Shown: piece by piece, positions 1-64,000 of the stretch
How the letters are laid out: each line of letters begins with the position of its first letter
Numbering within the stretch: the stretch's first letter is position 1
Assembly: GCA_052034495.1 (NCBI GenBank)
Contig: JBPOIL010000001.1
Location: 84,293 to 148,292 of the forward strand
Length of the DNA: 64,000 nt
Origin: Patescibacteria group bacterium
GTDB lineage: Bacteria > Patescibacteriota > Saccharimonadia > CAILAD01 > JADZBC01
Direction: 5' to 3'
Translations under genes and position numbers: made by a program
The notes under the pieces: generated by a model
What the model saw: only the letters and a program-made list of their open reading frames with translations
Database searches by the model: none
Told to the model about the DNA's origin: nothing

Positions 1-1
1 A

Positions 2-1324
2 CTTGTTTATATTGACCCGCCTTACAACACCAAAGGTGCTAACGACATATTTACCTACAATAATAGTTTCAACCACAGTGCGTGGCTAACCTTTATGAAG
101 AACCGTCTTGAAGTAGCCCACGAAATGCTTCGCAACGATGGTTTCATAGCGATAACTATTGACCACGTTGAGTTGTTCTATCTTGGTGCATTGGCAGATG
201 AGGTTTTTGGTGCGGAAAACCGTGTAGGCGTTGTAACTATTCTTATCAACCCAAAGGGGCGTCAGCACGAGAAGTTCTTTTCTGCTTCAACGGAGTATAT
301 GCTCGTCTATGCCAAAGACATTTCAAAGGCACAATTTGAGCAAGTTACTCTTGATGATGAAATTGCCCAAACCTTTGACCAGCAAGACGAACAGGGCAAG
401 TTTAGGTGGCAGTCATTTGCTCGTATTAGAACAAGCACAAGCCGTGAAGCAAAGCCCGCTTTTTATTACCCGATATACGTCAGTCCAGACTTACAGCATA
501 TTACTACTGACAACCTAGATGGTTATACCCCTGTTTACCCTGTATCAAATGGTAAGGATTATAGCTGGAAAACAAAGCCAGATACCTTTGCCGAACGTCT
601 TGCTGATGGTCAATACCGAGCTTATAAAAACGGAAATGGAAACATTGAAATACAGCACAAATATCGTGAACAGCAAGTTCTAAAAAACTTATGGACCGAC
701 AAAAAGTATTTCCCAGAGTTTCAGGGAACAAACCTATTGAAAAAGATAGTAGGCGAAGGTAAGTTCAGTTACCCTAAGTCGCTTTATGCTGTTATGGACA
801 CTATAAAACTTATGTCGTCAGGCGATGATATTGTATTGGACTTTTTCGCTGGTTCAAGTACCACTGGACACGCCGTTCTTGAATTGAACGCAATTGACGG
901 CGGAAACAGGCGGTTTATACTCGCAGAACAAATTGAGAAACATTATGACGTTGGTGTTGAACGAATTACAAAGGTAACGAAGGCACTGGATAGTAACGCT
1001 GAAACAATTTGCTTTGAACTAAAAAAATACAACCAAGAATACCTAGACGCCATTATGGAAGCAACGAGCATAAAGGAACTTGAAGACTTGTATGTTGATA
1101 TGCGTAACAATGCCTTCTTGAAGTTTTGGTTTGACCGAGCCGAGTTTGAGAAAGACGAAAACTTCCGAAGCAAAGATTTAGAAGGTCGCAAACAGGCACT
1201 TGCCGACATACTAGACGAAAACCAACTATACCTCAACTACGCCGATATGAACGATACACGTCATACAGTGTCGTCAGACGAGAAGGCACTAACGGACAAG
1301 TTCTATGGCGAAAACGAAAACTAA
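2..1324 (+). CDS. mod: Type III restriction-modification Mod subunit, N6-adenine DNA methyltransferase; 5' end cut by window edge
   Basis: Frame from nt 2 reads LVYIDPPYNT (the DPPY catalytic motif). Long ORF is 20 nt upstream-overlapped by a DEAH helicase-type res gene. Confidence 0.8.
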   Translation, partial: LVYIDPPYNTKGANDIFTYNNSFNHSAWLTFMKNRLEVAHEMLRNDGFIAITIDHVELFYLGALADEVFGAENRVGVVTILINPKGRQHEKFFSASTEYMLVYAKDISKAQFEQVTLDDEIAQTFDQQDEQGKFRWQSFARIRTSTSREAKPAFYYPIYVSPDLQHITTDNLDGYTPVYPVSNGKDYSWKTKPDTFAERLADGQYRAYKNGNGNIEIQHKYREQQVLKNLWTDKKYFPEFQGTNLLKKIVGEGKFSYPKSLYAVMDTIKLMSSGDDIVLDFFAGSSTTGHAVLELNAIDGGNRRFILAEQIEKHYDVGVERITKVTKALDSNAETICFELKKYNQEYLDAIMEATSIKELEDLYVDMRNNAFLKFWFDRAEFEKDENFRSKDLEGRKQALADILDENQLYLNYADMNDTRHTVSSDEKALTDKFYGENEN

Positions 1325-4133
1325 AATAAATGCGACACTTGGCGACTTCCTATTCAACCAAATAGAAAACGACCCTGCCTACATAGCGTGGCAAGCTGAT
1401 TTTACTATTCCTGAATACGTTACTGACAATTTGAGTAAGACCCTGCGTGAATACCAAATAAAAGCCTTGAAGCACTTTATTTGGCTGTATGAAACCGACA
1501 GAGCCAGAGCAAAGCACCTGCTGTTCAATATGGCGACAGGTACAGGTAAAACGCTCGTAATGGCGTCTGTGGTGCTATACCTATACGCACAAGGCTATCG
1601 CAACTTCCTGTTTCTAGTCCATCAGATACAAATCAAAGACCAAGCACTGAAAAACTTTACCGATTATAAGTTTGAGAAGTACCTATTCAATCCAAAGGGC
1701 GTAAGAATAAACGGGCGTAATGTAGCCGTAAAAGAAGCAAAGAGCATAACAGACACAGACCGCAACGCTATCAACTTTATGTTCTTCAGCACTTCGCTAC
1801 TTTATAATCGCCTGCTTGAAGATAAAGAAAACGGACTTACAGCCCAAGACTTTGCCGACAATGATGTAGTTGTAATTGCTGACGAAGCCCATAGGCTCAA
1901 CGTAGATACCCGAAGCAAAAAGAAGGCTGACATTGAAGAAGTCCGAAACTGGGAAACTGCCGTAATGTCGGCGGTCAAAGCTCGTGAAGGAAACCTGCTA
2001 CTTGAATATACGGCAACTGTTGATTTAGCCAACCAAGCAATTCACGAAAAGTACAAAGACAAGTTAGTTCATCGCTACGACTTTTTGGAGTTCAATCGTG
2101 ATGGTTATAGCAAGGACGTAAAGTTCTTATACAACAAAGAGGTTCATACCGAAGACCAAAAGCGTCTGCTTATCATCAACGCCGTTGCTTTGAGTGAATA
2201 TCGCAGGTTGCTTGCCGAGCGTGAAATGGGCGTTGATATGAAGCCGATTGTGCTAGTAAAGTCAGTCAAAATTGCCCAAAGTGAAGAAGACCGTGCGTTC
2301 TTTGACGGCGTTATTTCTAGCCTACGTCCAGACGACTTGAACCGATTGAAGGAACTTGCCAAGCAAAACGTAAACCACGAACACGAAATACTCAACGATA
2401 TGTTTGCGTGGCTCAAAGAGCCTAAAAACGGCTTTGTTTCGCAAGGCGATTGGGAAGGCTTGAATAAGTTTGTTAGTGAAATACGAGCCAGTTTTGCCCA
2501 CGATAATACGCTCATATACAACAGCCAGAAGAAGGAAAAAGCCGAACTGTTACCGTTGCTGGACAGCCCACGCAACACTATTCGTGCCATATTCAGCGTC
2601 AATGCTTTGAACGAAGGCTGGGACGTATTGAGCCTATACGACATTATTCACTTTGATATTAGCGAAAGTAAGAAAGTCAGTCTTCAAGATATTCAGTTGA
2701 TTGGTCGTGGTGCTAGGTATTTCCCTTATGAACTGCCACGCTCGTATAAGCCAGATGATGATAGCAATAAACTTTCTCTTGATTTTGCTCAACGCAATTT
2801 AGAGTTTGATAAAGACCGCCGAAAGTTTGATAACGCACCTTTTGAGCGTGGTCGTGTGTTGGAAACTTTTGTTTATCACTTCGTAAAGACTGGTATGTTC
2901 CTAGAAAACTTACAGCGTGATTTGCTTGGCGAAGGCATAATCAACGAAGGTGTTGAGCGAAAGACTATTACGCTAAAGACGAAGTTCCTTGAAAGCGAAA
3001 CCTACAAAAAAGGCTTTGTGCTAGTCAACCATACCGTCAAGCGAACCAAAACAACCGAAGACGAAATTGACACAACTTTCAACCGCACTATCAAGGCTGG
3101 TTTGTATAACCTACGGTCAAGGGGCTTATCTGACTATGAGCAAAACCAACAAATTGCGAGCCAGAAAACAAAGGTTATTCGTATTACCGATGAGTTTTTT
3201 GCCGAGCCGATAATACGCAAAGCGTTGGTATCTGCCGAAGCCAACTTTTTCCGCTACAACAACCTAGTTCAGCACATACCTGATTTGAAGACAGTTGACG
3301 AGCTGATAAACGAATACCTGCCAAAATACGAAATTACCTACACTTACGAAGACGGCAAAGATATTGGGTTATTGAACGCACAAGAAAAGTTACAACTGCT
3401 TGTTGGTGCTATTTTGCCAGAAGTTCGTAAGCGTATCGACATTTATATGCCACGAGAAGCAGGAAGTAACAAGTTTCGTCCAGTGTCATTATCGCAGGTG
3501 TTTGGTAAGGAAAAGAACATATACCTTATGTCGTTTCCAAGTATTGACCCTGCGACTGGCGAGAAGGTGTTCATTAGCACTGACGAGCGAGCCAAAGCCC
3601 AAAGCGACCACGACAACCCCGACTTACAGTTCAACGTAAAAGGTGCTGATTGGTATGCGTATAGTGAAAACTATGGCACAAGCGAAGAAAAGAAGTTTGT
3701 GAAATACCTTGCGAGCCAGATTGACGACTTACATATCAAATACAAAGGTGCGGAAATATACCTTGTTCGTAACGAATTGGACTATTGGCTATACAGCCTG
3801 AAAGATGGCCGTAGGTTCAGTCCAGACTATATGCTTATCATCAACGATGTTGCCAATGGCGAACTGTATTATCAGGTAATTATAGAGCCGAAAGGCGGTC
3901 ATTTGCTTGAACAGGACGCTTGGAAAGAAGAAGCCTTGATAAGCCTGAACGATGACAGTGAAGTTGTGTTTGATACCAACGAAAATGACAAGCAAGCATA
4001 CAAAGAATACTTGGCTGAAATGAGCAAGCACGGCTACAAAGAGATAAAGCCAATCGGCATAAAGTTCTATAACACTGACCCACGCCCTGAAAGCGAGTTT
4101 GCCCTAGATTTTGAGAGCAAGTTGCTGGCGTAA
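1305..4133 (+). CDS. res: Type III restriction enzyme Res subunit (SF2 helicase/endonuclease)
   Basis: Walker A ATGTGKTLV, DEAH box VVIADEAHRL, 942 aa. Overlaps the mod stop by 20 nt. Confidence 0.8.
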   Translation: MAKTKTKINATLGDFLFNQIENDPAYIAWQADFTIPEYVTDNLSKTLREYQIKALKHFIWLYETDRARAKHLLFNMATGTGKTLVMASVVLYLYAQGYRNFLFLVHQIQIKDQALKNFTDYKFEKYLFNPKGVRINGRNVAVKEAKSITDTDRNAINFMFFSTSLLYNRLLEDKENGLTAQDFADNDVVVIADEAHRLNVDTRSKKKADIEEVRNWETAVMSAVKAREGNLLLEYTATVDLANQAIHEKYKDKLVHRYDFLEFNRDGYSKDVKFLYNKEVHTEDQKRLLIINAVALSEYRRLLAEREMGVDMKPIVLVKSVKIAQSEEDRAFFDGVISSLRPDDLNRLKELAKQNVNHEHEILNDMFAWLKEPKNGFVSQGDWEGLNKFVSEIRASFAHDNTLIYNSQKKEKAELLPLLDSPRNTIRAIFSVNALNEGWDVLSLYDIIHFDISESKKVSLQDIQLIGRGARYFPYELPRSYKPDDDSNKLSLDFAQRNLEFDKDRRKFDNAPFERGRVLETFVYHFVKTGMFLENLQRDLLGEGIINEGVERKTITLKTKFLESETYKKGFVLVNHTVKRTKTTEDEIDTTFNRTIKAGLYNLRSRGLSDYEQNQQIASQKTKVIRITDEFFAEPIIRKALVSAEANFFRYNNLVQHIPDLKTVDELINEYLPKYEITYTYEDGKDIGLLNAQEKLQLLVGAILPEVRKRIDIYMPREAGSNKFRPVSLSQVFGKEKNIYLMSFPSIDPATGEKVFISTDERAKAQSDHDNPDLQFNVKGADWYAYSENYGTSEEKKFVKYLASQIDDLHIKYKGAEIYLVRNELDYWLYSLKDGRRFSPDYMLIINDVANGELYYQVIIEPKGGHLLEQDAWKEEALISLNDDSEVVFDTNENDKQAYKEYLAEMSKHGYKEIKPIGIKFYNTDPRPESEFALDFESKLLA

Positions 4134-4300
4134 TGAAGCCAATCATATCAGTCAAAGAAGCTCGTAAGTTGCTTGGTAAAGATTATGAAAAGCTGACTGA
4201 CGAGAAGATAGCCGAACTGATTGAGCAACTACACGAACTAGCCAAGTTATCTTTAGATATGGCTCGTGAACAACGCCTCAAAAAACGCTTGGCAAAATGA
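4134..4300 (+). CDS. small hypothetical protein (55 aa) translationally coupled to res
   Basis: ATG overlaps the res stop (TAATG). Basic/helical sequence MKPIISVKEARKLLGKDYEKLTDEKIAELIEQLHELAKLSLDMAREQRLKKRLAK. Below the ORF-track cutoff. Confidence 0.3.
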
Positions 4301-4366
4301 CCCCCAAAAATTCGGCATTTCATATAGCGGAGTGTCAAACAGCGAAACAAAGGGCGACTACCCCCC

Positions 4367-5326
4367 CTATGTTACCTCTGTTGGAACGCCTGTATAGAAG
4401 GCAAGTAAGTCTTCTAAATACTCTTTATTATTGGCATAAGCGTAGTCTTTAGACCAACGCACAAGCAGTAAATTACTTTGAATTATCATCTCCTCGTTTG
4501 TTATAGCGTGTCGTTTCTGCTTTTTACCAGACTTTAGTGGGTCTATAAGTTCAATAAGTATTTCTGGCGTAAGAGCAAAATAGTGTCGTCTTTGGGCTAT
4601 ATGGTTACTGTACATCTTCTCAACCATTGTTTTGCCAGTATTGTTGAACACTTCAACCACTGGCGTATCGGTAGTGATAAACTTCTTTGAGCCTTTAGCC
4701 AGATAGAACCACCATTTCTTTATTACAAACCACCTATGAAACTCTTCGCAATTAGTAATGAGCTGTAAGTGATTGACGTTATTATCAAAAGTCAGTTCAT
4801 ATTCGCCACTTACAAATGTTTTCCTTGCGTCTTCAATCTGTTCATCTGTTACTTGATGTCCTTCTTCTTCCATAGCCTTTTTAGCACCATCGGCAAAGTT
4901 TGGGTGCGTAGCCATTAGTGTAGTGATTTGTTTCATACCGTCAGCCATAGTCTTGTTTATTTGTCTTCGCATATGTGGACTTCTAATCCAAAGGGAAGCC
5001 ATAAACCACGCTAGAATATCTAATTGCTGGTCTGTTAGTGGTCGGTAATTTAGTATAGCGTCAACAATGGCGTCATACTCTTTGGCAAACTTATCTTCAA
5101 TTTCGCCAAAAAATTGCTCAAAGACTTGGCTTGTTTCGTCTTCTTTTCCAGTTTCAACAGCGTAATAAAAATCAGCATAACAAACACCGCTATAAGGTCG
5201 GGGCTTTATGAGTTTGCCTTTTTGAATATCTAAAGTCTGTAACATATTATCAACCGCAAACCGCTTGAAGTAAAAACGAGGTGCGAAATGCTGTTTCTTT
5301 GTTATCTGCTTGGTCATAATTTCCAT
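4367..5326 (-). CDS. DUF4238 family protein (defence-island associated, function unknown)
   Basis: N-terminal KKQHFAPRFYFKRF matches the DUF4238 H-x-P-x-F-Y-L-K-x-F signature. Convergent with the R-M operon. Confidence 0.6.
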   Translation of the reverse strand: MEIMTKQITKKQHFAPRFYFKRFAVDNMLQTLDIQKGKLIKPRPYSGVCYADFYYAVETGKEDETSQVFEQFFGEIEDKFAKEYDAIVDAILNYRPLTDQQLDILAWFMASLWIRSPHMRRQINKTMADGMKQITTLMATHPNFADGAKKAMEEEGHQVTDEQIEDARKTFVSGEYELTFDNNVNHLQLITNCEEFHRWFVIKKWWFYLAKGSKKFITTDTPVVEVFNNTGKTMVEKMYSNHIAQRRHYFALTPEILIELIDPLKSGKKQKRHAITNEEMIIQSNLLLVRWSKDYAYANNKEYLEDLLAFYTGVPTEVT

Positions 5327-5626
5327 TTTACATCTGTATAGGTATGTGTTGAACTGATTGTCTTTCCCAACATTTTATTCCCAACAAGCTGACCACTGTT
5401 AGTGTGTTTGAATTGTTGGGCTATTTTGGAAACAAACGATTTTTTGATACTGACACATTTTTAGGTAGTATGTGCGTTTACGGACTTTCTAAAATATCAA
5501 GGTCAAGGCATAGGGGGGGCTATGCTACGCTAAGCAACAGCCCCTTTATATTACGAACTTCGCTATCGGCATAGCCCATACTTGCCGTTCGCAGTTCGTT
5601 TGCCAGTGCGAGCCAGTAATTATTCA

Positions 5627-5650
5627 AGGAGACCCAAGGGTCTCTTTTTG
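5627..5650 (+). terminator. GC hairpin plus T-run (gagacc-caag-ggtctc-ttttt) immediately upstream of the next CDS; terminator or attenuator
   Basis: Perfect 6-7 bp stem that includes an AGGAG sequence, followed by TTTTTGG. Confidence 0.3.
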
Positions 5651-5657
5651 GTAATAT

Positions 5658-5942
5658 ATGTGCATGAGCAACACCCTAAAGGCAGGTCCTGTACACACGC
5701 TACCATCAGATCTCAAGAAAGCTTTGGTGGCGAGCCCAAAGGCGCAGGTTGCCTGGAATGATATTACGCCGCTCGCCCGCAACGAGTGGATATGCTGGAC
5801 GATTACCGTAAAGAAGCAAGAGACCCGAGACAACCACGTAAAGAGAACAGTCGAAGAGCTTGCCCAGGGTAAGCGCAGGCCTTGCTGCTGGCCTGGCTGT
5901 CCACACCGTAATCCAAAGGCAGCACGATTTATTAAGCCTTAG
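5658..5942 (+). CDS. YdeI/OmpD-associated (OmdA) family protein
   Basis: C-terminal KKQETRDNHVKRTVEELAQGKR resembles the family consensus ...ETR..RI...E.LA.GK. GC is higher than in the neighbouring genes. Confidence 0.5.
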   Translation: MCMSNTLKAGPVHTLPSDLKKALVASPKAQVAWNDITPLARNEWICWTITVKKQETRDNHVKRTVEELAQGKRRPCCWPGCPHRNPKAARFIKP

Positions 5943-5982
5943 CCCAGGTGTTATAATTCGGTTATAAATAGGGAACTATAAG

Positions 5983-6261
5983 ATGGCAAAAGCAGATAAA
6001 AACAGTCCAGAGCTCGAGATCAAGGCTAGTCTAAAAGGCGCAGAAGACTGGAAGGAATGGTGCAAAGAAAAAGGGAATTCTAACGCGAGCACCCATGGCA
6101 CAAGCGGCGCGCTGTACTTTGTAGGCTTCATTGGCTCGCTCGTATACTGGATGCAAGCGGCTACTAACTTTGGCGCTGTTCTAACCGGCTTTTTGAAGTC
6201 TATGGTTTGGCCGGCGTACTTGGTGTACAAAATGCTCGAAACCTTCTACGGTAAAGTTTAG
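5983..6261 (+). CDS. small hypothetical membrane protein
   Basis: 92 aa ORF with a C-terminal hydrophobic segment. Purine-rich sequence sits ahead of the ATG. Confidence 0.4.
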   Translation: MAKADKNSPELEIKASLKGAEDWKEWCKEKGNSNASTHGTSGALYFVGFIGSLVYWMQAATNFGAVLTGFLKSMVWPAYLVYKMLETFYGKV

Positions 6262-6330
6262 ATAAAGGTCACTGGCTGAGCTAGCCTTCGGTTTTCATAA
6301 AATACCTGTATACTTATAAGCATAAGCGGA

Positions 6331-7752
6331 GTGGAGGTAGTGAAGCGGAGGGCAGATTCCTTAGCAAAAATAGTCGTAGTTGGCACAATGACATTGTCTG
6401 CTTTGCTCCCCTGGATGAGTTCTTCGGCACTTGCCTTTTCGGGCGGGAACGGCAGTGCGGATAGTCCATACAGAATATCTTCATGCGCGGATCTTGCGAA
6501 TATAGCCAGTGACTTGGGCGCTTACTACGAATTGGCAAGCTCGATTAACTGCGATGCTCAGACTGCAGCACCTATCGGCTCTCAGGGTAGCCCCTTTACT
6601 GGCAGCCTAGATGGTAAAGGATACACAATATCCAATATTACCTATGTGGAAAACGCTTCAAAAATGGGGATTTTTGGCGTTACAGATGGAGCGACGATCA
6701 CGAATATGTTTCTTGACAATATCTACTACGGAGGACAAACAGATATTGGCTTAGTCGTTGGCTATGCAGCATCTACCACCATCTCCAAAATTGGAGTTAT
6801 GAATTCAATAGTTGAGGGGGCGAGCCTCCATACTGGCGCTCTAGTTGGATACTTGGGAGGGTCCACAATAGAAGAGAGCTACGCGGTAAACACTACGGTT
6901 ACAGGCGGAGCTATTGTGGGCGGCCTAGTCGGCAATGCTATTGGCCCATCAGGGGTGAGTAATAGCTACTTTCAGGGTACAGTTAACGCAAATGTAGAAG
7001 TCGGCGGTATAGCGGGTGCGGCGGGCCCTGGGCCAGCGTATGTGCAAAAGTCTTATGCAGACGCTATCTTTACTACCGCCGGGAGCGATGTGGTCGGTAC
7101 TGTTGGCGGCGGCGCCTGGGCTAGTGAGAACTTTATTGCGAGCAGTCCGTATCGAGGGAATGATACTGAGCCACCTATGGGCAGCTGGGATTTTGATTCA
7201 GTCTGGGTTGTCCGCACGAATGCCTATCCCACACTGAGGTGGTCGACCAATCTAGCCGACCTAAACGGGGATAGCATCTTAGATATTGATCAGCCAAACA
7301 TTGGCGGCTACGTAAGCTCACTTACTGGCAAGACTGTAGCAATCGACGTCGGGGCTGGCTGCGAACTAACCACTGACGATATGACTACCGAGGCTCAGTT
7401 GGCGGTTCAGGATCCGGCCTATGACTACGTGGACGGATTATGGGCTTTTGAAGCAGACTGCGGCGAGCAAGGAGCAAGTACAACTATAAAACTTTACTAC
7501 TACGATATTGCTGCCGAGGGGCTTGTAGCGCGCAAGCACAACCCAAATACAAATGCTTTCTTTAATATTCCTGGGGCAACGTTTACTCAGCAGACCATAG
7601 ACGGTCACGCCGTGATGGTAGTAACATATCAGATTGAAGATGGCGGCTCCCTAGACACAGACGGAGTGGTAGACGGGATGATCAATGACCCCGCAGGAGT
7701 TGCTAGATTGGTGTTATCGGCTCCAAATACCGGGCTAGGAGGTATAGAATAA
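6331..7752 (+). CDS. secreted GLUG-motif / beta-helix surface protein ending ...APNTGLGGIE
   Basis: Signal peptide present. N-terminus SPYRISSCADLANI...PIG..PFTGSLDGKGYTISNI. Repeated VGGLVG GLUG-type motifs. C-terminal domain is homologous to that of the next gene. Confidence 0.6.
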   Translation: MEVVKRRADSLAKIVVVGTMTLSALLPWMSSSALAFSGGNGSADSPYRISSCADLANIASDLGAYYELASSINCDAQTAAPIGSQGSPFTGSLDGKGYTISNITYVENASKMGIFGVTDGATITNMFLDNIYYGGQTDIGLVVGYAASTTISKIGVMNSIVEGASLHTGALVGYLGGSTIEESYAVNTTVTGGAIVGGLVGNAIGPSGVSNSYFQGTVNANVEVGGIAGAAGPGPAYVQKSYADAIFTTAGSDVVGTVGGGAWASENFIASSPYRGNDTEPPMGSWDFDSVWVVRTNAYPTLRWSTNLADLNGDSILDIDQPNIGGYVSSLTGKTVAIDVGAGCELTTDDMTTEAQLAVQDPAYDYVDGLWAFEADCGEQGASTTIKLYYYDIAAEGLVARKHNPNTNAFFNIPGATFTQQTIDGHAVMVVTYQIEDGGSLDTDGVVDGMINDPAGVARLVLSAPNTGLGGIE

Positions 7753-8843
7753 TGCTTAAAACCCACACACAAAGACTAGCTAGCCTCACAACAGTCTTTG
7801 CCTTGCTGTCCTCGGTAATTCTAAACACAAGTGCATTTACTGGTGTAGCCGTAGCTGCTGGCGAACCAGTAGTGGCTATCACTTCTCAGCCGAGTAATCC
7901 AAGCAATTTAGTTGCTCCTACTTTTGAATTCACCACAGATGAGCCCGCAGACACGTATTGCAGGGTTGACCTCGGCGCTTATGAGATATGCACCAGTCCA
8001 TACGAATTAAGCCCTCTTGCCGAAGGCGCCCACATCTTTCAAGTCTATGCATCGAACGGAGACGGTGACGGTTCAGTGGCCAGTGCTGCTTGGGAAATAG
8101 ACGTTACACCACCCGACACATCTATCGTGGAATCACCGAGCAGCCCCACATCGGATAACACCCCTGTGTTCACATTCACTAGCGCCGACCCAGGGGCAAC
8201 ATTTGAATGCTCAGTTGATGGTGCTGCTGCCGCCGCCTGCACGAGCCCTTACACCACAAGCCCGCTCGCCAATGGCCCTCATGAATTTGAGGTCTACGCT
8301 ATCGACGCCGCAGGTAATGTTGACGCAACGCCAGCTCAAGCATCTTTTGAGGTTGAAACGGGAGTGAACGACTACGAAATCCAAATGAGCTCAGCAGAAG
8401 ACGGCTCACTTATTAACTTTGTAGAAAATGGCTGCAGCACTCTGGGCGAGTGGGAGACTAAAAAGGAATCGGCTCTGGCAGTGCAAGATACCGCCTACGC
8501 CTATCCTGTCGGCCTAGTAAAGTTCCAGCTTGCTGGCTGCCCTATTGCAGGCACGGCAACGATACAGTTGACGTTTACGAGCAACCTCGAACCCAGCGCC
8601 GTGACCATACGAAAGTTCAATGAAGTAACCGGCGCCTTTACCACGCTAACGCAACAGAATAGCGGTCTACAAGTTAACCGCACCACCCAAGAGGGTAAGC
8701 AGGCCCTGCTGGTTGAATACGAGATCGTAGATGGTGGTTTGTTCGACCAAGACGGTGAAGCTAATGGGCAGATTCAAGACCCAGTAGGCTTGGCTACGCA
8801 AGTTGTCGGCATACCGAATACAGGCATAGGCCCAGGTAGATAG
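7752..8843 (+). CDS. secreted protein with two tandem ~80-aa Ig-like repeats, ending ...IPNTGIGPGR
   Basis: Signal peptide present. Repeats: PTFEFTTDEP..YCRVDLG..CTSPYELSPLAEGAHIFQVYA and TPVFTFTSADPGATFECSVDGAAAAACTSPYTTSPLANGPHEFEVYAIDAAGN. ATG overlaps the preceding stop. Confidence 0.6.
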   Translation: MLKTHTQRLASLTTVFALLSSVILNTSAFTGVAVAAGEPVVAITSQPSNPSNLVAPTFEFTTDEPADTYCRVDLGAYEICTSPYELSPLAEGAHIFQVYASNGDGDGSVASAAWEIDVTPPDTSIVESPSSPTSDNTPVFTFTSADPGATFECSVDGAAAAACTSPYTTSPLANGPHEFEVYAIDAAGNVDATPAQASFEVETGVNDYEIQMSSAEDGSLINFVENGCSTLGEWETKKESALAVQDTAYAYPVGLVKFQLAGCPIAGTATIQLTFTSNLEPSAVTIRKFNEVTGAFTTLTQQNSGLQVNRTTQEGKQALLVEYEIVDGGLFDQDGEANGQIQDPVGLATQVVGIPNTGIGPGR

Positions 8844-8858
8844 GCGCTTAGCGAGTAT

Positions 8859-9575
8859 TTGCAGGTCAAACGGAGTTTCGTACGGGTATATCGCTGGGGT
8901 ATACTGGCTTTTATGAAGAAGCATTCCTTTAGTCGATTAGGCGGCATGGTGGAGAGAAGATGGCTAGTGCTGGCATTGATTTTAGCCATGTTTCTAAGCA
9001 TTTGCGCCTTACTAATTGTAAAAAGAGAAAAGCCAGCTCGACAAGCAGCGAGTGTCGTCTCTTACTCTACCAATAAGCCTGATGAAACGAAGCCAAATAA
9101 GTCATACGAGTGGACAGGAAAACCAGAAGACCCGAAGAAGATCTTGATCTCAAGCTTGGGGATAGATGGCTACATGCAGAACGTCGGCGTTGATCAGAAC
9201 AAGGAAGTAGCTGTTCCCAATAATATCCATGTCGCAGGTTGGTTTGTGGAGAGTGTGCGTCCCGGGGAGAAGGGGCTGAGCATTATCGACGGCCACGTGG
9301 ATGGACGGACACAAGGTGGAATATTCGAAGATCTGGCAAAGATAAAACCTGGCGCTGAGGTGCAAATACAATTTGGGAATGGGGCAAAGAAGAAATTCAA
9401 AGTGATGAAGGTCGAGGAGGTTGCAGAGGACAAGGCCGCCAGCGTGTTGTTCTCGCAAAGCCCGAAGACCACGAACCAACTCAACTTGATCACATGCAGC
9501 GGAGACTTTAATAAGAACACTGAACGGTATGAAAAGCGTGTTATTGTCAGCACGGAGCTAGTGCCGCAAAGCTAG
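8859..9575 (+). CDS. sortase family transpeptidase (likely true start at ATG 8913, MKKHSF...)
   Basis: N-terminal TM anchor. Conserved His in IDGHVDGR. Active-site LNLITCSG (TLxTC motif). Confidence 0.7.
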   Translation: MQVKRSFVRVYRWGILAFMKKHSFSRLGGMVERRWLVLALILAMFLSICALLIVKREKPARQAASVVSYSTNKPDETKPNKSYEWTGKPEDPKKILISSLGIDGYMQNVGVDQNKEVAVPNNIHVAGWFVESVRPGEKGLSIIDGHVDGRTQGGIFEDLAKIKPGAEVQIQFGNGAKKKFKVMKVEEVAEDKAASVLFSQSPKTTNQLNLITCSGDFNKNTERYEKRVIVSTELVPQS

Positions 9576-9631
9576 GCTTGCTTGAAGATTCTTCTCGGTT
9601 AGTATATCCTTAGCGTAAGCACTAAAACAAA

Positions 9632-11401
9632 ATGAAAAGAAAAAAATACACATTATTATTCAGTCTGGCTTTGCTCGCAGTCACTGTGGGTGGAGCCCTT
9701 TTGTATTTTAATGACTGGGTAGGTCCGGTAGCGTCAAGCACGCCAAGGCCGGTCAAGGTGGAAGACAGCCTTATTGCCCCGCGTCAGGATGAGGGGATAG
9801 CAGGAGGCGAAAAGAAGCCTCAAGCAACTGCAGATTATCCTGAACCGAAAGCCAAGAGTACCGGCGCTATGCCACTTGTGCGCTTTGAATCACCCAGTGC
9901 CAAGGCTCTGTTTTTGAAAGAGAACAGGCTCTCGTTAGCCGATGTAAACTACATCGATGAACTAGATGTTTATAGGATTAATAGGTCAGGCATTAAGTCT
10001 ACGAGAGGTTCGAGACTGTATGAGCCGCAGCGCTACCGAGCACTCCTAACCCCGAACGATACCTTCTACAGTTCGCAATGGCACTTGCATAAGGTAAACG
10101 CTTTACCAGCCTGGAACAATACCATGGGTGACGAGTCGGTCGTGATTGCAGTAATTGACACGGGCTTTGGCCTGCAGCACGAAGACTTGGATGAAAAGTG
10201 GGCCATCGATAGCGGGGAGGTCGGGCCGACTGCCAACGAGGGCGGTGCGCCAAACTGCACGAGTCGTGGTCTAGCGCTAGACAAGTCATGTAATAATATT
10301 GACGATGACGGCAATGACTATATTGACGACTACAGAGGCTGGGACTTTACCGGGGCGGATAATAGTGTGCAGGCAGGTGAAACAAGCCCGGCCGATCCTT
10401 CTGCAACTCACGGCACCTTCGTAGCTGGTTTGGCTGCAGCCGAATCCAGCAATGCACAGGGTGTAAGTGGCGTTTCGTGGGGCTCAAAGGTCTTACCAAT
10501 TCAGGCACTAAGCGATACAGGGGATGGCGATACGGTGTCTGTGGCACTGGCTATAAACTATGCAGTAGCACAGGGCGCAGGGGTAATAAACATGAGCTTG
10601 GGCTCGGACGGGGACGACCCGTTGGTTGCCGAGCAAGTTCAGGCGGCAATTGATGCTGGGGTATCAGTCGTTGCCGCCGCTGGTAATGACGGCTGGGCAC
10701 AACTGTCTTACCCCGCAAGCTACCCAGGTGTAATCGCGGTCGGGGCTACTGATAGCTCTGACAATAGGGTCAGCTTTTCGAACTACAGTTCAAACCTTGC
10801 GCTTGTAGCACCTGGCACGAGCTCGATTTGTTCTACCGCCTGGACAGAGGGTCAGCCAATCGATCGGTACGTCTGTGGCTACAGCGGCACATCATTTTCT
10901 TCGCCAATAGTCGCCGGAGCCGCTGCACTGCTGATCTCGCAGAATAGTACTTTGACGCCAGCCCAGGTCAAGACGGCACTTACCTCGACAGCTACGAAGG
11001 TTGCAGGTATGGCCGGCCAGAACTTTACGACTCGTTATGGCTATGGTCGATTGAACACCTATGAAGCACTCAAAAGTATTTCGCTTGCCGCACCACTTGG
11101 CCACGTCCTCAATACCCATACGGTTAGCTTGGCTGCCACCACAGGAATCTACCGTCCGGAAATGAATTCCACATGCACGAGTTACCATGCGTCTGCTCAG
11201 TGCAGAGTGCGCGCAATCAATACGGCTAGCAACCAGGTAGTATGGCTGGCAAACGAGCCGGGAGCGGCATCTGAGCTGAACACATATTGGAACGCTTCGA
11301 GTAGCAACCTTGGTGTCGGTACTTGGTTGGTTCAAGCATTTGCCGAGGCGACTGGCAGGCGCAGTTTAGTGCGCGAAGAGAGCCTTACGGTAAATCCTTA
11401 A
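9632..11401 (+). CDS. S8 family (subtilisin-like) serine peptidase, secreted
   Basis: Catalytic triad motifs VIAVIDTG (Asp), HGTFVAG (His) and GTSFSSPIVAG (Ser). N-terminal signal/TM. Confidence 0.8.
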   Translation: MKRKKYTLLFSLALLAVTVGGALLYFNDWVGPVASSTPRPVKVEDSLIAPRQDEGIAGGEKKPQATADYPEPKAKSTGAMPLVRFESPSAKALFLKENRLSLADVNYIDELDVYRINRSGIKSTRGSRLYEPQRYRALLTPNDTFYSSQWHLHKVNALPAWNNTMGDESVVIAVIDTGFGLQHEDLDEKWAIDSGEVGPTANEGGAPNCTSRGLALDKSCNNIDDDGNDYIDDYRGWDFTGADNSVQAGETSPADPSATHGTFVAGLAAAESSNAQGVSGVSWGSKVLPIQALSDTGDGDTVSVALAINYAVAQGAGVINMSLGSDGDDPLVAEQVQAAIDAGVSVVAAAGNDGWAQLSYPASYPGVIAVGATDSSDNRVSFSNYSSNLALVAPGTSSICSTAWTEGQPIDRYVCGYSGTSFSSPIVAGAAALLISQNSTLTPAQVKTALTSTATKVAGMAGQNFTTRYGYGRLNTYEALKSISLAAPLGHVLNTHTVSLAATTGIYRPEMNSTCTSYHASAQCRVRAINTASNQVVWLANEPGAASELNTYWNASSSNLGVGTWLVQAFAEATGRRSLVREESLTVNP

Positions 11402-11443
11402 ACCAAGCCCTCCAACAGGTATATCCTCGATAACGCTTATGAT

Positions 11444-13132
11444 ATGATAGAGGCTATGCAAGGAACTTTTGCCGAAATTGGGATGATCATGGCGGTTGCA
11501 GTGGCTGTGGCGGGCATCATGCACGCACTCAAGCAACCTCTTATTATTGCCTATATTATTACGGGCCTGATAGTCGGCCCGTACTTCTTGGACCTCATTC
11601 AGTCCAAAGAGACGTTCGAAGTATTCTCGTCTATCGGCGTAGCCTTGCTCCTCTTTATTATCGGGCTTGGCTTAAATCCAAGAGTTGTTAAAGATGTCGG
11701 TAAGATCGCACTTATTACTGGTGTCGGCCAGGTGGTGTTTACTTTTGTAATCGGTACTATTCTGGCGACAGTTCTTGGCTTTGCCCCAGTCACAGCTGCG
11801 TTTATTGGTGCTGCATTGACCTTCAGTAGCACCATCATCGTGCTAAAGCTTCTTTCGGACAAAAAGGAACTAAACCATTTGCACGGCAAGGTCTCGATTG
11901 GTTTTCTGCTCGTCCAAGATATTATTGCCGCACTCTTACTCGTTGTGCTCGTTGCGGTCTCCAAGGGCGGTAGCGTAGCTCAGTCCTTAACGAAAATGGG
12001 GGTTATAGCGATCGTGGCAGCGGTGGTATTCCTACTCTTCACTCACTTTGTGCTACCAGCCCTGAATAAGCTGTTAGCTTCCTCTCAAGAATTCCTATTC
12101 TTATTTGCCCTCGCCTGGGGCTTTGGCATAGCAGCTCTCATGAAGTGGGTCGGGCTCTCAGTCGAGATTGGGGCTTTGTTCGCCGGGGTAATGCTGGCCA
12201 GCTCGCCGTACAGCTTGGAGATTAGCTCTAAATTTAAGCCGCTTCGGGATTTCTTCCTCATTGTTTTCTTCATTCTCCTTGGCGCTAAACTGCAGCCATC
12301 CGACTTAGGTGCAATTCTGGTGCCCGGAATTCTGTTCTCACTCCTTGTACTCATTGGCAATCCAATTATCGTAATGAGCCTGATGGGCTCTATGCGATAT
12401 AGCAAAAAGACGAGTTTCAAATCGGGCTTGGCTGTAGCGCAGATTAGTGAGTTTTCTTTGATCCTTGTGGTGCTGGGGCAGAATCTAGGCAAAGTAGATA
12501 GTCAGGTAGTCTCCCTCGTTACCTTTGTGGCGATTGTGACGATTGCGGCCTCTTCCTACATGATTATGTACTCCGACTGGCTGCTCGATAAGCTGAGTAG
12601 GCCACTTTCTATATTTGAACGCTCTGTCATTAAGCAGCACAGAGTAAGTAATGAAAAGTGGGATATTGTAGTCTTTGGCTTCCGTAGCTCTGGCAAAAGG
12701 TTCTTGCAGTCGATTAAAAAGAGCGGCCGTAAAGTTCTGGTAGTCGACTACGATCCGGTTGCGATCGACCAGCTTACTGCTATGGATGTGCCATACAAGT
12801 ATGGGGATGCAGGCAACGTAGATCTACTCGATGAGATTGGGCTGAATACAGCAAAGCTTGTCGTGTCCACCATTACCGACCCTGCCACTAATATGCTGAT
12901 CGTAGAGAAGGCTAAGGAGCCTGGCGCACGTACATTAGTGGTAGTCACAAGCGACGAGATTGACTACGCGGCTGACCTGTATGAAGCAGGCGCACACTAT
13001 GTGATTATGCCTCACTACATTGGTGCGATGAAGACCGGCGAGATCATGGAGCGCGAGAAGTTTGACCTAAGTGACTTCTTAAAGGAAAAAGAGAAGCACC
13101 TGAAGTACATGGAAAGTGTTCGAAGCTTGTAG
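11444..13132 (+). CDS. CPA2-family cation:proton antiporter with C-terminal RCK/TrkA-N domain
   Basis: Multi-TM N-terminal region. Rossmann fold in the C-terminal domain: IVVFGFRSSGKRFLQSIKKSGRKVLVVDYD. Confidence 0.7.
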   Translation: MIEAMQGTFAEIGMIMAVAVAVAGIMHALKQPLIIAYIITGLIVGPYFLDLIQSKETFEVFSSIGVALLLFIIGLGLNPRVVKDVGKIALITGVGQVVFTFVIGTILATVLGFAPVTAAFIGAALTFSSTIIVLKLLSDKKELNHLHGKVSIGFLLVQDIIAALLLVVLVAVSKGGSVAQSLTKMGVIAIVAAVVFLLFTHFVLPALNKLLASSQEFLFLFALAWGFGIAALMKWVGLSVEIGALFAGVMLASSPYSLEISSKFKPLRDFFLIVFFILLGAKLQPSDLGAILVPGILFSLLVLIGNPIIVMSLMGSMRYSKKTSFKSGLAVAQISEFSLILVVLGQNLGKVDSQVVSLVTFVAIVTIAASSYMIMYSDWLLDKLSRPLSIFERSVIKQHRVSNEKWDIVVFGFRSSGKRFLQSIKKSGRKVLVVDYDPVAIDQLTAMDVPYKYGDAGNVDLLDEIGLNTAKLVVSTITDPATNMLIVEKAKEPGARTLVVVTSDEIDYAADLYEAGAHYVIMPHYIGAMKTGEIMEREKFDLSDFLKEKEKHLKYMESVRSL

Positions 13133-13187
13133 CTATTTAATTACGTAATTAGTTGCAAATGCCTTTCTGGGCGCTTACTATCGATGT

Positions 13188-13367
13188 ATGGCGCGACCCG
13201 AAAATGATCAAACAAGCATACGCAGCCTTTCCTTGGTAGGTGCGAAGTCGTTTGCCGTTAGCCTGCCAATTGAAATTATTCGTCAGCTCGGCTGGCAGAA
13301 GTCGCAAAAGCTGATCGTACGGCGCATGGGAGACAAGGTCGTAATCGAAAAGAAAGTGGACGAGTAG
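13188..13367 (+). CDS. AbrB/MazE (SpoVT-AbrB) family small DNA-binding protein, antitoxin-like, 59 aa
   Basis: Translation ...KSFAVSLPIEIIRQLGWQKSQKLIVRRMGDKVVIEKKVDE. Stop lies 1 nt before the glmS ATG. Below the ORF-track cutoff. Confidence 0.45.
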   Translation: MARPENDQTSIRSLSLVGAKSFAVSLPIEIIRQLGWQKSQKLIVRRMGDKVVIEKKVDE

Positions 13368-13368
13368 T

Positions 13369-15177
13369 ATGTGCGGGATTATGGCATATGTGGGCGGTCG
13401 ACCGGCCAAGGACGTAATCTATCCTGGACTAAGGCGTCTTGAGTATCGCGGTTATGATTCGGTTGGCATCGCGCTGCTTGGCGACAAGATCATCACTACC
13501 AAGGCTTTGGGCGCAACGGAAAACATTGACCTAACTTCCATTACTAGTACCGCTCGTGTTGGTATTGGGCACACTCGCTGGGCAACTCACGGCAGGCCAT
13601 CGGTCACAAATGCTCACCCCCATACCTTTGGTCGAGTAACCCTAGTCCATAACGGTATTATAGAAAACTACGAGGAGCTCAAAAATGCTATAGATAGCTC
13701 GAAGCTCGTAAGCCAGACTGATAGCGAAGTTCTAGCAGGGTTAATTGACAGCTACTTTGTCGGCAAAGTGAGCTTGCTAGAGGCAACTAAGCTTGCTCTA
13801 GCGGAAGTGAAGGGTACTTTTGGCATCGCGGTGATTTCTGCTGACGAGCCGAGCCAGATTATTACCGCCCGTCGAGGCAGCCCGATTGTGGTTGGTGTAG
13901 GTGACGGCCAGTACTACATCGCGAGTGATTCGTCTGCAATTGTGGACCACACAGACAAGGTCATTTACCTAGAAGATGATCAGATTGCCGTAGTGAAGAG
14001 TGATTCGCTGGTGCTGTATGATCTTAAATTAAACCACCAAGAAGTTCGCATGGAGAAGCTTGGTAGGTCTGAACAGGACTTGGGACATACTGGCTTTGAG
14101 AGCTTCCTAGACAAAGAAATACATGACCAGCCTGACACGATTGAGGACGTGATGCGCGGCCGCGTAAGTAGTGATGGCTCGATTAAGCTAGGTGGGCCGA
14201 ACTTGTCGCAAACGGAGATGATGCGACTCAAGCACATCGTAATTATTGGCTGCGGCACGGCGTACTATGCCGGCTACTACGCAAAGTATGAACTGGAGCA
14301 GCTGCTGGGCTTGCAGGTAAGTGTTGAGTTTGCGAGTGAGTTCCGCTATCGCTATGGGTCGTATGACGCGCCGTCGACACTCGCAATATTTATGAGTCAG
14401 TCCGGCGAGACCGCTGATACACTAGCATCGCTACGCGAAGCAAGGCGACGGGGTATTAAAACTCTTGGCATTATCAACACCGTGGGCTCGACAATTGCTC
14501 GCGAGGTTGATCATGGCGGCATATATTTGCATGCAGGGGTGGAGTCTTCGGTTGCTAGCACTAAGGCATATAGCTCTATGGTCGTGGCGCTGCTCATGCT
14601 TGGTGGGGTGCTAAATTATCACAGAGGTGGAGCAGAGGAGAAGACACGGAACTTAGCCTACGAGCTCTTGCGCCTGCCCGACGAGATTCGCGCAACTCTG
14701 AAGCTTAAGCAACAAGTTGATAAGATCGCAGATAAGCTAGACAAACACCATGATTGGTTCTTCCTCGGCCGCGGGAACTTGTACCCAGTTGCGCTCGAGG
14801 GAGCACTTAAGATAACTGAAGTAGCCTACGTTCATGCCCAGGCATTCCCAGCGGGCGAGATGAAGCACGGCCCGATCGCGCTGGTGGACGGCAAGCATCT
14901 TTCGGTTCTACTCCTGCCCGAGGATGATTTGCTCTACAAGAAGAGCCTCTCTGCCCTCGAGGAACTTAAGGCCCGCGGTGGGCGGGTACTGACCGTGTCC
15001 ACGAGGCCAAAGGAGAATCTAAGCGACTATCATATTGAGGTTGCACATAGTGGCGGTAGTACCGACGGACTTATATATAACGTTTGCTTGCAGCTCTTAG
15101 CCCTCGCAGTTGCGAATCAAAAGAACGTGAACGTGGACAGGCCGAGGAACTTGGCTAAATCAGTCACGGTAGAGTAG
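13369..15177 (+). CDS. glmS: glutamine--fructose-6-phosphate aminotransferase (isomerizing)
   Basis: MCGIMAYVG N-terminal Cys nucleophile, SIS domains, 602 aa. Confidence 0.9.
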   Translation: MCGIMAYVGGRPAKDVIYPGLRRLEYRGYDSVGIALLGDKIITTKALGATENIDLTSITSTARVGIGHTRWATHGRPSVTNAHPHTFGRVTLVHNGIIENYEELKNAIDSSKLVSQTDSEVLAGLIDSYFVGKVSLLEATKLALAEVKGTFGIAVISADEPSQIITARRGSPIVVGVGDGQYYIASDSSAIVDHTDKVIYLEDDQIAVVKSDSLVLYDLKLNHQEVRMEKLGRSEQDLGHTGFESFLDKEIHDQPDTIEDVMRGRVSSDGSIKLGGPNLSQTEMMRLKHIVIIGCGTAYYAGYYAKYELEQLLGLQVSVEFASEFRYRYGSYDAPSTLAIFMSQSGETADTLASLREARRRGIKTLGIINTVGSTIAREVDHGGIYLHAGVESSVASTKAYSSMVVALLMLGGVLNYHRGGAEEKTRNLAYELLRLPDEIRATLKLKQQVDKIADKLDKHHDWFFLGRGNLYPVALEGALKITEVAYVHAQAFPAGEMKHGPIALVDGKHLSVLLLPEDDLLYKKSLSALEELKARGGRVLTVSTRPKENLSDYHIEVAHSGGSTDGLIYNVCLQLLALAVANQKNVNVDRPRNLAKSVTVE

Positions 15178-15205
15178 CGCCTGGTACATGTGCTAGGATA
15201 GGGAT

Positions 15206-15397
15206 ATGAGTAAAACATCACACGCTCGTCATGAGCACGAACAACCAACCAACCCTAATGCACACGCCGAGCTAGAGGCAATGGAAGCGAACAGCTTCGC
15301 TCACCGCCACAAAACCCTTATATGGGTGGTAATTATTGGCATGTTTATAATGTTCCCAATAGTATTTGGAGTTCTCGCAGTACTAAACGCGTTCTAA
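15206..15397 (+). CDS. small hypothetical membrane protein
   Basis: 63 aa with a C-terminal TM helix. Weak RBS. Confidence 0.35.
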   Translation: MSKTSHARHEHEQPTNPNAHAELEAMEANSFAHRHKTLIWVVIIGMFIMFPIVFGVLAVLNAF

Positions 15398-15398
15398 G

Positions 15399-15692
15399 CT
15401 AGTCGCCTTTGACCTTGTAGGTCGGGACTTGGCTGCGATAGACGTATGATTGGCTGTAGTTGGCAATGTCCATAAGAGCGCCGATACCTACGAAGAGCCA
15501 GCCACCAAAGTTAACAGGACCGGATGACGCTACGAGCATGTAGAACAGCGTAGTCCATGGCGCGAAAATGAGCCCTAGCAGGGGTAGCAGCACTCCGTTG
15601 TACGCCCGAGACACGATATTCGTAAACGCCCAGAGCAGAATTATTCCGAAACGTGGTGAAAGCATGATAATGAGGGCAAATAAACATCCCAT
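15399..15692 (-). CDS. hypothetical multi-TM membrane protein
   Basis: AAGGAG RBS 7 nt upstream. Hydrophobic 97 aa. Confidence 0.5.
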   Translation of the reverse strand: MGCLFALIIMLSPRFGIILLWAFTNIVSRAYNGVLLPLLGLIFAPWTTLFYMLVASSGPVNFGGWLFVGIGALMDIANYSQSYVYRSQVPTYKVKGD

Positions 15693-15860
15693 AATGAGAC
15701 TCCTTGTTACTCTTTTATACTAGTCCTCGAATGAACTTTTGACAAGCGGAGGCTCTGGTTGTATAAAATCTTAGCCTCAATTTGTAATAATGCGTATTGA
15801 CTTGGATGCCTGTTCATACGATTATCAGGTTAGAACGTAATTTTAAGGAGGAAATATAGT

Positions 15861-16268
15861 ATGGCGGAAAGCAAAGCTGAAGCTAAAGTATCTGGATGGG
15901 TAGGCTGGGTCCTATTCGCTGGCGTAGTATTAATGGTGGCAGGTGCGGTGCAGGCGCTCTATGGCCTAGGGGCATTGTTGAATAATACATTCTTGCTCGT
16001 AACACCTGCTCGAGCAGCAGTCGTAGACGTTACAGCCTGGGGTTGGGTCCACTTGATCGGCGGTTTACTACTTGTAGCAGCTGGCTACTCAGTCACTGCA
16101 GGTAACGCCTTCGGTCGTATCGTAGCAGTTGTGCTAACGTCACTCGCGCTCATTGCGAACATGACTTACGTAACTGCATACCCAGTATGGACAATCATGC
16201 TGATTACGGTGAACGTACTTGTGCTATACGCACTCGTGGTTCACGGTAAGGATCTTAAGAAGTCCTAG
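15861..16268 (+). CDS. hypothetical multi-TM membrane protein
   Basis: Strong RBS TAAGGAGGA. 135 aa with 4 predicted TM segments. Confidence 0.55.
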   Translation: MAESKAEAKVSGWVGWVLFAGVVLMVAGAVQALYGLGALLNNTFLLVTPARAAVVDVTAWGWVHLIGGLLLVAAGYSVTAGNAFGRIVAVVLTSLALIANMTYVTAYPVWTIMLITVNVLVLYALVVHGKDLKKS

Positions 16269-16283
16269 ACTACTTAGATTGTA

Positions 16284-16320
16284 AAGAGGGAGCTTGGCAG
16301 AAACGCCAGCTCCTTTTTTG
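16284..16320. terminator. hairpin ggagcttggc-agaaac-gccagctcc flanked by a T-run; likely bidirectional terminator
   Basis: Inverted repeat followed by TTTTTTGC on the + strand. Lies between convergent genes. Confidence 0.5.
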
Positions 16321-16350
16321 CTATAATACATCCATGCAAAAGATATTCAT

Positions 16351-16749
16351 CTACATAATTCTAGGCTTCTTTTTGATCGCTTCTGTCGTTCCCTTCCTGG
16401 CTCTGTAGGACTTGACAATTAGCCTCGTGTCAGATGTAGCGATATATGTTATAGGGATTATTGCCAGAAAGATTAATGGGTTCATTGCCCATGCATCAGA
16501 GATTCTGGTGTGCAGGAGGAGCCAGTAGGCCCGAGTTAGCCCTATAGACGGAGAGTTTATCCCGGTATTGCTGAAGAGTGAGACCGAAGGCATGCTTACC
16601 AAGAGGTTGTAAGGAATAATTAGCAGAAAAAGACTACCCCCCAAAACTACAAAGAGTCGGGCAGGGGGCGTCTGAAGTCCGATGAGGTTGACTGCCCTAT
16701 TTCTTAATGAGCGGCTGTCCATAGGCATCTTTAAGTGAGCCCGTTGCAA
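16351..16749 (-). CDS. hypothetical membrane protein (start uncertain; overlaps the upstream TM2 gene)
   Basis: 132 aa hydrophobic ORF. Its 5' end overlaps the stop of the 16697..16981 ORF, so an internal start is likely. Confidence 0.3.
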   Translation of the reverse strand: MQRAHLKMPMDSRSLRNRAVNLIGLQTPPARLFVVLGGSLFLLIIPYNLLVSMPSVSLFSNTGINSPSIGLTRAYWLLLHTRISDAWAMNPLIFLAIIPITYIATSDTRLIVKSYRARKGTTEAIKKKPRIM

Positions 16750-16981
16750 TCATAATAATATCTATAATATAGAGGATTCCGCACAGCCCGAAAGTAAATA
16801 GCTTAAGAAGGCCAAGTCCAGTGTGGCCCATGTAGAAACGATCTACACCCCAGTAGCCAAGAAATATCGATAACAGCAGGGCAGTTAGCCAATCTTTCTG
16901 CTCATGGGGTCCTTGCTGTGGCCCAATGTTATTTATAGTGATGTTTGGCTGATTAGCTTCTTGTGGTTTGTTTGTCGCCAT
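16697..16981 (-). CDS. TM2 domain-containing protein
   Basis: LLSIFLGYWGVDRFYMGHTGLGLLKLFTFG matches the TM2 domain motif. Confidence 0.65.
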   Translation of the reverse strand: MATNKPQEANQPNITINNIGPQQGPHEQKDWLTALLLSIFLGYWGVDRFYMGHTGLGLLKLFTFGLCGILYIIDIIMIATGSLKDAYGQPLIKK

Positions 16982-17105
16982 ATAAAAGTTGCTCCCTGAA
17001 TTAGTATAGACATTACACTAAACGATTTTCTTATTCTTTGCAATTATGTTATTTGTGTTATCGTTCGCAAGGTGTAGAATGTAGATATAAACAAGGTATA
17101 CAGTC

Positions 17106-17504
17106 ATGGACTTTATCGCGCCAGTAATTCTTTTTATCTTCTCTTATGTTTATTATCTTATATTTTTCTTGACCTACATGGCTTTTTTGGCGCTACCGTT
17201 TTTGACAGTATGGTCTATGTGGCGAATGTTTAGAAAAGCAGACGAGGAGGGCTGGAAAATATTTATCCCATTCTACAATCTATACATGATTTTCAGAATA
17301 GCAGGAAGAAACGGCTGGGGCTTCTTCTTGTTGCTAATTCCGGTCATTAATATTATTGCTGCTATCGTAGTTGCAATTGATTTAGCCAAACACTTCGGTA
17401 AGAACACACTTTTTGGCCTGTTTGGGTTAGCCTTGTTGCCGACCGTGGGCGTCTTGATACTAGGCCTCAGTGACGCTGAGTACGTTGGCCCTAAGCACGC
17501 CTAG
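17106..17504 (+). CDS. DUF5684 family membrane protein
   Basis: MFRKADEEGWKIFIPFYNLYMIFRIAGRNGWGFFLLLIP pattern typical of DUF5684. Confidence 0.55.
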   Translation: MDFIAPVILFIFSYVYYLIFFLTYMAFLALPFLTVWSMWRMFRKADEEGWKIFIPFYNLYMIFRIAGRNGWGFFLLLIPVINIIAAIVVAIDLAKHFGKNTLFGLFGLALLPTVGVLILGLSDAEYVGPKHA

Positions 17505-17517
17505 GAAGTAAATCTAT

Positions 17518-17676
17518 ATGGCAATCGCCCCGAAATGCGACATCTGTAACAAAGAGTTGCGCGCATTTGGGGCGATTTTGTTTAGTCCTCCAAATGAAAA
17601 TTCAGAGGTAAAGAAGTTCCACGTTTGTGTGACTTGCTACGAGAACTTGTTAGCTACTTTCAAGATTAAAGAGTAG
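17518..17676 (+). CDS. small zinc-ribbon protein (two CxxC pairs), 52 aa
   Basis: CDICN ... CVTCY. Below the ORF-track cutoff. Overlaps the 3' end of the convergent kinase gene. Confidence 0.35.
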   Translation: MAIAPKCDICNKELRAFGAILFSPPNENSEVKKFHVCVTCYENLLATFKIKE

Positions 17677-18813
17677 CTTCGCTACACCCAGCGCCGTTCC
17701 ATTATGAGTACTCAGGCGCTTGGTTTTGATTCCATTGAGCCTTTCTTGTTCTGCCAAGATGTCATCATTCTGGCTGATCCCGCCGTCCACATAGACCACT
17801 TCGCCTGGGTCGAATAGATTCGCTATTACCGGAGCTGCTTCGTTGGCCAGAGAGATCATAAGTGAGTCAAAGGCTGATTTGTCTATGCCGTAAACTTTTG
17901 ACACCCGTGGGGCGGCATTCTCTATTTTGCCCTCAAGGGCGTAGGCGGGCTTGCCGTGCGGTCCTATGGCCAATGTTGTCAGGAAGCCGTCTTTGAGTTG
18001 GAACGTGTCACCAATGAGTCGCATGGGGAATATGCCCGTTCCATAGGTGATCTTTGCAGTTCCTGGCTCGGAGCCCGCGGCGTATAGGCTAGCCTGTTGG
18101 TCACCAATGACTGCCCGAATACCATGCGCCATGTGTGTACTGCTTGTTGCGTAGGAGCCAAAGTTGGACCAGCTGTGCTGAACTTCGGCTAACACACCAC
18201 GATCAACCTTAAATATATGGAGGAGTTCTTCATCCCATTTATGAGTATGGATGTTGAAGAGCATGGTGCGAGATGCGTTCGTATAATCAGTTAAAAAATT
18301 CCCGGTTAACTTGAAGATGAGCCAGCTATCCAAGGTTCCAATCGCGAGATCTTCACATGTCTTGATTGCATCTTGTTGCATGAGCCAATGGATTTTTGGG
18401 GCTGACGAGTAGGGGGTGAGGGCAAGTCCGGTTTTGTAGCGAATAACATCTTCGTAGCCGCGTGACTTTAGCTCATTGCAGTAACCTTCGGTACGCTTAT
18501 CGCTCCACAGAAGGAGTGGTGATAGCGCCTCGCCATTCGACTTATCCCAGGCAACAACACTCTCGCGCTGGTTTGTAATACCAAGGTTTGTTGGTTTAGT
18601 CCCGATAAACACTTCGGCCTGGGCCAGTAAAGATTTACAGGTTGCTAGTATTGTTTCGGGGTCTTGCTCCGCCCAGTCAGTGTGTTTGTGGGTGGTTTGT
18701 ACTGCCTGTTCCTTCGTGAAGACAGATTCAAGTTCCGAGCTGAACACCACTACACGAATGTTTGTGGTGCCTACATCTAGGACGACTGCGAGTTCATTTG
18801 TTGATGAGGTCAC
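17650..18813 (-). CDS. glpK: FGGY-family carbohydrate kinase, glycerol-kinase-like (short form)
   Basis: N-terminal LAVVLDVGTTNIRVVVF. DWAEQDPETIL. GTGIF motif. Confidence 0.6.
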   Translation of the reverse strand: MTSSTNELAVVLDVGTTNIRVVVFSSELESVFTKEQAVQTTHKHTDWAEQDPETILATCKSLLAQAEVFIGTKPTNLGITNQRESVVAWDKSNGEALSPLLLWSDKRTEGYCNELKSRGYEDVIRYKTGLALTPYSSAPKIHWLMQQDAIKTCEDLAIGTLDSWLIFKLTGNFLTDYTNASRTMLFNIHTHKWDEELLHIFKVDRGVLAEVQHSWSNFGSYATSSTHMAHGIRAVIGDQQASLYAAGSEPGTAKITYGTGIFPMRLIGDTFQLKDGFLTTLAIGPHGKPAYALEGKIENAAPRVSKVYGIDKSAFDSLMISLANEAAPVIANLFDPGEVVYVDGGISQNDDILAEQERLNGIKTKRLSTHNGTALGVAKLLFNLESS

Positions 18814-19720
18814 GAAACTGCTCCGCCGGGGCTTTATTTACGATAATGTGGTGTAGGCTGCTCAGGATAGGGAAGTTTGCGATGTCAATCACGCTGGGGA
18901 TCTCCATTAGTGAATTAAGGCCTTCTCCGCTAAGTCCATCCGTTTCGCCACCACCAATCTCTATGCCAATATGATGGTTGTACGACGTAGACCCCCATCC
19001 TGTTGCCAGTAGATCTCCAAGCCCGCACTGGCTATACGCCAAACTGCGGTCGAGCTGAAGTTTGCCAAGTACCGCTGCTAGCTCCGCGGCCATTCGAACA
19101 GTCATGGCCGCTTTAGCATTCGTACCAGCTTGCATGCCGTCGAGCACGCCAAGGCCAAGCGCGTAAATGTTCTTGAGCGTACCGCAGGCGGCAACCGTCG
19201 CTACGTCGCTTGTTGGCTCCAGGTGTAGGCCACCTGTTTTGAAGTCGGCTAGAATGTCTCCCGCAGGCCTCTTTGTGGCAAGGAAGCCGGAGCCGCCATC
19301 GCCCGCCATGACTTCTGCGGCTAGCATAGGGCCATAAATGAGGCCAAAGTTTTGCTTGGAGGGCAGCTCGGATTTGAGGACTTTATCCATAGTCACAAAC
19401 TTCGACTCCACGCCTTTTGCTACCGTTAGTACTATGTGGTCCTCGTCGAGACCGTCTTTAATATCTACCAAGATCTTTCTGAGGGCTCCTGATGGTACTG
19501 CCAAAATCATGACATTACTCTTCTGCATCAGCTCCGGTAGGCTCTGAACACTTCGCTTAGCTGGTTCTAGGTCCCAGAATGAGATCTGTCGGCCTGATTG
19601 TTTTAAGACTGCCGCAAGCGCCTGGCCAATCGCTCCAGCCCCGATAATCCCATATTTGTTCTGTCCGCCCATAACCCTCCTGTTAGCTGTATTATAGTCG
19701 GGAATGAGGCTCGATGCCAA
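18794..19720 (-). CDS. gpsA: NAD(P)H-dependent glycerol-3-phosphate dehydrogenase
   Basis: KYGIIGAGAIGQALA Rossmann motif. KNIYALGLG. 308 aa. Confidence 0.8.
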   Translation of the reverse strand: MASSLIPDYNTANRRVMGGQNKYGIIGAGAIGQALAAVLKQSGRQISFWDLEPAKRSVQSLPELMQKSNVMILAVPSGALRKILVDIKDGLDEDHIVLTVAKGVESKFVTMDKVLKSELPSKQNFGLIYGPMLAAEVMAGDGGSGFLATKRPAGDILADFKTGGLHLEPTSDVATVAACGTLKNIYALGLGVLDGMQAGTNAKAAMTVRMAAELAAVLGKLQLDRSLAYSQCGLGDLLATGWGSTSYNHHIGIEIGGGETDGLSGEGLNSLMEIPSVIDIANFPILSSLHHIIVNKAPAEQFRDLINK

Positions 19721-20252
19721 CCAAATATGCTATTATCGGCTTATGAAGAGCCGCATAGTAGTTGTGAATGACAAGATGCAAAAAGACTATAGCTACGAGC
19801 TTGTGGCGTCGCCAGGTAAGGAGTTTGATCCGGAGTTCACGCCCGAACTAACTCCAGCCGAGATGCTTGAGTTGGGTGTTTTTGGTGGGCGATATATGCG
19901 CGACTGTGGCAGCGAGTTCCCAAAAGAGTGGTTTAGCTCCGCTAAGTTTGCGGTCGGCGCTTCTGACCCAACGATTAACTACTTTGGCCTGCAGGCCAGC
20001 CAGCCGCTGAGTGTATGGCAGAAGAAGGGCTGGATATATCCGGAAGACCCACGTGGGTGGTTCCAGTGGTATTGCAGATACTATATGGGGCGACGCATTC
20101 CAGGCGAGGATATGCGCCAGATTAAGCGCTGGAAGGCAATGCGTAGGCACATTGGACAGATTAAGGCTAACTGCGCGTCGGGCGATTTAGAGTGTCGTCC
20201 AAGGCAGCGCCAAGCGTTGCTTCATTGGACTTACGATAGTCGGAAGATGTAG
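19704..20252 (+). CDS. conserved hypothetical protein (Trp/Tyr-rich); alternative start at 19742
   Basis: INYFGLQASQPLSVWQKKGWIYPEDPRGWFQWYCRYYMGRR. No family confidently recognised. Confidence 0.45.
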   Translation: MRLDANQICYYRLMKSRIVVVNDKMQKDYSYELVASPGKEFDPEFTPELTPAEMLELGVFGGRYMRDCGSEFPKEWFSSAKFAVGASDPTINYFGLQASQPLSVWQKKGWIYPEDPRGWFQWYCRYYMGRRIPGEDMRQIKRWKAMRRHIGQIKANCASGDLECRPRQRQALLHWTYDSRKM

Positions 20253-21002
20253 CTATTTTTTGCGGACTTTGAAGAAGATGCTTGGACCGAAGTAGAACTT
20301 AGCAAGTGCGGGCTGCAAGATTCTTTCGATTCTGATCATAGTCTTTTCGGGTAAGACCTTTTTAACTCCAGGCGACCGTAGGTTCGATACAGATAGGATC
20401 CTTTCTACTTTGAACCCTGCGGCTTCGAGCTGATCGTTCACGACCTTCGGATGATGGTTCACAAAGGCAATTGACTCGTTTTTAATATTCGATTCGCTAC
20501 GGCGCTCTACCGGTTCTTTGGAGACAGACTTTAGCTTCATGGCAGCCTTAATGCGTGATTTGAAGTGGAGTGAATTGGCTACTTCCAAGATGAGCGTGCC
20601 GTCCTTTTCTAGTACGCGATTAAGCTCTTTAAATGTTGGCTTAGGGTCGGGGAGGTGGTGCATAACGCGAATCATTGTGATGAGGTCGAGTTCAGCATCT
20701 TTGAACGGCAGCTTGTCGCCCTGGCCGTCTTTGAAGTCTACAGACGTAAGTCCCTTGGTAACGTCCTTGCCTCGATCGCGCTGTTGCTTGGATGGCTCAA
20801 CTACCGTTACGTGCTTGGCGTAAGAACGAAGTAGCTTTGCCAATCGTCCAAAGCCGCCACCTACATCGGCCGCATCTTTGTACACCTTCTTGCCCAAGAG
20901 CATATTAAGAGCGAGCTCTTCGGCCGCGTTTTCGTAGTCTCGGCCGTTCCAGTAGTCTACGTAGTTAAAGTTTGGGTCGTCGTATTGGTTGGCTTTCTTC
21001 AT
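20253..21002 (-). CDS. class I SAM-dependent methyltransferase
   Basis: Motif I VADVGGGFGRLA. Confidence 0.7.
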   Translation of the reverse strand: MKKANQYDDPNFNYVDYWNGRDYENAAEELALNMLLGKKVYKDAADVGGGFGRLAKLLRSYAKHVTVVEPSKQQRDRGKDVTKGLTSVDFKDGQGDKLPFKDAELDLITMIRVMHHLPDPKPTFKELNRVLEKDGTLILEVANSLHFKSRIKAAMKLKSVSKEPVERRSESNIKNESIAFVNHHPKVVNDQLEAAGFKVERILSVSNLRSPGVKKVLPEKTMIRIERILQPALAKFYFGPSIFFKVRKK

Positions 21003-21170
21003 AGATTCATTATACCACCTTAGAGCTTAGCGAATACCCAACAAAAAGCATAAGCACTCTTGACAGATAATAAAAAATGATATATAGTTTCAACACTATG
21101 TCAAATAACACACACATTAAGCCGAATGTTGCTCGCGCAATTCTAGGAATGGAAATGCGAGCGGTGCTGC

Positions 21171-21298
21171 GCTAAGTTCTTTTATTATTGGATTCTCTTT
21201 GAACACAGTATGAGCTCGGCGCAGTCCGAGCTCTTTCGTTTTGGCCCAGGTTTCTGGTCGCCTTAACGCTGTGTTCTTTAACAATCCAATAAGTTCTT
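21171..21298. mobile_element. MITE-like element: ~24-bp imperfect terminal inverted repeats (TTATTGGATT..TTGAACACAG / CTGTGTTC..AATCCAATAA) flanked by direct AAGTTCTT repeats, with a GC hairpin terminator inside
   Basis: Inverted repeats at 21185-21208 and 21268-21292. AAGTTCTT at 21175-21181 and 21292-21298. Hairpin gagctcgg-cgcagt-ccgagctc plus T-run at 21213-21245. Confidence 0.3.
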
Positions 21299-21337
21299 CA
21301 ATCTAACCCTAACCAATCCCGACCGAAAGGGGCGCCC

Positions 21338-23128
21338 ATGTTGGGTGCAATCCGTAAACTGTTCGAGCTCGTTGGCCTGATCGCCAAGGAGCCTGGAGGA
21401 GACAAGAAGGTACGACAGGTTAAAAAGGATGCCAAGAAGGCACTCTTTTGGCTGGTCGTTACAGAACTGCTGGAGATCGTTCAGATCTATCCGGTGAAGT
21501 ACTTCGTTGATGGAATCGCCCAGGGCAAGAGTCTCGGCTACCTGCTGAGCATTGTCGGTGTGATGCTGGCCATCGACGTGGTTGTGCGCATTGTTGCCAA
21601 CACGATGAACCATACTCGGCATGTTGCTGCGTGGCATCAGTACGTCATGCTGCTTGGCTTCGGTCAGGCAAAGCAAATGAGCATGGACGTGGCGTGGCAC
21701 CTTGAGCACGGCACAGGCGAAAAGGAATCCTTGATCGCCAAGAACCTCAATCGGATCGACAACTTGACGGATCGAGTCATTTACAACGGCTTGCCCGTGG
21801 TGATTCGGATCGTGTTGACGATTGTGGCTTTGTTCATCTTCGGTCCGGTTTTCGCACTGTTTGGTGTGATTGTGGTTGGGCTGTTCGTGGCTGTCATGGC
21901 CTACAACGGTCGCTACATCAAGCCAATCGACAAGGCCGGCCATCATGCCTGGAAGGACATGCATACTCGCGGGACTGAGCTGTCAGCAAAGTCACGTACT
22001 CTGAAGCAATTCGGGGTCGAAGCGAGCTTTGCGCGGCGCTATCAGTCTGTTCTAGACGGCTATGCCGAAGACGACATTGAACGCAACCGTGCTTGGCGCC
22101 GTTATCAGCGTCGTCCCGAATACGTCCTGATGGCTGCTTTCCTTGGCATGTATGCGTTGCTGGCGCTGTTGCACAACGGAACCGGTGGCGCTGTCACTGT
22201 TGGTACAGTGGTGCTGGTGATTGACTGGTTGAGGCGAATCTTCATCAACCTTTACCAGTTCCGAGATGTGCAGCGAGCCATTTCGGATGGCAGCGAGGCG
22301 CTCAATGAGTACATCGGGCTTTTCAAGACCGTTCCGAGCATTCGACAGCCCGCTACTCCCCAGAAGCCCACTGCGGCAGAGGGGAGGATTGAGCTGCGCT
22401 GCATGGGCTTTACGCATGCTGGTAATTGCGTGCCGACTCTTAAGGAGTTGGATTTGGTCATTGAGCCAAATACCACTATTGCGCTGGTTGGTCCCTCTGG
22501 GGCTGGCAAGTCAACGGTGGCCGCACTGCTGGCACGTGAGGCTGATCCGACCGAAGGGGAGATTCTCTTTGACGGCATTAGCTTGCGGCAGTTTGACTAC
22601 GACTACCTGCGCCAGCAGATGGTTACGGTCGTGTCGCAAGACGTGCAGCTGATCGATGGCAGCATCGCTGACAACATTCGCATGGGCAATGCCCTGGCAA
22701 GTGACGAAGCGGTGCACCAGGCTGCGCAGCGCGCTCATGCAGATGAGTTCATTGCCAGGCTGCCACACGGCTATGCCAGCCAGGTGGGCGAGAATGGCGT
22801 GCGGCTGTCAGGCGGACAGAGGCAGCGCGTGGCGATTGCCCGGGCTCTTCTGCGCAACCCCAAACTGTTGATCCTGGACGAGGCTACGAGCGCGCTCGAT
22901 GCACGCTCGCAAGACTTCGTGAAGGCGACGGTGGACGAGATGATTCAGTCTCGTCAGGCCACCATTGTGGTCATTGCTCACCGCTTGAGCACCGTGGAGT
23001 CGGCCGACGTGGTCTACTACATGGAAGACGGCCGTATTGTTGAGCATGGCGCTCACGCAGAGCTTTTGGCTCAAGGTGGCCGTTACGCCGAGATGGTGGC
23101 GCGTGAGATTGGAGAGCATTTGGACTGA
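21338..23128 (+). CDS. ABC transporter, fused permease/ATP-binding exporter
   Basis: Walker A GPSGAGKST, ABC signature LSGGQRQRVAIARAL, Walker B LLILDEATSALD, N-terminal TM domain. GC clearly above the window average. Confidence 0.85.
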   Translation: MLGAIRKLFELVGLIAKEPGGDKKVRQVKKDAKKALFWLVVTELLEIVQIYPVKYFVDGIAQGKSLGYLLSIVGVMLAIDVVVRIVANTMNHTRHVAAWHQYVMLLGFGQAKQMSMDVAWHLEHGTGEKESLIAKNLNRIDNLTDRVIYNGLPVVIRIVLTIVALFIFGPVFALFGVIVVGLFVAVMAYNGRYIKPIDKAGHHAWKDMHTRGTELSAKSRTLKQFGVEASFARRYQSVLDGYAEDDIERNRAWRRYQRRPEYVLMAAFLGMYALLALLHNGTGGAVTVGTVVLVIDWLRRIFINLYQFRDVQRAISDGSEALNEYIGLFKTVPSIRQPATPQKPTAAEGRIELRCMGFTHAGNCVPTLKELDLVIEPNTTIALVGPSGAGKSTVAALLAREADPTEGEILFDGISLRQFDYDYLRQQMVTVVSQDVQLIDGSIADNIRMGNALASDEAVHQAAQRAHADEFIARLPHGYASQVGENGVRLSGGQRQRVAIARALLRNPKLLILDEATSALDARSQDFVKATVDEMIQSRQATIVVIAHRLSTVESADVVYYMEDGRIVEHGAHAELLAQGGRYAEMVAREIGEHLD

Positions 23129-23317
23129 CATAGAAAGGAGGGTGACGGCGGGACGCGGGTGAATAACCTTGCGCCCCGCCTATCCCAAGTTGATAAGCCG
23201 AGAGGGGCTCTGACGTACTTTATAACGACATAGTAAAGAATTCAGAGTCCCTTCCGGCAGAGCAACAAGGCTCTCCGGCCCGCACGTTGGCGGGTTAGTT
23301 CGAAAGGGCGTACGTGT

Positions 23318-23863
23318 ATGTACGGACCAGTTATTGAAGGGGCAAAGTGCAAGCTTCGGCCTCATGTTGAGAAGGATGCCCATCTGTTCGTGCAGATGTT
23401 GGCCGACCCGGAGGTGAACAGGTACCTCTCGATGCAGTCGCCACCGAGCATCAGGTCTGAGCTGGAGTGGATCGAGGCACGCGCCAAGGATCCGCGGACC
23501 CTCGGCTGGACTATCGAGGTCGAGGGCAAGTGCGTCGGCTACGTTGGCGTAGACGCCATTAATTGGCGCAATGGCCACGGAACGGTTGGCATCTTCATCG
23601 GCCGCTCAGACCTGTGGGGCAAGGGCATCACGACCGAGGTTGCCCAGCTGGTGGCGCGCTATGTGTTCACCCAGACACCTCTGCGCAAGATCAAGGCCGG
23701 CTACCTGGCCCCCAATGTGGCGTCAGCCAAGGCCCAGGCTCGGATTGGCCTACGTGAGGTTGGCCGTTGGCACGCCGAGTATTTCCGCGATGGCCAGTGG
23801 GTCGACCATGTGTTGACCGAGCTGACCCGCGAGGAGTGGGTGGCAGCCCAGCTGAGTCGGTAG
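23318..23863 (+). CDS. GNAT family N-acetyltransferase (RimJ/RimL-like)
   Basis: GWTIEVEGKCVGYVGVDAINWRNGHGTVGIFIG...GKGITTEV. GC-rich. Confidence 0.65.
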   Translation: MYGPVIEGAKCKLRPHVEKDAHLFVQMLADPEVNRYLSMQSPPSIRSELEWIEARAKDPRTLGWTIEVEGKCVGYVGVDAINWRNGHGTVGIFIGRSDLWGKGITTEVAQLVARYVFTQTPLRKIKAGYLAPNVASAKAQARIGLREVGRWHAEYFRDGQWVDHVLTELTREEWVAAQLSR

Positions 23864-23952
23864 GCTCACCAACCCCCATCCACGCAAGCCCCTGGCGACT
23901 CGTTCGTCGGGGGCTTCTACCTTTAGCGCCGCTTCTCCGTTATACTTAGAAC

Positions 23953-24591
23953 ATGATTGTAATCGACGTAGAAGCAACGGGGATTGACCCTAAAAGAAAT
24001 TCACTTTTGAGTATTGGTGCGGTTAATTTTCACAACCCTAAAGAACAGTTTTATAAAGAATGTTATGCGTTCGAGGGCGCCGAGATCGATGAGTCGGCGA
24101 TTGCTTATTGTGGCTTTACCATGGAGCAAGCCACTGACAAGTCTAAACTAAGTGAAGGCGAGATGGTCCAAGCTTTCTTTGACTGGGCTAAGCAGTTTGA
24201 TCAGATTACCTTGGCTGGAGAAAACGTAGTGTGGTTGGATTTGGCCGCCTTAAGCTATGCTGCCGAGAGGCACGGACTTAAACATGACTTCGCGTTCAAG
24301 AGTCAGTTCGCGTATCAACAACCCATGCCCTTTGGCTTTCGAACCGTAGACCTGCACTCAATATCTTATGCGCACCACCTAAAGCGCGGCGTAAAGCCTC
24401 CGATGGAAAAGGGCCTAACTCGCTTAAGCGCCGACACTACATTACAGTATGTAGGCATCCCGCCAGAACCAAAGCCTCACCATGCTCTGAACGGAGCCAA
24501 ATACGAAGCCGAGGCTTTTTCCCGGTTCATTTATGGCAAGAACTTACTTCCAGAGTTCGCCGAATATCCAATCCCAGAGTATCTTCAATAA
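23953..24591 (+). CDS. DEDD-family 3'-5' exonuclease (DnaQ-like)
   Basis: MIVIDVEATGIDPKRNSLLSIGAV Exo I motif. Confidence 0.6.
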   Translation: MIVIDVEATGIDPKRNSLLSIGAVNFHNPKEQFYKECYAFEGAEIDESAIAYCGFTMEQATDKSKLSEGEMVQAFFDWAKQFDQITLAGENVVWLDLAALSYAAERHGLKHDFAFKSQFAYQQPMPFGFRTVDLHSISYAHHLKRGVKPPMEKGLTRLSADTTLQYVGIPPEPKPHHALNGAKYEAEAFSRFIYGKNLLPEFAEYPIPEYLQ

Positions 24592-24704
24592 TAATTCCTT
24601 CGTCATTACTTAGCTGTTGGTCAGGTAGACTTCACGCTTGCGCTAACCTGAAAAGCGTACTATCATCAACTTAAAGCATAACAATTAAGTAAAGGGACAT
24701 CGCC

Positions 24705-25055
24705 ATGGCAGAATCAGTAGAAAAAGCTCCGAAATCAGGTACAGAGAAGGACCAGAACATTAAGAACATGGCCGCACTGGCTTACATCATCTTCTTTATC
24801 CCGATGATTACTAACAAGGATTCGAAGTTTGCCATGTATCATGCAAACCAAGGCCTTGTTTTGTTGCTAACGGTTATCGGATTGAATATTGTAACTGGCT
24901 TCTTGGGTGGAATACTCTTTTTCTTTGGCGGCTTCTTCCTCTGGATGGTCCCAGGGATCGTTGGCCTAGTATTCGCCGTGCTTGGCATTATGGCCGCGCT
25001 TAACGGTGAGATGAAGCCACTTCCAGTTGTCGGTTCAATAAGCATCATCAAGTAG
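24705..25055 (+). CDS. DUF4870 family membrane protein
   Basis: AALAYIIFFIPMI...FAMYHANQGLVL motif. Confidence 0.55.
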   Translation: MAESVEKAPKSGTEKDQNIKNMAALAYIIFFIPMITNKDSKFAMYHANQGLVLLLTVIGLNIVTGFLGGILFFFGGFFLWMVPGIVGLVFAVLGIMAALNGEMKPLPVVGSISIIK

Positions 25056-25059
25056 CGCA

Positions 25060-25731
25060 ATGGCAGACAATAAACCAACCCCCACCAAGCAAACCCGCCC
25101 AGTAGAGTCAATTAGTCGACCTCAGCCCACGTTAGACACGAGCTCGCCAAAGGTAGAGGCCAGCCCAGCAAAGCCCGCTTCTAGCAGTAAGACGACAAAG
25201 CCGACCGACAAGAACAAGACTCTGAAGGTCGTGCTGATCGTCGTTGGAGTACTCGTATTGCTGAGTATTATTGGCAGTATCGTTGCCGGCTTTGCAGCGA
25301 AAAGCTTATTCGAAGGTGGAATAAAGGCAGTGACAGGCAACGAAGCCAAGGTCGATTCCAAGAGCGGCCAAGTAACCGTAACAAGCAAAGATGGCAAATC
25401 GACGGTAAGTACGGAGCAAAAACTTCCCGCTGGCTTCCCCGAAGATGTCCCAGTCTATGAGCCATCAACCATTCGTTTTTCGGCAAGCCTAACTAAAGGC
25501 TCCTACAACGTAACGCTCAGTACGAACGATAGCTCAGACAAAGTGAAGAGTTATTATGACAAGGAGCTCAAGGCAGAAGGCTGGCAAATGAAGGAAAACA
25601 CCCAGATTACCTTTGGTTCGGTTACTACTACCTCATACACGAAAGACAAGAGTGAACTTACGGTAGTAATAACTGGCGACAGTGATGTTTCTAAGTCTAC
25701 CGCCGTTAGTCTGAGCGTGAAAACTAACTAA
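25060..25731 (+). CDS. hypothetical membrane-anchored/secreted Ser/Thr/Lys-rich protein
   Basis: N-terminal low-complexity region, one TM segment, 223 aa. Confidence 0.5.
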   Translation: MADNKPTPTKQTRPVESISRPQPTLDTSSPKVEASPAKPASSSKTTKPTDKNKTLKVVLIVVGVLVLLSIIGSIVAGFAAKSLFEGGIKAVTGNEAKVDSKSGQVTVTSKDGKSTVSTEQKLPAGFPEDVPVYEPSTIRFSASLTKGSYNVTLSTNDSSDKVKSYYDKELKAEGWQMKENTQITFGSVTTTSYTKDKSELTVVITGDSDVSKSTAVSLSVKTN

Positions 25732-25733
25732 GT

Positions 25734-26300
25734 ATGAAGAAGATCTTTGCAGTATCGTATCTGCAATTCGTTCTAGGCATAGTGTTTACTGCTGCTACAT
25801 TCGCTTTGACGTTTTATGTAGACATTGTTGCCAAGTTAACTGGGCAAGAAAACATTAGCGAGAGTATTCTACGGCAAACATTAGGCGACCAAATTAGCGA
25901 CTTTAGCGGGATTGGTACCGTGAACACCGTGGTGATCGTGCTGTTCTGGAGCGCAGTGGGCCTGGCTGCTTATACGGCCGTTTGGTCTATGGCGAGTAGC
26001 TACATTAATGCTCGCAATGGCGTGAAGGTCGAGCAGGAGTATACCAACAGAGGGGATATTAAGGAGCGTATGCGCGTGCCGTTACTGCGTGCCGGTATTA
26101 TCATTGGTTTGATAATTCTGCTTATTGTCACATTGCAGAGCTTATGGCCAAGCTGGCTAGGCATGTTTGGGCAGTTCCTTACGACGGTTAGCACAGATGT
26201 CGTAGCTGCGCTTGGTTATTTTGTCGCAGCATTTGTAGGCGCTCTACTAAACTTATATGTTTTTAAAGTTGGAATAAGCGCAGCCCGAGCACTTAAGTAG
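25734..26300 (+). CDS. hypothetical multi-TM membrane protein
   Basis: Starts 3 nt after the previous stop. 188 aa, hydrophobic. Confidence 0.5.
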   Translation: MKKIFAVSYLQFVLGIVFTAATFALTFYVDIVAKLTGQENISESILRQTLGDQISDFSGIGTVNTVVIVLFWSAVGLAAYTAVWSMASSYINARNGVKVEQEYTNRGDIKERMRVPLLRAGIIIGLIILLIVTLQSLWPSWLGMFGQFLTTVSTDVVAALGYFVAAFVGALLNLYVFKVGISAARALK

Positions 26301-26369
26301 ATCGGCCTTTCCGGCGCATCTAAAAACCACTCCAAATAGGAGTGGTTTTTAGATAGCGTTAGCTGACTT

Positions 26370-26993
26370 TTAGTATTTTCGGATTAAGCCGATTACAGTA
26401 CCCTGGATCTTGAGGGGCGTACCTGGCTCTACGTAGATAGGCTCCATGGCTGCGTTCGAGGGCTGTAGGCGTATTCGTCGAGCTTCCTTGTAATAGCGCT
26501 TCAGGGTAGCTTCAGAGTTGTTCACCAGGGCCACCACAAGCTGCCCATTACTGGCAGTCTCTTGTTCCTGTACTACCACGTAGTCGCCGTCATTAATGCC
26601 TTCATCGATCATGCTTTGTCCTTTTACTTGGAGCACATAGGAGTTCTTGCGGCCGACCATGAATGGGGGCACCTCGAGAGTTTCAGTTTGCCCTTCCATG
26701 GCCTCTATGGGGCTACCTGCGGCAATTCTACCTAGGATCGGCAAAGCTACACCAGGCATCTCCATCCCGGCCTGTACGTCTTCTACCGGCATGAGCGAGC
26801 GAGCTGAGTTGCTGCCCTTGGTGAGGAGGCCCTTTGCTACCAGCGAGTCAATATGCTGCGCAACCGTTGCGACAGAGTTCAGCTTGAGCCCCGTTGCGAT
26901 CTCGCGATAGCTAGGGGAGTAGCCTTTTTGTTCGATAAAGCCCGTTACGTAGTCGAGCATACGACGTTGTTTTTTGGTAAGTGCGGTTTTCAT
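26370..26993 (-). CDS. lexA: LexA repressor (S24 peptidase)
   Basis: HTH GYSPSYREIATGL. VKGQSMIDEGINDGDYVVV (Ser nucleophile). Catalytic Lys in TLKRYYKE. Confidence 0.85.
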   Translation of the reverse strand: MKTALTKKQRRMLDYVTGFIEQKGYSPSYREIATGLKLNSVATVAQHIDSLVAKGLLTKGSNSARSLMPVEDVQAGMEMPGVALPILGRIAAGSPIEAMEGQTETLEVPPFMVGRKNSYVLQVKGQSMIDEGINDGDYVVVQEQETASNGQLVVALVNNSEATLKRYYKEARRIRLQPSNAAMEPIYVEPGTPLKIQGTVIGLIRKY

Positions 26994-27022
26994 TTTGAGC
27001 CCTCCTTAAGATACTTAAGCGT

Positions 27023-27052
27023 ATTATAGCGAACAGCTTACGAACTTGTCAA
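27023..27052 (-). promoter_or_regulatory. sigma70-type promoter of lexA (TTGACA-18 nt-TATAAT) whose spacer carries a GTTCG-N6-GTTCG direct repeat
   Basis: Minus-strand read: ttgacaAGTTCGTAAGCTGTTCGCtataat, then AAGGAGGG RBS before the lexA ATG. Confidence 0.55.
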
Positions 27053-27068
27053 CACCATTTGTGTAAAC

Positions 27069-27096
27069 AAAAACACCCCTCTTTTGAGGGGTGTTT
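27069..27096 (-). terminator. rho-independent terminator (aacacccctc-tttt-gaggggtgtt) for the minus-strand 69-aa gene
   Basis: Perfect 10-bp stem. On the minus strand it is followed by TTTTTGTTT. Confidence 0.7.
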
Positions 27097-27111
27097 AGCC
27101 TAGAAAAGGTT

Positions 27112-27321
27112 CTAGTTTTCTTCTGGAACGTTTAGGCCCATGTAAGTTGCTTCTGAAACAAACTTAGTTAGGTTCGTGCCGTTGTTGTTCGCACGGATCG
27201 CGTAACGTACTTGAGTAGCACCACTTTTGGTTGTTCGCTCGTACTTTTTACGCTTAATCTGACTCTCGTCAATTTGTACCTTCTCTCGAAGTTTGACATC
27301 GTAAAATTCAATTGTTGCCAT
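27112..27321 (-). CDS. small basic hypothetical protein (69 aa), possibly nucleic-acid binding
   Basis: Strong RBS AAGGAG. Followed by a terminator. No family recognised. Confidence 0.55.
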   Translation of the reverse strand: MATIEFYDVKLREKVQIDESQIKRKKYERTTKSGATQVRYAIRANNNGTNLTKFVSEATYMGLNVPEEN

Positions 27322-27576
27322 TTGTAGATTCTCCTTAAATTGATGATAAGGCTAGCTTCGCATGACGTAGCCTCACCTGCAAGCGTAAGCGATTACAAAA
27401 AAAAGTGCAAACTTTGTAGGCAGCTACAGCCCGCTGGGACAATAAAATCATTGCAGTTACAGGGATAATCTGTTATACTTGGCTCACACATTAATTAGTT
27501 CTACACAGTCCTCGTTTTCGTAAGCTCTCTTTGGTCCTTACAAGCGTTCGCTGGTAGGGTTCAAAAGGAGTATATT

Positions 27577-27834
27577 ATGAAAAAATTATTTGTTGGTAGC
27601 TTGCCATGGTCAGTAAATGACCAGCAACTAGGTGAAATCTTTGCCGAAGTTGGAACAGTTGAGTCTGCAAACGTAGTACTAGACAAGATGACTGGCCGTT
27701 CACGCGGTTTCGGTTTTGTCGAAATGAGTAGCGTTGAAGAAGCTCAAAAGGCTGTAGAAGTGCTTAACGGCAAAGAAGTTGACGGTCGTACGATCATCGT
27801 TTCTGAAGCTAAGCCTCAGGTAGACCGCCGCTAA
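27577..27834 (+). CDS. RRM-type RNA-binding protein
   Basis: RNP-2 LFVGSL and RNP-1 RGFGFVEM motifs. 85 aa. Confidence 0.85.
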   Translation: MKKLFVGSLPWSVNDQQLGEIFAEVGTVESANVVLDKMTGRSRGFGFVEMSSVEEAQKAVEVLNGKEVDGRTIIVSEAKPQVDRR

Positions 27835-27847
27835 GTAGCGACACTAC

Positions 27848-27878
27848 AACAAAAAACCGCTGATTCGTCAGCGGTTTT
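27848..27878 (+). terminator. rho-independent terminator (aaccgctga-ttcg-tcagcggtt-TTTTTG)
   Basis: Perfect 9-bp stem plus T-run right after the RRM gene. Confidence 0.75.
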
Positions 27879-27938
27879 TTGTTTGCTTGCAAACAGCAGC
27901 GTAAGGGGGTTTAATGAAGAGGAATAGGGAGGGAGAGT

Positions 27939-29096
27939 ATGAAGAAGTTAATCATTAGCGTTATAGCGGTATCAGTAATAGCATTGGGGTGGGCAGCGAC
28001 AGCTCGGGCGGAGAACGATACCGTTAAGACCTCGAGTGAGGTTATAGCGAGCGACCAGAGCTACACGGGCCTATACACAAAGGTCGCGGACAGAGTTGAG
28101 ATCAACGGCACGGTGAACGGGGACGTTGCCGTCGTGGCGAGCAAGTTCGTCTTGAAGGGCACGGTGAACGGCAATGTATACGTGCTGGCTGAGAACGCAC
28201 GTTTCGAGGGTGTCGTTACAGGTAACATCCACGTACTTGCTTCCGACGTGGAACTCAGCAGCAAAGCTACGTCTGCATATATCTTAGCGTCCCAGCTGAC
28301 GTCAACCAAGACAGCCCAATTGACCGGCTCCCTAGCAGCGGCCGCTTCGGAGGCAGAAGTGAATGGCAGTATCACTCAGTCTGCCTACGTAGGGGCTTCT
28401 GTGGTGCGTTACAACGCGCCCACTGGCGGTTCGGTTAAGCTGGCGGCTAGCCAGATAACAGTTGGCAGCGATGCAACCATAGCTGGGGACTTAAGCTACA
28501 GCCAATCAGCCGAGATAAAGATCAAGAACGATAAGAATATTGAAGGCTCAATAAAACAGTTTGGTCCTCCTGCTAAAGCCGAACAGCCCTCATGGGTGGC
28601 CAAGGCCTCAGGTGCTCTGTATGGCCTCATTGCCAGCTTTATAATCGGTGCTGTCATGCTGTGGCTGGCTCCACGGAGCGTCATAGCAACCGGCGACTAC
28701 GTCCTGCAGAAGCCAGGCCAGTCACTCTTAGCAGGCTTTGGCTTCCTCGTCATGGCACCAATTGCGCTATTGATGATCGCGGTGACCCTTGTTGGCATTC
28801 CGTTGGCGATCATAGGACTCATGGTCTACATCACGGTGCTCATTGTATCCCATATATTTGTAGCCCTTCTTGTTGGCCGACGTGCCCTTGGGACGGCTAA
28901 GAGCAAAAAGGGTAATGGCGCAGGGCAGAACTTGTTGCCATTGCTCCTTGGGCTACTCATAACGGGTGTGCTTGAGCTGCTTCCAGTGCTTGGTGGCTTA
29001 TTCACCTTTGCCATTCTGATAGCTGGCATCGGCGCCCTAGTGAGCCGAAACTGGCTAAGACTACGGCATGTCGCGAGTACTCAGCGCGCAGCCTAA
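27939..29096 (+). CDS. exported beta-helical repeat (bactofilin/DUF4097-like) protein with C-terminal multi-TM anchor
   Basis: Signal peptide. Repeated (V/I)xGx(V/I)xG(N/D) units: VEINGTVNGDVAVV, LKGTVNGNVYVL, FEGVVTGNIHVL. About 4 TM helices at the C-terminus. Confidence 0.55.
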   Translation: MKKLIISVIAVSVIALGWAATARAENDTVKTSSEVIASDQSYTGLYTKVADRVEINGTVNGDVAVVASKFVLKGTVNGNVYVLAENARFEGVVTGNIHVLASDVELSSKATSAYILASQLTSTKTAQLTGSLAAAASEAEVNGSITQSAYVGASVVRYNAPTGGSVKLAASQITVGSDATIAGDLSYSQSAEIKIKNDKNIEGSIKQFGPPAKAEQPSWVAKASGALYGLIASFIIGAVMLWLAPRSVIATGDYVLQKPGQSLLAGFGFLVMAPIALLMIAVTLVGIPLAIIGLMVYITVLIVSHIFVALLVGRRALGTAKSKKGNGAGQNLLPLLLGLLITGVLELLPVLGGLFTFAILIAGIGALVSRNWLRLRHVASTQRAA

Positions 29097-29171
29097 CCTG
29101 TCCCAACCTATTGACAAAGCATTACCAGTTTCGTAACCTGTTAAACATAAGACTAATATAAGGAGAGATTA

Positions 29172-29369
29172 ATGCCATATACACACACTAACTCGAAGGG
29201 ACAGGCCTACATCCTTCACCGACAAGAAGTTACCCTAAAGGGTGGCCGCCAGCAAACTATTTATTACTTCGCTAAAGAAGCTAAGCCAACTGCTATTGAC
29301 GAGCTTCCAGAAGGCTACATTGTAATCGAGAACACTCGAACTGGTTTGCCGATCCTCAAGAAGGGCTAA
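29172..29369 (+). CDS. small hypothetical protein (65 aa)
   Basis: Strong RBS TAAGGAGAG. Followed by a hairpin terminator. Confidence 0.55.
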   Translation: MPYTHTNSKGQAYILHRQEVTLKGGRQQTIYYFAKEAKPTAIDELPEGYIVIENTRTGLPILKKG

Positions 29370-29389
29370 TCTAGCCCCAAGACCATATG

Positions 29390-29411
29390 AGCCCCTTCGG
29401 GGGCTTTTTGG
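29390..29411 (+). terminator. rho-independent terminator (agcccc-ttcg-ggggct-TTTTGG)
   Basis: Perfect stem plus T-run. Confidence 0.65.
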
Positions 29412-29470
29412 TTGCGACTTTATTTATAGGTGTAAATCCGCTATATTTAGCTAGTCCTTACACGCTCTAA

Positions 29471-29546
29471 GGGCCCGTAGCTCAGTGGTTAGAGCAGTCG
29501 GCTCATAACCGATTGGTCGCTGGTTCAAATCCAGCCGGGCCCACCA
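29471..29546 (+). tRNA. tRNA with CAT anticodon; sequence closely resembles E. coli tRNA-Ile2 (lysidine; ileX) rather than tRNA-Met
   Basis: GGGCCCGTAGCTCAGTGGTTAGAGCAGTCGGCTCATAACCGATTGGTCGCTGGTTCAAATCCAGCCGGGCCCACCA. Cloverleaf with anticodon loop CTCATAA. Encoded CCA. Confidence 0.85.
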
Positions 29547-29590
29547 AGCATAAGCATTATAGATGAAGACTCCGAAAGGGGTCTTTTGTT
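29538..29590 (+). repeat. repeat A: tRNA 3' end (ggcccacca) plus 44 bp downstream including GNRA-loop terminator hairpin; duplicated at 30573-30625
   Basis: 53-bp direct repeat, about 90% identical to the copy at 30573..30625. Confidence 0.7.
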
Positions 29591-29927
29591 GTTATGTTTG
29601 AAATTGTGCAGGATTCAACTTATCATCAGGGTTGATGGTAGCGCCCTGCTGCCCGTACCGATGGAGGACACGATGGCTACCGACGCGAGTGGTTACGACC
29701 ACCTGAACGAAGACACCCCAATAGTGCTCGAGCTTGGAGGAGTGCGGGTGTCGTTGGTAGGGAAAGACCACATGGCCAAGTTGGTCTCAGCCGTTCTTCG
29801 TTCGAACTACGGGATGAACCGCTTCCTTGCAGAGCTCCTTTCCCAGCTCCCTTCCAGAGAGCACCTTTCGCCTGAGGAGCTGAAGCTTCTGGAGGACATA
29901 CGGGCCTACTTCTCAGCCCGGGGCTGA
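29586..29927 (+). CDS. hypothetical protein in GC-elevated cassette (likely start ATG 29661, MEDTMATD...)
   Basis: ORF of about 88-113 aa, roughly 58% GC, followed by a hairpin plus T-run at about 29975-30008. Confidence 0.4.
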   Translation: MLLCLKLCRIQLIIRVDGSALLPVPMEDTMATDASGYDHLNEDTPIVLELGGVRVSLVGKDHMAKLVSAVLRSNYGMNRFLAELLSQLPSREHLSPEELKLLEDIRAYFSARG

Positions 29928-30093
29928 TGCGCTACAGCGCAGATGATGGGGTGAGGCAACAGGGCCCACCCCAGAGCGACTTAGAATCATCTAGGTCGCT
30001 TTTTCGTTATTGACTCTTTATCGGGACAGGTATAGAATTTCACCAACACCTACCAACCGGTTCGTGTTAAGGCCAAATACAAGGGGGAAATCC

Positions 30094-30426
30094 GTGGCCA
30101 TCTTCCCGAGCATGACGCTCAAGTCGGTCAACCGTGTTCGTGTCGCACGTGGCGCCCCGCCGCTCAAGAAGCTGCGGAAGGGCGACCGTCGCAACCAGCA
30201 CATCTGTGCCATCGCCAACTCGCTCAGCGACGTGGCTCCCGGCATCAAGGTGCACAAGCGCCGCATCTCCGGGGTGGACCAGGAGTTCGCGGAGCTCATC
30301 GCCCGCGAGTTCGGCACCCACCTCGACCCGAGCAAGGAGACGCCCCAGGTGGTGATGCCGCTGCACATGCAGGGCTTCGTGTTCGCCTACGACCGAGGCG
30401 CCTACGACGAGCTCGCTCGCACCTGA
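30094..30426 (+). CDS. hypothetical protein, very GC-rich (~65% GC) cassette gene; start uncertain (GTG 30094 after AAGGGGG, ATG 30112, or TTG 30010)
   Basis: Strong GC3 bias picks this frame over the five overlapping ORFs. Translation ...MTLKSVNRVRVARGAPPLKKLRKGDRRNQHICAIANSLSDVAPGIKVHKRRISGVDQEFAELIAREFGTHLD... Confidence 0.45.
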   Translation: MAIFPSMTLKSVNRVRVARGAPPLKKLRKGDRRNQHICAIANSLSDVAPGIKVHKRRISGVDQEFAELIAREFGTHLDPSKETPQVVMPLHMQGFVFAYDRGAYDELART

Positions 30427-30430
30427 CCCA

Positions 30431-30524
30431 TCCATGTCCTGCGCGCATAGCAATACTGCGCAGCGTCTGCCAGACGATACCTGGCATCACCCAAGTTCAT
30501 GAATGTGATTCGTGAGTTTAGGTG
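30431..30524 (+). repeat. repeat C: structured ~95-bp element (stems ctgcgc/gcgcag, cgtctg/cagacg, tgccag/ctggca; ttcatgaa palindrome) directly after the cassette stop
   Basis: Homologous to repeat D at 31166-31288, with compensatory stem changes. Confidence 0.6.
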
Positions 30525-30572
30525 AGATTACCTCCGCTAGAGCTTGCAGATGGTTACAAGTGAGTCCAGTAA

Positions 30573-30625
30573 GGCCCACCAAGCATAAGAATTATAGATA
30601 AAGAATCCGCAAGGGGTCTTTTGTT
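30573..30625 (+). repeat. repeat B: second copy of the tRNA(CAT) 3' end plus downstream 44 bp (att-like remnant)
   Basis: ggcccaccaagcataagaattatagataaagaatccgcaaggggtcttttgtt compared with 29538-29590. Confidence 0.7.
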
Positions 30626-30648
30626 ATGCTTGATATCATTATCACGAA

Positions 30649-31155
30649 GTGTCATTATATGCCCACGAAGCAAACAATAGCTTCACGACCATAGGGGGTT
30701 CGTTGAAAACGCAGTCCTTGCAGTTCCACTTCGTTGGAAACCACTTGCTCGATGGCGGAGAGTACATCCTCTTCCTCATCCCAATCGTTGCCCTGCTGAC
30801 CGGAGTCGGTCTCCTCGTCGACGACAGAAAGAAGCATGCCGACAAGGTGCTCGTGTGCGCCCTCGTCTTCTTCTTCGGTCTCTTCATAGCGATGCACAAC
30901 AGCGGCGCTCACTACGACGTTCAGTACGTCAAGGGAGAGCTGGAGTCACAGGGGCTAAACGTTGTGAGGAGCAACGTCACAGGGGATGACAAGAACGACA
31001 ACACGGTCACCTTCGGCAACGGCGGGTGTGAGCTCGGTGACTTCAAGTTCTACTACGAGAAGGGCACCGTGCGTGCCTACGTCCGCCGAGGTGAGTACGA
31101 TGTGCTCATCACCCCGCAGCTCCTCGAGCGCATGTGCGCGTCTACCGGCGGCTGA
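30649..31155 (+). CDS. hypothetical membrane protein, very GC-rich cassette gene (2 TM segments plus soluble C-terminal domain); N-terminus/start uncertain
   Basis: GC3 about 85% in this frame from about 30740 on. TM segments ILFLIPIVALLTGVGLLV and VLVCALVFFFGLFIAM. The leader resembles that of the 30094 gene. Confidence 0.45.
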   Translation: MSLYAHEANNSFTTIGGSLKTQSLQFHFVGNHLLDGGEYILFLIPIVALLTGVGLLVDDRKKHADKVLVCALVFFFGLFIAMHNSGAHYDVQYVKGELESQGLNVVRSNVTGDDKNDNTVTFGNGGCELGDFKFYYEKGTVRAYVRRGEYDVLITPQLLERMCASTGG

Positions 31156-31165
31156 CCGCGTCGCC

Positions 31166-31288
31166 AACCATGTCCTGCACGCATCGCAATACTGTGCAGC
31201 GTTCGCCAGAACGATACTCTGGCGGGTGGGAGCTTCCGAGCTCCTGCCGTCACCCAAGTTCATGAATAGGATTCGTGAGTTTAGGTGA
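31166..31288 (+). repeat. repeat D: second copy of the structured element (stems ctgcac/gtgcag, cgttc/gaacg, gccag/ctggc; extra ggagct-tccg-agctcc hairpin)
   Basis: Shares ccatgtcctgc(g/a)cgcat(a/c)gcaatactg(c/t)gcagcg... and tcacccaagttcatgaat..gattcgtgagtttaggtga with repeat C. Confidence 0.6.
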
Positions 31289-31324
31289 AGCCGTCGTATC
31301 TTCTTGTGTGGTAGCATATAGTCT

Positions 31325-31765
31325 ATGAATCAACATCTGTCAGACGAAGAGTATCAAGCGGTCTATTCAAAAGTTCCTAGGCTGAATGTCGAGTTGGTTA
31401 TTATGGAGCGAGGAAAAGTTCTCCTCTCGAAGAGAGTAATAGAGCCTTGGCAGGGGCATTGGCACTTGCCAGGTGGCCGTGTCCTGATGAATGAAACCCT
31501 GGAAGAGGCAGTGGCCAGGATAGGAAGACTAGAACTTGGGCTTGAGGTAAAAGCAGTAGACGTCCTCGGCTCAATCACATATCCGAGCATAAAAGGCCAG
31601 CCCAAGGATTTTGAGTGGCCTATAGGAGTTGTTTATAGCGCGGATGTTTTGAAAGGAGAGATAAAAGGCTGGGAGTTAGCCCCTAGAGTCGAGTGGTTTA
31701 GCGAGCTGCCCAGACCAATAATTGAAGAGCAAAAGACTTTCCTCCTCGACAGAGCCTTGTTTTAG
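31325..31765 (+). CDS. NUDIX hydrolase
   Basis: GHWHLPGGRVLMNETLEEAVARIGRLELGL Nudix box. Confidence 0.7.
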   Translation: MNQHLSDEEYQAVYSKVPRLNVELVIMERGKVLLSKRVIEPWQGHWHLPGGRVLMNETLEEAVARIGRLELGLEVKAVDVLGSITYPSIKGQPKDFEWPIGVVYSADVLKGEIKGWELAPRVEWFSELPRPIIEEQKTFLLDRALF

Positions 31766-31834
31766 TATCCTAGGCGAGACTACTGCCGACCTTCTATAGC
31801 CCATTGCATATAAAATCATAAAAGCTAGCATAGT

Positions 31835-32248
31835 GTGATGCGCAGGAGTATTACACAGAAAAGAGAATATGGCTGTGGTGTGGCCTGCTTTGCGTTTGCT
31901 ACCAATATGGGCTACCACGAAGCCGAGAACCATCTTGGCAAGGACATCGTAGAGAGGCATGAGTTTAGAGGCGTCATCATGAACAGGCTGCTAAATGAAT
32001 ACGGCCTGGAATATCGAAAGAGGTACACAGGGGCGGGCTGGAGGCCAAAGAAATACCCTAATGGCACAATCGCCTACATTTACGCGAGCGCTACGCACCC
32101 TCACGGGCATTACTTGATTCGACACAATGGTGCATGGATGGATCCATGGATCAATATGAGGGATGATCGTAGAATTCGGTTTGCTAGATCGGGCTACAGA
32201 CCAAAACTACCAGGTAAGCCTATGTTTTTGCTGCTACCAATTACTTGA
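31835..32248 (+). CDS. papain-like cysteine peptidase, C39-like domain protein
   Basis: GCGVACFAFATNMGY (Cys nucleophile motif as in the C39 CGxAxL motif). Downstream HYLIRHNG His. Confidence 0.5.
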   Translation: MMRRSITQKREYGCGVACFAFATNMGYHEAENHLGKDIVERHEFRGVIMNRLLNEYGLEYRKRYTGAGWRPKKYPNGTIAYIYASATHPHGHYLIRHNGAWMDPWINMRDDRRIRFARSGYRPKLPGKPMFLLLPIT

Positions 32249-32283
32249 ACTAGTGTGCGCTTAGTGGTACGATAAAACACTTT

Positions 32284-33063
32284 ATGAAGATTATTACGTT
32301 AAACATTTGGGGCGGGCGAGTGCTTGAGCCACTCTTGGAATTCTTTAAGACTAAGGCCCAAGAAGCTGACGTTATTTGCTTGCAAGAAGTCTTTGCTTCG
32401 GGCTTGGAGCTAGAGGACGTTGATGTTTGTACAAACATGCTGGATAGACTGCTGCCGATAATGCAGGACTATAGATTCGTTTACAATTCCAATGTGGTGG
32501 ACAGGCTGACTTCGCAGATCGAGGGCAGCGATTTACGTTATGGCAACGCTATTTTTGTGCGTAAATCTCTCAGGCTACGCGGTAGTCAGAATCAGTTTAT
32601 CGTAAAATACCCCGGTGACGTTTATGATCTGGAAGCAGGTGATGATCATCCGCGAGCCCTGCAAATCGTGCAGCTTTCCGATGAGTACGGGAATAACTTT
32701 TCTGTAGCGAACTACCATGGCTATTGGAGTAACGGTCCCAAGACTGACGACGAAGTGCGCCTTGAGCAGTCAGTGCGTATTCGTGAAGTGCTTGATGGGC
32801 TGAATGAGCCATTTGTACTTTGTGGCGACTTTAACTTGCTACCAACCACCAAAAGCCTAGATATCCTACGGGATGGCCTAAGCGACATGGTTCAAAAGTA
32901 CAAGTTATCAACTACTCGGTCGCCCTTATATAAGCGCATAGACTATGCGCCGTTTGCCGACTACATGTTTACTACCCCAGAGGTGCGCGACAAGAGCTTC
33001 CGAGCCCTGGACGACGTAGTTTCTGACCACTTGGCGTTAGAGCTCGACTTCGACCTGGTATAA
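32284..33063 (+). CDS. endonuclease/exonuclease/phosphatase (EEP) family protein
   Basis: N-terminal MKIITLNIWGG. C-terminal SDHLALELDFD. Confidence 0.7.
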   Translation: MKIITLNIWGGRVLEPLLEFFKTKAQEADVICLQEVFASGLELEDVDVCTNMLDRLLPIMQDYRFVYNSNVVDRLTSQIEGSDLRYGNAIFVRKSLRLRGSQNQFIVKYPGDVYDLEAGDDHPRALQIVQLSDEYGNNFSVANYHGYWSNGPKTDDEVRLEQSVRIREVLDGLNEPFVLCGDFNLLPTTKSLDILRDGLSDMVQKYKLSTTRSPLYKRIDYAPFADYMFTTPEVRDKSFRALDDVVSDHLALELDFDLV

Positions 33064-33089
33064 TGGAATAGATAAGTGGAGCTAAGGAA

Positions 33090-33908
33090 ATGACGATGCC
33101 AATTGATTTAGTGCTCGTTCGGCACGGACAGTCAGAGCAAAACCTAGCATCACACTTTGCCAAGAATGGCGACCCTAGCCTGTATACCGAGGAGTTCAGG
33201 AAGCGTCACGGCGGACAGCACAGGCTTACGGCCAAAGGCCGAAGTCAGGCAGAAGCAGCAGGTAAATGGCTGCGAAAAAATGATTTAGCGTACTTTGATC
33301 GTCGCTACGTTTCGGCCTACGTGCGCGCTATGGAGACTGCAGGCCTACTGAGCCTTGACGGCCCTGACTGGATGGTAGACCCATTGCTGCGTGAGCGAGA
33401 GTGGGGGGATTTTGATAACATTCCCCATGATGAGCGCGTGGCAAAATCTGAAGAATCAATGGAGATGCGAGACACCGATCCGTTCTTTTGGATACCGCCG
33501 AACGGCGAATCAGTTGCTCAACTAACAGTTCGACTTCGTTCGGTTCTAGATACTCTGCATAGGGAGTGCACGGATCGCAGGGTCGTGATTGTGTGTCACG
33601 GCGAGGTCATGTCGGCCTTCCGGTTCCTACTGGAGCGAATGAGTATCGACAGATGGGCGCAGTTGCAAAAGTCCAAGGAACCAGGCGAGAAGATATTCAA
33701 CTGCCAAGTGTTCCATTACACTCGTCGCAATCCAGATTCGAGTGAACTTTCTCCTCACCTGGATTGGATGCGCTCGATCAGTCCCGCCGACGAGTCAAAC
33801 AGCGGTGACGGCTGGCAGAAAATTACGCGCAAGCGATTCTCTAATAACGAACTACTGGAAGCTGCCGACCAGGTGGGTCATTTATTCCCAGAGCGGGAAG
33901 GCTATTAG
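33090..33908 (+). CDS. histidine phosphatase family protein (phosphoglycerate mutase-like)
   Basis: LVRHGQSEQN RHG motif. Second His in CHGEVM. Confidence 0.7.
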   Translation: MTMPIDLVLVRHGQSEQNLASHFAKNGDPSLYTEEFRKRHGGQHRLTAKGRSQAEAAGKWLRKNDLAYFDRRYVSAYVRAMETAGLLSLDGPDWMVDPLLREREWGDFDNIPHDERVAKSEESMEMRDTDPFFWIPPNGESVAQLTVRLRSVLDTLHRECTDRRVVIVCHGEVMSAFRFLLERMSIDRWAQLQKSKEPGEKIFNCQVFHYTRRNPDSSELSPHLDWMRSISPADESNSGDGWQKITRKRFSNNELLEAADQVGHLFPEREGY

Positions 33909-33909
33909 T

Positions 33910-34335
33910 ATGACGCACTGGTTACTCGTAAGCTCACCAGATAACTTTGAGACGTCTCGCGCTCGTGGGTTCGACATAGCTGGCATGAAGACGCGCTGGC
34001 GCAAGGCGGCCGGGGAAGTTCAAGTAGGAGACACAGTATTCTTTTACCTTACGGGGCTCAAGTCGATCGGTGGGGAAGCAGTCGTAACAGGGCCTGCCTA
34101 CGAAGACTTTGAGAAGATTTGGGAGTCCACTAAGCCCGACGAAGTCTATCCGCACCGCTTTCCAATCAAAATTTCCAAAGCCAGACCCAAAGGGGACTAC
34201 TTAAAAGTAGAAGACTTTTTAGACCAATACGAATACGCCAGGCGCTGGCCAGTTAAGAACTGGACATTGGCGTTCCAGGGTAATGCCCACAGGCTGAACG
34301 AAGCTGACTACCAGCTGATTCACGATCTAATCTAG
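33910..34335 (+). CDS. EVE (PUA-like) domain protein
   Basis: MTHWLLVSSPDNFE... GDTVFFYLTG pattern typical of EVE domains. The ORF-track start at 33742 overlaps the previous gene; ATG at 33910 is preferred. Confidence 0.55.
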   Translation: MTHWLLVSSPDNFETSRARGFDIAGMKTRWRKAAGEVQVGDTVFFYLTGLKSIGGEAVVTGPAYEDFEKIWESTKPDEVYPHRFPIKISKARPKGDYLKVEDFLDQYEYARRWPVKNWTLAFQGNAHRLNEADYQLIHDLI

Positions 34336-35510
34336 CGCACGACTGCTGCCCGCCGGCCAGCTTTGCCCTGATATTTGCCGTCCTCGTGAACGGCTTGTTC
34401 TTGGTGTCCCCAGAACGTTGGGTCGAATGGGGTGTACATGCTGTGCCCGCCCTTGATTACGCCATCGCTGTGAATGCCTGATCGGTGTACGTTGGTATCG
34501 CGACCGACTACCGGTGCCTGTCGGTCTACCGCTAGACCTGCAGCGCCCATGACACTTTTAGCAGTAGTTACGCTGGTCTCAGGACTAAATTGCCATTCGA
34601 TCTCTGCATCTAAGTCGCTAGCAAACTTAAAGAGGTTGCTCGCCACCGTGAACACGTCGGCATTGCCCGCGCGTTCTCCTAGGCCACAAACAGTTGCTTC
34701 GACTTGTACCGTTATGTCTTTCCCGGATCGCTTAACATATTCGCTGGCTGCACGAACAAGCATGAAGCTATTAGTAGCAGCATTTCCTAGATCGTTGTGA
34801 TTGTGTGCCGATATCGTGGCCTGGTCATCTGCGCTAGTTACCCAAGATATTACATCGCGGTAGAAGTCTAGCATCCATATCGGATCTCGTTCGCCAACAG
34901 TATCAGGGACATTAATGATGTCTGCCCCCGCCCGGATGGCAGCTTCTATGACTTGCTTTAGGTATGTAGGCTCTGTAGTGCTAGCTGCTTCGGCCGAAAA
35001 CTCTATGCTCGCTCCAGGGTGTGCTGCGGATACTTGCTTGGCGTAGCTAACGGCATCCGTGGCGATGACTACCAACTCATCACGAGATACGCCAGGGAAC
35101 TTGTTCTGACGATGAAAGTCACTCGTGGAAACAAACGTATGGATACGGGGATACTTGGCCGCACTTACTGCCTGCCATGTCGCATCAATGTCCGAATGCA
35201 CGGCCCTAGAGAGACCAGCAATGACCGGTGTGAACTGGGTTTCGCAGCTAGTACCTGCGGTACTCCAGGTGGAGGTCTTAAAGCTAGCTTGCCCAACTGA
35301 CTTGGCCACGGCCATGACTTCGGCGGCGTCTTCGGGTGTTGCCGGGAATCCAGCCTCTATCACCCCGATCCCTAGCCGGGCTATTGCATCGGCAATTTTA
35401 GTCTTGCTGCCATTTGGGAACTGATGACTGGCGGGTAGTGACTGGGCGCCATCGCGCAGGGTGGTATCGAAGAAATGAACTCTTACTTTTGGCATAATTA
35501 TAAACTCCAA
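34332..35510 (-). CDS. DRE-TIM metallolyase, 2-isopropylmalate/homocitrate/citramalate synthase family (short)
   Basis: FFDTTLRDGAQS and HNHNDLGNAATNS motifs. Confidence 0.65.
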   Translation of the reverse strand: MEFIIMPKVRVHFFDTTLRDGAQSLPASHQFPNGSKTKIADAIARLGIGVIEAGFPATPEDAAEVMAVAKSVGQASFKTSTWSTAGTSCETQFTPVIAGLSRAVHSDIDATWQAVSAAKYPRIHTFVSTSDFHRQNKFPGVSRDELVVIATDAVSYAKQVSAAHPGASIEFSAEAASTTEPTYLKQVIEAAIRAGADIINVPDTVGERDPIWMLDFYRDVISWVTSADDQATISAHNHNDLGNAATNSFMLVRAASEYVKRSGKDITVQVEATVCGLGERAGNADVFTVASNLFKFASDLDAEIEWQFSPETSVTTAKSVMGAAGLAVDRQAPVVGRDTNVHRSGIHSDGVIKGGHSMYTPFDPTFWGHQEQAVHEDGKYQGKAGRRAAVVR

Positions 35511-35702
35511 TTAAAAACGCTTCGTGTGGTGAAGCGCTTCTTGTTGAGCTGTGCCTACCCGCAATTAAGCGGAGAGTGCTTCACCATTGTCAAAGCACAG
35601 CCCGATAAGGCCGAGGAGGAGGATAGCTTGCTTTGGTTGGCGAATATTCATGAAGCCATTATAACTGCTGGGTGCAAGAACACAAAATTCCTCATCGAGG
35701 CT

Positions 35703-36107
35703 ATGCTACAATTGAACCATATGCGCGGACGAATCAACTTCTCACGGATAGCATTTTGGCTTGGCCTTGGCATGGTCATATACATATTCTTTATGTTGAT
35801 TGGCGAGGGGGGCAAGAGCTATAGGCTGCGCAATCAGGCTGATAAGATTAATGTGGAAATCAGTCAGCTTCAAGAGCAAACAGAGCTCCTTGAGTATAAG
35901 ATAGCCTATTATACGACAGATGTTTACAAAGAGCGCTTGGCAAGGGAGAAGCTGGACTTACAGTATGCAGGAGAATCGGTAGTTATCGTTCGCGGTTCAA
36001 AGCCCGAGCGCACAAAATCATCTTTGCAGCTCAACCAGACTGAGGAGGCTTTGCCGGCATCTAACTTTCAGGCTTGGCTAGAGTTCCTATTTGGGAATAA
36101 GCGGTGA
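35703..36107 (+). CDS. septum formation initiator (FtsB/DivIC-like) protein
   Basis: TM helix followed by a coiled coil NQADKINVEISQLQEQTELLEYKIAYY...YKERLAREKLDL. The ORF-track start at 35475 is probably too far upstream. Confidence 0.55.
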   Translation: MLQLNHMRGRINFSRIAFWLGLGMVIYIFFMLIGEGGKSYRLRNQADKINVEISQLQEQTELLEYKIAYYTTDVYKERLAREKLDLQYAGESVVIVRGSKPERTKSSLQLNQTEEALPASNFQAWLEFLFGNKR

Positions 36108-36159
36108 GGCCGCACTTGATTTATTGAGCTTAAAGCAGTACAATATTGAATGCTGATAG

Positions 36160-36236
<77 letters not shown>

Positions 36237-36243
36237 GAATTTA

Positions 36244-36275
36244 TTTAGTCCCTTCGGGGACCTTTCTGTTTCAGC
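36244..36275 (+). terminator. hairpin (gtcccc-ttcg-ggggac) plus T-rich tract after tRNA-fMet
   Basis: Stem-loop followed by CTTTCTGTTT. Confidence 0.45.
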
Positions 36276-36301
36276 AAGATAACACTATAATATGACGGTA
36301 T

Positions 36302-36378
36302 GGCTGAGTAGCTCAGTTGGTTAGAGCGCGGGACTCATAAGCCCGAGGTCGGTGGTTCAATCCCACCCTCAGCCACCA
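36302..36378 (+). tRNA. elongator tRNA-Met (CAT)
   Basis: GGCTGAGTAGCTCAGTTGGTTAGAGCGCGGGACTCATAAGCCCGAGGTCGGTGGTTCAATCCCACCCTCAGCCACCA, similar to E. coli metT. Confidence 0.85.
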
Positions 36379-36392
36379 ATGCATTGATAGGA

Positions 36393-36425
36393 CAAATATG
36401 GACGACATAGGTCGTCCTTTTGTTT
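36393..36425 (+). terminator. rho-independent terminator (ggacgac-atag-gtcgtcc-TTTTGTTTT)
   Basis: Perfect 7-bp stem plus T-run. Confidence 0.65.
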
Positions 36426-36444
36426 TCCTGGTACAATAAAGCTA

Positions 36445-37773
36445 ATGATTGAGCGACTAAACCAACACTTGAGTAAGAGTGGATTGCTTCCGCAGGGCAG
36501 CAGCATTGTTGTGGCTGTTTCGGGCGGTGTAGATTCGGTAGCTCTGCTCGATATGCTGATGGAATTAAAGGAAGAGTATGGCTGGGATATTGCAATTGCA
36601 CACCTGGATCATAAGGTTCGACCAAGTTCGGCCGATGACGCGCAAATGGTTGCCGATATGGCTCGCAAGTACGATGCGAAATACTACCTAGGGCAATTGG
36701 GTGGTGACGAAACACGCGAAGCAGGCCTGCGCCGAGCACGCTATGACTTTCTGGAGGCTATTCGTAGTGGCCACCAGGCCAACTGGATAGTTACGGCCCA
36801 CCATCGTGACGACCGGATAGAAACATCCATCTTTAACACGATTCGTGGTGCCGACCGCTACGGCATGACGGCAATGCGCCCCGTGCGGGGTAGAATCGTT
36901 CGACCACTTTTGCCCTTCCGTAAAGGAGACTTGATAGCCTACGCTCACGCAAAGGGACTGCCCTTTGTGGAGGACGAGACGAACTCCGACCAGTCGTATA
37001 GTCGCAACTTTGTTCGCCATTCGTTGCTACCACTTGCGTCGCAGTACGATACGAACTTCCATGATGATTACCTTAAAAGGCTTGATAAGATGGAAGAGCT
37101 GAATGTGTCGATCGAGCACGGACTGGAGCAGATTATTACCTATCTGGATCGCGGCAGTAAAGGTGATAAGTTGAAGCTCGACCGAGTTGGGTTTGCAAAA
37201 CTTTCGCCAGTTATTCAATTAAACTTGCTTGTCCACATTGCTCGGCAGCTGTGCCCCGGCATTGGTCTATCCGAAGTGAACTTAGGCGAGGCACAGCGCT
37301 ACTTACTCAACGCCAAGACTGGTACGCACAAGACTATCGGCGGCATGCTCGAGCTTCGAAGAGACTACGATGTACTCGTGCTGCTGCCAGTTCAAACAGC
37401 TGTAGATTCAGACCAGGCCAGTAGGGTTGTACCTCTTAGCCTGGGTGGTGCCATAGAGTTTGGGCGCTACTTGCTTGCGCTAAATAGCCCAAGTGGGTCT
37501 GAGGTGTTTGATTCTGCATGGCTGAAACCAGGTAGTTACTACGTGCGGAAGTGGTGCAAAGGTGATAGAATATACCCTGCTGGGATTCAGGGGTCTAAGA
37601 AAATGAGCGATCTTTTCATAGACAAGAAGGTCCCGCAATCAGACAGGCTGGATTGGCCAATTATTGTGAATACCCAAAATGAGATTGTGTGGGTGCCGGG
37701 CCTCGGTATCGGTAGGAAGTTTGTGGGCACACCCGAATCTAATGATTATTATGTAACTTGTGAGGTGATATGA
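36445..37773 (+). CDS. tilS: tRNA(Ile)-lysidine synthetase
   Basis: PP-loop VAVSGGVDSVAL. 442 aa. Conserved tilS-ftsH linkage. Confidence 0.85.
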   Translation: MIERLNQHLSKSGLLPQGSSIVVAVSGGVDSVALLDMLMELKEEYGWDIAIAHLDHKVRPSSADDAQMVADMARKYDAKYYLGQLGGDETREAGLRRARYDFLEAIRSGHQANWIVTAHHRDDRIETSIFNTIRGADRYGMTAMRPVRGRIVRPLLPFRKGDLIAYAHAKGLPFVEDETNSDQSYSRNFVRHSLLPLASQYDTNFHDDYLKRLDKMEELNVSIEHGLEQIITYLDRGSKGDKLKLDRVGFAKLSPVIQLNLLVHIARQLCPGIGLSEVNLGEAQRYLLNAKTGTHKTIGGMLELRRDYDVLVLLPVQTAVDSDQASRVVPLSLGGAIEFGRYLLALNSPSGSEVFDSAWLKPGSYYVRKWCKGDRIYPAGIQGSKKMSDLFIDKKVPQSDRLDWPIIVNTQNEIVWVPGLGIGRKFVGTPESNDYYVTCEVI

Positions 37774-39617
37774 AGAAAATACCAAAGAATATCCTCTATG
37801 TTCTCATCGCATTTATTGCGCTAGGTGTGGTTTTATTCGCCGTGCCTGCTACTACTCCTAAGCCTACCGAAGTAACACTGAGCCGCGTTGCCGAGCAAGT
37901 TAGCAAAGGCGAGGTAGAAAAGATCCTAGTCGCGGGAGACAAATTGACCGTTAAGCTGAAGGATGGCAGCACAGAGCAGACCTTTAAAGAACCCAATGTG
38001 AGCCTCAAAGAATATGGCCTAGATTACAGCAAGGTGACCGTAGAGGTACAAAACCCAGATGACGGCTCTGGACGATGGCTTGATATTCTGTTGGCTATCC
38101 TTCCTATCGCCCTGATAATCGGCTTCTTCTACTTCATGATGCGTCAAGCTCAGGGTTCCAATAATCAGGCAATGAGCTTTGGCAAAAGCCGTGCGAGAGT
38201 ATTTGGTTTGGAAAAAGGGAAGTTTACATTCAAAGACGTCGCCGGAGCGATTGAAGCTAAGCAGGAATTGCAAGAGATCGTTGAGTTCCTAAAGTATCCT
38301 GCAAAGTTCGAGGCACTGGGTGCCAAGATCCCGAAGGGCGTATTGCTGTTTGGTAGTCCGGGAACTGGTAAGACTCTACTTGCTCGTGCAGTCGCGGGCG
38401 AAGCTGACGTGCCGTTCTTTAGCATTTCAGGTTCAGAGTTTGTAGAGATGTTCGTAGGTGTCGGCGCTAGTCGCGTGCGAGACTTATTTGCTAAGGCGAA
38501 GAAGAACTCCCCGTGTATTATCTTCATTGATGAAATTGATGCCGTTGGTCGCCAGCGTGGTACCGGCATGGGTGGTGGGCACGATGAGCGAGAGCAGACT
38601 CTCAACCAGATCTTGGTTGAAATGGACGGCTTCGAGCAGGGAACGAATGTAATCGTTATTGCCGCGACGAACCGGCCAGACGTGCTCGACCCCGCATTAC
38701 TCCGCCCAGGCCGATTTGATCGACGCGTAACGCTCGACAGACCAGACATGAAGGCTCGTGAGGAGATTCTGGGCGTCCACACCACTAAGAAGCCATTGGC
38801 AGATGGGGTTGATCTACATCAAATTGCCGCGAAGACTCCGGGAGTATCGGGTGCCGACCTCGCTAATATTGCTAACGAAGCCGCAATTTACGCAGCCCGC
38901 CATGATCGTAAAAAGATAACTCAAGGCGACTTGAACGAAGCAGTTGAAAAGGTTGCACTCGGCCCTGAGCGCAAGAGTCATATCCTCAACGAGCGTGAAA
39001 AAGAAATTACTGCGTATCATGAGGCAGGACATGCTTTGATCTCCCACTTGTTACCTCATTGTAACCCTGTGCACAAGGTATCGATTGTGTCTCGCGGTAT
39101 GGCTGGGGGAGTTACCTGGAGCTTGCCGACTGAGGACAAGCACTATAGTTCCGTTGCGGATTTTAAGGACGATATGGCAATGGCCTTGGGCGGCCGCGTG
39201 GCTGAAGATATTATATTCGGCGACATCACGACAGGCGCCGAAAGTGACTTGAAGCACGTGAACGACGTGGCCCACCGCATGGTTACAGAGTACGGTATGA
39301 GTCCGAAGCTTTCGAACCGCGTATTCAGTAGCTCGCAAGGCTCACCGTTCTTGGGCAGAAGTTTTGGCGAAGGACGACAATACTCGGAGTCAGTAGCTGC
39401 CGAGATTGATGCCGAAGTGGCGACTCTCGTCGAAGAGGCTACGAAGACAGCATATAAGGTGATAGCGGACAACAAGCCGCAACTCATAAAGATTGCCAAG
39501 AAGCTTATCGAAGTAGAGACGCTTGAAGGTAAAGACTTTACCAAACTGTTTGATCCAATCGATGACAAGGCACCAAAAAAGGCACCTTCCGTCGATACTA
39601 ATAAGACGAAAAAATAA
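37770..39617 (+). CDS. ftsH: ATP-dependent zinc metalloprotease FtsH
   Basis: AAA Walker A GSPGTGKT. Zn motif HEAGHAL. N-terminal TM segments. Confidence 0.95.
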
Positions 39618-39667
39618 TGCCTAGCTCGCAGCAAACATGCGAGCTAGAGCTGATATAATTACATACA

Positions 39668-41254
39668 ATGAAAAAAATCATCGGTAAGCTTAACAAGCAG
39701 CGTACGCTTGGGGCAGCTGCCTTTCTCATTTCACTCTCATACTTACTGAGTCGCTTGCTTGGCTTGGTTAGGGATCGCCTATTAGCGAGTAACTTTGGTA
39801 TTGGTGCTCAGACTGATGCGTATACGACTGCATTTAGGATTCCGGATCTACTATTTACATTGCTGGTATCAGGGGCGTTTGCTGTTGCGTTCATTCCCGT
39901 CTTTGTTGGCTACCTTGAAAAGGATAAGGAGAAGGAAGCCTGGAAGGTGGCAAACATCTTGCTCAACGGCATTATCCTTGTTACGACAGTTCTTGGCATT
40001 CTGGCCTTCATATTCATCGATCCGCTCGTGAAGATGATCGCTCCAGGATTCAGTGCTGCGCAACTAGAGTTAACCGCCAATCTAACCCGTATTATGCTCA
40101 TTACGCCGCTACTATTTGGGTTGGCGAACATCTTTGGAGCGATCCAGCAGTCGTTTAACCGCTTCTTACTGTTTGCTCTCGCAAGTGTATTCTATAACCT
40201 TGGAATTATCTTCGGCATATTATTCCTAAGTGACTTCTTTACACCATCTATTTACGGAGTGGCTTGGGGTGTCGTCCTGGGAACCGCGCTGCAGGCAATC
40301 ACTCAGTTTGCTGGTGCAGTGTCTCTAGGCTTTCGCTATAGCTTCAATGTGCAGTTTACACATCCTTCGGTCCGTAAGATCGTAGGCCTTATGATACCTA
40401 GGTCTCTAGATCTGGGCCTTGATCAAATTCACGTAATACTCGTGACTGCGATTGGTTCGAATCTGGCAACCGGCAGCCTGACGTCGTACTACTATGCAAA
40501 TAATTTGCGTAACGTGCCGATGGGCTTGTTCGGTGGAGCTATCGCAACCGCTGCGTTTCCACGGTTAATTCGCGCCGCTAAGTCGAAGGACCCCTCAAAG
40601 CTGCCTTCGGCGATTGTGCGCAACGTTGGGCTGGTTGTGTTCCTAACCGTCCCTGCTGCTATCATTGCTATAATTCTTCGTGGCTACATAGTGCGGCTGC
40701 TCTTTGGTTTTGGGGATCAGGTCACGGCGGATGCACTTGGTTGGCTTGCTGCCTCGATCGTTGCACAGAGCGTATTCTTCCTAATAGCACGAGTGTTCTA
40801 TGCACTTGAAGATACCAAGACACCTTTGTTTGCCAGCCTCGCTGCGATAGGTGCAAACATTGTGCTGAGCATTATCCTTGGTAAGCTCTACGGTGTGTCT
40901 GGACTCGCTATGGCACTTTCAATTACGACCACCATTGAGCTTATAGGGTTAATGTTACTCTTGCGTCGCAAGATTGGCCCTTATGGCCTCAATTCAATTT
41001 TCAAACAGGGAGTGAAAGTAACGCTCGCCTCGCTCGTTATGGGAGCCGCTATGTACGGCCTCGTTAGCCAGGTCCTTCCGCTGTTGCGCGGAGATATTGG
41101 GTTCATGGTTGTTGGTACCAAGTTTGCGATCATTTCTGCAGGTGGGCTCATTGTGTACCTGCTTGTAGCTCGATTGCTAAGGATTGGCGAGACTGATGTA
41201 GCATTCCGTTCGTTCGATAAGTTTAAAGCTAAGTGGCCAAAACTCAATGGATAA
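39668..41254 (+). CDS. murJ: lipid II flippase MurJ
   Basis: 528 aa, 14-TM MOP-family layout. RLLASNFGIGAQTDAYTTAFRIPDLLF N-terminal MurJ signature. Confidence 0.8.
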   Translation: MKKIIGKLNKQRTLGAAAFLISLSYLLSRLLGLVRDRLLASNFGIGAQTDAYTTAFRIPDLLFTLLVSGAFAVAFIPVFVGYLEKDKEKEAWKVANILLNGIILVTTVLGILAFIFIDPLVKMIAPGFSAAQLELTANLTRIMLITPLLFGLANIFGAIQQSFNRFLLFALASVFYNLGIIFGILFLSDFFTPSIYGVAWGVVLGTALQAITQFAGAVSLGFRYSFNVQFTHPSVRKIVGLMIPRSLDLGLDQIHVILVTAIGSNLATGSLTSYYYANNLRNVPMGLFGGAIATAAFPRLIRAAKSKDPSKLPSAIVRNVGLVVFLTVPAAIIAIILRGYIVRLLFGFGDQVTADALGWLAASIVAQSVFFLIARVFYALEDTKTPLFASLAAIGANIVLSIILGKLYGVSGLAMALSITTTIELIGLMLLLRRKIGPYGLNSIFKQGVKVTLASLVMGAAMYGLVSQVLPLLRGDIGFMVVGTKFAIISAGGLIVYLLVARLLRIGETDVAFRSFDKFKAKWPKLNG

Positions 41255-43022
41255 GATTCGCAACTTTTGCATTATTGCTCATATTGACCACGGCAAGAGC
41301 ACCCTGGCCGATCGACTTATAGAGATAACAGGAACGGTTGAACGCAGAGACATGCAGGCCCAGCTACTTGATAGTATGGACCTGGAGCGCGAAAAGGGAA
41401 TTACGATTAAGCTCCAGCCAGTACGTATGAAGTGGAATGACTATACGCTAAACCTCATAGATACTCCTGGGCACGTAGATTTTAGCTACGAGGTTTCTCG
41501 TAGCTTGGCGGCTTGCGAGGGGGCAATCCTGGTCGTCGATGCTGCACAGGGCATCCAGGCGCAAACTCTTGCCAACGTGTACTTGGCAATCGAAGCCAAT
41601 CTAACGGTCATACCTGTTTTGAACAAAATCGACTTGCCTGCGGCGGAGCCTGAGCGTGTCGCTGCAGAGATTTCAAGCCTGATTGGCTGTGACCCGGACG
41701 AGATACTTCGCGTCTCTGCCAAAGACGGCACGAATGTTGATAAGGTGTTGGATATGATTGTGGAGCAAGTTCCTGCCCCACGTGGTAACGAGCAAGATCC
41801 GCTCAGGGCACTAATATTTGACTCAGTTTATGATGAATACCGTGGAGTAATCCTCTACATTAGGGTGGTTGATGGCGCACTGATTGGGGGCAAGACTTTG
41901 CGGCTCATGAGCAACAGTGAAGATACGCTAGCGATTGAATCTGGCTACTTTAGCCCACACAAGGTGGCTGCGGCTTCGTTGGAGTGTGGGCAAATTGGCT
42001 ATGTGGTAACCAATTTAAAATCAATTTCCGACGCTCGTGTAGGAGACACGGTTACCCTGGCTTCGGCGCCAGCCACTACCGCACTGGACGGCTATAAAAA
42101 GGTTAAGCCCTACGTGTACGCTGGTGTTTTCCCATCGTCTGGCGAGGACTATCCGGCGCTTCGTGATGCAATCGATAAGCTGAAATTGAACGATTCAGCG
42201 CTGGAATACACTCCAGAAACATCTATGGTACTTGGCTTTGGATTTCGGCTAGGCTTTTTGGGCTTGTTGCACTTAGAGATTGTAAAGGAGCGACTGGAGC
42301 GCGAGTATAACTTGAGCCTCGTTATTACAAACCCGTCGGTTGACTACGAAGTTACTACCACGCAGGGTGAGGAGGTTATGGTGAAGAACGCAGCTGACTT
42401 GCCGGATGTGAGTCGCATCGCCGAGATTCGCGAGCCTTGGATTAAAGGCGAAGTAGTTGTCCCGAGTGGCTACGTTGGCCAAGTTATCCAGTTAGTTAAT
42501 AGTATTCGCGGCATTCAGAGGCAGCTGGAATATATCGAGGAGACTCTATGTTTGCTGAATTTCGAAGCACCACTGGCCAACGTACTAACTGACTTTTATG
42601 ATTCGCTCAAGAGCATTACATCGGGTTACGGATCCTTCAACTACGAGGTGTCAGACTATCGTGCCGAAAAGCTCGTAAAGGTAGACGTATTGGTTGGCGG
42701 CGAATTGGTCGATAGTCTGAGCTTGATAGTGCACCGTACCGAGGCCGAGCGATTGGGCAGGACAATGGTAGAAAAACTCAAGGAGGTTATTCCGAAGCAG
42801 TTATTCGTGATTAGCCTGCAGGCCGCAATAGGGGGCAAGGTGATCGCTCGCGAAGATGTGAAGGCAATGGGGAAGAACGTAACCGCCAAACTGTATGGAG
42901 GTGATGTAACACGTAAGAATAAGTTGCTCGATAAGCAAAAGAAGGGTAAAAAGAGGATGAAGAAGATCGGTAAGGTTGACATTCCGCCCGAGGCATTTAT
43001 GGTACTAGTAAAGCGCGATTAA
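41247..43022 (+). CDS. lepA: elongation factor 4 (LepA)
   Basis: IRNFCIIAHIDHGKSTLADRL G1 motif. C-terminal LepA domain. 591 aa. Confidence 0.95.
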   Translation: MDKIRNFCIIAHIDHGKSTLADRLIEITGTVERRDMQAQLLDSMDLEREKGITIKLQPVRMKWNDYTLNLIDTPGHVDFSYEVSRSLAACEGAILVVDAAQGIQAQTLANVYLAIEANLTVIPVLNKIDLPAAEPERVAAEISSLIGCDPDEILRVSAKDGTNVDKVLDMIVEQVPAPRGNEQDPLRALIFDSVYDEYRGVILYIRVVDGALIGGKTLRLMSNSEDTLAIESGYFSPHKVAAASLECGQIGYVVTNLKSISDARVGDTVTLASAPATTALDGYKKVKPYVYAGVFPSSGEDYPALRDAIDKLKLNDSALEYTPETSMVLGFGFRLGFLGLLHLEIVKERLEREYNLSLVITNPSVDYEVTTTQGEEVMVKNAADLPDVSRIAEIREPWIKGEVVVPSGYVGQVIQLVNSIRGIQRQLEYIEETLCLLNFEAPLANVLTDFYDSLKSITSGYGSFNYEVSDYRAEKLVKVDVLVGGELVDSLSLIVHRTEAERLGRTMVEKLKEVIPKQLFVISLQAAIGGKVIAREDVKAMGKNVTAKLYGGDVTRKNKLLDKQKKGKKRMKKIGKVDIPPEAFMVLVKRD

Positions 43023-43092
43023 GCTTGCGATTTGTAGGCTACTAGGCAATAATGAGTTAGCCTATTTGGTCCCCAACGAGAAAGTAGCAATG

Positions 43093-43257
43093 TGTCTGAC
43101 GACATCAAGGATGATAAACCGACTCCGGACAAAGTGAACAGCTCCTGGTTTAAGGAGCTGGTAGAGCGAGAGGCTCGTGGCGAGAGGCCTCAGACTCACG
43201 TACCAAACTGGAAGGCGACCAAGCCACGCGGCTGTGGCTGCATGGGTGACGCGTAAT
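43093..43257 (+). CDS. small hypothetical protein (55 aa, GTG start) ending GCGCMGDA, in a GC-rich insert
   Basis: Charged peptide MSDDIKDDKPTPDKVNSSWFKELVEREARGERPQTHVPNWKATKPRGCGCMGDA. Stop overlaps the next ATG. Confidence 0.25.
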
Positions 43258-43441
43258 GCCTGACAAGAAACTCTGTGGCTGTCCTGAGTGCAGTTGCAGC
43301 ACCATCGACGAGTGCCTCGATCCACGAACTCGTTGCGAGCATCACGGCGAATGCTGTCGCCCTGATTCGGTGCGAACCGCGGACCACTACACGGCACTCG
43401 GGAGAGTCGATCCGTTCACTCTCCAGCCAGTTCGGGGGTGA
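43256..43441 (+). CDS. Cys-rich small protein (61 aa; 8 Cys + 2 His in 30 residues)
   Basis: MPDKKLCGCPECSCSTIDECLDPRTRCEHHGECCRPD... Strong hairpin terminator follows. Confidence 0.35.
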   Translation: MPDKKLCGCPECSCSTIDECLDPRTRCEHHGECCRPDSVRTADHYTALGRVDPFTLQPVRG

Positions 43442-43464
43442 GGCGTCTAAAGCGTCTCACCCCC

Positions 43465-43495
43465 GCCCGATCCCCAGAATCATTCTGGGGCTTTT
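43465..43495 (+). terminator. rho-independent terminator (ccccagaat-c-attctgggg-CTTTTTG)
   Basis: Perfect 9-bp palindrome plus T-run. Confidence 0.65.
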
Positions 43496-43552
43496 TGATT
43501 CTTGAAAACGCACGGCTTAAAGCTTATGCTTATAGCATAATCAGGAAACACT

Positions 43553-44182
43553 ATGGCAGCATCAGAGTCCAAAGAACCAAACACAAAGTCCCCAGAGGAG
43601 CAGCCGAAAAAGAAGAGCACAGGCAAAGTAATCCTTATTTGCTTGCTGGCCCTTTTGCTGGCCGTACTTCCCGCATACGGCGTATGGTATTGGCAGCAGA
43701 ATGAAGCAAAACAGCAGCAAGAACAACTTCAGGAAGAAATAGACGAACTGCAAAAGGCAAAAGAAAAGCTAGAGAAGGCAGCAAAAGAATTGAGCACAAA
43801 GGCGGCCGATACTTGCCCGGCTGGCCTCACAGGAGCCCAAACAGAGAATGTGCAAGCATCAATTGAGAGCATGAACACGGCAGCCCTTGATCAGCTTATG
43901 ACGGACACGGTAGAAGTTACTTTTGCCGCGAGCGAGAAGGGCGGCAATGTGACTAAAGATCAGGCGATTGCTGACTTAGGTTACTTAAACAGCGCCACGA
44001 TGCCTTGGAACTGGAATATTGATCAGGCAACTCTAAACTCATATAAGAACGGTGACTATAATATTTATCTGGCTGATGATGATATATTCGGTGTTGCCGC
44101 CAATAAGTACTTTGTGAGTTTTCGGGTAAAATGCGGCAAGATTGACCAGGTGTTTGTGTCGGCATCGAGTGACTTGCTATAG
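43553..44182 (+). CDS. hypothetical membrane-anchored protein with coiled coil
   Basis: TM helix ILICLLALLLAVL. QQQEQLQEEIDELQKAKEKLEKAAKEL. 209 aa. Confidence 0.55.
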   Translation: MAASESKEPNTKSPEEQPKKKSTGKVILICLLALLLAVLPAYGVWYWQQNEAKQQQEQLQEEIDELQKAKEKLEKAAKELSTKAADTCPAGLTGAQTENVQASIESMNTAALDQLMTDTVEVTFAASEKGGNVTKDQAIADLGYLNSATMPWNWNIDQATLNSYKNGDYNIYLADDDIFGVAANKYFVSFRVKCGKIDQVFVSASSDLL

Positions 44183-44211
44183 TCTAGTAATAATAGAAAG
44201 GTTATAAGAAC

Positions 44212-44514
44212 ATGACAGAACAAAAACAAGCAGAGAAGTACGTAGCGGTTAAAAAGGTAGACCCAGTTTCGATCGGAAAATACTTGGCAGGTATATACTT
44301 GCTCATCTTTATGATTATTGGGGCCTTCATGATTGTAGGCGGGCTATTTGCCCTAATAATGGGCGAGTGGGAGCTAGTGCTCATAGGCCTGGGTGTCGCC
44401 ACTCTGGGCGCGGCGTTTTATGCCATGATTGGCTTTGTAGCTGGAGTGATCGGCGGCTTTATTTATAACGTCGTAGCTTCTAAAATGGGTGGAATCCGTA
44501 TTGTTTTAGAGTAG
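44212..44514 (+). CDS. small hypothetical membrane protein
   Basis: 100 aa with two TM helices. RBS GAAAGG. Confidence 0.5.
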   Translation: MTEQKQAEKYVAVKKVDPVSIGKYLAGIYLLIFMIIGAFMIVGGLFALIMGEWELVLIGLGVATLGAAFYAMIGFVAGVIGGFIYNVVASKMGGIRIVLE

Positions 44515-44539
44515 TAAGCTGAAAAGTCTTAAAGACCAC

Positions 44540-44566
44540 CTAGCACTCTTGACACGAGAGTGCTAG
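44540..44566 (+). promoter_or_regulatory. CIRCE operator (cTAGCACTC-N9-GAGTGCTAg) with embedded promoter (-35 TTGACA, -10 TACAAT)
   Basis: Near-consensus TTAGCACTC-N9-GAGTGCTAA inverted repeat 55 bp upstream of hrcA. Confidence 0.85.
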
Positions 44567-44584
44567 TTTTTTACAATTAAGTCA

Positions 44585-44611
44585 TTAGCACAAAGGTTAA
44601 TACAGTGCTAA
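44585..44611 (+). promoter_or_regulatory. second CIRCE-like inverted repeat (TTAGCAC-N13-GTGCTAA)
   Basis: Outer heptamers are perfect; inner TC/GA positions diverge. Ends 10 nt before the hrcA ATG. Confidence 0.55.
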
Positions 44612-44620
44612 GGACCGATT

Positions 44621-45334
44621 ATGACCGAGAGACAATTCGACATACTAAGCAAGATTGTGCAGCATTATGCTGAAACTGCCGAGCCAGTTGGTTCGTTGGC
44701 TTTGGCTGACTATTTTGAGGTTAGTCCGGCTACAGTTCGTTCGGAAATGGCAGCACTCGAGCGATCAGGGTATATTTACCAGCCACATATATCTGCAGGT
44801 CGAGTCCCTACTGACGCGGGATACCGTCTCTACGTGAACAGCTTGAGCAAAAGCTCAGCTCAGAGTACTGAGCTAACGAGTACTCGAAGTGCCCAGACGA
44901 TCTCGAAGCGAGTTGAAAGCCTCAAGGACAGGACTGACGCGGCAATTAAGATTGCTGCCGAGACTCTGAGCGAGCTTACTGGCAACACTGCCTTCGCTAC
45001 ATTGAGCGACACCGTCTACTTCCACGGTCTACACCAGCTCTTTAGTCAACCAGAGTTCATAGACCAACTGCGGGCAGCTCAGGCGGCTCGGTTCCTGGAC
45101 CAAATGGGAGAGTGGCTCTTCGGGCATGAGTTTGCACAAGACCTGGGGGTGTTCATAGGCGAAGAGAACCCGTTTTTGCGCACAAGTGGCATGACCATGG
45201 TGGTGAGCAGATTTGAATCCCCGTATAGCACCAGTAGCTACATCGGGATTGTTGGGCCGACTAGGCAGAACTACAGCAAGGTCACGGCACTCGTTCGACT
45301 GACCGGTGAAAAATTAGAGGAGGCATTAGCATGA
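44621..45334 (+). CDS. hrcA: heat-inducible transcription repressor HrcA (short form)
   Basis: MTERQFDILSKIVQHYAETAEPVGSLALAD N-terminal wHTH. CIRCE upstream. grpE-dnaK downstream. Confidence 0.8.
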   Translation: MTERQFDILSKIVQHYAETAEPVGSLALADYFEVSPATVRSEMAALERSGYIYQPHISAGRVPTDAGYRLYVNSLSKSSAQSTELTSTRSAQTISKRVESLKDRTDAAIKIAAETLSELTGNTAFATLSDTVYFHGLHQLFSQPEFIDQLRAAQAARFLDQMGEWLFGHEFAQDLGVFIGEENPFLRTSGMTMVVSRFESPYSTSSYIGIVGPTRQNYSKVTALVRLTGEKLEEALA

Positions 45335-45867
45335 AACAAGACAGTAGTAAGCCAAAAGTTCAGAAGCGCGCCAAGCAGCCTTCGACTCAGGATTATCAGC
45401 AGCAAATAGGCGAGTTGACTGAGCACCTACAGAGGCTGCAAGCAGAATTTGAAAACTACAAAAAACGAGCTGAGTCGGAGCGAAGTGAAGTTATGAACCT
45501 AGCCAAGCTGTCGGTTTTGACAGAGCTTTTGCCGGCACTCGACAATTTTGACAGGGCTGCGACTCACCTACCACCCGAGTTAGAAGATAATGCCTGGGCG
45601 AAAGGCATGAGTTATGTAGGGTCACAATTAGAACAAATCCTCGACGGAATTGGGGTGCGCAAGTTCTCTGCTAAAGGGGAGGCGTTTGATCATAACCGCC
45701 ACGAAGCAATGGAGTATGTGGAGAGAGCTGGACCACCGGATATGATTGTCGAAGAGCTAACGCCGGGGTACGAGATAAACGGCAAAGTAGTTCGCCCCGC
45801 GACAGTAAAGGTTAGCAAAGCAATTAATCATGAAGTTAGTGAAGAGCAAGTAAAGGAAGAGGAGTAG
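45331..45867 (+). CDS. grpE: nucleotide exchange factor GrpE
   Basis: Coiled-coil N-terminus. [12 protein letters not shown]. 178 aa. Overlaps the hrcA stop. Confidence 0.85.
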
Positions 45868-45871
45868 CAAT

Positions 45872-47773
45872 ATGAGCAAGATTATCGGAATCGATTTAGG
45901 AACAACCAATAGTGCGATGTCAGTCATGGAGGGCGGTGACGCTACGGTGATTACAAACATTGAAGGCGCGCGTACTACGCCATCAATAGTGGCAGTAAAT
46001 AAGAACGGCGAGCGTTTGGTGGGCCAGGTGGCCAAGCGTCAGGCAGTTATTAACCCAGATAACACCATCTTTTCGGTCAAACGATTAATTGGGCGAACCT
46101 TCGATGATCCTGAAGTGCAGCGGGATATCGAACTCATGCCCTACAAGATCGAGAAGGCTGATGGCCACGTAAAGGTAAAGATGGGCGATAAGAGCTACAC
46201 GGCCGAGGAAGTCAGCGCTATGATTCTGGGCAAGCTCAAGGCTGACGCTGAAAAGTACCTTGGACAGCCTGTTACCGAGGCCGTCATTACTGTGCCGGCT
46301 TACTTTAACGATGCGCAGCGCCAGGCCACTAAGGATGCTGGTAAGATCGCAGGGCTTGAGGTTAAGCGAATTATCAATGAGCCAACTGCTGCTGCCCTAG
46401 CTTACGGACTCGATAAAAAGAAGGAAGAAAAGATCGTGGTTTACGATCTCGGTGGTGGTACCTTCGACGTGTCAGTGCTTGAATTGGGCGACGGCGTGTT
46501 CGAAGTGAAGTCTACCAATGGCGACACACACCTTGGTGGTGATGACTTTGATCTAACCATCATTAACTACTTGATCGAAGAGTTTAAGAAGGATCAGGGA
46601 ATTGACCTAAAGGGCGACAAAGCAGCCATGCAGCGACTCAAAGAAGCTGCCGAAAAGGCCAAAATTGAGCTCTCGACCACAAATGAAAGCAGTGTAAACA
46701 TTCCATTTGTTACAGCTGATGCCAGCGGACCGAAGCACATGGACCTCATGCTGACTCGTTCGCAGTTCGAAAAGATCGTAGGCGAGTTGGTAGATAAGAC
46801 CATGAAGCCATGCGAAGCCGCACTTAAAGATGCTGGACTTAAGGCATCTGACATCGACGAAGTTATCTTGGTTGGTGGTATGACCCGTATGCCTTTGGTT
46901 CAGAAGAAGGTCGAAGAGTTCTTTGGGAAGAAGCCACTACAGGGTGTTAACCCGGATGAGGTCGTAGCCATTGGCGCTGCAATCCAGGGTGGCGTGCTTG
47001 GTGGAGATGTTAAGGACGTATTGCTGCTCGATGTAACTCCGCTCTCACTATCAATCGAAACGATGGGTGGCGTAGCTACGCGCATGATTGAGCGCAACAC
47101 CACGATCCCTACAAGCAAAAGCCAGGTGTACTCTACTGCTGCCGACAATCAGACTTCGGTAGAAATTAATGTATTGCAGGGCGAGCGCGAGATGGCTGCC
47201 GACAACAAATCGCTTGGCCGATTCATCCTAGATGGTATCCCGCCAGCACCACGCGGTGTGCCGCAAGTTGAGGTTAGCTTCAATATCGACGCGAACGGCA
47301 TTGTAAATGTATCTGCCAAGGATAAGGCAACCGGCAAAGAACAGAAGATTACCATTACAGGTGGCGGTAGCTTGAGCGATGAAGACATTAAGAAGATGCA
47401 AGCAGACGCCGAGGCCCACGCCGACGAAGACAAGAAGAAGAAAGAAGCGGCAGAAGCTAAGAACCATGCCGATACCATGATCTACACCGCCGAAAAGTCG
47501 CTTAAAGACGCTGGCGATAAGGCCCCAGAGGAAGACAAGAAGGCCGTAGAGGATGCTATAAAGGCGTTGCGCGACAAACTTGATAGTGGTGACGCCGAAG
47601 AGCTCAAGAAGCTTACAGAGGATCTTTCGACTAAGCTGACCAAGATTGGGGAAGCAATGTACAAAGAGGCTGAAGCCGAGCAAAAAGCCGAAGAGGCAAA
47701 GACCGAGGGTGAAGCGAAGAAAGAAGCTGACGCCGAAGAGGGCGAAGTAGTCGACAAGGAAGAAACTAAGTAA
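45872..47773 (+). CDS. dnaK: molecular chaperone DnaK (Hsp70)
   Basis: [18 protein letters not shown]. 633 aa. Confidence 0.97.
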
Positions 47774-48163
47774 GTGTCAAAAGTCGCAGAGGGTGCTGAC
47801 TTCCTGGGTAGGACGATCGATATAACCTTTGATCGTCCCTTGGGGTCGGTGCACCCTCGACATGCCGACATGGTCTACCCTGTGAATTATGGCTTTGTGC
47901 CAGGTACTAAAGCAGGAGATGGGATGGAGATCGATGTGTATTATCTGTCTGCTGATAAGCCGTTGAAAGAAGCCAGTGCAACATGCATAGGTTACGTTCG
48001 TCGGCTCGACGACAACGAAGACAAGCTTATCGCCACAGATGGCGAGACGCCAACGCTAGATGAAGTTGAAAAAATACTTGAGTTTCAAGAAAAGTGGTTC
48101 AAGCATGAGATAATCTTAATGAAGGATTCGAGCAAGGAAGAATTGGAGCAAGATAAAGCATGA
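47774..48163 (+). CDS. ppa: inorganic pyrophosphatase-family protein (short form)
   Basis: YPVNYGFVPGTKAGDGMEIDV resembles the PPase YPxNYGFIPxTxxxDGDPxDV. GTG start abuts the dnaK stop. Confidence 0.5.
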   Translation: MSKVAEGADFLGRTIDITFDRPLGSVHPRHADMVYPVNYGFVPGTKAGDGMEIDVYYLSADKPLKEASATCIGYVRRLDDNEDKLIATDGETPTLDEVEKILEFQEKWFKHEIILMKDSSKEELEQDKA

Positions 48164-48801
48164 AGACAGTAATATTCATCGATGGCGAAAACTTTATGCA
48201 TCAGGTACGGGATGTATTGTATAAACGTCGAATGATTCGCAACCGCGATGAACTGACTCATTACGATATTCGTGCATTGCTTGGTTTGGCGCTGAAGGAT
48301 CTTCCTGACTTTGATTCAAGTCGTGGCAAGGTGCTGTACTACTCAACAAAAGTTCATATAAGCGATGTCAGTGAATCGCTCAAAGAACGCACTGAGAACA
48401 TCAAAGCCTGGAGCGATAAGCTAAAGGAACAACTCATTAAGCAGAATGTAGAGTTTATCGAAGCGGGTCACCTGCTCGTCCGAGAGGGCAAGAAGTGTAT
48501 GGAATGTGGGCATCGTGAACCAGTGCTTATGGAAAAAGGAGTCGACGTACAGTTGGCAACTGATCTTATACGTACGTCCGGAGATAACGTGCGCTTGATC
48601 CTGCTCAGCTCTGATGGTGACTTAACCCCAGCCGTTGTCGAAGCTCGTCGTCGAGGTTCGGAGATGATCTACGTTGGTTTTCGGGGCGTGAGTAACGCAA
48701 CCCTTGGACACGCGGCCGGACAGCGATATACCATTGGCGCCAAACAGGTTATTGAGGTTTATCAGAAGAACGCTAAGCTAGAGGAAAAGGCCGATGAGTA
48801 A
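48160..48801 (+). CDS. NYN (LabA-like) domain protein with CxxC...CxxC zinc ribbon
   Basis: MKTVIFIDGENFMHQV N-terminal NYN signature. CMECGH. Embedded in the dnaK operon. Confidence 0.55.
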   Translation: MKTVIFIDGENFMHQVRDVLYKRRMIRNRDELTHYDIRALLGLALKDLPDFDSSRGKVLYYSTKVHISDVSESLKERTENIKAWSDKLKEQLIKQNVEFIEAGHLLVREGKKCMECGHREPVLMEKGVDVQLATDLIRTSGDNVRLILLSSDGDLTPAVVEARRRGSEMIYVGFRGVSNATLGHAAGQRYTIGAKQVIEVYQKNAKLEEKADE

Positions 48802-49687
48802 GCGCGATTATTACGAGGTACTGGGCGTTGCTAAGTCGGCGACTGCCGACGATGTAAAGCGTGCTTTTCGCAAAAAGGCCGTAGAGCTCCACCCAGACCG
48901 CGGTGGAGACGAAGAGAAGTTCAAAGAACTTAACGAAGCCTATGAAGTCCTCAAGGATCCGCAGAAGAAGTCGGCCTACGATCAGTTTGGTCATGCGGCT
49001 GGCGCGCACCAGGCGGGGGGTGGTCCATACGGTGGCGGGGCCGGAGCGCAAGGCTTTGATGGCTTTGACTTTGGAGGCCAAGCTGGTTTCAGCGGCTTCG
49101 AGGACTTGTTTGGCGCATTCTTTGGCGGTGCACGATCGCGCCCGCGTGACGTTGAAGTATCTATGACTATAGACTTTCGCGAGGCAGTATTTGGCACAAC
49201 CAAGGAGATTACATTGCGCGTGGCGGATCATCAAAAGGGCGAACGCAAGCAGGAGGAAGTAAAGGTTAAGATTCCTGCCGGAATTGATGATGGGCAATCA
49301 ATTCGACTCACGGGCCATGGAGAGGTAAATCAGCAGGGAGCAAAAGGCGACCTCTACGTCCACATCAGGGTGCGACCTGATAAAGATTTTGAGCGCCAAG
49401 GGGCTCATATTATTTCGCATGTGAAAGTCGGCATGGTGGACGCCGCACTTGGTACGACCGCCGAGGTAAAAACACTTGATGGCAAGGTCAAGGTAAAAGT
49501 TCCAGCAGGCACTCAACATGGCAAGGTACTTAAGTTGACCGGCAAGGGCGTGCCGATGGTGAACAGTACCCGACGGGGAGACCATTTAATTGAAATTCTC
49601 ATCGAGGTGCCACATAAGCTAAATGCCAAGCAAAAGAAGTTGCTTGAAGAGTTCAGGGCTAGCGAGGGCAAAAAGAAACTCTGGTAG
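48794..49687 (+). CDS. dnaJ: DnaJ-family co-chaperone (J domain + G/F region + C-terminal domains; no CxxCxGxG zinc finger, CbpA-like)
   Basis: DYYEVLGVAKSATADDVKRAFRKKAVELHPDR with HPD motif. Gly/Phe-rich linker. Confidence 0.8.
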   Translation: MSKRDYYEVLGVAKSATADDVKRAFRKKAVELHPDRGGDEEKFKELNEAYEVLKDPQKKSAYDQFGHAAGAHQAGGGPYGGGAGAQGFDGFDFGGQAGFSGFEDLFGAFFGGARSRPRDVEVSMTIDFREAVFGTTKEITLRVADHQKGERKQEEVKVKIPAGIDDGQSIRLTGHGEVNQQGAKGDLYVHIRVRPDKDFERQGAHIISHVKVGMVDAALGTTAEVKTLDGKVKVKVPAGTQHGKVLKLTGKGVPMVNSTRRGDHLIEILIEVPHKLNAKQKKLLEEFRASEGKKKLW

Positions 49688-49736
49688 CACCTTAGGGGGC
49701 ACGGTATACTAGTAAGCATAATAGGTATACGCTTTC

Positions 49737-50231
49737 ATGCCGGATCTAAGCTTCAATACAGTCTTGTTTGCCTCCCTTGGGGCAGGGTTTGCACTGGCCT
49801 TCTTTGCTGGTGAAGCACGAGTAAGGAAGCTCGCTGCCGGTGCTCTCGTGGGCTATTTAGTTGCCATGCAGCTTGGAGAATTTGTACTTGCTCAGCTTGG
49901 CAAAGTAAGCTTCATCCCAGAGTTGAGCCTTGGCACTGTGCAGATCATTTTGTTTGCTTTCATTACCCTCTCGTTCAATCTCGGTAGGGCACACCAATTA
50001 GAAGGGCGGCCACGAGTGAATGTAGAATCTATTGTGGTGGCTGTAATTACGGCGACGTTCATATTCACTTCGGTATTGGGCTTTTTGGGTGAAGAGACCC
50101 GCTCGGGCCTCATGAATGATTACAACTTAGCCGCCATGCTGTATGAGTGGCGCTTGTTGCTACTTGGGCTCACTGCTGGCGGCCTTATCCTGCTAGAGGT
50201 CATGGGCGCAAACACGAAGAAGCCAAGGTAA
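49737..50231 (+). CDS. hypothetical multi-TM membrane protein
   Basis: 164 aa, hydrophobic. Confidence 0.5.
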   Translation: MPDLSFNTVLFASLGAGFALAFFAGEARVRKLAAGALVGYLVAMQLGEFVLAQLGKVSFIPELSLGTVQIILFAFITLSFNLGRAHQLEGRPRVNVESIVVAVITATFIFTSVLGFLGEETRSGLMNDYNLAAMLYEWRLLLLGLTAGGLILLEVMGANTKKPR

Positions 50232-50281
50232 GACTTCATTTTTTGTACCTGGAGTGTTATTATTGCTCGACTAATTAGACA

Positions 50282-51580
50282 TTGCTCATAATGAAAATCC
50301 AAAGAAAAAAAACCATCCAACGCTTTACAACCCGCTTCGTTAATTGGGCGGCCATTCGTGTTAATAAAATTCACAAACCCGTTGTAATTGTTGTAACCGG
50401 ATCGATAGGCAAGACTTCTACTCGCAAGGCCATATCTGACGTGCTTGATTCTAAGTATAGAATCTACCACAGTACATCTAGTATTAATTCGAAGAGGGGC
50501 CTGCGACTACACTTTTTTGGAATTCACTCCATGTATGGAATCAAAAGGTTTCGTGATTGGCTTGGCTACATGGCGCGGATCTGCTGGATGATGTTCTCGT
50601 ACCCGTATGACGCAGTGGTTCTTGAAGTTGCTGAGAACTATATAGACAGTAGCCTCGCAATTTTGAGGAAGATTGATCCTAAGATTTGCGTAGTCACTGG
50701 CGTTGCGGACGCCCATATGGAGCATTTAGGAAGTAAACGACGCCTGATGAAGAATATCCGCAAGATAGCTGAGTGTTGTGATGAAGTTATATACTCCGCT
50801 GACTTTGATGAACTGCAGGTTCTCTTCGGCAGTTCTCGGGCAAAGAGTTATGGTATTGAAGGCGGCGAATATCGACCATCAAACATCACAAGAATGAGGG
50901 ATGGCTTACTAAGCTTCGACATCGTGGTTGACGGAGCAAGGAGACGAGTTAAAACCCAAATGATTGCACGACACCTACTCCTTCCATACGCTGCTGCCGC
51001 AATAATAGGAAAAGAACTGGGCCTGGATGCTAGCAGTATAGTTTCTGCACTAGAAGACCTTGAGCCTGTGCATGGCAGGATGAATCTGCTTAAGGCCAAC
51101 TGCGGCGCTTCTATTATCGACGATAGCTACAATGCTAACCTAGTTAGTGCCAAGGCGGCTCTTGATCAACTTAAAGAATTTAGCGGCTATAAGGTTGCAG
51201 TTATTGGTACCATGAACGAGCTTGGAGCTAAGGCTGACGAGCATCATGCCGAACTGGCAATGTATGCCTCAACTGTCGCTGATAAGCTCATATTCGTGGG
51301 AGAGAGGGCTGAATATATGAAATCAAAGGCTACAAAGAATTTGGCGCGCAGTGGTGACCTATATGCTTTTCATGATACTAAGGCGGCCGGAAAATTCTTA
51401 AACGAGAATATAGGTAATACCTGGACGGTTTTGTTTAAAGGTTCCGGTGCTAATGTCTACCTCGAGGAGGCAATCAAGCGGTTAATTCCTGCGGCCGAAG
51501 TGTCCTCCTTGGTGCGACAAAGTCCGAATTACATTCGCCGAAAAGAAGAGTACTTCGCCCTTCTTGATATTGACAATTAG
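50282..51580 (+). CDS. murF: Mur ligase family protein, MurF-like (UDP-MurNAc-pentapeptide synthetase-like)
   Basis: VVTGSIGKTSTR P-loop. ASIIDDSYNANLVSAKAAL. C-terminal VLFKGSGANVYLEE. Confidence 0.65.
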   Translation: MLIMKIQRKKTIQRFTTRFVNWAAIRVNKIHKPVVIVVTGSIGKTSTRKAISDVLDSKYRIYHSTSSINSKRGLRLHFFGIHSMYGIKRFRDWLGYMARICWMMFSYPYDAVVLEVAENYIDSSLAILRKIDPKICVVTGVADAHMEHLGSKRRLMKNIRKIAECCDEVIYSADFDELQVLFGSSRAKSYGIEGGEYRPSNITRMRDGLLSFDIVVDGARRRVKTQMIARHLLLPYAAAAIIGKELGLDASSIVSALEDLEPVHGRMNLLKANCGASIIDDSYNANLVSAKAALDQLKEFSGYKVAVIGTMNELGAKADEHHAELAMYASTVADKLIFVGERAEYMKSKATKNLARSGDLYAFHDTKAAGKFLNENIGNTWTVLFKGSGANVYLEEAIKRLIPAAEVSSLVRQSPNYIRRKEEYFALLDIDN

Positions 51581-51663
51581 CCTCAAAAAACCTATAATAG
51601 GTTAAAAGATAGGTACTAGTCTTAGCCCTGTTGGAATACAATTAACCCAAAGAGGGATTTTTT

Positions 51664-52569
51664 ATGCGCATCGTCATCTTGAGCAGTCACAAAAACGGCA
51701 AAGGACCTCAAAGGTTGCTACAAGCCGCGCTCGACCGTGGTCATGAGGCTGAAATCATTGACTACCGCAAATGCTACTGCAACATCGTGAAGAGCAAGCC
51801 TCAGGTTTATTATCAGGGCAAAGCCCTGGAAGGAGTAGACGCAATTATTCCTCGTATTGCAATTGCCAACCAGTCGTACGGTAGTGCTATTATTCGCCAG
51901 TTTGAAATGATGGGCGTGTTTACTACCACGGGCTCGCTGGCCTTCCTGCGCGCTCGAGATAAGCTACGCAGTGCCCAGCTTTTTGCGCGTCACGACATCG
52001 ATCTTCCCAAGACTGTTTTCGCCCGCGAGACAAAAAATGTAGACGAGCTAATCGATATGGTTGGGGGTGCTCCGCTTATCGTTAAGCTCGCCCGCGGCAG
52101 TCTAGGAGCTGGTGTTATTTTGGCCGAAACTCGCAAAGCTGCGAAGTCGATTATTCAAGCATTCTACTCAGAGAATATGAACATTTTAGTGCAGGAATTT
52201 ATAGAGGAATCACGCGGTACCGATATCCGTGTATTTATCGTGAATGGGAAAATATCCGCCGCCATTAAGCGTCAAGCAAAAGGGGATGAGTTTAGGTCTA
52301 ATATATCACTTGGCGCAACTGCAGAGGAGATCGAGCTTAAAAAGAAAGAAGCTAATCTTGCCCTTAAGGCCGCTCAGAGAATGAATCTGGCTATAGCGGG
52401 TGTTGATATTCTTCGCTCCAAGCGCGGCCCGCTTATTATGGAGGTGAATGCTTTTCCAGGTTTTGCCGGTATTGAAAAAACTACTGGCAAAGACGTTGCA
52501 GGCCAGGTGATTGAGTATATCGAAGAGAATGTCTCAAAGAAACGACGCCGAGACAAAGTAGGGGCTTAA
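51664..52569 (+). CDS. rimK: RimK-family ATP-grasp alpha-L-glutamate ligase
   Basis: Close to E. coli RimK: GVDILRSKRGPLIMEVNAFPGFAGIEKTTGKDVAGQVIEYIE. Confidence 0.8.
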   Translation: MRIVILSSHKNGKGPQRLLQAALDRGHEAEIIDYRKCYCNIVKSKPQVYYQGKALEGVDAIIPRIAIANQSYGSAIIRQFEMMGVFTTTGSLAFLRARDKLRSAQLFARHDIDLPKTVFARETKNVDELIDMVGGAPLIVKLARGSLGAGVILAETRKAAKSIIQAFYSENMNILVQEFIEESRGTDIRVFIVNGKISAAIKRQAKGDEFRSNISLGATAEEIELKKKEANLALKAAQRMNLAIAGVDILRSKRGPLIMEVNAFPGFAGIEKTTGKDVAGQVIEYIEENVSKKRRRDKVGA

Positions 52570-52578
52570 GTTCTCAAG

Positions 52579-53148
52579 ATGAAGGTCCTGATTATTGATA
52601 ACAATACTCAGCATATTGCTAAGATAAAGCGACTGCTGCGGGACTACGATTGTATGGTAGTCTCCGCTGAAGATTTAGGGAGTGTGCGGGCCGAGGAATT
52701 CGACCTTATTGTTCTTAGTGGCGGGCGGGGTAGGGCCGTTGTGCGTAATCGCAAGTACTACATCTTGGAGAGAGAAATAATCTCAGAGTCCAATGTGCCT
52801 ATCATAGGCATCTGCCTCGGTGCCCAGATGATAGCGGACGTATATGGCGGAAGGCTAGAGCGATTAGGTGTTCGTCGCCGGCTATACAATAAGATTAGTT
52901 TTGTAGATGGTAGCGAGTACGACCTTGGCCATAGAATCAACTGGGTTTTTCAGATGCATAAGTGGGCGATCAGGAAGTTGCCAGATACGTTCAGAACCCA
53001 TGCGGTGTCGGGTGACGGCATAGAGCTCTTTGAGCACGCCTCACGTCCGCTATACGGTATGCAGTTTCATCCCGAAGTTCGCTATGGCAGTAGCCATGGG
53101 GCAGATATCTTTCACGCTGTAGTCTCGCAGATCACCAAGTCGACGTAG
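52579..53148 (+). CDS. class I glutamine amidotransferase (GATase1) domain protein
   Basis: Catalytic Cys in IIGICLGAQM. GMQFHPE His/Glu motif. Confidence 0.7.
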   Translation: MKVLIIDNNTQHIAKIKRLLRDYDCMVVSAEDLGSVRAEEFDLIVLSGGRGRAVVRNRKYYILEREIISESNVPIIGICLGAQMIADVYGGRLERLGVRRRLYNKISFVDGSEYDLGHRINWVFQMHKWAIRKLPDTFRTHAVSGDGIELFEHASRPLYGMQFHPEVRYGSSHGADIFHAVVSQITKST

Positions 53149-53217
53149 GTGCATACTAACTTCATTGACTCGTAGCCTCAATCTGGCATAAAATGTATTG
53201 GTTCCGTTGCCCGTCTT

Positions 53218-53294
53218 GGGCCTGTAGCTCAGTTGGTTAGAGCACCTGCCTTTTAAGCAGGGTGTCATGGGTTCGAGTCCCATCAGGCCCTCCA
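53218..53294 (+). tRNA. tRNA-Lys (TTT)
   Basis: GGGCCTGTAGCTCAGTTGGTTAGAGCACCTGCCTTTTAAGCAGGGTGTCATGGGTTCGAGTCCCATCAGGCCCTCCA. Anticodon loop CTTTTAA. Confidence 0.85.
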
Positions 53295-53298
53295 AAGA

Positions 53299-53335
53299 AA
53301 GCGCCTCACGCAAGTGGGGCATTTTCTTTTTACTC
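53299..53335 (+). terminator. hairpin (gcgcctcac-gcaa-gtggggc) plus T-run after tRNA-Lys
   Basis: Stem with one G-U wobble pair, followed by ATTTTCTTTTT. Confidence 0.5.
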
Positions 53336-53375
53336 ATGCTTGCAGGCAAAAATAACTCCGCGATATCCTTAGTTA

Positions 53376-54830
53376 ATGCATAGGTCGACACAAATACTGA
53401 TTGCTGCTATCGGCTTGATGTGCGGCATTGTGTTCGCGCGATACTACGGTTCGGCTTGGAGTTGGCAAATGCTTGGCTGGGCAGTGCTGGCGCTTGCGGC
53501 AGCTGTCGTTATCCGCAGGAGTAGCCTCGCATATGTCCTAATCTGCTTGCTTGCGTTTGCCATAGGCATGTTGCGTCAAGACATATTTATCGCGCAGCAG
53601 CCCGCCAGGACGATTGATAGTTTGCAGTATAGCAAACACATAGTAGTCGGCACCGTAGCTAGCGAGCCCTTTCGCGACGACAAGACAAACTATGTATCTT
53701 ACTTTAAGGATTTGGTAGTCGATGGAGAGCCTGTCGCAGGCGATCTTCGAGTTAAGTCGCTCGTGGCAAGTGCCAAAGAAGGCTATCGGGTCGAAGTGCA
53801 GGGCAAAGTATTGCCCAGCTTGGGCAAAGCTAGCAGTTCTGTCAGTTATGCAAAAGTATCAATACTTTCAACCCGGCAAAGCATCCTTGTCCAAGCAAAG
53901 AGCGAGTTTAGTAAGGGAGTTAGAAGAGCATTACCCGAGCCTGTCGGGAGCTTTATGCTCGGTATCCTAATAGGTGCCCGCTCGACATTACCGAAGGAGC
54001 TACAAGACACGATGGCACTCATTGGTCTGTCCCATCTCATCGCCGTATCGGGTTATAACTTAACGATAATAACCCTGGCTATTCAGGGCTTGGCCGGCAA
54101 GAAGTGGCAGTGGGCAAGCCTGGTTGGTACATTGTGGCTAATCGTTGGTTTCGTGGTCTTAACTGGTGCATCAGCGTCGATCGTACGGGCGGGGATTATG
54201 TCCACACTCTTCTTGCTCGCATCGTATTACGGCCGTAAGCTTGAGGTTCTAACGTGCTTGGCCTTGGGCATCATCATTACCCTCATGTGGAGCCCAGCAT
54301 ATATTTCCGACCTAAGCTGGCAGCTATCATTCTTGGCGCTTGGAGGTATCGTCCTGCTCACCCCAGTTGTACGGGCATTGATACCGCAACGGTTCGGGGC
54401 TGCAGGGGAGATAGCTGCAGTTTCTGTCGCCGCACAAATCGCCACTATGCCGCTCGTTGCCTATGTATTTGGTAGCATATCTGTCGTGGCGCCATTAGCA
54501 AATGTGATCTTCCTGCCCTTCGTGCCAATACTGATGCTACTCGGGCTCTTAGCCGGCCTAATTGGCATGCTCGCCCCAGGCGTTGCGTTCGCGGCTGCAT
54601 GGCCAATTGGGGGTGTTGTGAATGCGATGCTGGATTGCATGAGGTATCTGGCCGGCTTGCCGGGCGCCGCAATCAATGGCACTACGCCCTCGGAGTTTGC
54701 CGTACTGGCGTTCTACGCTCTACTCGTCACACTGGGTCTGCTAGCGCATCGTCGTGGCTTGGGCTCGTCGGTGGCTAATGCTATAATTACAGGTAGAAAA
54801 GAAGGAACTACAGATGAGCGGACACAGTAA
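53376..54830 (+). CDS. comEC: ComEC/Rec2-family DNA-uptake channel (competence domain only; no metallo-beta-lactamase domain)
   Basis: Multi-TM. LIGLSHLIAVSGYNLTII competence-domain motif. 484 aa. Confidence 0.7.
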   Translation: MHRSTQILIAAIGLMCGIVFARYYGSAWSWQMLGWAVLALAAAVVIRRSSLAYVLICLLAFAIGMLRQDIFIAQQPARTIDSLQYSKHIVVGTVASEPFRDDKTNYVSYFKDLVVDGEPVAGDLRVKSLVASAKEGYRVEVQGKVLPSLGKASSSVSYAKVSILSTRQSILVQAKSEFSKGVRRALPEPVGSFMLGILIGARSTLPKELQDTMALIGLSHLIAVSGYNLTIITLAIQGLAGKKWQWASLVGTLWLIVGFVVLTGASASIVRAGIMSTLFLLASYYGRKLEVLTCLALGIIITLMWSPAYISDLSWQLSFLALGGIVLLTPVVRALIPQRFGAAGEIAAVSVAAQIATMPLVAYVFGSISVVAPLANVIFLPFVPILMLLGLLAGLIGMLAPGVAFAAAWPIGGVVNAMLDCMRYLAGLPGAAINGTTPSEFAVLAFYALLVTLGLLAHRRGLGSSVANAIITGRKEGTTDERTQ

Positions 54831-55551
54831 ATGGCACTCCATTAAGCATAAAAAGGGCGCGGCAGACGCTAAGCGAGGCAAGATCTTTACCAAAGTGGCT
54901 GCGGAAATAGCCGTTGCTGCCAAGGATGGCGGTGATCCAGACATGAACTTTAAGCTTCGGCTGGCCATACAGAAGGCAAAAGCCGTGAATATGCCGTCTA
55001 CCAATATAGATCGGGCCATTGCTCGCGGCAGTGGTACTGCTGGCGGGCCTGCGCTCGAAGAACTTACTTACGAAGGCTATGGACCGAGCGGCGTTGCGGT
55101 AATGGTTAGCGCGCTGACTGACAATCGCAATCGTACAGGCGCAGAAATCAAATCGGCCTTTTCTAAGTACGGCGGAAATCTAGGTGCTGTTGGGTCGGTG
55201 GGCTACTTATTCGAAAAGAAGGGCGTAGTGGTGTGCAAAGAGGGTGCTGATAAGGAGAAACTAGAACTTATTGCGATAGATGCTGGCGCGACAGACATTG
55301 ATGACTCCGCAGAACAGTTGATAATCTATACCGCGCCGAACGATGTCGATAAGATGCGGGAAGCTTTGGGTGAAGACAATGTAGAGAGCGCCGATACTGA
55401 ACAAATTGCATCTCAGACGATACAAGTTGATGACGAAAAGAAGGCGAGCAGTTTAATGAAGATGGTTGATATGCTCGAAGGCTTTGAGGATGTAGTCGAG
55501 GTCTCTGGTAACTATGATATCTCAGATGAGATTATGGAGAAGTTAGGCTAA
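54814..55551 (+). CDS. yebC: YebC/PmpR family DNA-binding transcriptional regulator
   Basis: [27 protein letters not shown] N-terminus. Confidence 0.9.
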   Translation: [245 protein letters not shown]

Positions 55552-55941
55552 GCTTTCCACTAGCTCGCGAAGCTGGTCGCGGATGGGTCGTACTCGTTCA
55601 ATCGGTTTGCCTTTAGGATCTTCAATGTCTAGCACTATGGATCGAGGGTCAGACCTTAGCCATGCTGGAATATTATCATCTTCAGCTGTTACGATGATCT
55701 TATCAAATCCCGCCAGCAGCTCTTTTGTCAGTTGATTGGCAGTGTTACGGGACATGTCGAACCCAACCTCTTTCATGGCCTGGATTACCACTCGTGCTCC
55801 AGGCCTATCCCCAAGTCGTTGGTTGTCGGTGTCAACTAAAGTTCCAGCAGACTTTGCTTGGCCTGGGTGAATGTGATTATAGAACTCTTCGCCCATTTGG
55901 CTGCGGCCAATGTTGCCTCTGCAGATAAATAGTACCTTCAT
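55543..55941 (-). CDS. low-molecular-weight protein-tyrosine phosphatase / ArsC-like
   Basis: P-loop VLFICRGNIGRS (CX5R). Confidence 0.7.
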   Translation of the reverse strand: MKVLFICRGNIGRSQMGEEFYNHIHPGQAKSAGTLVDTDNQRLGDRPGARVVIQAMKEVGFDMSRNTANQLTKELLAGFDKIIVTAEDDNIPAWLRSDPRSIVLDIEDPKGKPIERVRPIRDQLRELVESLA

Positions 55942-56420
55942 GTGTCGAGCTTTTCACTCCAAAAGATCTTCTCCACCTTTCGCTCGGTCTTGCCTTCGGG
56001 TGGATTGTCGCGGAACAGCCAGTCGTGCTCAGCTGGTGTCCGCTTGGATGCACTTGTACTTATTGCCCTTTCCCCGCCAACGTAAAAGCCAAGATGCGTG
56101 AAGCTACCTTCTGGACCGAAGTCTTGGGCTTCCCACGCCATGACCGCACCTGGCCTTGGCTGTGCGACCTCTTTCCAGCCACTTTCCAGCAAGTCATTGA
56201 CTACGCTGTCGACCGTCATGTGGACTGACTTTGACATGCCGAACAAAGTGGTAATTGAGGAGACGAAAAAAGAGCAGGAATGAGTGCCGTCGTTTAGAAC
56301 ATCACGTTCGGTTCCGTGGTCTAGGGCATAGAAGTTGCGCCAAGTATTAGCCCCTACGCTATTACGAATCACGGCCATGTAGCTTTTGTATAACAGCTTA
56401 GTTATGTTCGGGTCTGCCAT
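55938..56420 (-). CDS. putative papain-fold (CHAP/NlpC-P60-like) cysteine hydrolase
   Basis: Cys in DGTHSCSFFV followed downstream by His in FTHLGFYVG. Family assignment is tentative. Confidence 0.4.
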   Translation of the reverse strand: MADPNITKLLYKSYMAVIRNSVGANTWRNFYALDHGTERDVLNDGTHSCSFFVSSITTLFGMSKSVHMTVDSVVNDLLESGWKEVAQPRPGAVMAWEAQDFGPEGSFTHLGFYVGGERAISTSASKRTPAEHDWLFRDNPPEGKTERKVEKIFWSEKLDT

Positions 56421-56451
56421 GCCTCAATTATACACCTGTTACAATGGGTAT

Positions 56452-56937
56452 ATGAGAATTCTTGGAGTAGACCCAGGCACTGCAACTACAGGCTTTGCTG
56501 TAATCGATATAGTCGGCCAACAGCGTAGCGTAATTGACTATGGTGTAATCAGTACACCGCCAGATCATGCCATGCCATTTCGACTCAAGACAATCTATGA
56601 TGATCTAAGTGAGCTAGTGCAGCATCATTCGCCACAATGCATTGCTATTGAGCAACTGTTTTTCACAAACAATATTACAACTGGAATTTCAGTTGGTCAG
56701 GCTCGAGGGGTAGTAATGCTGGTGGGCGAGCAGCATGGCTTAGAGCTAGCAGAGTATACGCCGCTGCAAGTTAAGCAGTCTGTTACGGGTTATGGCAAGG
56801 CTACAAAAAGCCAAGTTCAGCAAATGGTTAAAACGATCTTGGGGCTCAAAGAAATACCAAAACCAGACGACGCAGCCGATGCACTTGCCATTGCGATTTG
56901 CCACGGCGCCACCCTTAAGCCGTCCGATCTGGTATAA
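56452..56937 (+). CDS. ruvC: crossover junction endodeoxyribonuclease RuvC
   Basis: MRILGVDPGTATTGFAVID. The ORF-track start at 56386 is too early. Confidence 0.85.
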   Translation: MRILGVDPGTATTGFAVIDIVGQQRSVIDYGVISTPPDHAMPFRLKTIYDDLSELVQHHSPQCIAIEQLFFTNNITTGISVGQARGVVMLVGEQHGLELAEYTPLQVKQSVTGYGKATKSQVQQMVKTILGLKEIPKPDDAADALAIAICHGATLKPSDLV

Positions 56938-56945
56938 TCGGTATA

Positions 56946-57502
56946 TGATCGCATTACTAAGGGGTATAGTTGCGCAGAAAGAGGTCGAGCACATTGTGCT
57001 GGATGTCGGCGGGGTTGGCTATGCAGTTCATACCACCCCGCAGGTTATGCACGGGCTTGCTGAGGGCCAAGAGGCAACCTTGCTCATTGCCGAGAATATA
57101 AAAGAAGATAGCTATACCCTCTATGGTTTTCTAGATAGCGAGCAGAAGAACTTATATCTGCGCTTACTAAGTGTAAATGGCGTGGGTTCAAAAGTCGCCA
57201 TGGCAATTTTGGCTAGTAACGAAGCTGGAACATTGGTCGAAGCCGTCCGCGCCGGTAACGTCGTCGTTTTTTCTAGCGTGAGCGGAGTAGGCGCCAAGAC
57301 TGCTCAGCGAATTGTTCTGGAGCTCAAAGGCAAGATTGATCTGAGTGGTCCTTCCGCTCAAGAAGGCGGAGATCCAGCGCATCAGGCGCTTGTTAGCTTG
57401 GGGTATTCATCGCAGCAGGCCAATGATGCCCTACGCGGTATTGATCCAAAGCTCGACACAGGCAGCAAGGTGAAGGCTGCACTGAAGGGCCTTAAGCAAT
57501 GA
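56946..57502 (+). CDS. ruvA: Holliday junction DNA helicase RuvA
   Basis: [13 protein letters not shown]...VGGVGYAVH. The ORF-track start at 56792 overlaps ruvC. Confidence 0.85.
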
Positions 57503-58536
57503 TAGAGCGAGCCGAGCCAACACAAGACCCGCGCGAAGAAGCGCTCGGGCCAGAGGAGCAGCAGCTCGAAGAGAAGCTGCGCCCCGGTAAGTTCAATGAA
57601 TATGTGGGCCAAGAGCAAATTAAGTCCAGTTTAAATCTAGCCATTTCGGCATCATTAAAACGCGGGGACTCCCTTGACCACGTATTGCTTTATGGCCCAC
57701 CAGGCCTCGGTAAGACAACACTAGCTCACGTAGTGGCGAACGAAATGGGCAAAACCGTGAAGGTAACGAGCGGGCCAGCGATTGAGCGCGCGGGGGATCT
57801 AGCATCAATCCTTACCAACATGGCGGAAGGCGACATTCTATTTATTGATGAGATCCATCGCTTGCCCCGTACTGTGGAGGAAATATTGTACCCTGCAATG
57901 GAAGATTACGCACTCGACATTATGTTAGGCAAGGGACCTTCAGCCCAAAGCTTGCGGCTTGATCTGCCAAAGTTCACCATCATTGGGGCGACTACTCGCT
58001 ATGGTGCTCTTTCGGGGCCACTACGCGATCGTTTCGGTTTAATCCACCGCCTGGAATACTATAAGCCAGAAGAGATAACCAAGATACTTGTTCGCACCGC
58101 TCGTCTTATGGATATGGATGCTAGTACTGACGTGTTGGCCTCTATGGCTCAGCGGTCGCGTTTGACCCCTAGGATTGCAAATAGGCTGATTCGACGTGTT
58201 CGAGATTATGCCCAGGTGCATGGTAATGGCACAATAGATCTCGGCTCCCTAGAAGGCACCCTGGATCTTTTAGACATCGATGAGTTTGGTTTAGACAGGA
58301 GTGACAGAAGGATCTTGGAGACGATTATTTCGCATTATAAGGGCGGACCGGTTGGCGTAGCTGCGATCGCCGCCGCATCTGGAGAAGAAACTCAGACAAT
58401 TGAAGACGTGTATGAGCCGTACCTCATTCAGATTGGTTTCTTAGAGCGAACGCATCGCGGGCGCAAAGTTACCGATAAGGCGTATACTCACTTGGGCGTG
58501 CAGCCACCGGCCGAACCTCAGTCTAAGCTTTTGTAA
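57499..58536 (+). CDS. ruvB: Holliday junction DNA helicase RuvB
   Basis: [14 protein letters not shown] Walker A. 345 aa. Confidence 0.95.
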
Positions 58537-58563
58537 GTTGCCATGGTGGAGTAAACTGTAGAT

Positions 58564-59181
58564 ATGGAAAAAGACCCAGCAAAATGCACATACCCTGGCC
58601 AACCAAACGAGGAGGTGACTCAGCGAGTCTTCTATAAGTCTTTCGTTATGGTTTTACCAATCATGCTTGCTAGCGTAGTGGTCGGCGCCGTGTCTTTGTT
58701 TGGGATGTCGTACGGCGCGGCAAATCCGCAAATTGTAATTGACGAGAACTTGCCGACGATTAGTGGCTCGACCGTCGCATTCGTCAGCTTCATGGCTCTG
58801 ATATTGATCGGCCTTCTAACTTTCGGTGCCCTATGGATATGGCGCAATAATCGCATCTTGGTGACGAATGAGCACATTGTGGACATTGACCAAAACACTC
58901 TTTTTCACCGCAGTGTAGCCACTTTAACACTTAGTCGCATTCAGGATGTGAGCGCTGAGGTTGACGGTCCGGCCCAGACCTTGTTGCAGTATGGTACGGT
59001 AGTGGTTCAGACCGCCGGGCAAAAGGAAAACTTCCGTTTTGACTACATTACGAACCCATACGAAGCTGAGCAATACATTCTCAGAACACACAAAGACTAC
59101 ATGGCTACGCACAAGATTGAGCATGATGGCCTGCGTGACGCCGAAGAAGCTGAGTCTAGCGAAAACCCTTTAGAGAAGTAG
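58564..59181 (+). CDS. membrane protein with bacterial PH (bPH_2/YdbT-like) domain
   Basis: Two TM helices, then TNEHIVDIDQNTLFHRSVATLTLSRIQDV. Confidence 0.5.
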   Translation: MEKDPAKCTYPGQPNEEVTQRVFYKSFVMVLPIMLASVVVGAVSLFGMSYGAANPQIVIDENLPTISGSTVAFVSFMALILIGLLTFGALWIWRNNRILVTNEHIVDIDQNTLFHRSVATLTLSRIQDVSAEVDGPAQTLLQYGTVVVQTAGQKENFRFDYITNPYEAEQYILRTHKDYMATHKIEHDGLRDAEEAESSENPLEK

Positions 59182-59184
59182 GCC

Positions 59185-59421
59185 CTATCGATATCTTTGA
59201 TCTAAGCGGAGGCGAAAATCATCGACGGCTTTCTGCGCAGCGGCAGCCCTATCAGTATCTCCAGATCTTATAGCCCCCTCAAGCTCGGCCTCTAGCCTGC
59301 TTTCTGTCTGAGTCTCATTATCTTGGGTTGGCGCCTTGGTATCTAGCTCTTCGGCCTCAGCTATTTGTTTAGTCTGGTCTGCTGCTTTAGCATCGTGGGG
59401 TATTTCGGGTCGAGGTTCCAT
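59185..59421 (-). CDS. small acidic hypothetical protein
   Basis: 78 aa. Directly downstream of the pseudopilin gene on the same strand. Confidence 0.35.
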   Translation of the reverse strand: MEPRPEIPHDAKAADQTKQIAEAEELDTKAPTQDNETQTESRLEAELEGAIRSGDTDRAAAAQKAVDDFRLRLDQRYR

Positions 59422-59433
59422 GGCGATCTCTAA

Positions 59434-59853
59434 TTAGTTCGCGCTTTGTAGCTCGTATACGTCTATAGTGCCCTTTTTAATGTCTTTGTCCTTTGGATTC
59501 TCCAGGTTTGTTTGTAGTACATATGCACTAATTGGGTTGCCGCTCGTGCTGTAACGATATTGGGTCTTCGACTTAGGGTCTGTGGGGAGCGGGGGCTTAA
59601 TGTACGGGGTGGCACCTTCCGCAAGGGTAACGAGCTGCGCTGGATAGCTGCCGTTCTCCTGGTAATAGCGTTCGAGCGCGTTCTTGACCTTCGACAGGTC
59701 TTGCTTACGATCTGCGTCCCGGGCATTGATTGGACCTGCGACAAGGCGGGGATAGAGCACAAAGGCCAAGAGGCTGATAATGACAATTACCAATAGTAGC
59801 TCTAAAAGGGTAAAACCGTTTTGCTGTCTAAGCTTGCTGCTGAAAGAATTCAT
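59434..59853 (-). CDS. type IV pilin-like / T2SS GspG-like pseudopilin (prepilin N-terminal methylation domain)
   Basis: GFTLLELLLVIVIISLLA prepilin signal. YYQENGSYPAQL GspG-like motif. Confidence 0.75.
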   Translation of the reverse strand: MNSFSSKLRQQNGFTLLELLLVIVIISLLAFVLYPRLVAGPINARDADRKQDLSKVKNALERYYQENGSYPAQLVTLAEGATPYIKPPLPTDPKSKTQYRYSTSGNPISAYVLQTNLENPKDKDIKKGTIDVYELQSAN

Positions 59854-59976
59854 TCCACCTCTATAGTTCTTTAGCTCATATTGTATGACTTTTATGCTTT
59901 GGGGGCAAGTTGTGAGATCTTACAAAACACACTGCTCATGCTTTACGCTTCGAAAAACAGTTTTTAGAATTGGGCA

Positions 59977-61272
59977 ATGAAAAAATATTTGTTCCTCACT
60001 ATCCTGATTATTAGTCTTAGTTCGTATCCATCCGTAGTGTTGCGGGCAAGTGCTTCAGCGCAAAGTGGCGTTGTCATGAGTGAGGTTGTAACGGGCCACA
60101 CGGATAGCCTAAGTAAAGAATTTATCGAGCTATATAACAACGGAGTCGAGCCTGTTGATGTATCGGGCTGGACACTAGACTATAAGTCCGCGACAGGGAA
60201 AACCTGGTCTAAACGAGCTACAATATCCGAAGCTACCGTAATGGGCTCAAGAACGATCTTGGTCGTCAGTACCGAAGACGCCGCAGAACGCAAGCTCACT
60301 AGCGGGATGTCTCAGACTGGTGGCAACGTTCGACTTAGGGATAAGCAGGGCAATGTCGTGGATCAGCTAGCGTGGGGTGATGGTGATAGCCCAGAGTTGC
60401 AGGCCGTACTTGCTCCTGCGGTCGGGCAGGCAATTACCCGGAGTTTAGCCGAGGATCCCTCTGCACTTGTGGACACAGACAATAACTATGAAGACTTTGT
60501 ACTGAGCCCTGCCCCAACACCAGGACTACTAGGAACGCCAGAAGTGGTAGAAGACGAACCTGTGCCAACTTCCGAATCCGTGGTGGACGCAAATAGGCTG
60601 TTCATTAGCGAGCTTTTGCCCGATCCAGAATCTCCTCTGAGTGATGCGCAGGATGAATACATTGAGCTCTACAATGAAGGGGATACTGCAATCAGTCTTG
60701 AGGGATGGAGTCTGCGTGACAAAACGAACCATGTTTATAGACTTACCAATCTAAGTGTCGACGCCAAGAGCTTCCTGGTACTTAAAAGCGACGAGACGAA
60801 AATTAGCCTTAACAACGATGGCGACGAAATCTTCCTTGTTGATCCAACTGGCAACATTGTCGATAACAGCCCTGATTACGGTAGCGCGAAGCCGGGTCTC
60901 GCATGGGGCTTGAGTGACGGAGGCTGGGCATGGCTGAGCGAGCCTACTCCGGGCTCCTCGAACGCTACTGCTGTTCCCCCTAAGGCCGTGGCTCAGAGTT
61001 TATCTGCGAAGAAGTCTGTGGCTAAGAAGTCAACAGCCAAGCCAAAGAAGGCAAAGGTGGCTAAAAAAGCGAAGAAAACAAGTAAGCTCGCGTCCGCACG
61101 TGCGGCTAGCTCGCGACCATATACAGAGCCTGTTATGAACAGCAATGCAGGTATTTGGTCATGGTTGCTGATCGGTCTCGGTGCGGGTACCATAGGGTAT
61201 GGAATATATGCATACAAACCCGAAATTACACATACAATCCACCAGCTTAGAGCAAAGCTTAGCGATCGGTGA
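59977..61272 (+). CDS. lamin tail domain (LTD) protein with two LTDs, Lys/Ala-rich linker and C-terminal TM anchor
   Basis: EFIELYNNGVEPVDVSGWTL and EYIELYNEGDTAISLEGWSL LTD signatures. Signal peptide. Confidence 0.7.
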   Translation: MKKYLFLTILIISLSSYPSVVLRASASAQSGVVMSEVVTGHTDSLSKEFIELYNNGVEPVDVSGWTLDYKSATGKTWSKRATISEATVMGSRTILVVSTEDAAERKLTSGMSQTGGNVRLRDKQGNVVDQLAWGDGDSPELQAVLAPAVGQAITRSLAEDPSALVDTDNNYEDFVLSPAPTPGLLGTPEVVEDEPVPTSESVVDANRLFISELLPDPESPLSDAQDEYIELYNEGDTAISLEGWSLRDKTNHVYRLTNLSVDAKSFLVLKSDETKISLNNDGDEIFLVDPTGNIVDNSPDYGSAKPGLAWGLSDGGWAWLSEPTPGSSNATAVPPKAVAQSLSAKKSVAKKSTAKPKKAKVAKKAKKTSKLASARAASSRPYTEPVMNSNAGIWSWLLIGLGAGTIGYGIYAYKPEITHTIHQLRAKLSDR

Positions 61273-61681
61273 AAAGATTGGCTTGCACGTGCGACCAGGG
61301 CAGCTCATTGAGCTGGTGGGCGACTTGGGTGGGGGGAAGACCACGCTTACAAAAGGCATCGCCAAGGGTCTTGGTATCACTAAAACGATCACGAGCCCAA
61401 CATTCAGCATACAGCGTAGCTATGAACTGTCTGACGGTGCGAGTCTCGAACACTTTGATCTTTATCGACTGGAAGGCGAAGACGCTGTTAAGCAAGAGAT
61501 AGCAGAATATCTTGATGACCCTAGCGTGATAACAGTAATTGAGTGGGCTAAGCCGTTCATCGCGAGTTTAAAGCCAGATCGTCTTGTGGTTGATATGCAC
61601 TGGACGGGCGACAATACTCGCGATATCACAGTGAGCGCCACTGGTAACGATAGCGCAAGGACATTAGAGGCCCTACGATGA
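61208..61681 (+). CDS. tsaE: tRNA threonylcarbamoyladenosine biosynthesis protein TsaE
   Basis: LIELVGDLGGGKTTLTKGIAKGLG P-loop. Start 61199 or 61208 lies inside the 3' end of the LTD gene. Confidence 0.75.
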   Translation: MHTNPKLHIQSTSLEQSLAIGEKIGLHVRPGQLIELVGDLGGGKTTLTKGIAKGLGITKTITSPTFSIQRSYELSDGASLEHFDLYRLEGEDAVKQEIAEYLDDPSVITVIEWAKPFIASLKPDRLVVDMHWTGDNTRDITVSATGNDSARTLEALR

Positions 61682-62058
61682 TTCTAGCAATCCGTACAGA
61701 TAGCCCATTGGCAGAGCTCTATCTGGTAGGTAGCACCGGCCAGATCTTAGGGCAACATGAGTTTCAGGCTGACCGTAAGCTGGCCAGTATGCTCACTAAG
61801 GAGATTGAGAGATTCTTGTCGAGCGAGGGCGGTTTTGCAGCCTTGGAGGGCGTTGCATACTTTAGTGGCAGCGGGTCGTTTACTGGCTTACGGATTGGCG
61901 CTAGCGTTGCGAACGCATTGGGGTATAGTCTTGGCATCCCCGTCGGCAAGGTTTCAGGCAAGGACTGGATCGACATGATACCATCTGCTGTGGCAGGGGC
62001 AAAGTTGGGAGAGTACCCAGCTCCCGATTATGACCGTGAAGCGAATATTACTCGCTGA
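61678..62058 (+). CDS. tsaB: TsaB-like protein (N-terminal YeaZ domain only, 126 aa)
   Basis: MILAIRTDSPLAELYLV...FSGSGSFTGLRIGASVANAL. Confidence 0.55.
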   Translation: MILAIRTDSPLAELYLVGSTGQILGQHEFQADRKLASMLTKEIERFLSSEGGFAALEGVAYFSGSGSFTGLRIGASVANALGYSLGIPVGKVSGKDWIDMIPSAVAGAKLGEYPAPDYDREANITR

Positions 62059-62162
62059 GGTTGCTTGACTGGATGCGGTCAAAAGCCTTTAATAAGTAAA
62101 GGTAGCAAATTCAGAGAAGCTTGTACGCTGCCAGGTGATTCACGACTATACAGATACAGTAA

Positions 62163-63695
62163 TTGAGGCATCTACATATGGAACTATTATTTGTTATTGC
62201 CGCTCTAACAGTTGGTGCTGGAGCTGGCTATCAGGCGAAAGCAATTGTTGCCAAACAGAAGGGCGACAAAGCAGAGCAAAAGGCCAACCAGCTTATCGAG
62301 GATGCCAAGTCTAAAGCTAAGGAGGTTGCCTTAGCGGCAAAAGAGGAGGCACTAAAGGTCGCGCAGCAGGCAAAGGCAGAGGATGACGCACGGCGTAAGC
62401 GACTCGAAGAGCAGGAGCAGCGCGTTAGTAAACGAGAGACTATTTTGGATGGCAAAATGGAGGTGTTAGATCGTAAGACTGATACACTGGCCCAAAGCGA
62501 ATCCGAGATATCGGAGATCAAAGAGGAGCTAAAGGCTATAAGAGTCAAGCAAGAGCTCAACTTGGAAAAGATTGCGAAGCTAAGTCGCGACGAGGCACGA
62601 GAAAAGCTACTCCAGATGACTGAAAAAGACATGAAGGCTGACATGGTTAGCTACATTGCCAAGAGGCAGGACGAAGCAAAAGAGAAGGCCGATGAGTACG
62701 CAAAAGAAATCTTAGCAGACGCTATGGCGCGTATGGCCACAGAGGCATCGGGGGAGCGGACTATAACTACCGTTAAACTTCCAGATGACGACATGAAGGG
62801 TCGTATAATCGGTAAGGAAGGTCGCAATATCCAGACGATTGAGCGATTAACTGGCGTTGATGTGCTCGTAGATGAGACCCCTGGGGTGGTGGTTCTGTCG
62901 AGCTTCGACCCGATTCGCCGACAGGTTGCACGAGTAGCGATAGAGCAGCTGGTGTCAGACGGCAGAATACATCCGGCACGCATCGAAGAGGTGGTACATA
63001 AAGCTGAGAAAGAAATTGATAACGAGATCAAGAAGGCTGGCGAAGACGCCGCCCGGGAGGCAAAAGTCCTCGGCTTGCCACCTGAGATCAATAAAACAAT
63101 GGGCATGCTGAAGTATCGCACCAGTTATTCCCAGAACGTTTTGCACCATAGCATAGAGATGGCCCATTTGGCCGCGATGATCGCTAGTGAGATTGGAGCT
63201 GATGCCCAGGTTGCCCGCGCAGCGGCCTACCTGCACGACCTTGGGAAGGCCGTTACGCACGAGGTCGACGGCAACCACCATCACATTACTGGCGAGATGT
63301 GTCGTAAGTACGGTATTGATGAAGCGATCTGCCATGCCGCAGAGGCACACCACGATGACATCGAGGCAACTACTCCTGAGGCAATGATCGTTCGCGCTGT
63401 TGACGGCTTGAGTGGTGGCAGACCCGGCGCTCGCGGCGATACCTTGGAGCGTTTTGCAGATCGCATGAAGGATTTGGAGAACCTGGCCAAGACGTTTCCT
63501 GGTATTCAGAAGTCGTTTGCCATGAGCGCAGGCCGTGAGATTAGAATCTTTGTAACCCCCAATGAGATTGATGACCTAAGTGCCATTAAGCTGGCTCGGG
63601 ACATTGCCAACAAGATCGAGGCGACACTCAAGTATCCTGGTACAATAAAGGTTAATGTAATTCGCGAAACAAGAGCAGAGGAGTACGCTAAATGA
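62163..63695 (+). CDS. rny: ribonuclease Y
   Basis: N-terminal TM segment and coiled coil. KH domain GRIIGKEGRNIQTIE. HD domain HSIEMAHLAAMIA...HDLGK. Confidence 0.9.
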   Translation: MRHLHMELLFVIAALTVGAGAGYQAKAIVAKQKGDKAEQKANQLIEDAKSKAKEVALAAKEEALKVAQQAKAEDDARRKRLEEQEQRVSKRETILDGKMEVLDRKTDTLAQSESEISEIKEELKAIRVKQELNLEKIAKLSRDEAREKLLQMTEKDMKADMVSYIAKRQDEAKEKADEYAKEILADAMARMATEASGERTITTVKLPDDDMKGRIIGKEGRNIQTIERLTGVDVLVDETPGVVVLSSFDPIRRQVARVAIEQLVSDGRIHPARIEEVVHKAEKEIDNEIKKAGEDAAREAKVLGLPPEINKTMGMLKYRTSYSQNVLHHSIEMAHLAAMIASEIGADAQVARAAAYLHDLGKAVTHEVDGNHHHITGEMCRKYGIDEAICHAAEAHHDDIEATTPEAMIVRAVDGLSGGRPGARGDTLERFADRMKDLENLAKTFPGIQKSFAMSAGREIRIFVTPNEIDDLSAIKLARDIANKIEATLKYPGTIKVNVIRETRAEEYAK

Positions 63696-63997
63696 GCCAA
63701 AGTAATGGTATGAGCAGGAAAGAAGTAGTGCAGGTCATGGCTCGTAAGACCGGCTTGACGAAGAAAACTACGGCCGAATTCCTCCATGCCTTTGAAGCTT
63801 TAGTTGTTAGCGAAATTAATGCAGGGCGAAGTCTGACATTAACTGGCTTCGGCACGTTCTTTATGGCTGAACGCAAGCCGCGCAAAGGGATAAATCCAAA
63901 TACGAAAGAGTCCATGGATATACCGGGTATGCCTATGCCTCGTTTTCGCGCGGGCTCAGCGCTAAAAGCCGCAGCCCGTAATGAAGGGAAAAAGTAG
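63692..63997 (+). CDS. hup: HU family DNA-binding protein (probable start at the MSRKEV ATG, 63710)
   Basis: MSRKEVVQVMARKTGLTKKTTAEFLHAFEALV...GFGTF...RKGINPNT. Confidence 0.8.
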   Translation: MSQSNGMSRKEVVQVMARKTGLTKKTTAEFLHAFEALVVSEINAGRSLTLTGFGTFFMAERKPRKGINPNTKESMDIPGMPMPRFRAGSALKAAARNEGKK

Positions 63998-64000
63998 GCT

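Follow-up and report, generated by a model that had tools for sequence, protein, structure and literature searches.

In the window, a 64,000-nucleotide stretch of a contig from a Patescibacteria group bacterium that belongs to the Saccharibacteria (TM7, candidate phyla radiation), murJ and lepA are followed by a short segment with two small open reading frames, and then by the genes for a 209-aa membrane/coiled-coil protein (p209) and a 100-aa membrane protein (p100), hrcA, grpE and dnaK. ORF1 (43092-43256, plus strand) starts with GTG and encodes a hydrophilic peptide of 54 aa that ends GCGCMGDA. ORF2 (43256-43441, plus strand) starts with ATG and encodes a 61-aa protein that contains 8 Cys and 3 His overall. 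The two meet in the sequence TAATG at 43254-43258, where one base is common to the TAA stop codon of ORF1 and the ATG of ORF2. The initial annotation of this DNA had described a small coupled pair of ORFs of 55 and 61 aa, the second with 8 Cys and 2 His. Both ORFs, the overlap, the size of ORF2 and its Cys count are as it described; ORF1 is 54 aa long, the count of 2 His applies to the stretch that was quoted, and the layout for translational coupling is present at only two of four syntenic loci. For comparison we used the DNA of loci that encode relatives of ORF2 (L081, L082 and L084-L087).

The two ORFs are flanked by candidate expression signals. Directly 3' of the lepA stop codon, a consensus scan finds a promoter-like site on the plus strand, TTGCGA-N17-AATAAT (43025..43053), and a matching GCTTGC...N17-18...(A/G)ATAATGA arrangement lies upstream of ORF1 in L081 and L084; this site may act as the promoter of the cassette. 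At the other end, RNAfold predicts a hairpin on the plus strand with a 14-bp stem and a 5-nt loop (hairpin 1, 43433-43465), in which a perfect 9-bp core pairs GGGGGTGAG (43434-43442) with CTCACCCCC (43456-43464) and the 5' arm contains the TGA stop codon of ORF2 (43439-43441). This element had been taken for a perfect 9-bp hairpin terminator: the 9-bp core is there, but no T-run follows it, and the terminator is a second hairpin. Hairpin 2, with the stem CCCCAGAAT/ATTCTGGGG at 43472-43490 followed by CTTTTT, was found by a terminator scan (43472..43500, plus strand) and closes the cassette as an intrinsic terminator, its GC-rich stem-loop and T-run lying at the 3' end of the unit. Terminators with entirely different stem sequences occupy the equivalent place in L082 and L084. 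Hairpin 1 has an equivalent at the same position in L082, where the upper stem shows compensatory changes; in L084 a hairpin lies immediately 3' of the ORF2 stop codon. The role of hairpin 1 could be that of an mRNA 3' stabiliser or of a part of a compound terminator. Two other roles for hairpin 1 were considered and rejected: SECIS-like UGA readthrough, since the products of readthrough show no conservation and the L084 gene ends in TAG TAG, and an integron attC-like site, as the sequence examined lacks both a GTTRRRY core and an integrase.

The right border of the segment is formed by a promoter-like site of p209 on the plus strand, TTGAAA-N17-TATGCT (43502-43530), which lies outside the insert and is kept in L081, L082 and L084. 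The same kind of site allows the insert to be delimited. In the empty site L002, the lepA stop codon is followed by 6 nt and then by the p209 promoter TTGAAT-N17-TATGCT; since this promoter abuts lepA in L002 and the terminator in the window, the insert spans about 43023-43500 (~480 bases) and, having a promoter-like site and a terminator to itself, forms a complete unit. ORF1 and ORF2 are absent from the best 80 LepA-anchored loci, almost all of which come from Saccharibacteria MAGs and two of which have an 87%-identical LepA. The interval between lepA and hrcA varies in other ways as well: in L004 lepA abuts hrcA, L002 has p209 and p100, L001 has p100 only, and L082 has an extra 166-aa HExxH protein ahead of the ORF pair.

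The description of the segment as a GC-rich insert after lepA was correct, with a GC content of 56.5% over 43050-43500 and 59% over 43092-43490 versus 49.3% for the whole window. GC content at third codon positions is 0.61-0.65 in ORF1 and ORF2 versus 0.50-0.55 in host genes, and each member of the ORF2 family exceeds its own contig in GC. At 300-nt resolution the segment has a GC fraction of 0.603, which ranks 24th among 1274 windows of that size; two larger GC islands elsewhere in the stretch are richer. The segment is not an assembly artefact, because an independent run (Logan SRR34217545, L088) contains the identical sequence, at 100% identity over 6165 bp. Searches of phage, plasmid and viral-contig records, PHROGs and PADLOC gave no match, and an origin from a phage, a plasmid or a defence system is unsupported.

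ORF2 is a genuine gene whose frame is kept by purifying selection. When the window, L081 and L082 are compared codon by codon, dN/dS is 0.11-0.19, and 26-30 of the 46-53 differences fall at codon position 3. As the initial annotation had cautioned, other frames are open in this DNA, a 76-aa ORF on the plus strand (43275-43505) and a 111-aa ORF on the minus strand (43062-43397), and it had named better conservation of the latter as a result that would speak against the pair. The comparison went the other way: stop codons break both of these frames in L081, the phase of the substitutions does not match them, and the wobble position of the minus-strand ORF coincides with codon position 2 of ORF2, the least variable position. 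We therefore rejected both as genes. The ORF2 frame and its Cys spacing, which the same annotation had proposed to check in related genomes, are kept in the relatives. A -1 frameshift fusion of the two ORFs was also rejected. In three loci ORF2 does lie in the -1 frame with respect to ORF1, but no slippery site is present, and in-frame stops separate the ORFs in L081 and L084.

Cys density by itself is not decisive, as at least 8 Cys within 28 residues occur in 3 of 2157 Saccharibacteria stop-to-stop ORFs of 50-90 aa, one of the three being ORF2 itself; it is conservation that lifts ORF2 above chance. The gene had escaped annotation. Its exact sequence has no match among about 15 billion public proteins, and gene calls on the identical L088 contig include ORF1 and omit ORF2. 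Micro-proteins under selection can evidently be missed in this way, and surveys of protein databases undercount such families.

These results also bear on the idea that the segment is non-coding in these frames and acts as a structured RNA or a Cys-codon leader or attenuator, or that it encodes the 111-aa minus-strand ORF. GC-rich DNA with several open frames invites that suspicion, as do the two hairpins 3' of a Cys-rich ORF and the folding of ORF2 plus its 3' region, which is better than that of shuffled sequences (z = -4.3). The two terminal hairpins account for that folding signal, however, and the ORF1 region has a z of only -1.2. The codon-position pattern suits the ORF2 frame only, and the rival ORFs are interrupted in L081. 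Attenuation is hard to reconcile with a p209 gene that has its own promoter, present at the empty site too, and the hairpin arms, read from sequence, offer no convincing antiterminator pairing. Over 42000-44500, no Rfam 15 family matched at E up to 1; at the gathering score the whole window gave tRNAs only, and ARAGORN found no tmRNA. RNase P, tmRNA and riboswitches, which a GC island of ~400 nt might suggest, were rejected on these negative searches and on the origin of the z-scores in the terminal hairpins. We consider a non-coding segment extremely improbable.

Comparison with L081 reveals that the cassette has been exchanged in an otherwise closely related genome. Outside a tract of ~600 bp (42880..43405, from the identity profile), L081 and the window are 96.5% identical over 5.8 kb upstream, 0.96 in the body of lepA and 0.97 in p209. 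At the left edge of the tract, identity falls to 0.82 over the last 96 nt of lepA; inside it, the ORF1 region is unalignable and codons 1-48 of ORF2 are 0.71 identical; on the right, identity rises to 0.90 in the last 14 codons of ORF2 and to 1.00 downstream, the two sequences agreeing fully from about 43405 on. Within the tract, the window and L081 are as divergent from each other as either is from L082. For ORF2, the window-L081 comparison gives a dS of 1.17 and a dN/dS of 0.14, and such saturated dS with low dN/dS indicates import of an old divergent allele and not positive selection. The tract is, by its profile, a divergent allele that was swapped in by homologous recombination between lineages. 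So sharp a swap between otherwise near-identical strains identifies the stretch between lepA and hrcA as a Saccharibacteria hot spot for accessory genes.

ORF1 is listed as a protein in source records (P0004), and its evolution differs from that of ORF2. It is 43% identical to its counterpart in L082, with a dN/dS of 0.37 and saturated dS, and it has no significant similarity to the L081 counterpart at the protein or DNA level; a possible nucleotide homology between the window and L081 in this region was dismissed when its score only equalled the best of 200 shuffles. What persists is the layout and the C terminus. All four syntenic loci have an upstream ORF of ~50-75 aa in the same orientation with a C-x-C end (GCGCMGDA, GCGCRGQ, PCGCTGGVW and PCMCSATRGGGFV), a motif found in 1.8% of random ORF tails, and outside the last ~8 residues ORF1 is hypervariable. 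The AF2 model of ORF1 has a pLDDT of 61, with a helix at residues 18-28 and otherwise low-confidence coil. The evidence that ORF1 is coding is weaker than that for ORF2, yet consistent with a coding frame. The spacer between the ORFs is 17 nt in L081 and 144 nt in L084, and L085 and L086 have an ORF2-type gene without any ORF1-like ORF, so ORF1 is dispensable for the ORF2 family. The shared C-x-C, the coupling in two loci and the replacement of ORF1 together with the N-terminal half of ORF2 in L081 nonetheless suggest that ORF1 and ORF2 are physical or functional partners.

The ORF2 family consists of seven sequences, the window ORF2 and six relatives recovered in searches of about 15 billion proteins. 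Three close relatives (72-85% identical) were retrieved by word-indexed searching of 5.8 billion cluster representatives, and three distant ones (38-41%) when 1.84 billion representatives were searched exhaustively with an HMMER profile. A second profile search returned no further relatives, and the one hit of a metagenome DNA scan, L083, was a chance match of 16 residues (RCEHHGEC). The family is undescribed and evidently very rare, and its identifiable sources are all Saccharibacteria. With seven sequences, the conservation statistics are thin.

All seven members share the signature C-x-C-x2-C-x-C-x5-C-[LF]-D-x(4-5)-C-x-H-x3-C-[CH], which in the window ORF2 reads C-x-C-x2-C-x-C-x5-C-L-D-x4-C-x-H-x3-C-C. 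The candidate ligands C7, C9, C12, C14, C20, C27, H29 and C33 are invariant and position 34 is Cys or His; the second His of the window protein, H30, is not conserved. Residues between the first four Cys vary freely. Among close relatives E19, L21-D22-P23-R24, E28 and G31 are strongly kept, and the four lepA-linked close sequences have in common a tail, ADHYxAL..VDPFTL(Q/E)PV, whose conservation does not extend to the three distant members. P0003 has His in place of the last Cys, which leaves it with 7 Cys; this replacement and the odd number of Cys suit a metal ligand and not an all-disulfide fold. No member has a signal peptide or a hydrophobic segment; this, together with the charged N-termini, points to a protein that is reduced and cytoplasmic. 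Cys makes up 13% of ORF2 overall and 22% of residues 1-37, and the core lacks F, W and Y; the distant member P0006 has one Trp within its Cys-rich core. The AF2 model has a pLDDT of 64.5 overall and about 75-80 over the core, in a method that cannot represent metals.

These features weigh on two readings in which the products are secreted or processed peptides. In the first, ORF2 would be an exported disulfide-rich peptide, such as a bacteriocin, toxin or signal, with a co-evolving immunity or precursor partner, and the swaps would result from diversifying interactions. A divergence hot spot inside near-identical strains and a hypervariable ORF1 would suit this, as comparable polymorphism is known from polymorphic toxin/immunity and pheromone loci. 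There is also a sub-threshold match to Cys_Knot_tox (PF17486; 15.5 bits versus a cut-off of 27, E = 0.02), but it concerns one of the seven members only. The Cys to His replacement in P0003, with its odd Cys count, is awkward for a disulfide-rich peptide; no member has a signal peptide, a double-glycine leader or a membrane segment, no transporter, protease or kinase is linked to the genes, and the saturated dS with its low dN/dS speaks for the old allele import described above. We regard an exported peptide as improbable.

In the second, which the initial annotation had offered as a leader/core RiPP-like precursor, ORF1 and/or ORF2 would be RiPP precursors, leader plus Cys-rich core, whose modifying enzyme is encoded elsewhere. 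Both are small, Cys-rich peptides, and a C-terminal C-x-C like that of ORF1 resembles the cores of some thiol-modified RiPPs. The annotation had itself seen no modifying enzyme in the neighbourhood, and this extends to the relatives: no maturase-type gene is adjacent in the window, L081, L082, L084, L085 or L086, three genomic contexts in all, and the Pfam-labelled gene calls around these six loci contain no protease or exporter either. The radical-SAM motif CxxxCxxC is in no window ORF of at least 150 aa. Purifying selection acts on ORF2 over its full length, tail included, with no pattern of leader and variable core, and ORF1, variable save for its last ~8 residues, does not look like a typical leader. 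An enzyme encoded at a distance also sits poorly with the small genomes of Saccharibacteria and with a unit that is self-contained, with its own promoter and terminator. The proposal did not hold up, and we judge it very improbable.

Searches for known families place ORF2 in none of them. It has no family match in Pfam, NCBIfam, PHROGs or PADLOC, and the PDB contains no sequence match to the family profile and no fold match. PF02069 (Metallothio_Pro) does not match the window protein or any of the seven members (hmmscan, E up to 1), BLASTP against an SmtA sequence gives E = 0.8 or worse, and the exhaustive profile search found no homology to MymT. There is likewise no similarity to zinc-finger, zinc-ribbon, anti-sigma or Hsp33-type families. 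A zinc-ribbon pair, another of the functions first proposed, falls away with this result and with a Cys spacing that is unsuitable for it. Metal binding, which had been proposed as metallothionein-like, fits best among the three functions on offer, without membership of a known metallothionein family. ORF2 does have the operational attributes of a metallothionein, being small and Cys-rich with few aromatics in the core, and the string CxCxxCxC is almost confined, in the literature, to papers on metallothioneins.

We consider it probable, with moderate confidence, that the segment is a self-contained accessory unit in which ORF2 is a cytoplasmic metal-thiolate cluster protein and ORF1 its small C-x-C partner. 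The unit comprises the promoter-like site, ORF1, ORF2, the stop-codon hairpin and the terminator, set between lepA and the p209 promoter, and alleles of the whole cassette have been exchanged between lineages through homologous recombination. A polynuclear metal-thiolate centre is the most economical explanation for an apparently cytoplasmic protein with nine invariant soft ligands within 28 residues, C-x-C, C-x2-C and adjacent-Cys motifs, Cys/His interchange and an aromatic-free core. The 8 Cys and 1 His of ORF2 would most likely chelate a polynuclear cluster of two or three Zn(II) or several Cu(I), and the protein could work as a metallothionein-like metal buffer or as a rigid zinc-cluster micro-protein that touches a partner through its conserved C-terminal tail. 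ORF1 would be a fast-evolving, mostly disordered peptide of ~50 aa with the C-terminal C-x-C as its only constant feature; this C-x-C could plausibly donate two further thiolates to the ORF2 cluster or swap metal with it. In the window genome, translation of ORF1 is coupled to that of ORF2 via the TAATG overlap.

The conservation of residues other than Cys among close relatives is atypical for plastic metallothioneins and counts against a metallothionein reading; together with the tail, these non-ligand residues argue for a defined fold with a partner over a plastic metal sponge. The same evidence feeds an alternative that we think doubtful, in which ORF2 is a regulatory or structural zinc-cluster protein or a redox switch that binds a protein or nucleic acid through its tail and buffers no metal, and ORF1 is an allele-specific modulator. 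The strong conservation of ECLDPR, CEHHGECCR and ADHY..VDPFTLQPV among close relatives would fit, but the three distant members do not share the tail. Its neighbourhood of housekeeping and heat-shock genes (lepA, hrcA-grpE-dnaK) might also hint at regulation, and metal-homeostasis genes are absent nearby: none of the three genomic contexts has a metal-sensing regulator, a transporter or any other metal gene next to the family member, an absence that also weighs against the reading that we favour. The context of the family is not conserved, however, the neighbours in L085 and L086 being unrelated to the lepA locus, and the heat-shock neighbourhood is merely the syntenic backbone that received the unit. 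The lack of similarity to zinc-finger, anti-sigma and Hsp33-type families counts against this alternative as well.

For the metal-thiolate unit that we favour, a more specific form is conceivable, and we regard it as unlikely: a two-polypeptide metal centre unique to Saccharibacteria, in which a new 8-Cys/1-His fold and the C-x-C tail of a rapidly diversifying ORF1 jointly build a polynuclear metal-thiolate cluster and matched alleles are exchanged as a unit. If this were true, the cassette would encode a new bipartite type of metallothionein or metallochaperone, or else a pair for allele-specific recognition with a shared metal cluster at its centre. To our knowledge, the ultra-small episymbiotic cells of the candidate phyla radiation have almost no characterised metal homeostasis. 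Ahead of a functional demonstration the practical value of the cassette is modest, and no long-standing question hinges on it.

Among known systems, the likeness is closest in form to small metal-binding proteins of several kinds. SmtA has an N-terminal KCACEPCLC, i.e. C-x-C-x2-C-x-C spacing, and ORF2 has the equal spacing at its N terminus. In the SmtA/BmtA family (PF02069), about 9 Cys and 1-2 His serve as ligands of a Zn3-4 cluster around a zinc-finger-like fold. Like these proteins of about 55-80 aa, ORF2 is small and apparently cytoplasmic, with an aromatic-free core and mixed Cys/His candidate ligands of similar number, 8 Cys and 1 His in ORF2. It differs in having no significant sequence similarity to them and no PF02069 match, in the strong conservation of its non-Cys residues and in the conserved non-Cys tail of ~25 aa in close relatives. 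At cyanobacterial SmtA loci a metal-responsive repressor of the SmtB/ArsR type is adjacent, whereas the ORF2 loci have no SmtB-type regulator nearby, their neighbours being lepA, p209, p100, hrcA or unrelated genes. At four ORF2 loci there is an upstream C-x-C partner peptide, and we know of none for SmtA. Characterised bacterial metallothioneins have ligand sets comparable to that of ORF2, with Zn3Cys9His in a Pseudomonas metallothionein and a four-metal cluster in SmtA, and the Pseudomonas proteins have no adjacent SmtB-type regulator, so such linkage is not universal (PMC7387436).

The eukaryotic Zn3Cys9 (pre-SET/CXC) and Zn2Cys6 (Gal4) clusters offer another comparison, as nine ligands within ~28 residues would fit a trinuclear bridged cluster and the non-ligand residues of ORF2 are kept as in a structural domain. 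Those clusters are domains of large proteins, whereas ORF2 is a free-standing bacterial micro-protein with no match to them. Zinc-finger micro-proteins and zinc ribbons are similar in size and cytoplasmic, and their genes are often missed by gene callers; zinc ribbons have paired CxxC knuckles, in contrast to the C-x-C-x2-C-x-C...C-C of ORF2, which matches none of their families.

MymT, the ~50-aa cytoplasmic Cu(I) metallothionein of Mycobacterium tuberculosis, has C-x-C, C-x-H and C-x2-C motifs, is lineage-restricted and was long overlooked by annotation. ORF2 has a different Cys register and no homology to it, and resembles it in being a small, apparently cytoplasmic, Cys-rich and lineage-restricted protein that annotation missed. 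Only for MymT and one other bacterial metallothionein has a function been tested (PMC7387436). Should ORF2 bind metal, it would represent a third independent bacterial metallothionein-like lineage and the first in the candidate phyla radiation.

The lepA-hrcA interval (43023-44620 in the window) is a variable spot in Saccharibacteria, as judged against the LepA-anchored relative loci L001-L048. It holds nothing in L004, p100 alone in L001, and p209 together with p100 in L002; in another state, the small-ORF pair accompanies p209 and p100. These 209-aa and 100-aa membrane proteins are both lineage-restricted, and a family search with them returned no significant match.

GC-rich DNA recurs elsewhere in the window, where GC measured over 300 nt rises from the window mean of 0.49 to as much as 0.65 at 22501-24000, 0.67 at 30051-31300 and 0.59 at 63151-63450. 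The second of these islands may be horizontally acquired DNA, since a tRNA-Met gene (29471-29546) ends about 500 nt before its start and its ORFs are ambiguous, with several frames open. Three tRNA-Met (CAT) genes occur within 7 kb of the window, this one and a tandem couple (36160-36236 and 36302-36378) separated by 66 nt; they presumably include initiator, elongator and/or tRNA-Ile2 precursor types. The window also contains a second Cys-dense reading frame, an open stop-to-stop ORF on the plus strand at ~21511-21700 that includes HCRCDAGHRRGCAHCCQHDEPYSACCC; it may be a genuine gene or simply a frame that happens to stay open in non-coding or overlapping DNA. Apart from ORF2, the second member of the small-ORF pair, it is the only stop-to-stop ORF of the window in which a 28-residue stretch holds 8 or more Cys.

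The closest relative of ORF2 is P0001, an NCBI-derived protein that is 85% identical to it. The stop codon is lost in P0001 and reading continues for 15 residues (WGGPGAGPPPPPPQK), an extension that apparently runs through the GC-rich hairpin 3' of the gene. ORF1 and ORF2 overlap in the window, whereas in L084, the most divergent syntenic locus, the ORF1-like and ORF2-like genes are parted by a 144-nt spacer (372-515) holding several short, GC-rich inverted repeats. At L082, another syntenic locus, lepA is followed by an additional 166-aa ORF (1351-1851) before the small-ORF pair begins; this ORF carries a HELGH motif like the HExxH of metalloproteases, and nothing in Pfam, PHROG or PADLOC matched it.

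What the first reader, a model, noticed from the sequence alone, without database searches (positions are those of the whole stretch)
50282..53148. murF-like Mur ligase followed by RimK ATP-grasp ligase and a stand-alone GATase1
An N-terminally short MurF-like enzyme (DDSYNAN and GKTST motifs) is followed by a near-canonical RimK (alpha-L-glutamate ligase) and a class I glutamine amidotransferase, away from other cell-wall genes. ATP-grasp ligases include Ddl, and GATases (GatD type) amidate stem peptides. Together the three could form a module that builds or modifies a non-canonical peptidoglycan stem peptide or another poly-amino-acid. The alternative is coincidental adjacency with RimK acting on ribosomal protein S6.
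Basis: partly seen in the sequence, partly recalled or inferred. Interest (0 to 1): 0.5.

Follow-up and report, generated by a model that had tools for sequence, protein, structure and literature searches.

The report
RimK–amidotransferase cassette with extra MurF copy
A Saccharibacteria-type genome carries a conserved gene pair, the protein-tail glutamate ligase RimK plus a small glutamine amidotransferase, and in this lineage a second, fast-evolving copy of the cell-wall ligase MurF sits beside it; this points to an undescribed variant of C-terminal tail modification rather than to a new cell-wall pathway.

Summary
The three ORFs are real and intact: a MurF-like Mur ligase with no N-terminal domain (50291-51580), a canonical RimK (51664-52569) and a class I glutamine amidotransferase (GATase) with a Cys-His-Glu triad (52579-53148).

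The conserved unit is RimK+GATase, not the trio. In every Saccharibacteria-type relative examined, RimK is followed within 4-20 nt by this GATase, downstream of the dnaK-dnaJ operon. A perfect sigma-70 consensus promoter (51570-51598) lies between the Mur ligase and RimK.

In 80 other metagenomic RimK loci, no GATase sits directly downstream (0 of 70 informative), but 73 carry the RimB deglutamylase. The Saccharibacteria-type cassettes lack RimB, so in this sample the two partners are mutually exclusive.

The Mur ligase is not the housekeeping MurF. A conventional short MurF of the candidate-phyla-radiation (CPR) type, P0261, is inferred to lie on the same 258,055-nt contig. The RimK-adjacent copy belongs to a rare, divergent clade, and all four of its known members lie directly upstream of a RimK cassette.

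Best reading, partly inferred: a RimK-centred C-terminal glutamylation system with a new GATase partner and a recruited MurF paralogue. The peptidoglycan stem-peptide reading has no direct support. I found no paper describing these pairings.

The parts
49737..50231 (+). About 165-aa predicted membrane protein with no Pfam match. It is the conserved left-hand neighbour of the RimK cassette. Listed as context; not shown to be functionally linked.
   Evidence: No family hits. Homologues of 162-176 aa sit between dnaJ and the cassette in L001, L087, L090 and L179, at 27-36% identity to the window copy.
50291..51580 (+). Divergent MurF-like Mur ligase paralogue with central and C-terminal domains only (the ORF as listed starts at TTG 50282). 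It is inferred to be an active ATP-dependent amide ligase that is not the housekeeping MurF.
   Evidence: Domains and scores. AF2 model and MurF fold. All invariant catalytic columns are kept, but only 64 of 91 family-conserved columns, against 75-82 for main-clade Saccharibacteria MurF. A second MurF, P0261, is inferred on the same 258,055-nt contig. Only two other 50%-cluster representatives exceed 40% identity among 1.84 billion. It has the lowest GC of the 16 sampled genes (0.452).
51570..51598 (+). Sigma-70-type promoter TTGACA-17-TATAAT (12 of 12 matches), about 65 nt upstream of the RimK ATG and overlapping the Mur stop codon.
   Evidence: Comparable sites (10-11 of 12) lie 50-80 nt upstream of RimK in L001, L087 and L090. 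A consensus match is not proof of function.
51664..52569 (+). RimK, an ATP-grasp alpha-L-glutamate ligase. It is the core of the cassette.
   Evidence: It is 62-81% identical across Saccharibacteria loci, which is comparable to DnaK.
52579..53148 (+). Small class I glutamine amidotransferase (Cys79-His164-Glu166) that starts 9 nt after the RimK stop. It is inferred to be an accessory partner of RimK.
   Evidence: AF2 model pLDDT 93.5; nearest folds are GMP synthase subunit A, PabA/ADCS and TrpG. It lies directly downstream of RimK in the window, L001, L005, L087, L090 and L093. No such neighbour was found in 70 informative control RimK loci.
53218..53320 (+). tRNA-Lys(UUU) (53218-53294) followed by a terminator-like hairpin (53303-53320). 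This is the right-hand boundary of the cassette; ComEC follows.

Best explanation
Conserved unit (shown by comparative data). RimK and the small GATase form a two-gene cassette. It has its own strong promoter and sits downstream of hrcA-grpE-dnaK-(PPase)-NYN-dnaJ in Saccharibacteria-type genomes.

What it does (inferred). RimK does what canonical RimK does: it uses ATP to add alpha-linked L-glutamates to a C-terminal carboxylate, presumably that of ribosomal protein S6. The GATase is its accessory partner and stands in the place that the RimB deglutamylase occupies in ordinary bacteria. Two roles are possible and I cannot separate them:
(a) It is a glutaminase subunit docked to the ATP-grasp enzyme, as CarA docks to CarB. 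In that case it delivers NH3 to the acyl-phosphate, which would amidate or cap the tail, or it couples tailing to glutamine supply.
(b) It is a Cys-His-Glu hydrolase that trims the oligo-Glu tail, making it a functional analogue of RimB.

The Mur ligase (largely shown). It is an extra, fast-evolving paralogue of the short CPR-type MurF, because a conventional MurF is inferred on the same contig. It keeps the full catalytic apparatus.

Its role (inferred, about even odds). It has been recruited to the RimK system and ligates an amino acid or dipeptide onto a carboxylate of the same product. Other lineages have a second ATP-grasp enzyme or a MurL-like enzyme next to RimK, which may be analogous.

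Sub-confidences: RimK+GATase is a functional pair, 0.85. The Mur ligase is a second, non-housekeeping copy, 0.85. The Mur ligase works with RimK, 0.45-0.5.
For: RimK identity: NF007764 at 337.8 bits (cutoff 331), and full-length matches to solved RimKs.

Pairing with the GATase:
- The GATase follows RimK within 4-20 nt, or overlaps it, in the window, L001, L087, L090, L093 and L005, over RimK identities of 49-81%.
- A promoter lies upstream of RimK in 4 loci.

Control: of 80 metagenomic RimK loci at 49-55% identity, 0 of 70 informative loci have a GATase directly downstream, and 73 of 80 carry RimB-like PF05618. The Saccharibacteria-type cassettes have no RimB. L179 has RimB and no GATase. RimB removes Glu from polyglutamylated RpsF and stimulates RimK (PMC11957791).

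GATase: the triad is invariant, and the nearest sequences and folds are glutaminase subunits.

Mur ligase is a paralogue:
- P0261 is 93% identical to the L002 MurF and 36% identical to the window Mur ligase.
- P0261, together with orthologues of its MscL and Peptidase_C39_2 neighbours, is on a contig of 258,055 nt. That is the same length as the contig carrying the window's Mur, RimK, GATase and DnaK proteins.

Mur-RimK linkage:
- All 4 known contexts of the divergent Mur clade (window, the P0002 contig, L001, L179) are immediately upstream of RimK. The 3 other contexts examined are not: L002 and L097 are MscL-Mur-C39_2, and L096 is a dcw cluster.
- L179 is a close relative of L087 (DnaK 90% identical), yet L087 has no Mur ligase at the locus and its RimK is only 49% identical to the L179 RimK.
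- The divergent clade keeps 62-64 (P0005: 69) of 91 conserved columns, against 75-82 for main-clade MurF.
- A second carboxylate-activating enzyme is present in 6 of 9 cassettes.
Against: - No biochemical evidence of any kind is available.
- rpsF is not in the window or in any fetched Saccharibacteria locus, so an S6 C-terminal Glu-Glu could not be checked.
- Members of the GATase family also occur without RimK, in L003/L004 and L007.
- The GATase's nearest structures are ammonia-donating subunits rather than gamma-glutamyl hydrolases. This weakens role (b). No RimK-type enzyme is known to use NH3, which weakens role (a).
- The Mur ligase lies upstream of the RimK promoter, so it need not be co-transcribed with RimK. 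It is absent from most RimK-GATase cassettes.
- Its best family match is still MurF. Conserved gene order in small genomes can persist without any functional link.
- The grouping of P0005 with the window clade comes from a neighbour-joining tree and could be long-branch attraction: window versus P0005 is 36% identical, the same as window versus main-clade MurF.
Confidence: 0.5

Rival explanations
1. The Mur ligase is adjacent by accident. Under this reading the extra MurF copy is a second peptidoglycan isozyme, for example one that takes a different dipeptide or a different third residue. It landed between the membrane-protein gene and the RimK promoter by chance. RimK+GATase then acts on S6 independently of it.
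For: The best family and fold matches are MurF, and all catalytic columns are kept. A separate promoter lies in front of RimK. Most RimK-GATase cassettes have no Mur ligase. Gene order is highly conserved across these small genomes.
Against: Adjacency to RimK holds for all four known members of the divergent clade, including L179, where the RimK is of a different, RimB-linked type. The clade has lost about 15 more family-conserved positions than housekeeping MurFs. Other lineages place other carboxylate-activating enzymes in the same position.
Confidence: 0.3
2. The trio tailors a non-canonical peptidoglycan stem peptide: the ATP-grasp enzyme adds Glu to a precursor, the Mur ligase adds a further residue, and the GATase amidates in the manner of GatD.
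For: All three enzyme families have members that tailor peptidoglycan: Asl-type ATP-grasp ligases and MurT/GatD (established knowledge). [quoted passage not shown] MurJ and GlmS in the window show that the organism makes peptidoglycan.
Against: RimK passes the S6-ligase equivalog cutoff and is 50-55% identical to ordinary RimKs. It matches Ddl only weakly, at 25.7 bits. The GATase is PF00117 of the GuaA/TrpG type, not the CobQ/GatD type. The Mur ligase has Mur_ligase_C rather than the MurT DUF1727 domain. RimK-GATase is conserved without any Mur ligase. The cassette never sits with dcw genes.
Confidence: 0.1
3. A split polymer synthetase resembling cyanophycin synthetase. RimK makes a free poly-alpha-glutamate backbone, the Mur ligase decorates side-chain carboxylates as the CphA1 M domain does, and the GATase amidates or recycles.
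For: RimK makes free poly-alpha-Glu in vitro (Kino 2011, cited in PMC4431377; PMC11957791). CphA1 combines ATP-grasp and Mur-ligase-like domains (established knowledge). Weak NCBIfam hits of both proteins to cya_phycin_syn, at 65.6 and 21.3 bits.
Against: The scores are far below the 850-bit cutoff. The genes are not fused and there is no CphA N domain. No cyanophycinase lies next to the cassette in the window. The Mur ligase is absent from most cassettes.
Confidence: 0.07

Closest known systems
RimK / RimB (RimABK) ribosomal protein S6 polyglutamylation system of Pseudomonas and E. coli
   Same: The RimK here is full-length and passes the equivalog cutoff. It aligns end to end with solved Pseudomonas and E. 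coli RimK. As in Pseudomonas, it is encoded with a small accessory hydrolase-fold protein.
   Different: The partner is a class I GATase downstream of RimK rather than the retropepsin-like RimB upstream. There is no RimA. Relatives add a MATCAP-like metallopeptidase, extra GATases, GGACT, a second ATP-grasp enzyme or a MurL-like enzyme. This lineage adds a MurF paralogue. The S6 substrate is untested.
MurF (UDP-MurNAc-tripeptide--D-Ala-D-Ala ligase), short CPR form
   Same: Central and C-terminal Mur ligase domains, all catalytic motifs, and a MurF-like fold. It has the same architecture, without an N-terminal domain, as the copy that sits between ftsI and mraY in L096.
   Different: It scores below the murF family cutoff, is not in a cell-wall gene context, and is a second copy beside a conventional one (P0261). 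It is the most divergent clade at otherwise conserved columns.
MurT/GatD lipid II amidotransferase
   Same: A Mur-ligase-fold enzyme without a UDP-binding N-terminal domain is encoded near a glutaminase. Foldseek finds MurT among the distant hits.
   Different: There is no DUF1727 domain. The GATase is not the CobQ/GatD type. The two genes are separated by RimK and by a promoter. The GATase tracks RimK, not the Mur ligase.
Carbamoyl-phosphate synthetase CarA/CarB (class I GATase plus ATP-grasp synthetase)
   Same: It is the known precedent for a triad GATase delivering NH3 to an acyl-phosphate-forming ATP-grasp enzyme. CPS small-subunit structures appear among the fold and sequence matches.
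   Different: The GATase here lacks the CarA N-terminal docking domain. RimK is a single ATP-grasp unit that uses an amino acid as nucleophile. Any complex between the two is purely inferred.
Tubulin tail cycle (TTL/TTLL ATP-grasp ligases with MATCAP and CCP peptidases)
   Same: In relatives, an ATP-grasp ligase acting on an acidic C-terminal tail is encoded with a MATCAP-family (PF08014) metallopeptidase: L001, L005, L087, L179.
   Different: No MATCAP homologue is present in this window. The bacterial proteins are only distantly related to one another (25-29% identity). No substrate is known.
Cyanophycin synthetase CphA1
   Same: It combines ATP-grasp and Mur-ligase-like catalytic modules to build a branched poly-amino-acid.
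   Different: Here the genes are separate, similarity is very weak (65.6 and 21.3 bits against a cutoff of 850), and there is no N domain.

Membership tests
RimK (ribosomal protein S6--L-glutamate ligase) | Pre-ATP-grasp domain plus RimK-type ATP-grasp domain | tested here: met
   PF18030 at 109.5 bits and PF08443 at 207 bits, both full length.
RimK (ribosomal protein S6--L-glutamate ligase) | Score at or above the curated equivalog cutoff | tested here: met
   NF007764 at 337.8 bits against a cutoff of 331. The margin is narrow.
RimK (ribosomal protein S6--L-glutamate ligase) | End-to-end similarity to experimentally characterised RimK | tested here: met
   7qys and 7qyr at E about 1e-92; 4iwx and 5zct at E about 4e-88; residues 1-291/296 aligned.
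RimK (ribosomal protein S6--L-glutamate ligase) | Substrate S6 with a C-terminal Glu-Glu in the same organism | not testable with these tools
   No rpsF in the window or in the Saccharibacteria loci.
RimK-RimB system | Adjacent RimB-like retropepsin protease (PF05618) | tested here: not met
   No hit in the window, L001, L005, L087, L090, L093 or L101. Present in L179/L180 and in 73 of 80 control loci.
MurF | Mur ligase central and C-terminal domains with P-loop, DDSYNAN and the other catalytic motifs | tested here: met
MurF | N-terminal UDP-MurNAc-binding domain | tested here: not met
   The P-loop is at residue 40 and the AF2 model has one helix (2-31) in place of the domain. The domain is also absent from the whole CPR family, including the dcw-cluster copy in L096.
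MurF | Score at or above the curated family cutoff | tested here: not met
   TIGR01143 at 187.4 bits against a cutoff of 288.6.
MurF | It is the genome's MurF (single copy, or in a cell-wall gene context) | tested here: not met
   P0261, a conventional CPR MurF, is inferred on the same 258,055-nt contig. The context here is dnaJ-membrane protein-Mur-RimK.
MurF | Activity with UDP-MurNAc-tripeptide and D-Ala-D-Ala | not testable with these tools
   This needs an enzyme assay.
MurT/GatD | MurT C-terminal DUF1727 domain paired with an adjacent CobQ-type GatD glutaminase | tested here: not met
   The Mur ligase hits Mur_ligase_C (PF02875), not DUF1727. The GATase is PF00117. RimK lies between the two genes.
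Class I (triad) glutamine amidotransferase | Cys-His-Glu triad within the GxCxG and HPE motifs, and the GATase1 fold | tested here: met
   C79, H164 and E166 are invariant in 16 sequences. Model pLDDT 93.5, with TM about 0.8-0.85 to the GuaA-A, PabA and TrpG subunits.
Peptidase C26 (gamma-glutamyl hydrolase type) | Closer to hydrolases than to amidotransferase subunits | tested here: inconclusive
   PF07722 at 45.1 bits (cutoff 20.5) overlaps a stronger PF00117 hit. The nearest structures are all amidotransferase subunits.
Cyanophycin synthetase | Fused N-G-M architecture and a family-level score | tested here: not met
   TIGR02068 at 65.6 bits (RimK) and 21.3 bits (Mur) against a cutoff of 850. 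The genes are separate.
Known anti-phage defence systems | Match to a PADLOC model | tested here: not met
   No hits for any of the four proteins.

The most novel reading that the evidence does not exclude
Saccharibacteria and related CPR bacteria may run a modular system that edits protein C-terminal tails, a bacterial counterpart of the tubulin tail cycle. RimK would polyglutamylate a target. A variable second carboxylate-activating enzyme would extend, cap or epimerise the tail: the MurF paralogue here, and elsewhere a second ATP-grasp enzyme or a MurL-like enzyme. A GATase-fold enzyme, a MATCAP-like metallopeptidase or RimB would amidate or trim it. The MurF paralogue would then be the first Mur ligase that acts on a protein or peptide tail rather than on a nucleotide-linked or small-molecule substrate.
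Probability: 0.2. Interest if true: 0.85.

Novelty: new variant of a known kind. Interest (0 to 1): 0.55.

Why it matters
RimK-dependent glutamylation of ribosomal protein S6 reshapes the proteome in Pseudomonas (PMC4741518, PMC7343187). Here RimK is retained in genomes that appear small and reduced, and it is about as conserved as DnaK. It is also wired to a different partner, a glutamine amidotransferase instead of RimB.

If the GATase couples tail synthesis to glutamine, or caps or trims the tail, that would be a new control principle for ribosome modification. It would also give a handle on the physiology of bacteria thought to live as epibionts on other bacteria.

The extra MurF copy shows that 'MurF' annotations in these genomes cover two functionally distinct proteins. 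That matters for reconstructing cell-wall metabolism in CPR bacteria. It could also reveal a Mur ligase with a non-cell-wall substrate.

All of this is directly testable with four recombinant proteins and synthetic peptides.

Tried and rejected
- Genome-collection scan with the GATase alignment. The back-translated motifs (GICLG, QFHPE) are shared with GuaA, so 79 of the 80 loci were ordinary GMP-synthase-type GATases. Only L007 belongs to the family, and it has no RimK nearby.
- Metagenome scan with RimK. It returned only RimKs at 49-55% identity, so I used them as a control set rather than as relatives.
- 'The short N-terminus marks a special enzyme': rejected. The P-loop starts at a median of residue 33 in 121 homologues, including a dcw-cluster copy.
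- 'The Mur ligase is simply the relocated housekeeping MurF': this was my working view. I rejected it.
- GrpE as a RimK target, because its C-terminus is ...KEEE: rejected, since this ending is not conserved in relatives.
- MurL-like and MATCAP proteins being one family: rejected (hhalign probability 0.1).
- A riboswitch or other RNA element in the cassette: none found.
- Defence system: no PADLOC hits.
- Literature searches returned nothing for RimK with MATCAP, DUF1704 or Saccharibacteria, and nothing for RimK with glutamine amidotransferase and gene neighbourhood. Searches for RimK with amidotransferase or with Mur ligase returned nothing relevant. The Iyer/Aravind 2009 amidoligase paper is not in the held library, so an earlier in-silico mention there cannot be excluded.


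Full report
OBSERVATION

The three ORFs are present exactly as described, on the + strand.

The first ORF is listed from TTG 50282. The ATG at 50291 gives the 429-aa protein P0001, which public gene calls use. It has Mur_ligase_M and Mur_ligase_C domains only. Its best curated family is murF, TIGR01143, at 187.4 bits, which is below the 288.6 cutoff. The GKTST and DDSYNAN motifs are there. Its P-loop starts about 50 residues earlier than in Thermotoga MurF. An AlphaFold2 model (pLDDT 94.8) shows one long helix (2-31) where the N-terminal domain would be, and its best PDB matches are MurF structures.

The second ORF is a canonical RimK. It has Rimk_N and RimK domains, scores 337.8 bits against NF007764 (cutoff 331), and aligns end to end with solved Pseudomonas and E. 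coli RimK.

The third ORF is a 189-aa class I glutamine amidotransferase (GATase). Its Cys79, His164 and Glu166 are invariant in the family. Its closest sequences and folds are the glutaminase subunits of GMP synthase, ADC synthase and anthranilate synthase, not gamma-glutamyl hydrolases.

A tRNA-Lys gene and a terminator-like hairpin close the block, and ComEC follows. The 64-kb window contains no other Mur ligase, ATP-grasp protein or GATase1 and no Ddl, but it does encode MurJ and GlmS.

WHICH GENES BELONG TOGETHER

RimK homologues at 62-81% identity were traced to their contigs: L001, L087-89, L090-92 and L093-95. All sit in one conserved Saccharibacteria locus: hrcA-grpE-dnaK-(PPase)-NYN-dnaJ, then (except in L093-95) a roughly 165-aa membrane protein, then RimK-GATase, and further on ComEC-YebC-RuvC-RuvA where the contig reaches that far.

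In all of these loci, and in a more distant CPR locus (L005), a GATase of the same orthologous group follows RimK within 4-20 nt or overlaps it.

A perfect TTGACA-17-TATAAT promoter lies between the Mur stop codon and RimK in the window. Sites scoring 10-11 of 12 occupy the same position in L001, L087 and L090. RimK-GATase is therefore a unit of its own.

RimK is strikingly conserved, 69-81% identical among these genomes, compared with 81-84% for DnaK. The GATase (36-47%) and the Mur ligase (34-42%) evolve fast.

As a control I used 80 metagenomic RimK loci at 49-55% identity. None of the 70 informative ones has a GATase directly downstream. Seventy-three of the 80 carry a RimB-like retropepsin protease (PF05618), mostly directly upstream. 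The Saccharibacteria-type cassettes have no RimB. The one Saccharibacteria locus that does have RimB (L179) has no GATase. The two partners are thus mutually exclusive in this sample.

RimB is known to remove glutamates from polyglutamylated S6 and to stimulate RimK (PMC11957791).

Relatives add further enzymes that act on C-terminal residues or glutamyl groups:
- MATCAP-family metallopeptidases (L001, L005, L087, L179).
- Extra GATase paralogues and GGACT (L087).
- A second ATP-grasp enzyme (L005).
- In L101, a MurL-like PP-loop protein whose start overlaps the RimK stop. [quoted passage not shown]

THE MUR LIGASE

The short architecture is not special to this gene. In 121 homologues the P-loop starts at a median of residue 33. 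One of them (L096) sits between ftsI and mraY in a classical dcw cluster, so this is simply how CPR MurF looks. In other Saccharibacteria the MurF sits in an MscL-MurF-Peptidase_C39_2 locus (L002, L097).

The window's copy is not that gene, for three reasons.

(i) It is unusually divergent, together with P0002, P0003 (L001) and P0005 (L179). Of 91 columns conserved in non-Saccharibacteria homologues, these proteins keep 62-69, whereas main-clade Saccharibacteria MurFs keep 75-82. All invariant catalytic columns are retained.

(ii) Cluster look-ups show that P0261 lies on a contig of 258,055 nt from the same sources. P0261 is a main-clade MurF that is 93% identical to the L002 MurF, 36% identical to the window's Mur ligase, and keeps 78 of 91 conserved columns. 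Orthologues of its MscL and C39_2 neighbours lie on a contig of that length too. This is exactly the contig length reported for the window's own Mur, RimK, GATase and DnaK proteins. I infer that the same contig carries a conventional MurF outside the window.

(iii) All four known contexts of the divergent clade are immediately upstream of a RimK cassette. In L179 the arrangement is Mur-RimB-RimK-MATCAP, with a 4-nt Mur/RimB overlap. That RimK is only about 50% identical to the others, although the L179 DnaK is 90% identical to that of L087, which has no Mur ligase at the locus.

An exhaustive search of 1.84 billion cluster representatives found only two others above 40% identity to the window's Mur ligase.

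Against a functional link: the Mur ligase lies upstream of the RimK promoter, most RimK-GATase cassettes lack it, and the tree grouping of P0005 with the window clade could be a long-branch artefact.

MECHANISM

Shown: a conserved RimK-GATase pair with its own promoter; an intact triad; an intact Mur ligase active site; a second MurF (inferred from contig identity).

Inferred:
- RimK adds alpha-L-Glu to a C-terminal carboxylate, presumably of S6. rpsF could not be examined.
- The GATase is RimK's accessory. One option is a glutaminase subunit that delivers NH3 to the acyl-phosphate, as CarA does for CarB, which would cap the tail, or that couples tailing to glutamine. The other option is a thiol hydrolase that trims oligo-Glu tails in place of RimB. 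Fold similarity favours the first option; the exclusivity with RimB favours the second. I cannot separate them.
- The MurF paralogue is probably an active amide ligase. At roughly even odds, it acts on the same product, since other lineages place another carboxylate-activating enzyme in the same position. Otherwise it is a second cell-wall isozyme that is merely adjacent.

COMPARISON AND NOVELTY

The RimK is a member of the RimK family by every sequence test I could run.

The Mur ligase works like MurF but fails several MurF membership tests: the family cutoff, the N-terminal domain, the genomic context and single-copy status.

The arrangement is not MurT/GatD, because the domain types are wrong and the GATase tracks RimK. 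It is not a cyanophycin synthetase, and it is not a known defence system.

Full-text searches found no paper that links RimK with a GATase, with MATCAP/DUF1704, with a Mur ligase in this sense, or with Saccharibacteria. The 2025 RimB/RimK survey mentions none of these. The 2009 amidoligase survey by Iyer and Aravind could not be read.

VERDICT

The finding is a new variant of a known kind (the RimK system). Interest is 0.55.

Noticed in passing
L101:161-3791: A metagenomic contig carries GATase-RimK-MurL-like-GATase. The 454-aa MurL-like protein scores 237 bits against NF041275, over its full length but far below the 700 cutoff. It has a GGGKDS motif that looks like a PP-loop, and its start overlaps the RimK stop. 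This suggests epimerisation or amidation of a RimK-added terminal L-Glu.
   Followed up: partly
L087:7001-12885: This locus has RimK-GATase-MATCAP, followed by two 230-aa GATase paralogues (54% identical to each other), a GGACT-like gamma-glutamyl cyclotransferase and an Rce1-like protease. It is a dense cluster of genes for processing glutamyl groups or C-terminal residues.
   Followed up: partly
L096:7001-8272 and 121 homologues (alignment A2): The whole CPR MurF family lacks the N-terminal UDP-binding domain: the P-loop starts near residue 33. It also carries a conserved C-terminal LVRQSxxWxxxKxxxF helix, even when the gene is embedded in a dcw cluster between ftsI and mraY. How these enzymes bind UDP-MurNAc-tripeptide is unclear.
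   Followed up: partly
window 51664-52569 versus 45872-47773: RimK is about as conserved as DnaK among these genomes (69-81% versus 81-84% identity). One relative has a RimK at least 90% identical while its Mur ligase is 59% and its GATase 67% identical. This implies very strong constraint on RimK in genomes that appear small and reduced.
   Followed up: partly
window 45331-45867: GrpE ends in ...VKEEE and is the only ORF of at least 70 aa in the window that ends in Glu-Glu. This resembles a RimK acceptor, but the ending is not conserved in the GrpE of relatives.
   Followed up: yes
window 95-5326: A type III-like restriction-modification pair (N6_N4 methylase at 95-1324, ResIII helicase at 1305-4133) and a DUF4238 protein (4367-5326, minus strand) lie in a stretch of lower GC (0.42 against 0.49).
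   Followed up: no
window 7752-11401: An Ig-like protein, a sortase (8859-9575) and a subtilase (9632-11401) lie in a row. This could be a cell-surface protein processing module.
   Followed up: no
window 29471-29546, 36160-36236, 36302-36378: Three tRNA-Met(CAT) genes, two of them in tandem just upstream of tilS (36445-37773). One may be the tRNA-Ile2 that TilS modifies.
   Followed up: no
window 59434-61272: A type IV pilin with an N-terminal methylation motif and a weak ComP_DUS match (59434-59853, minus strand) lies next to a protein with two lamin-tail domains (59977-61272). ComEC is at 53376-54830. This fits the DNA uptake expected in these bacteria.
   Followed up: no
L179:8001-12087: A close relative of L087 (DnaK 90% identical) has swapped the RimK-GATase cassette for Mur-RimB-RimK-MATCAP, with a RimK only 49% identical to that of L087. 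The site downstream of dnaJ therefore behaves as a replaceable cassette slot.
   Followed up: partly
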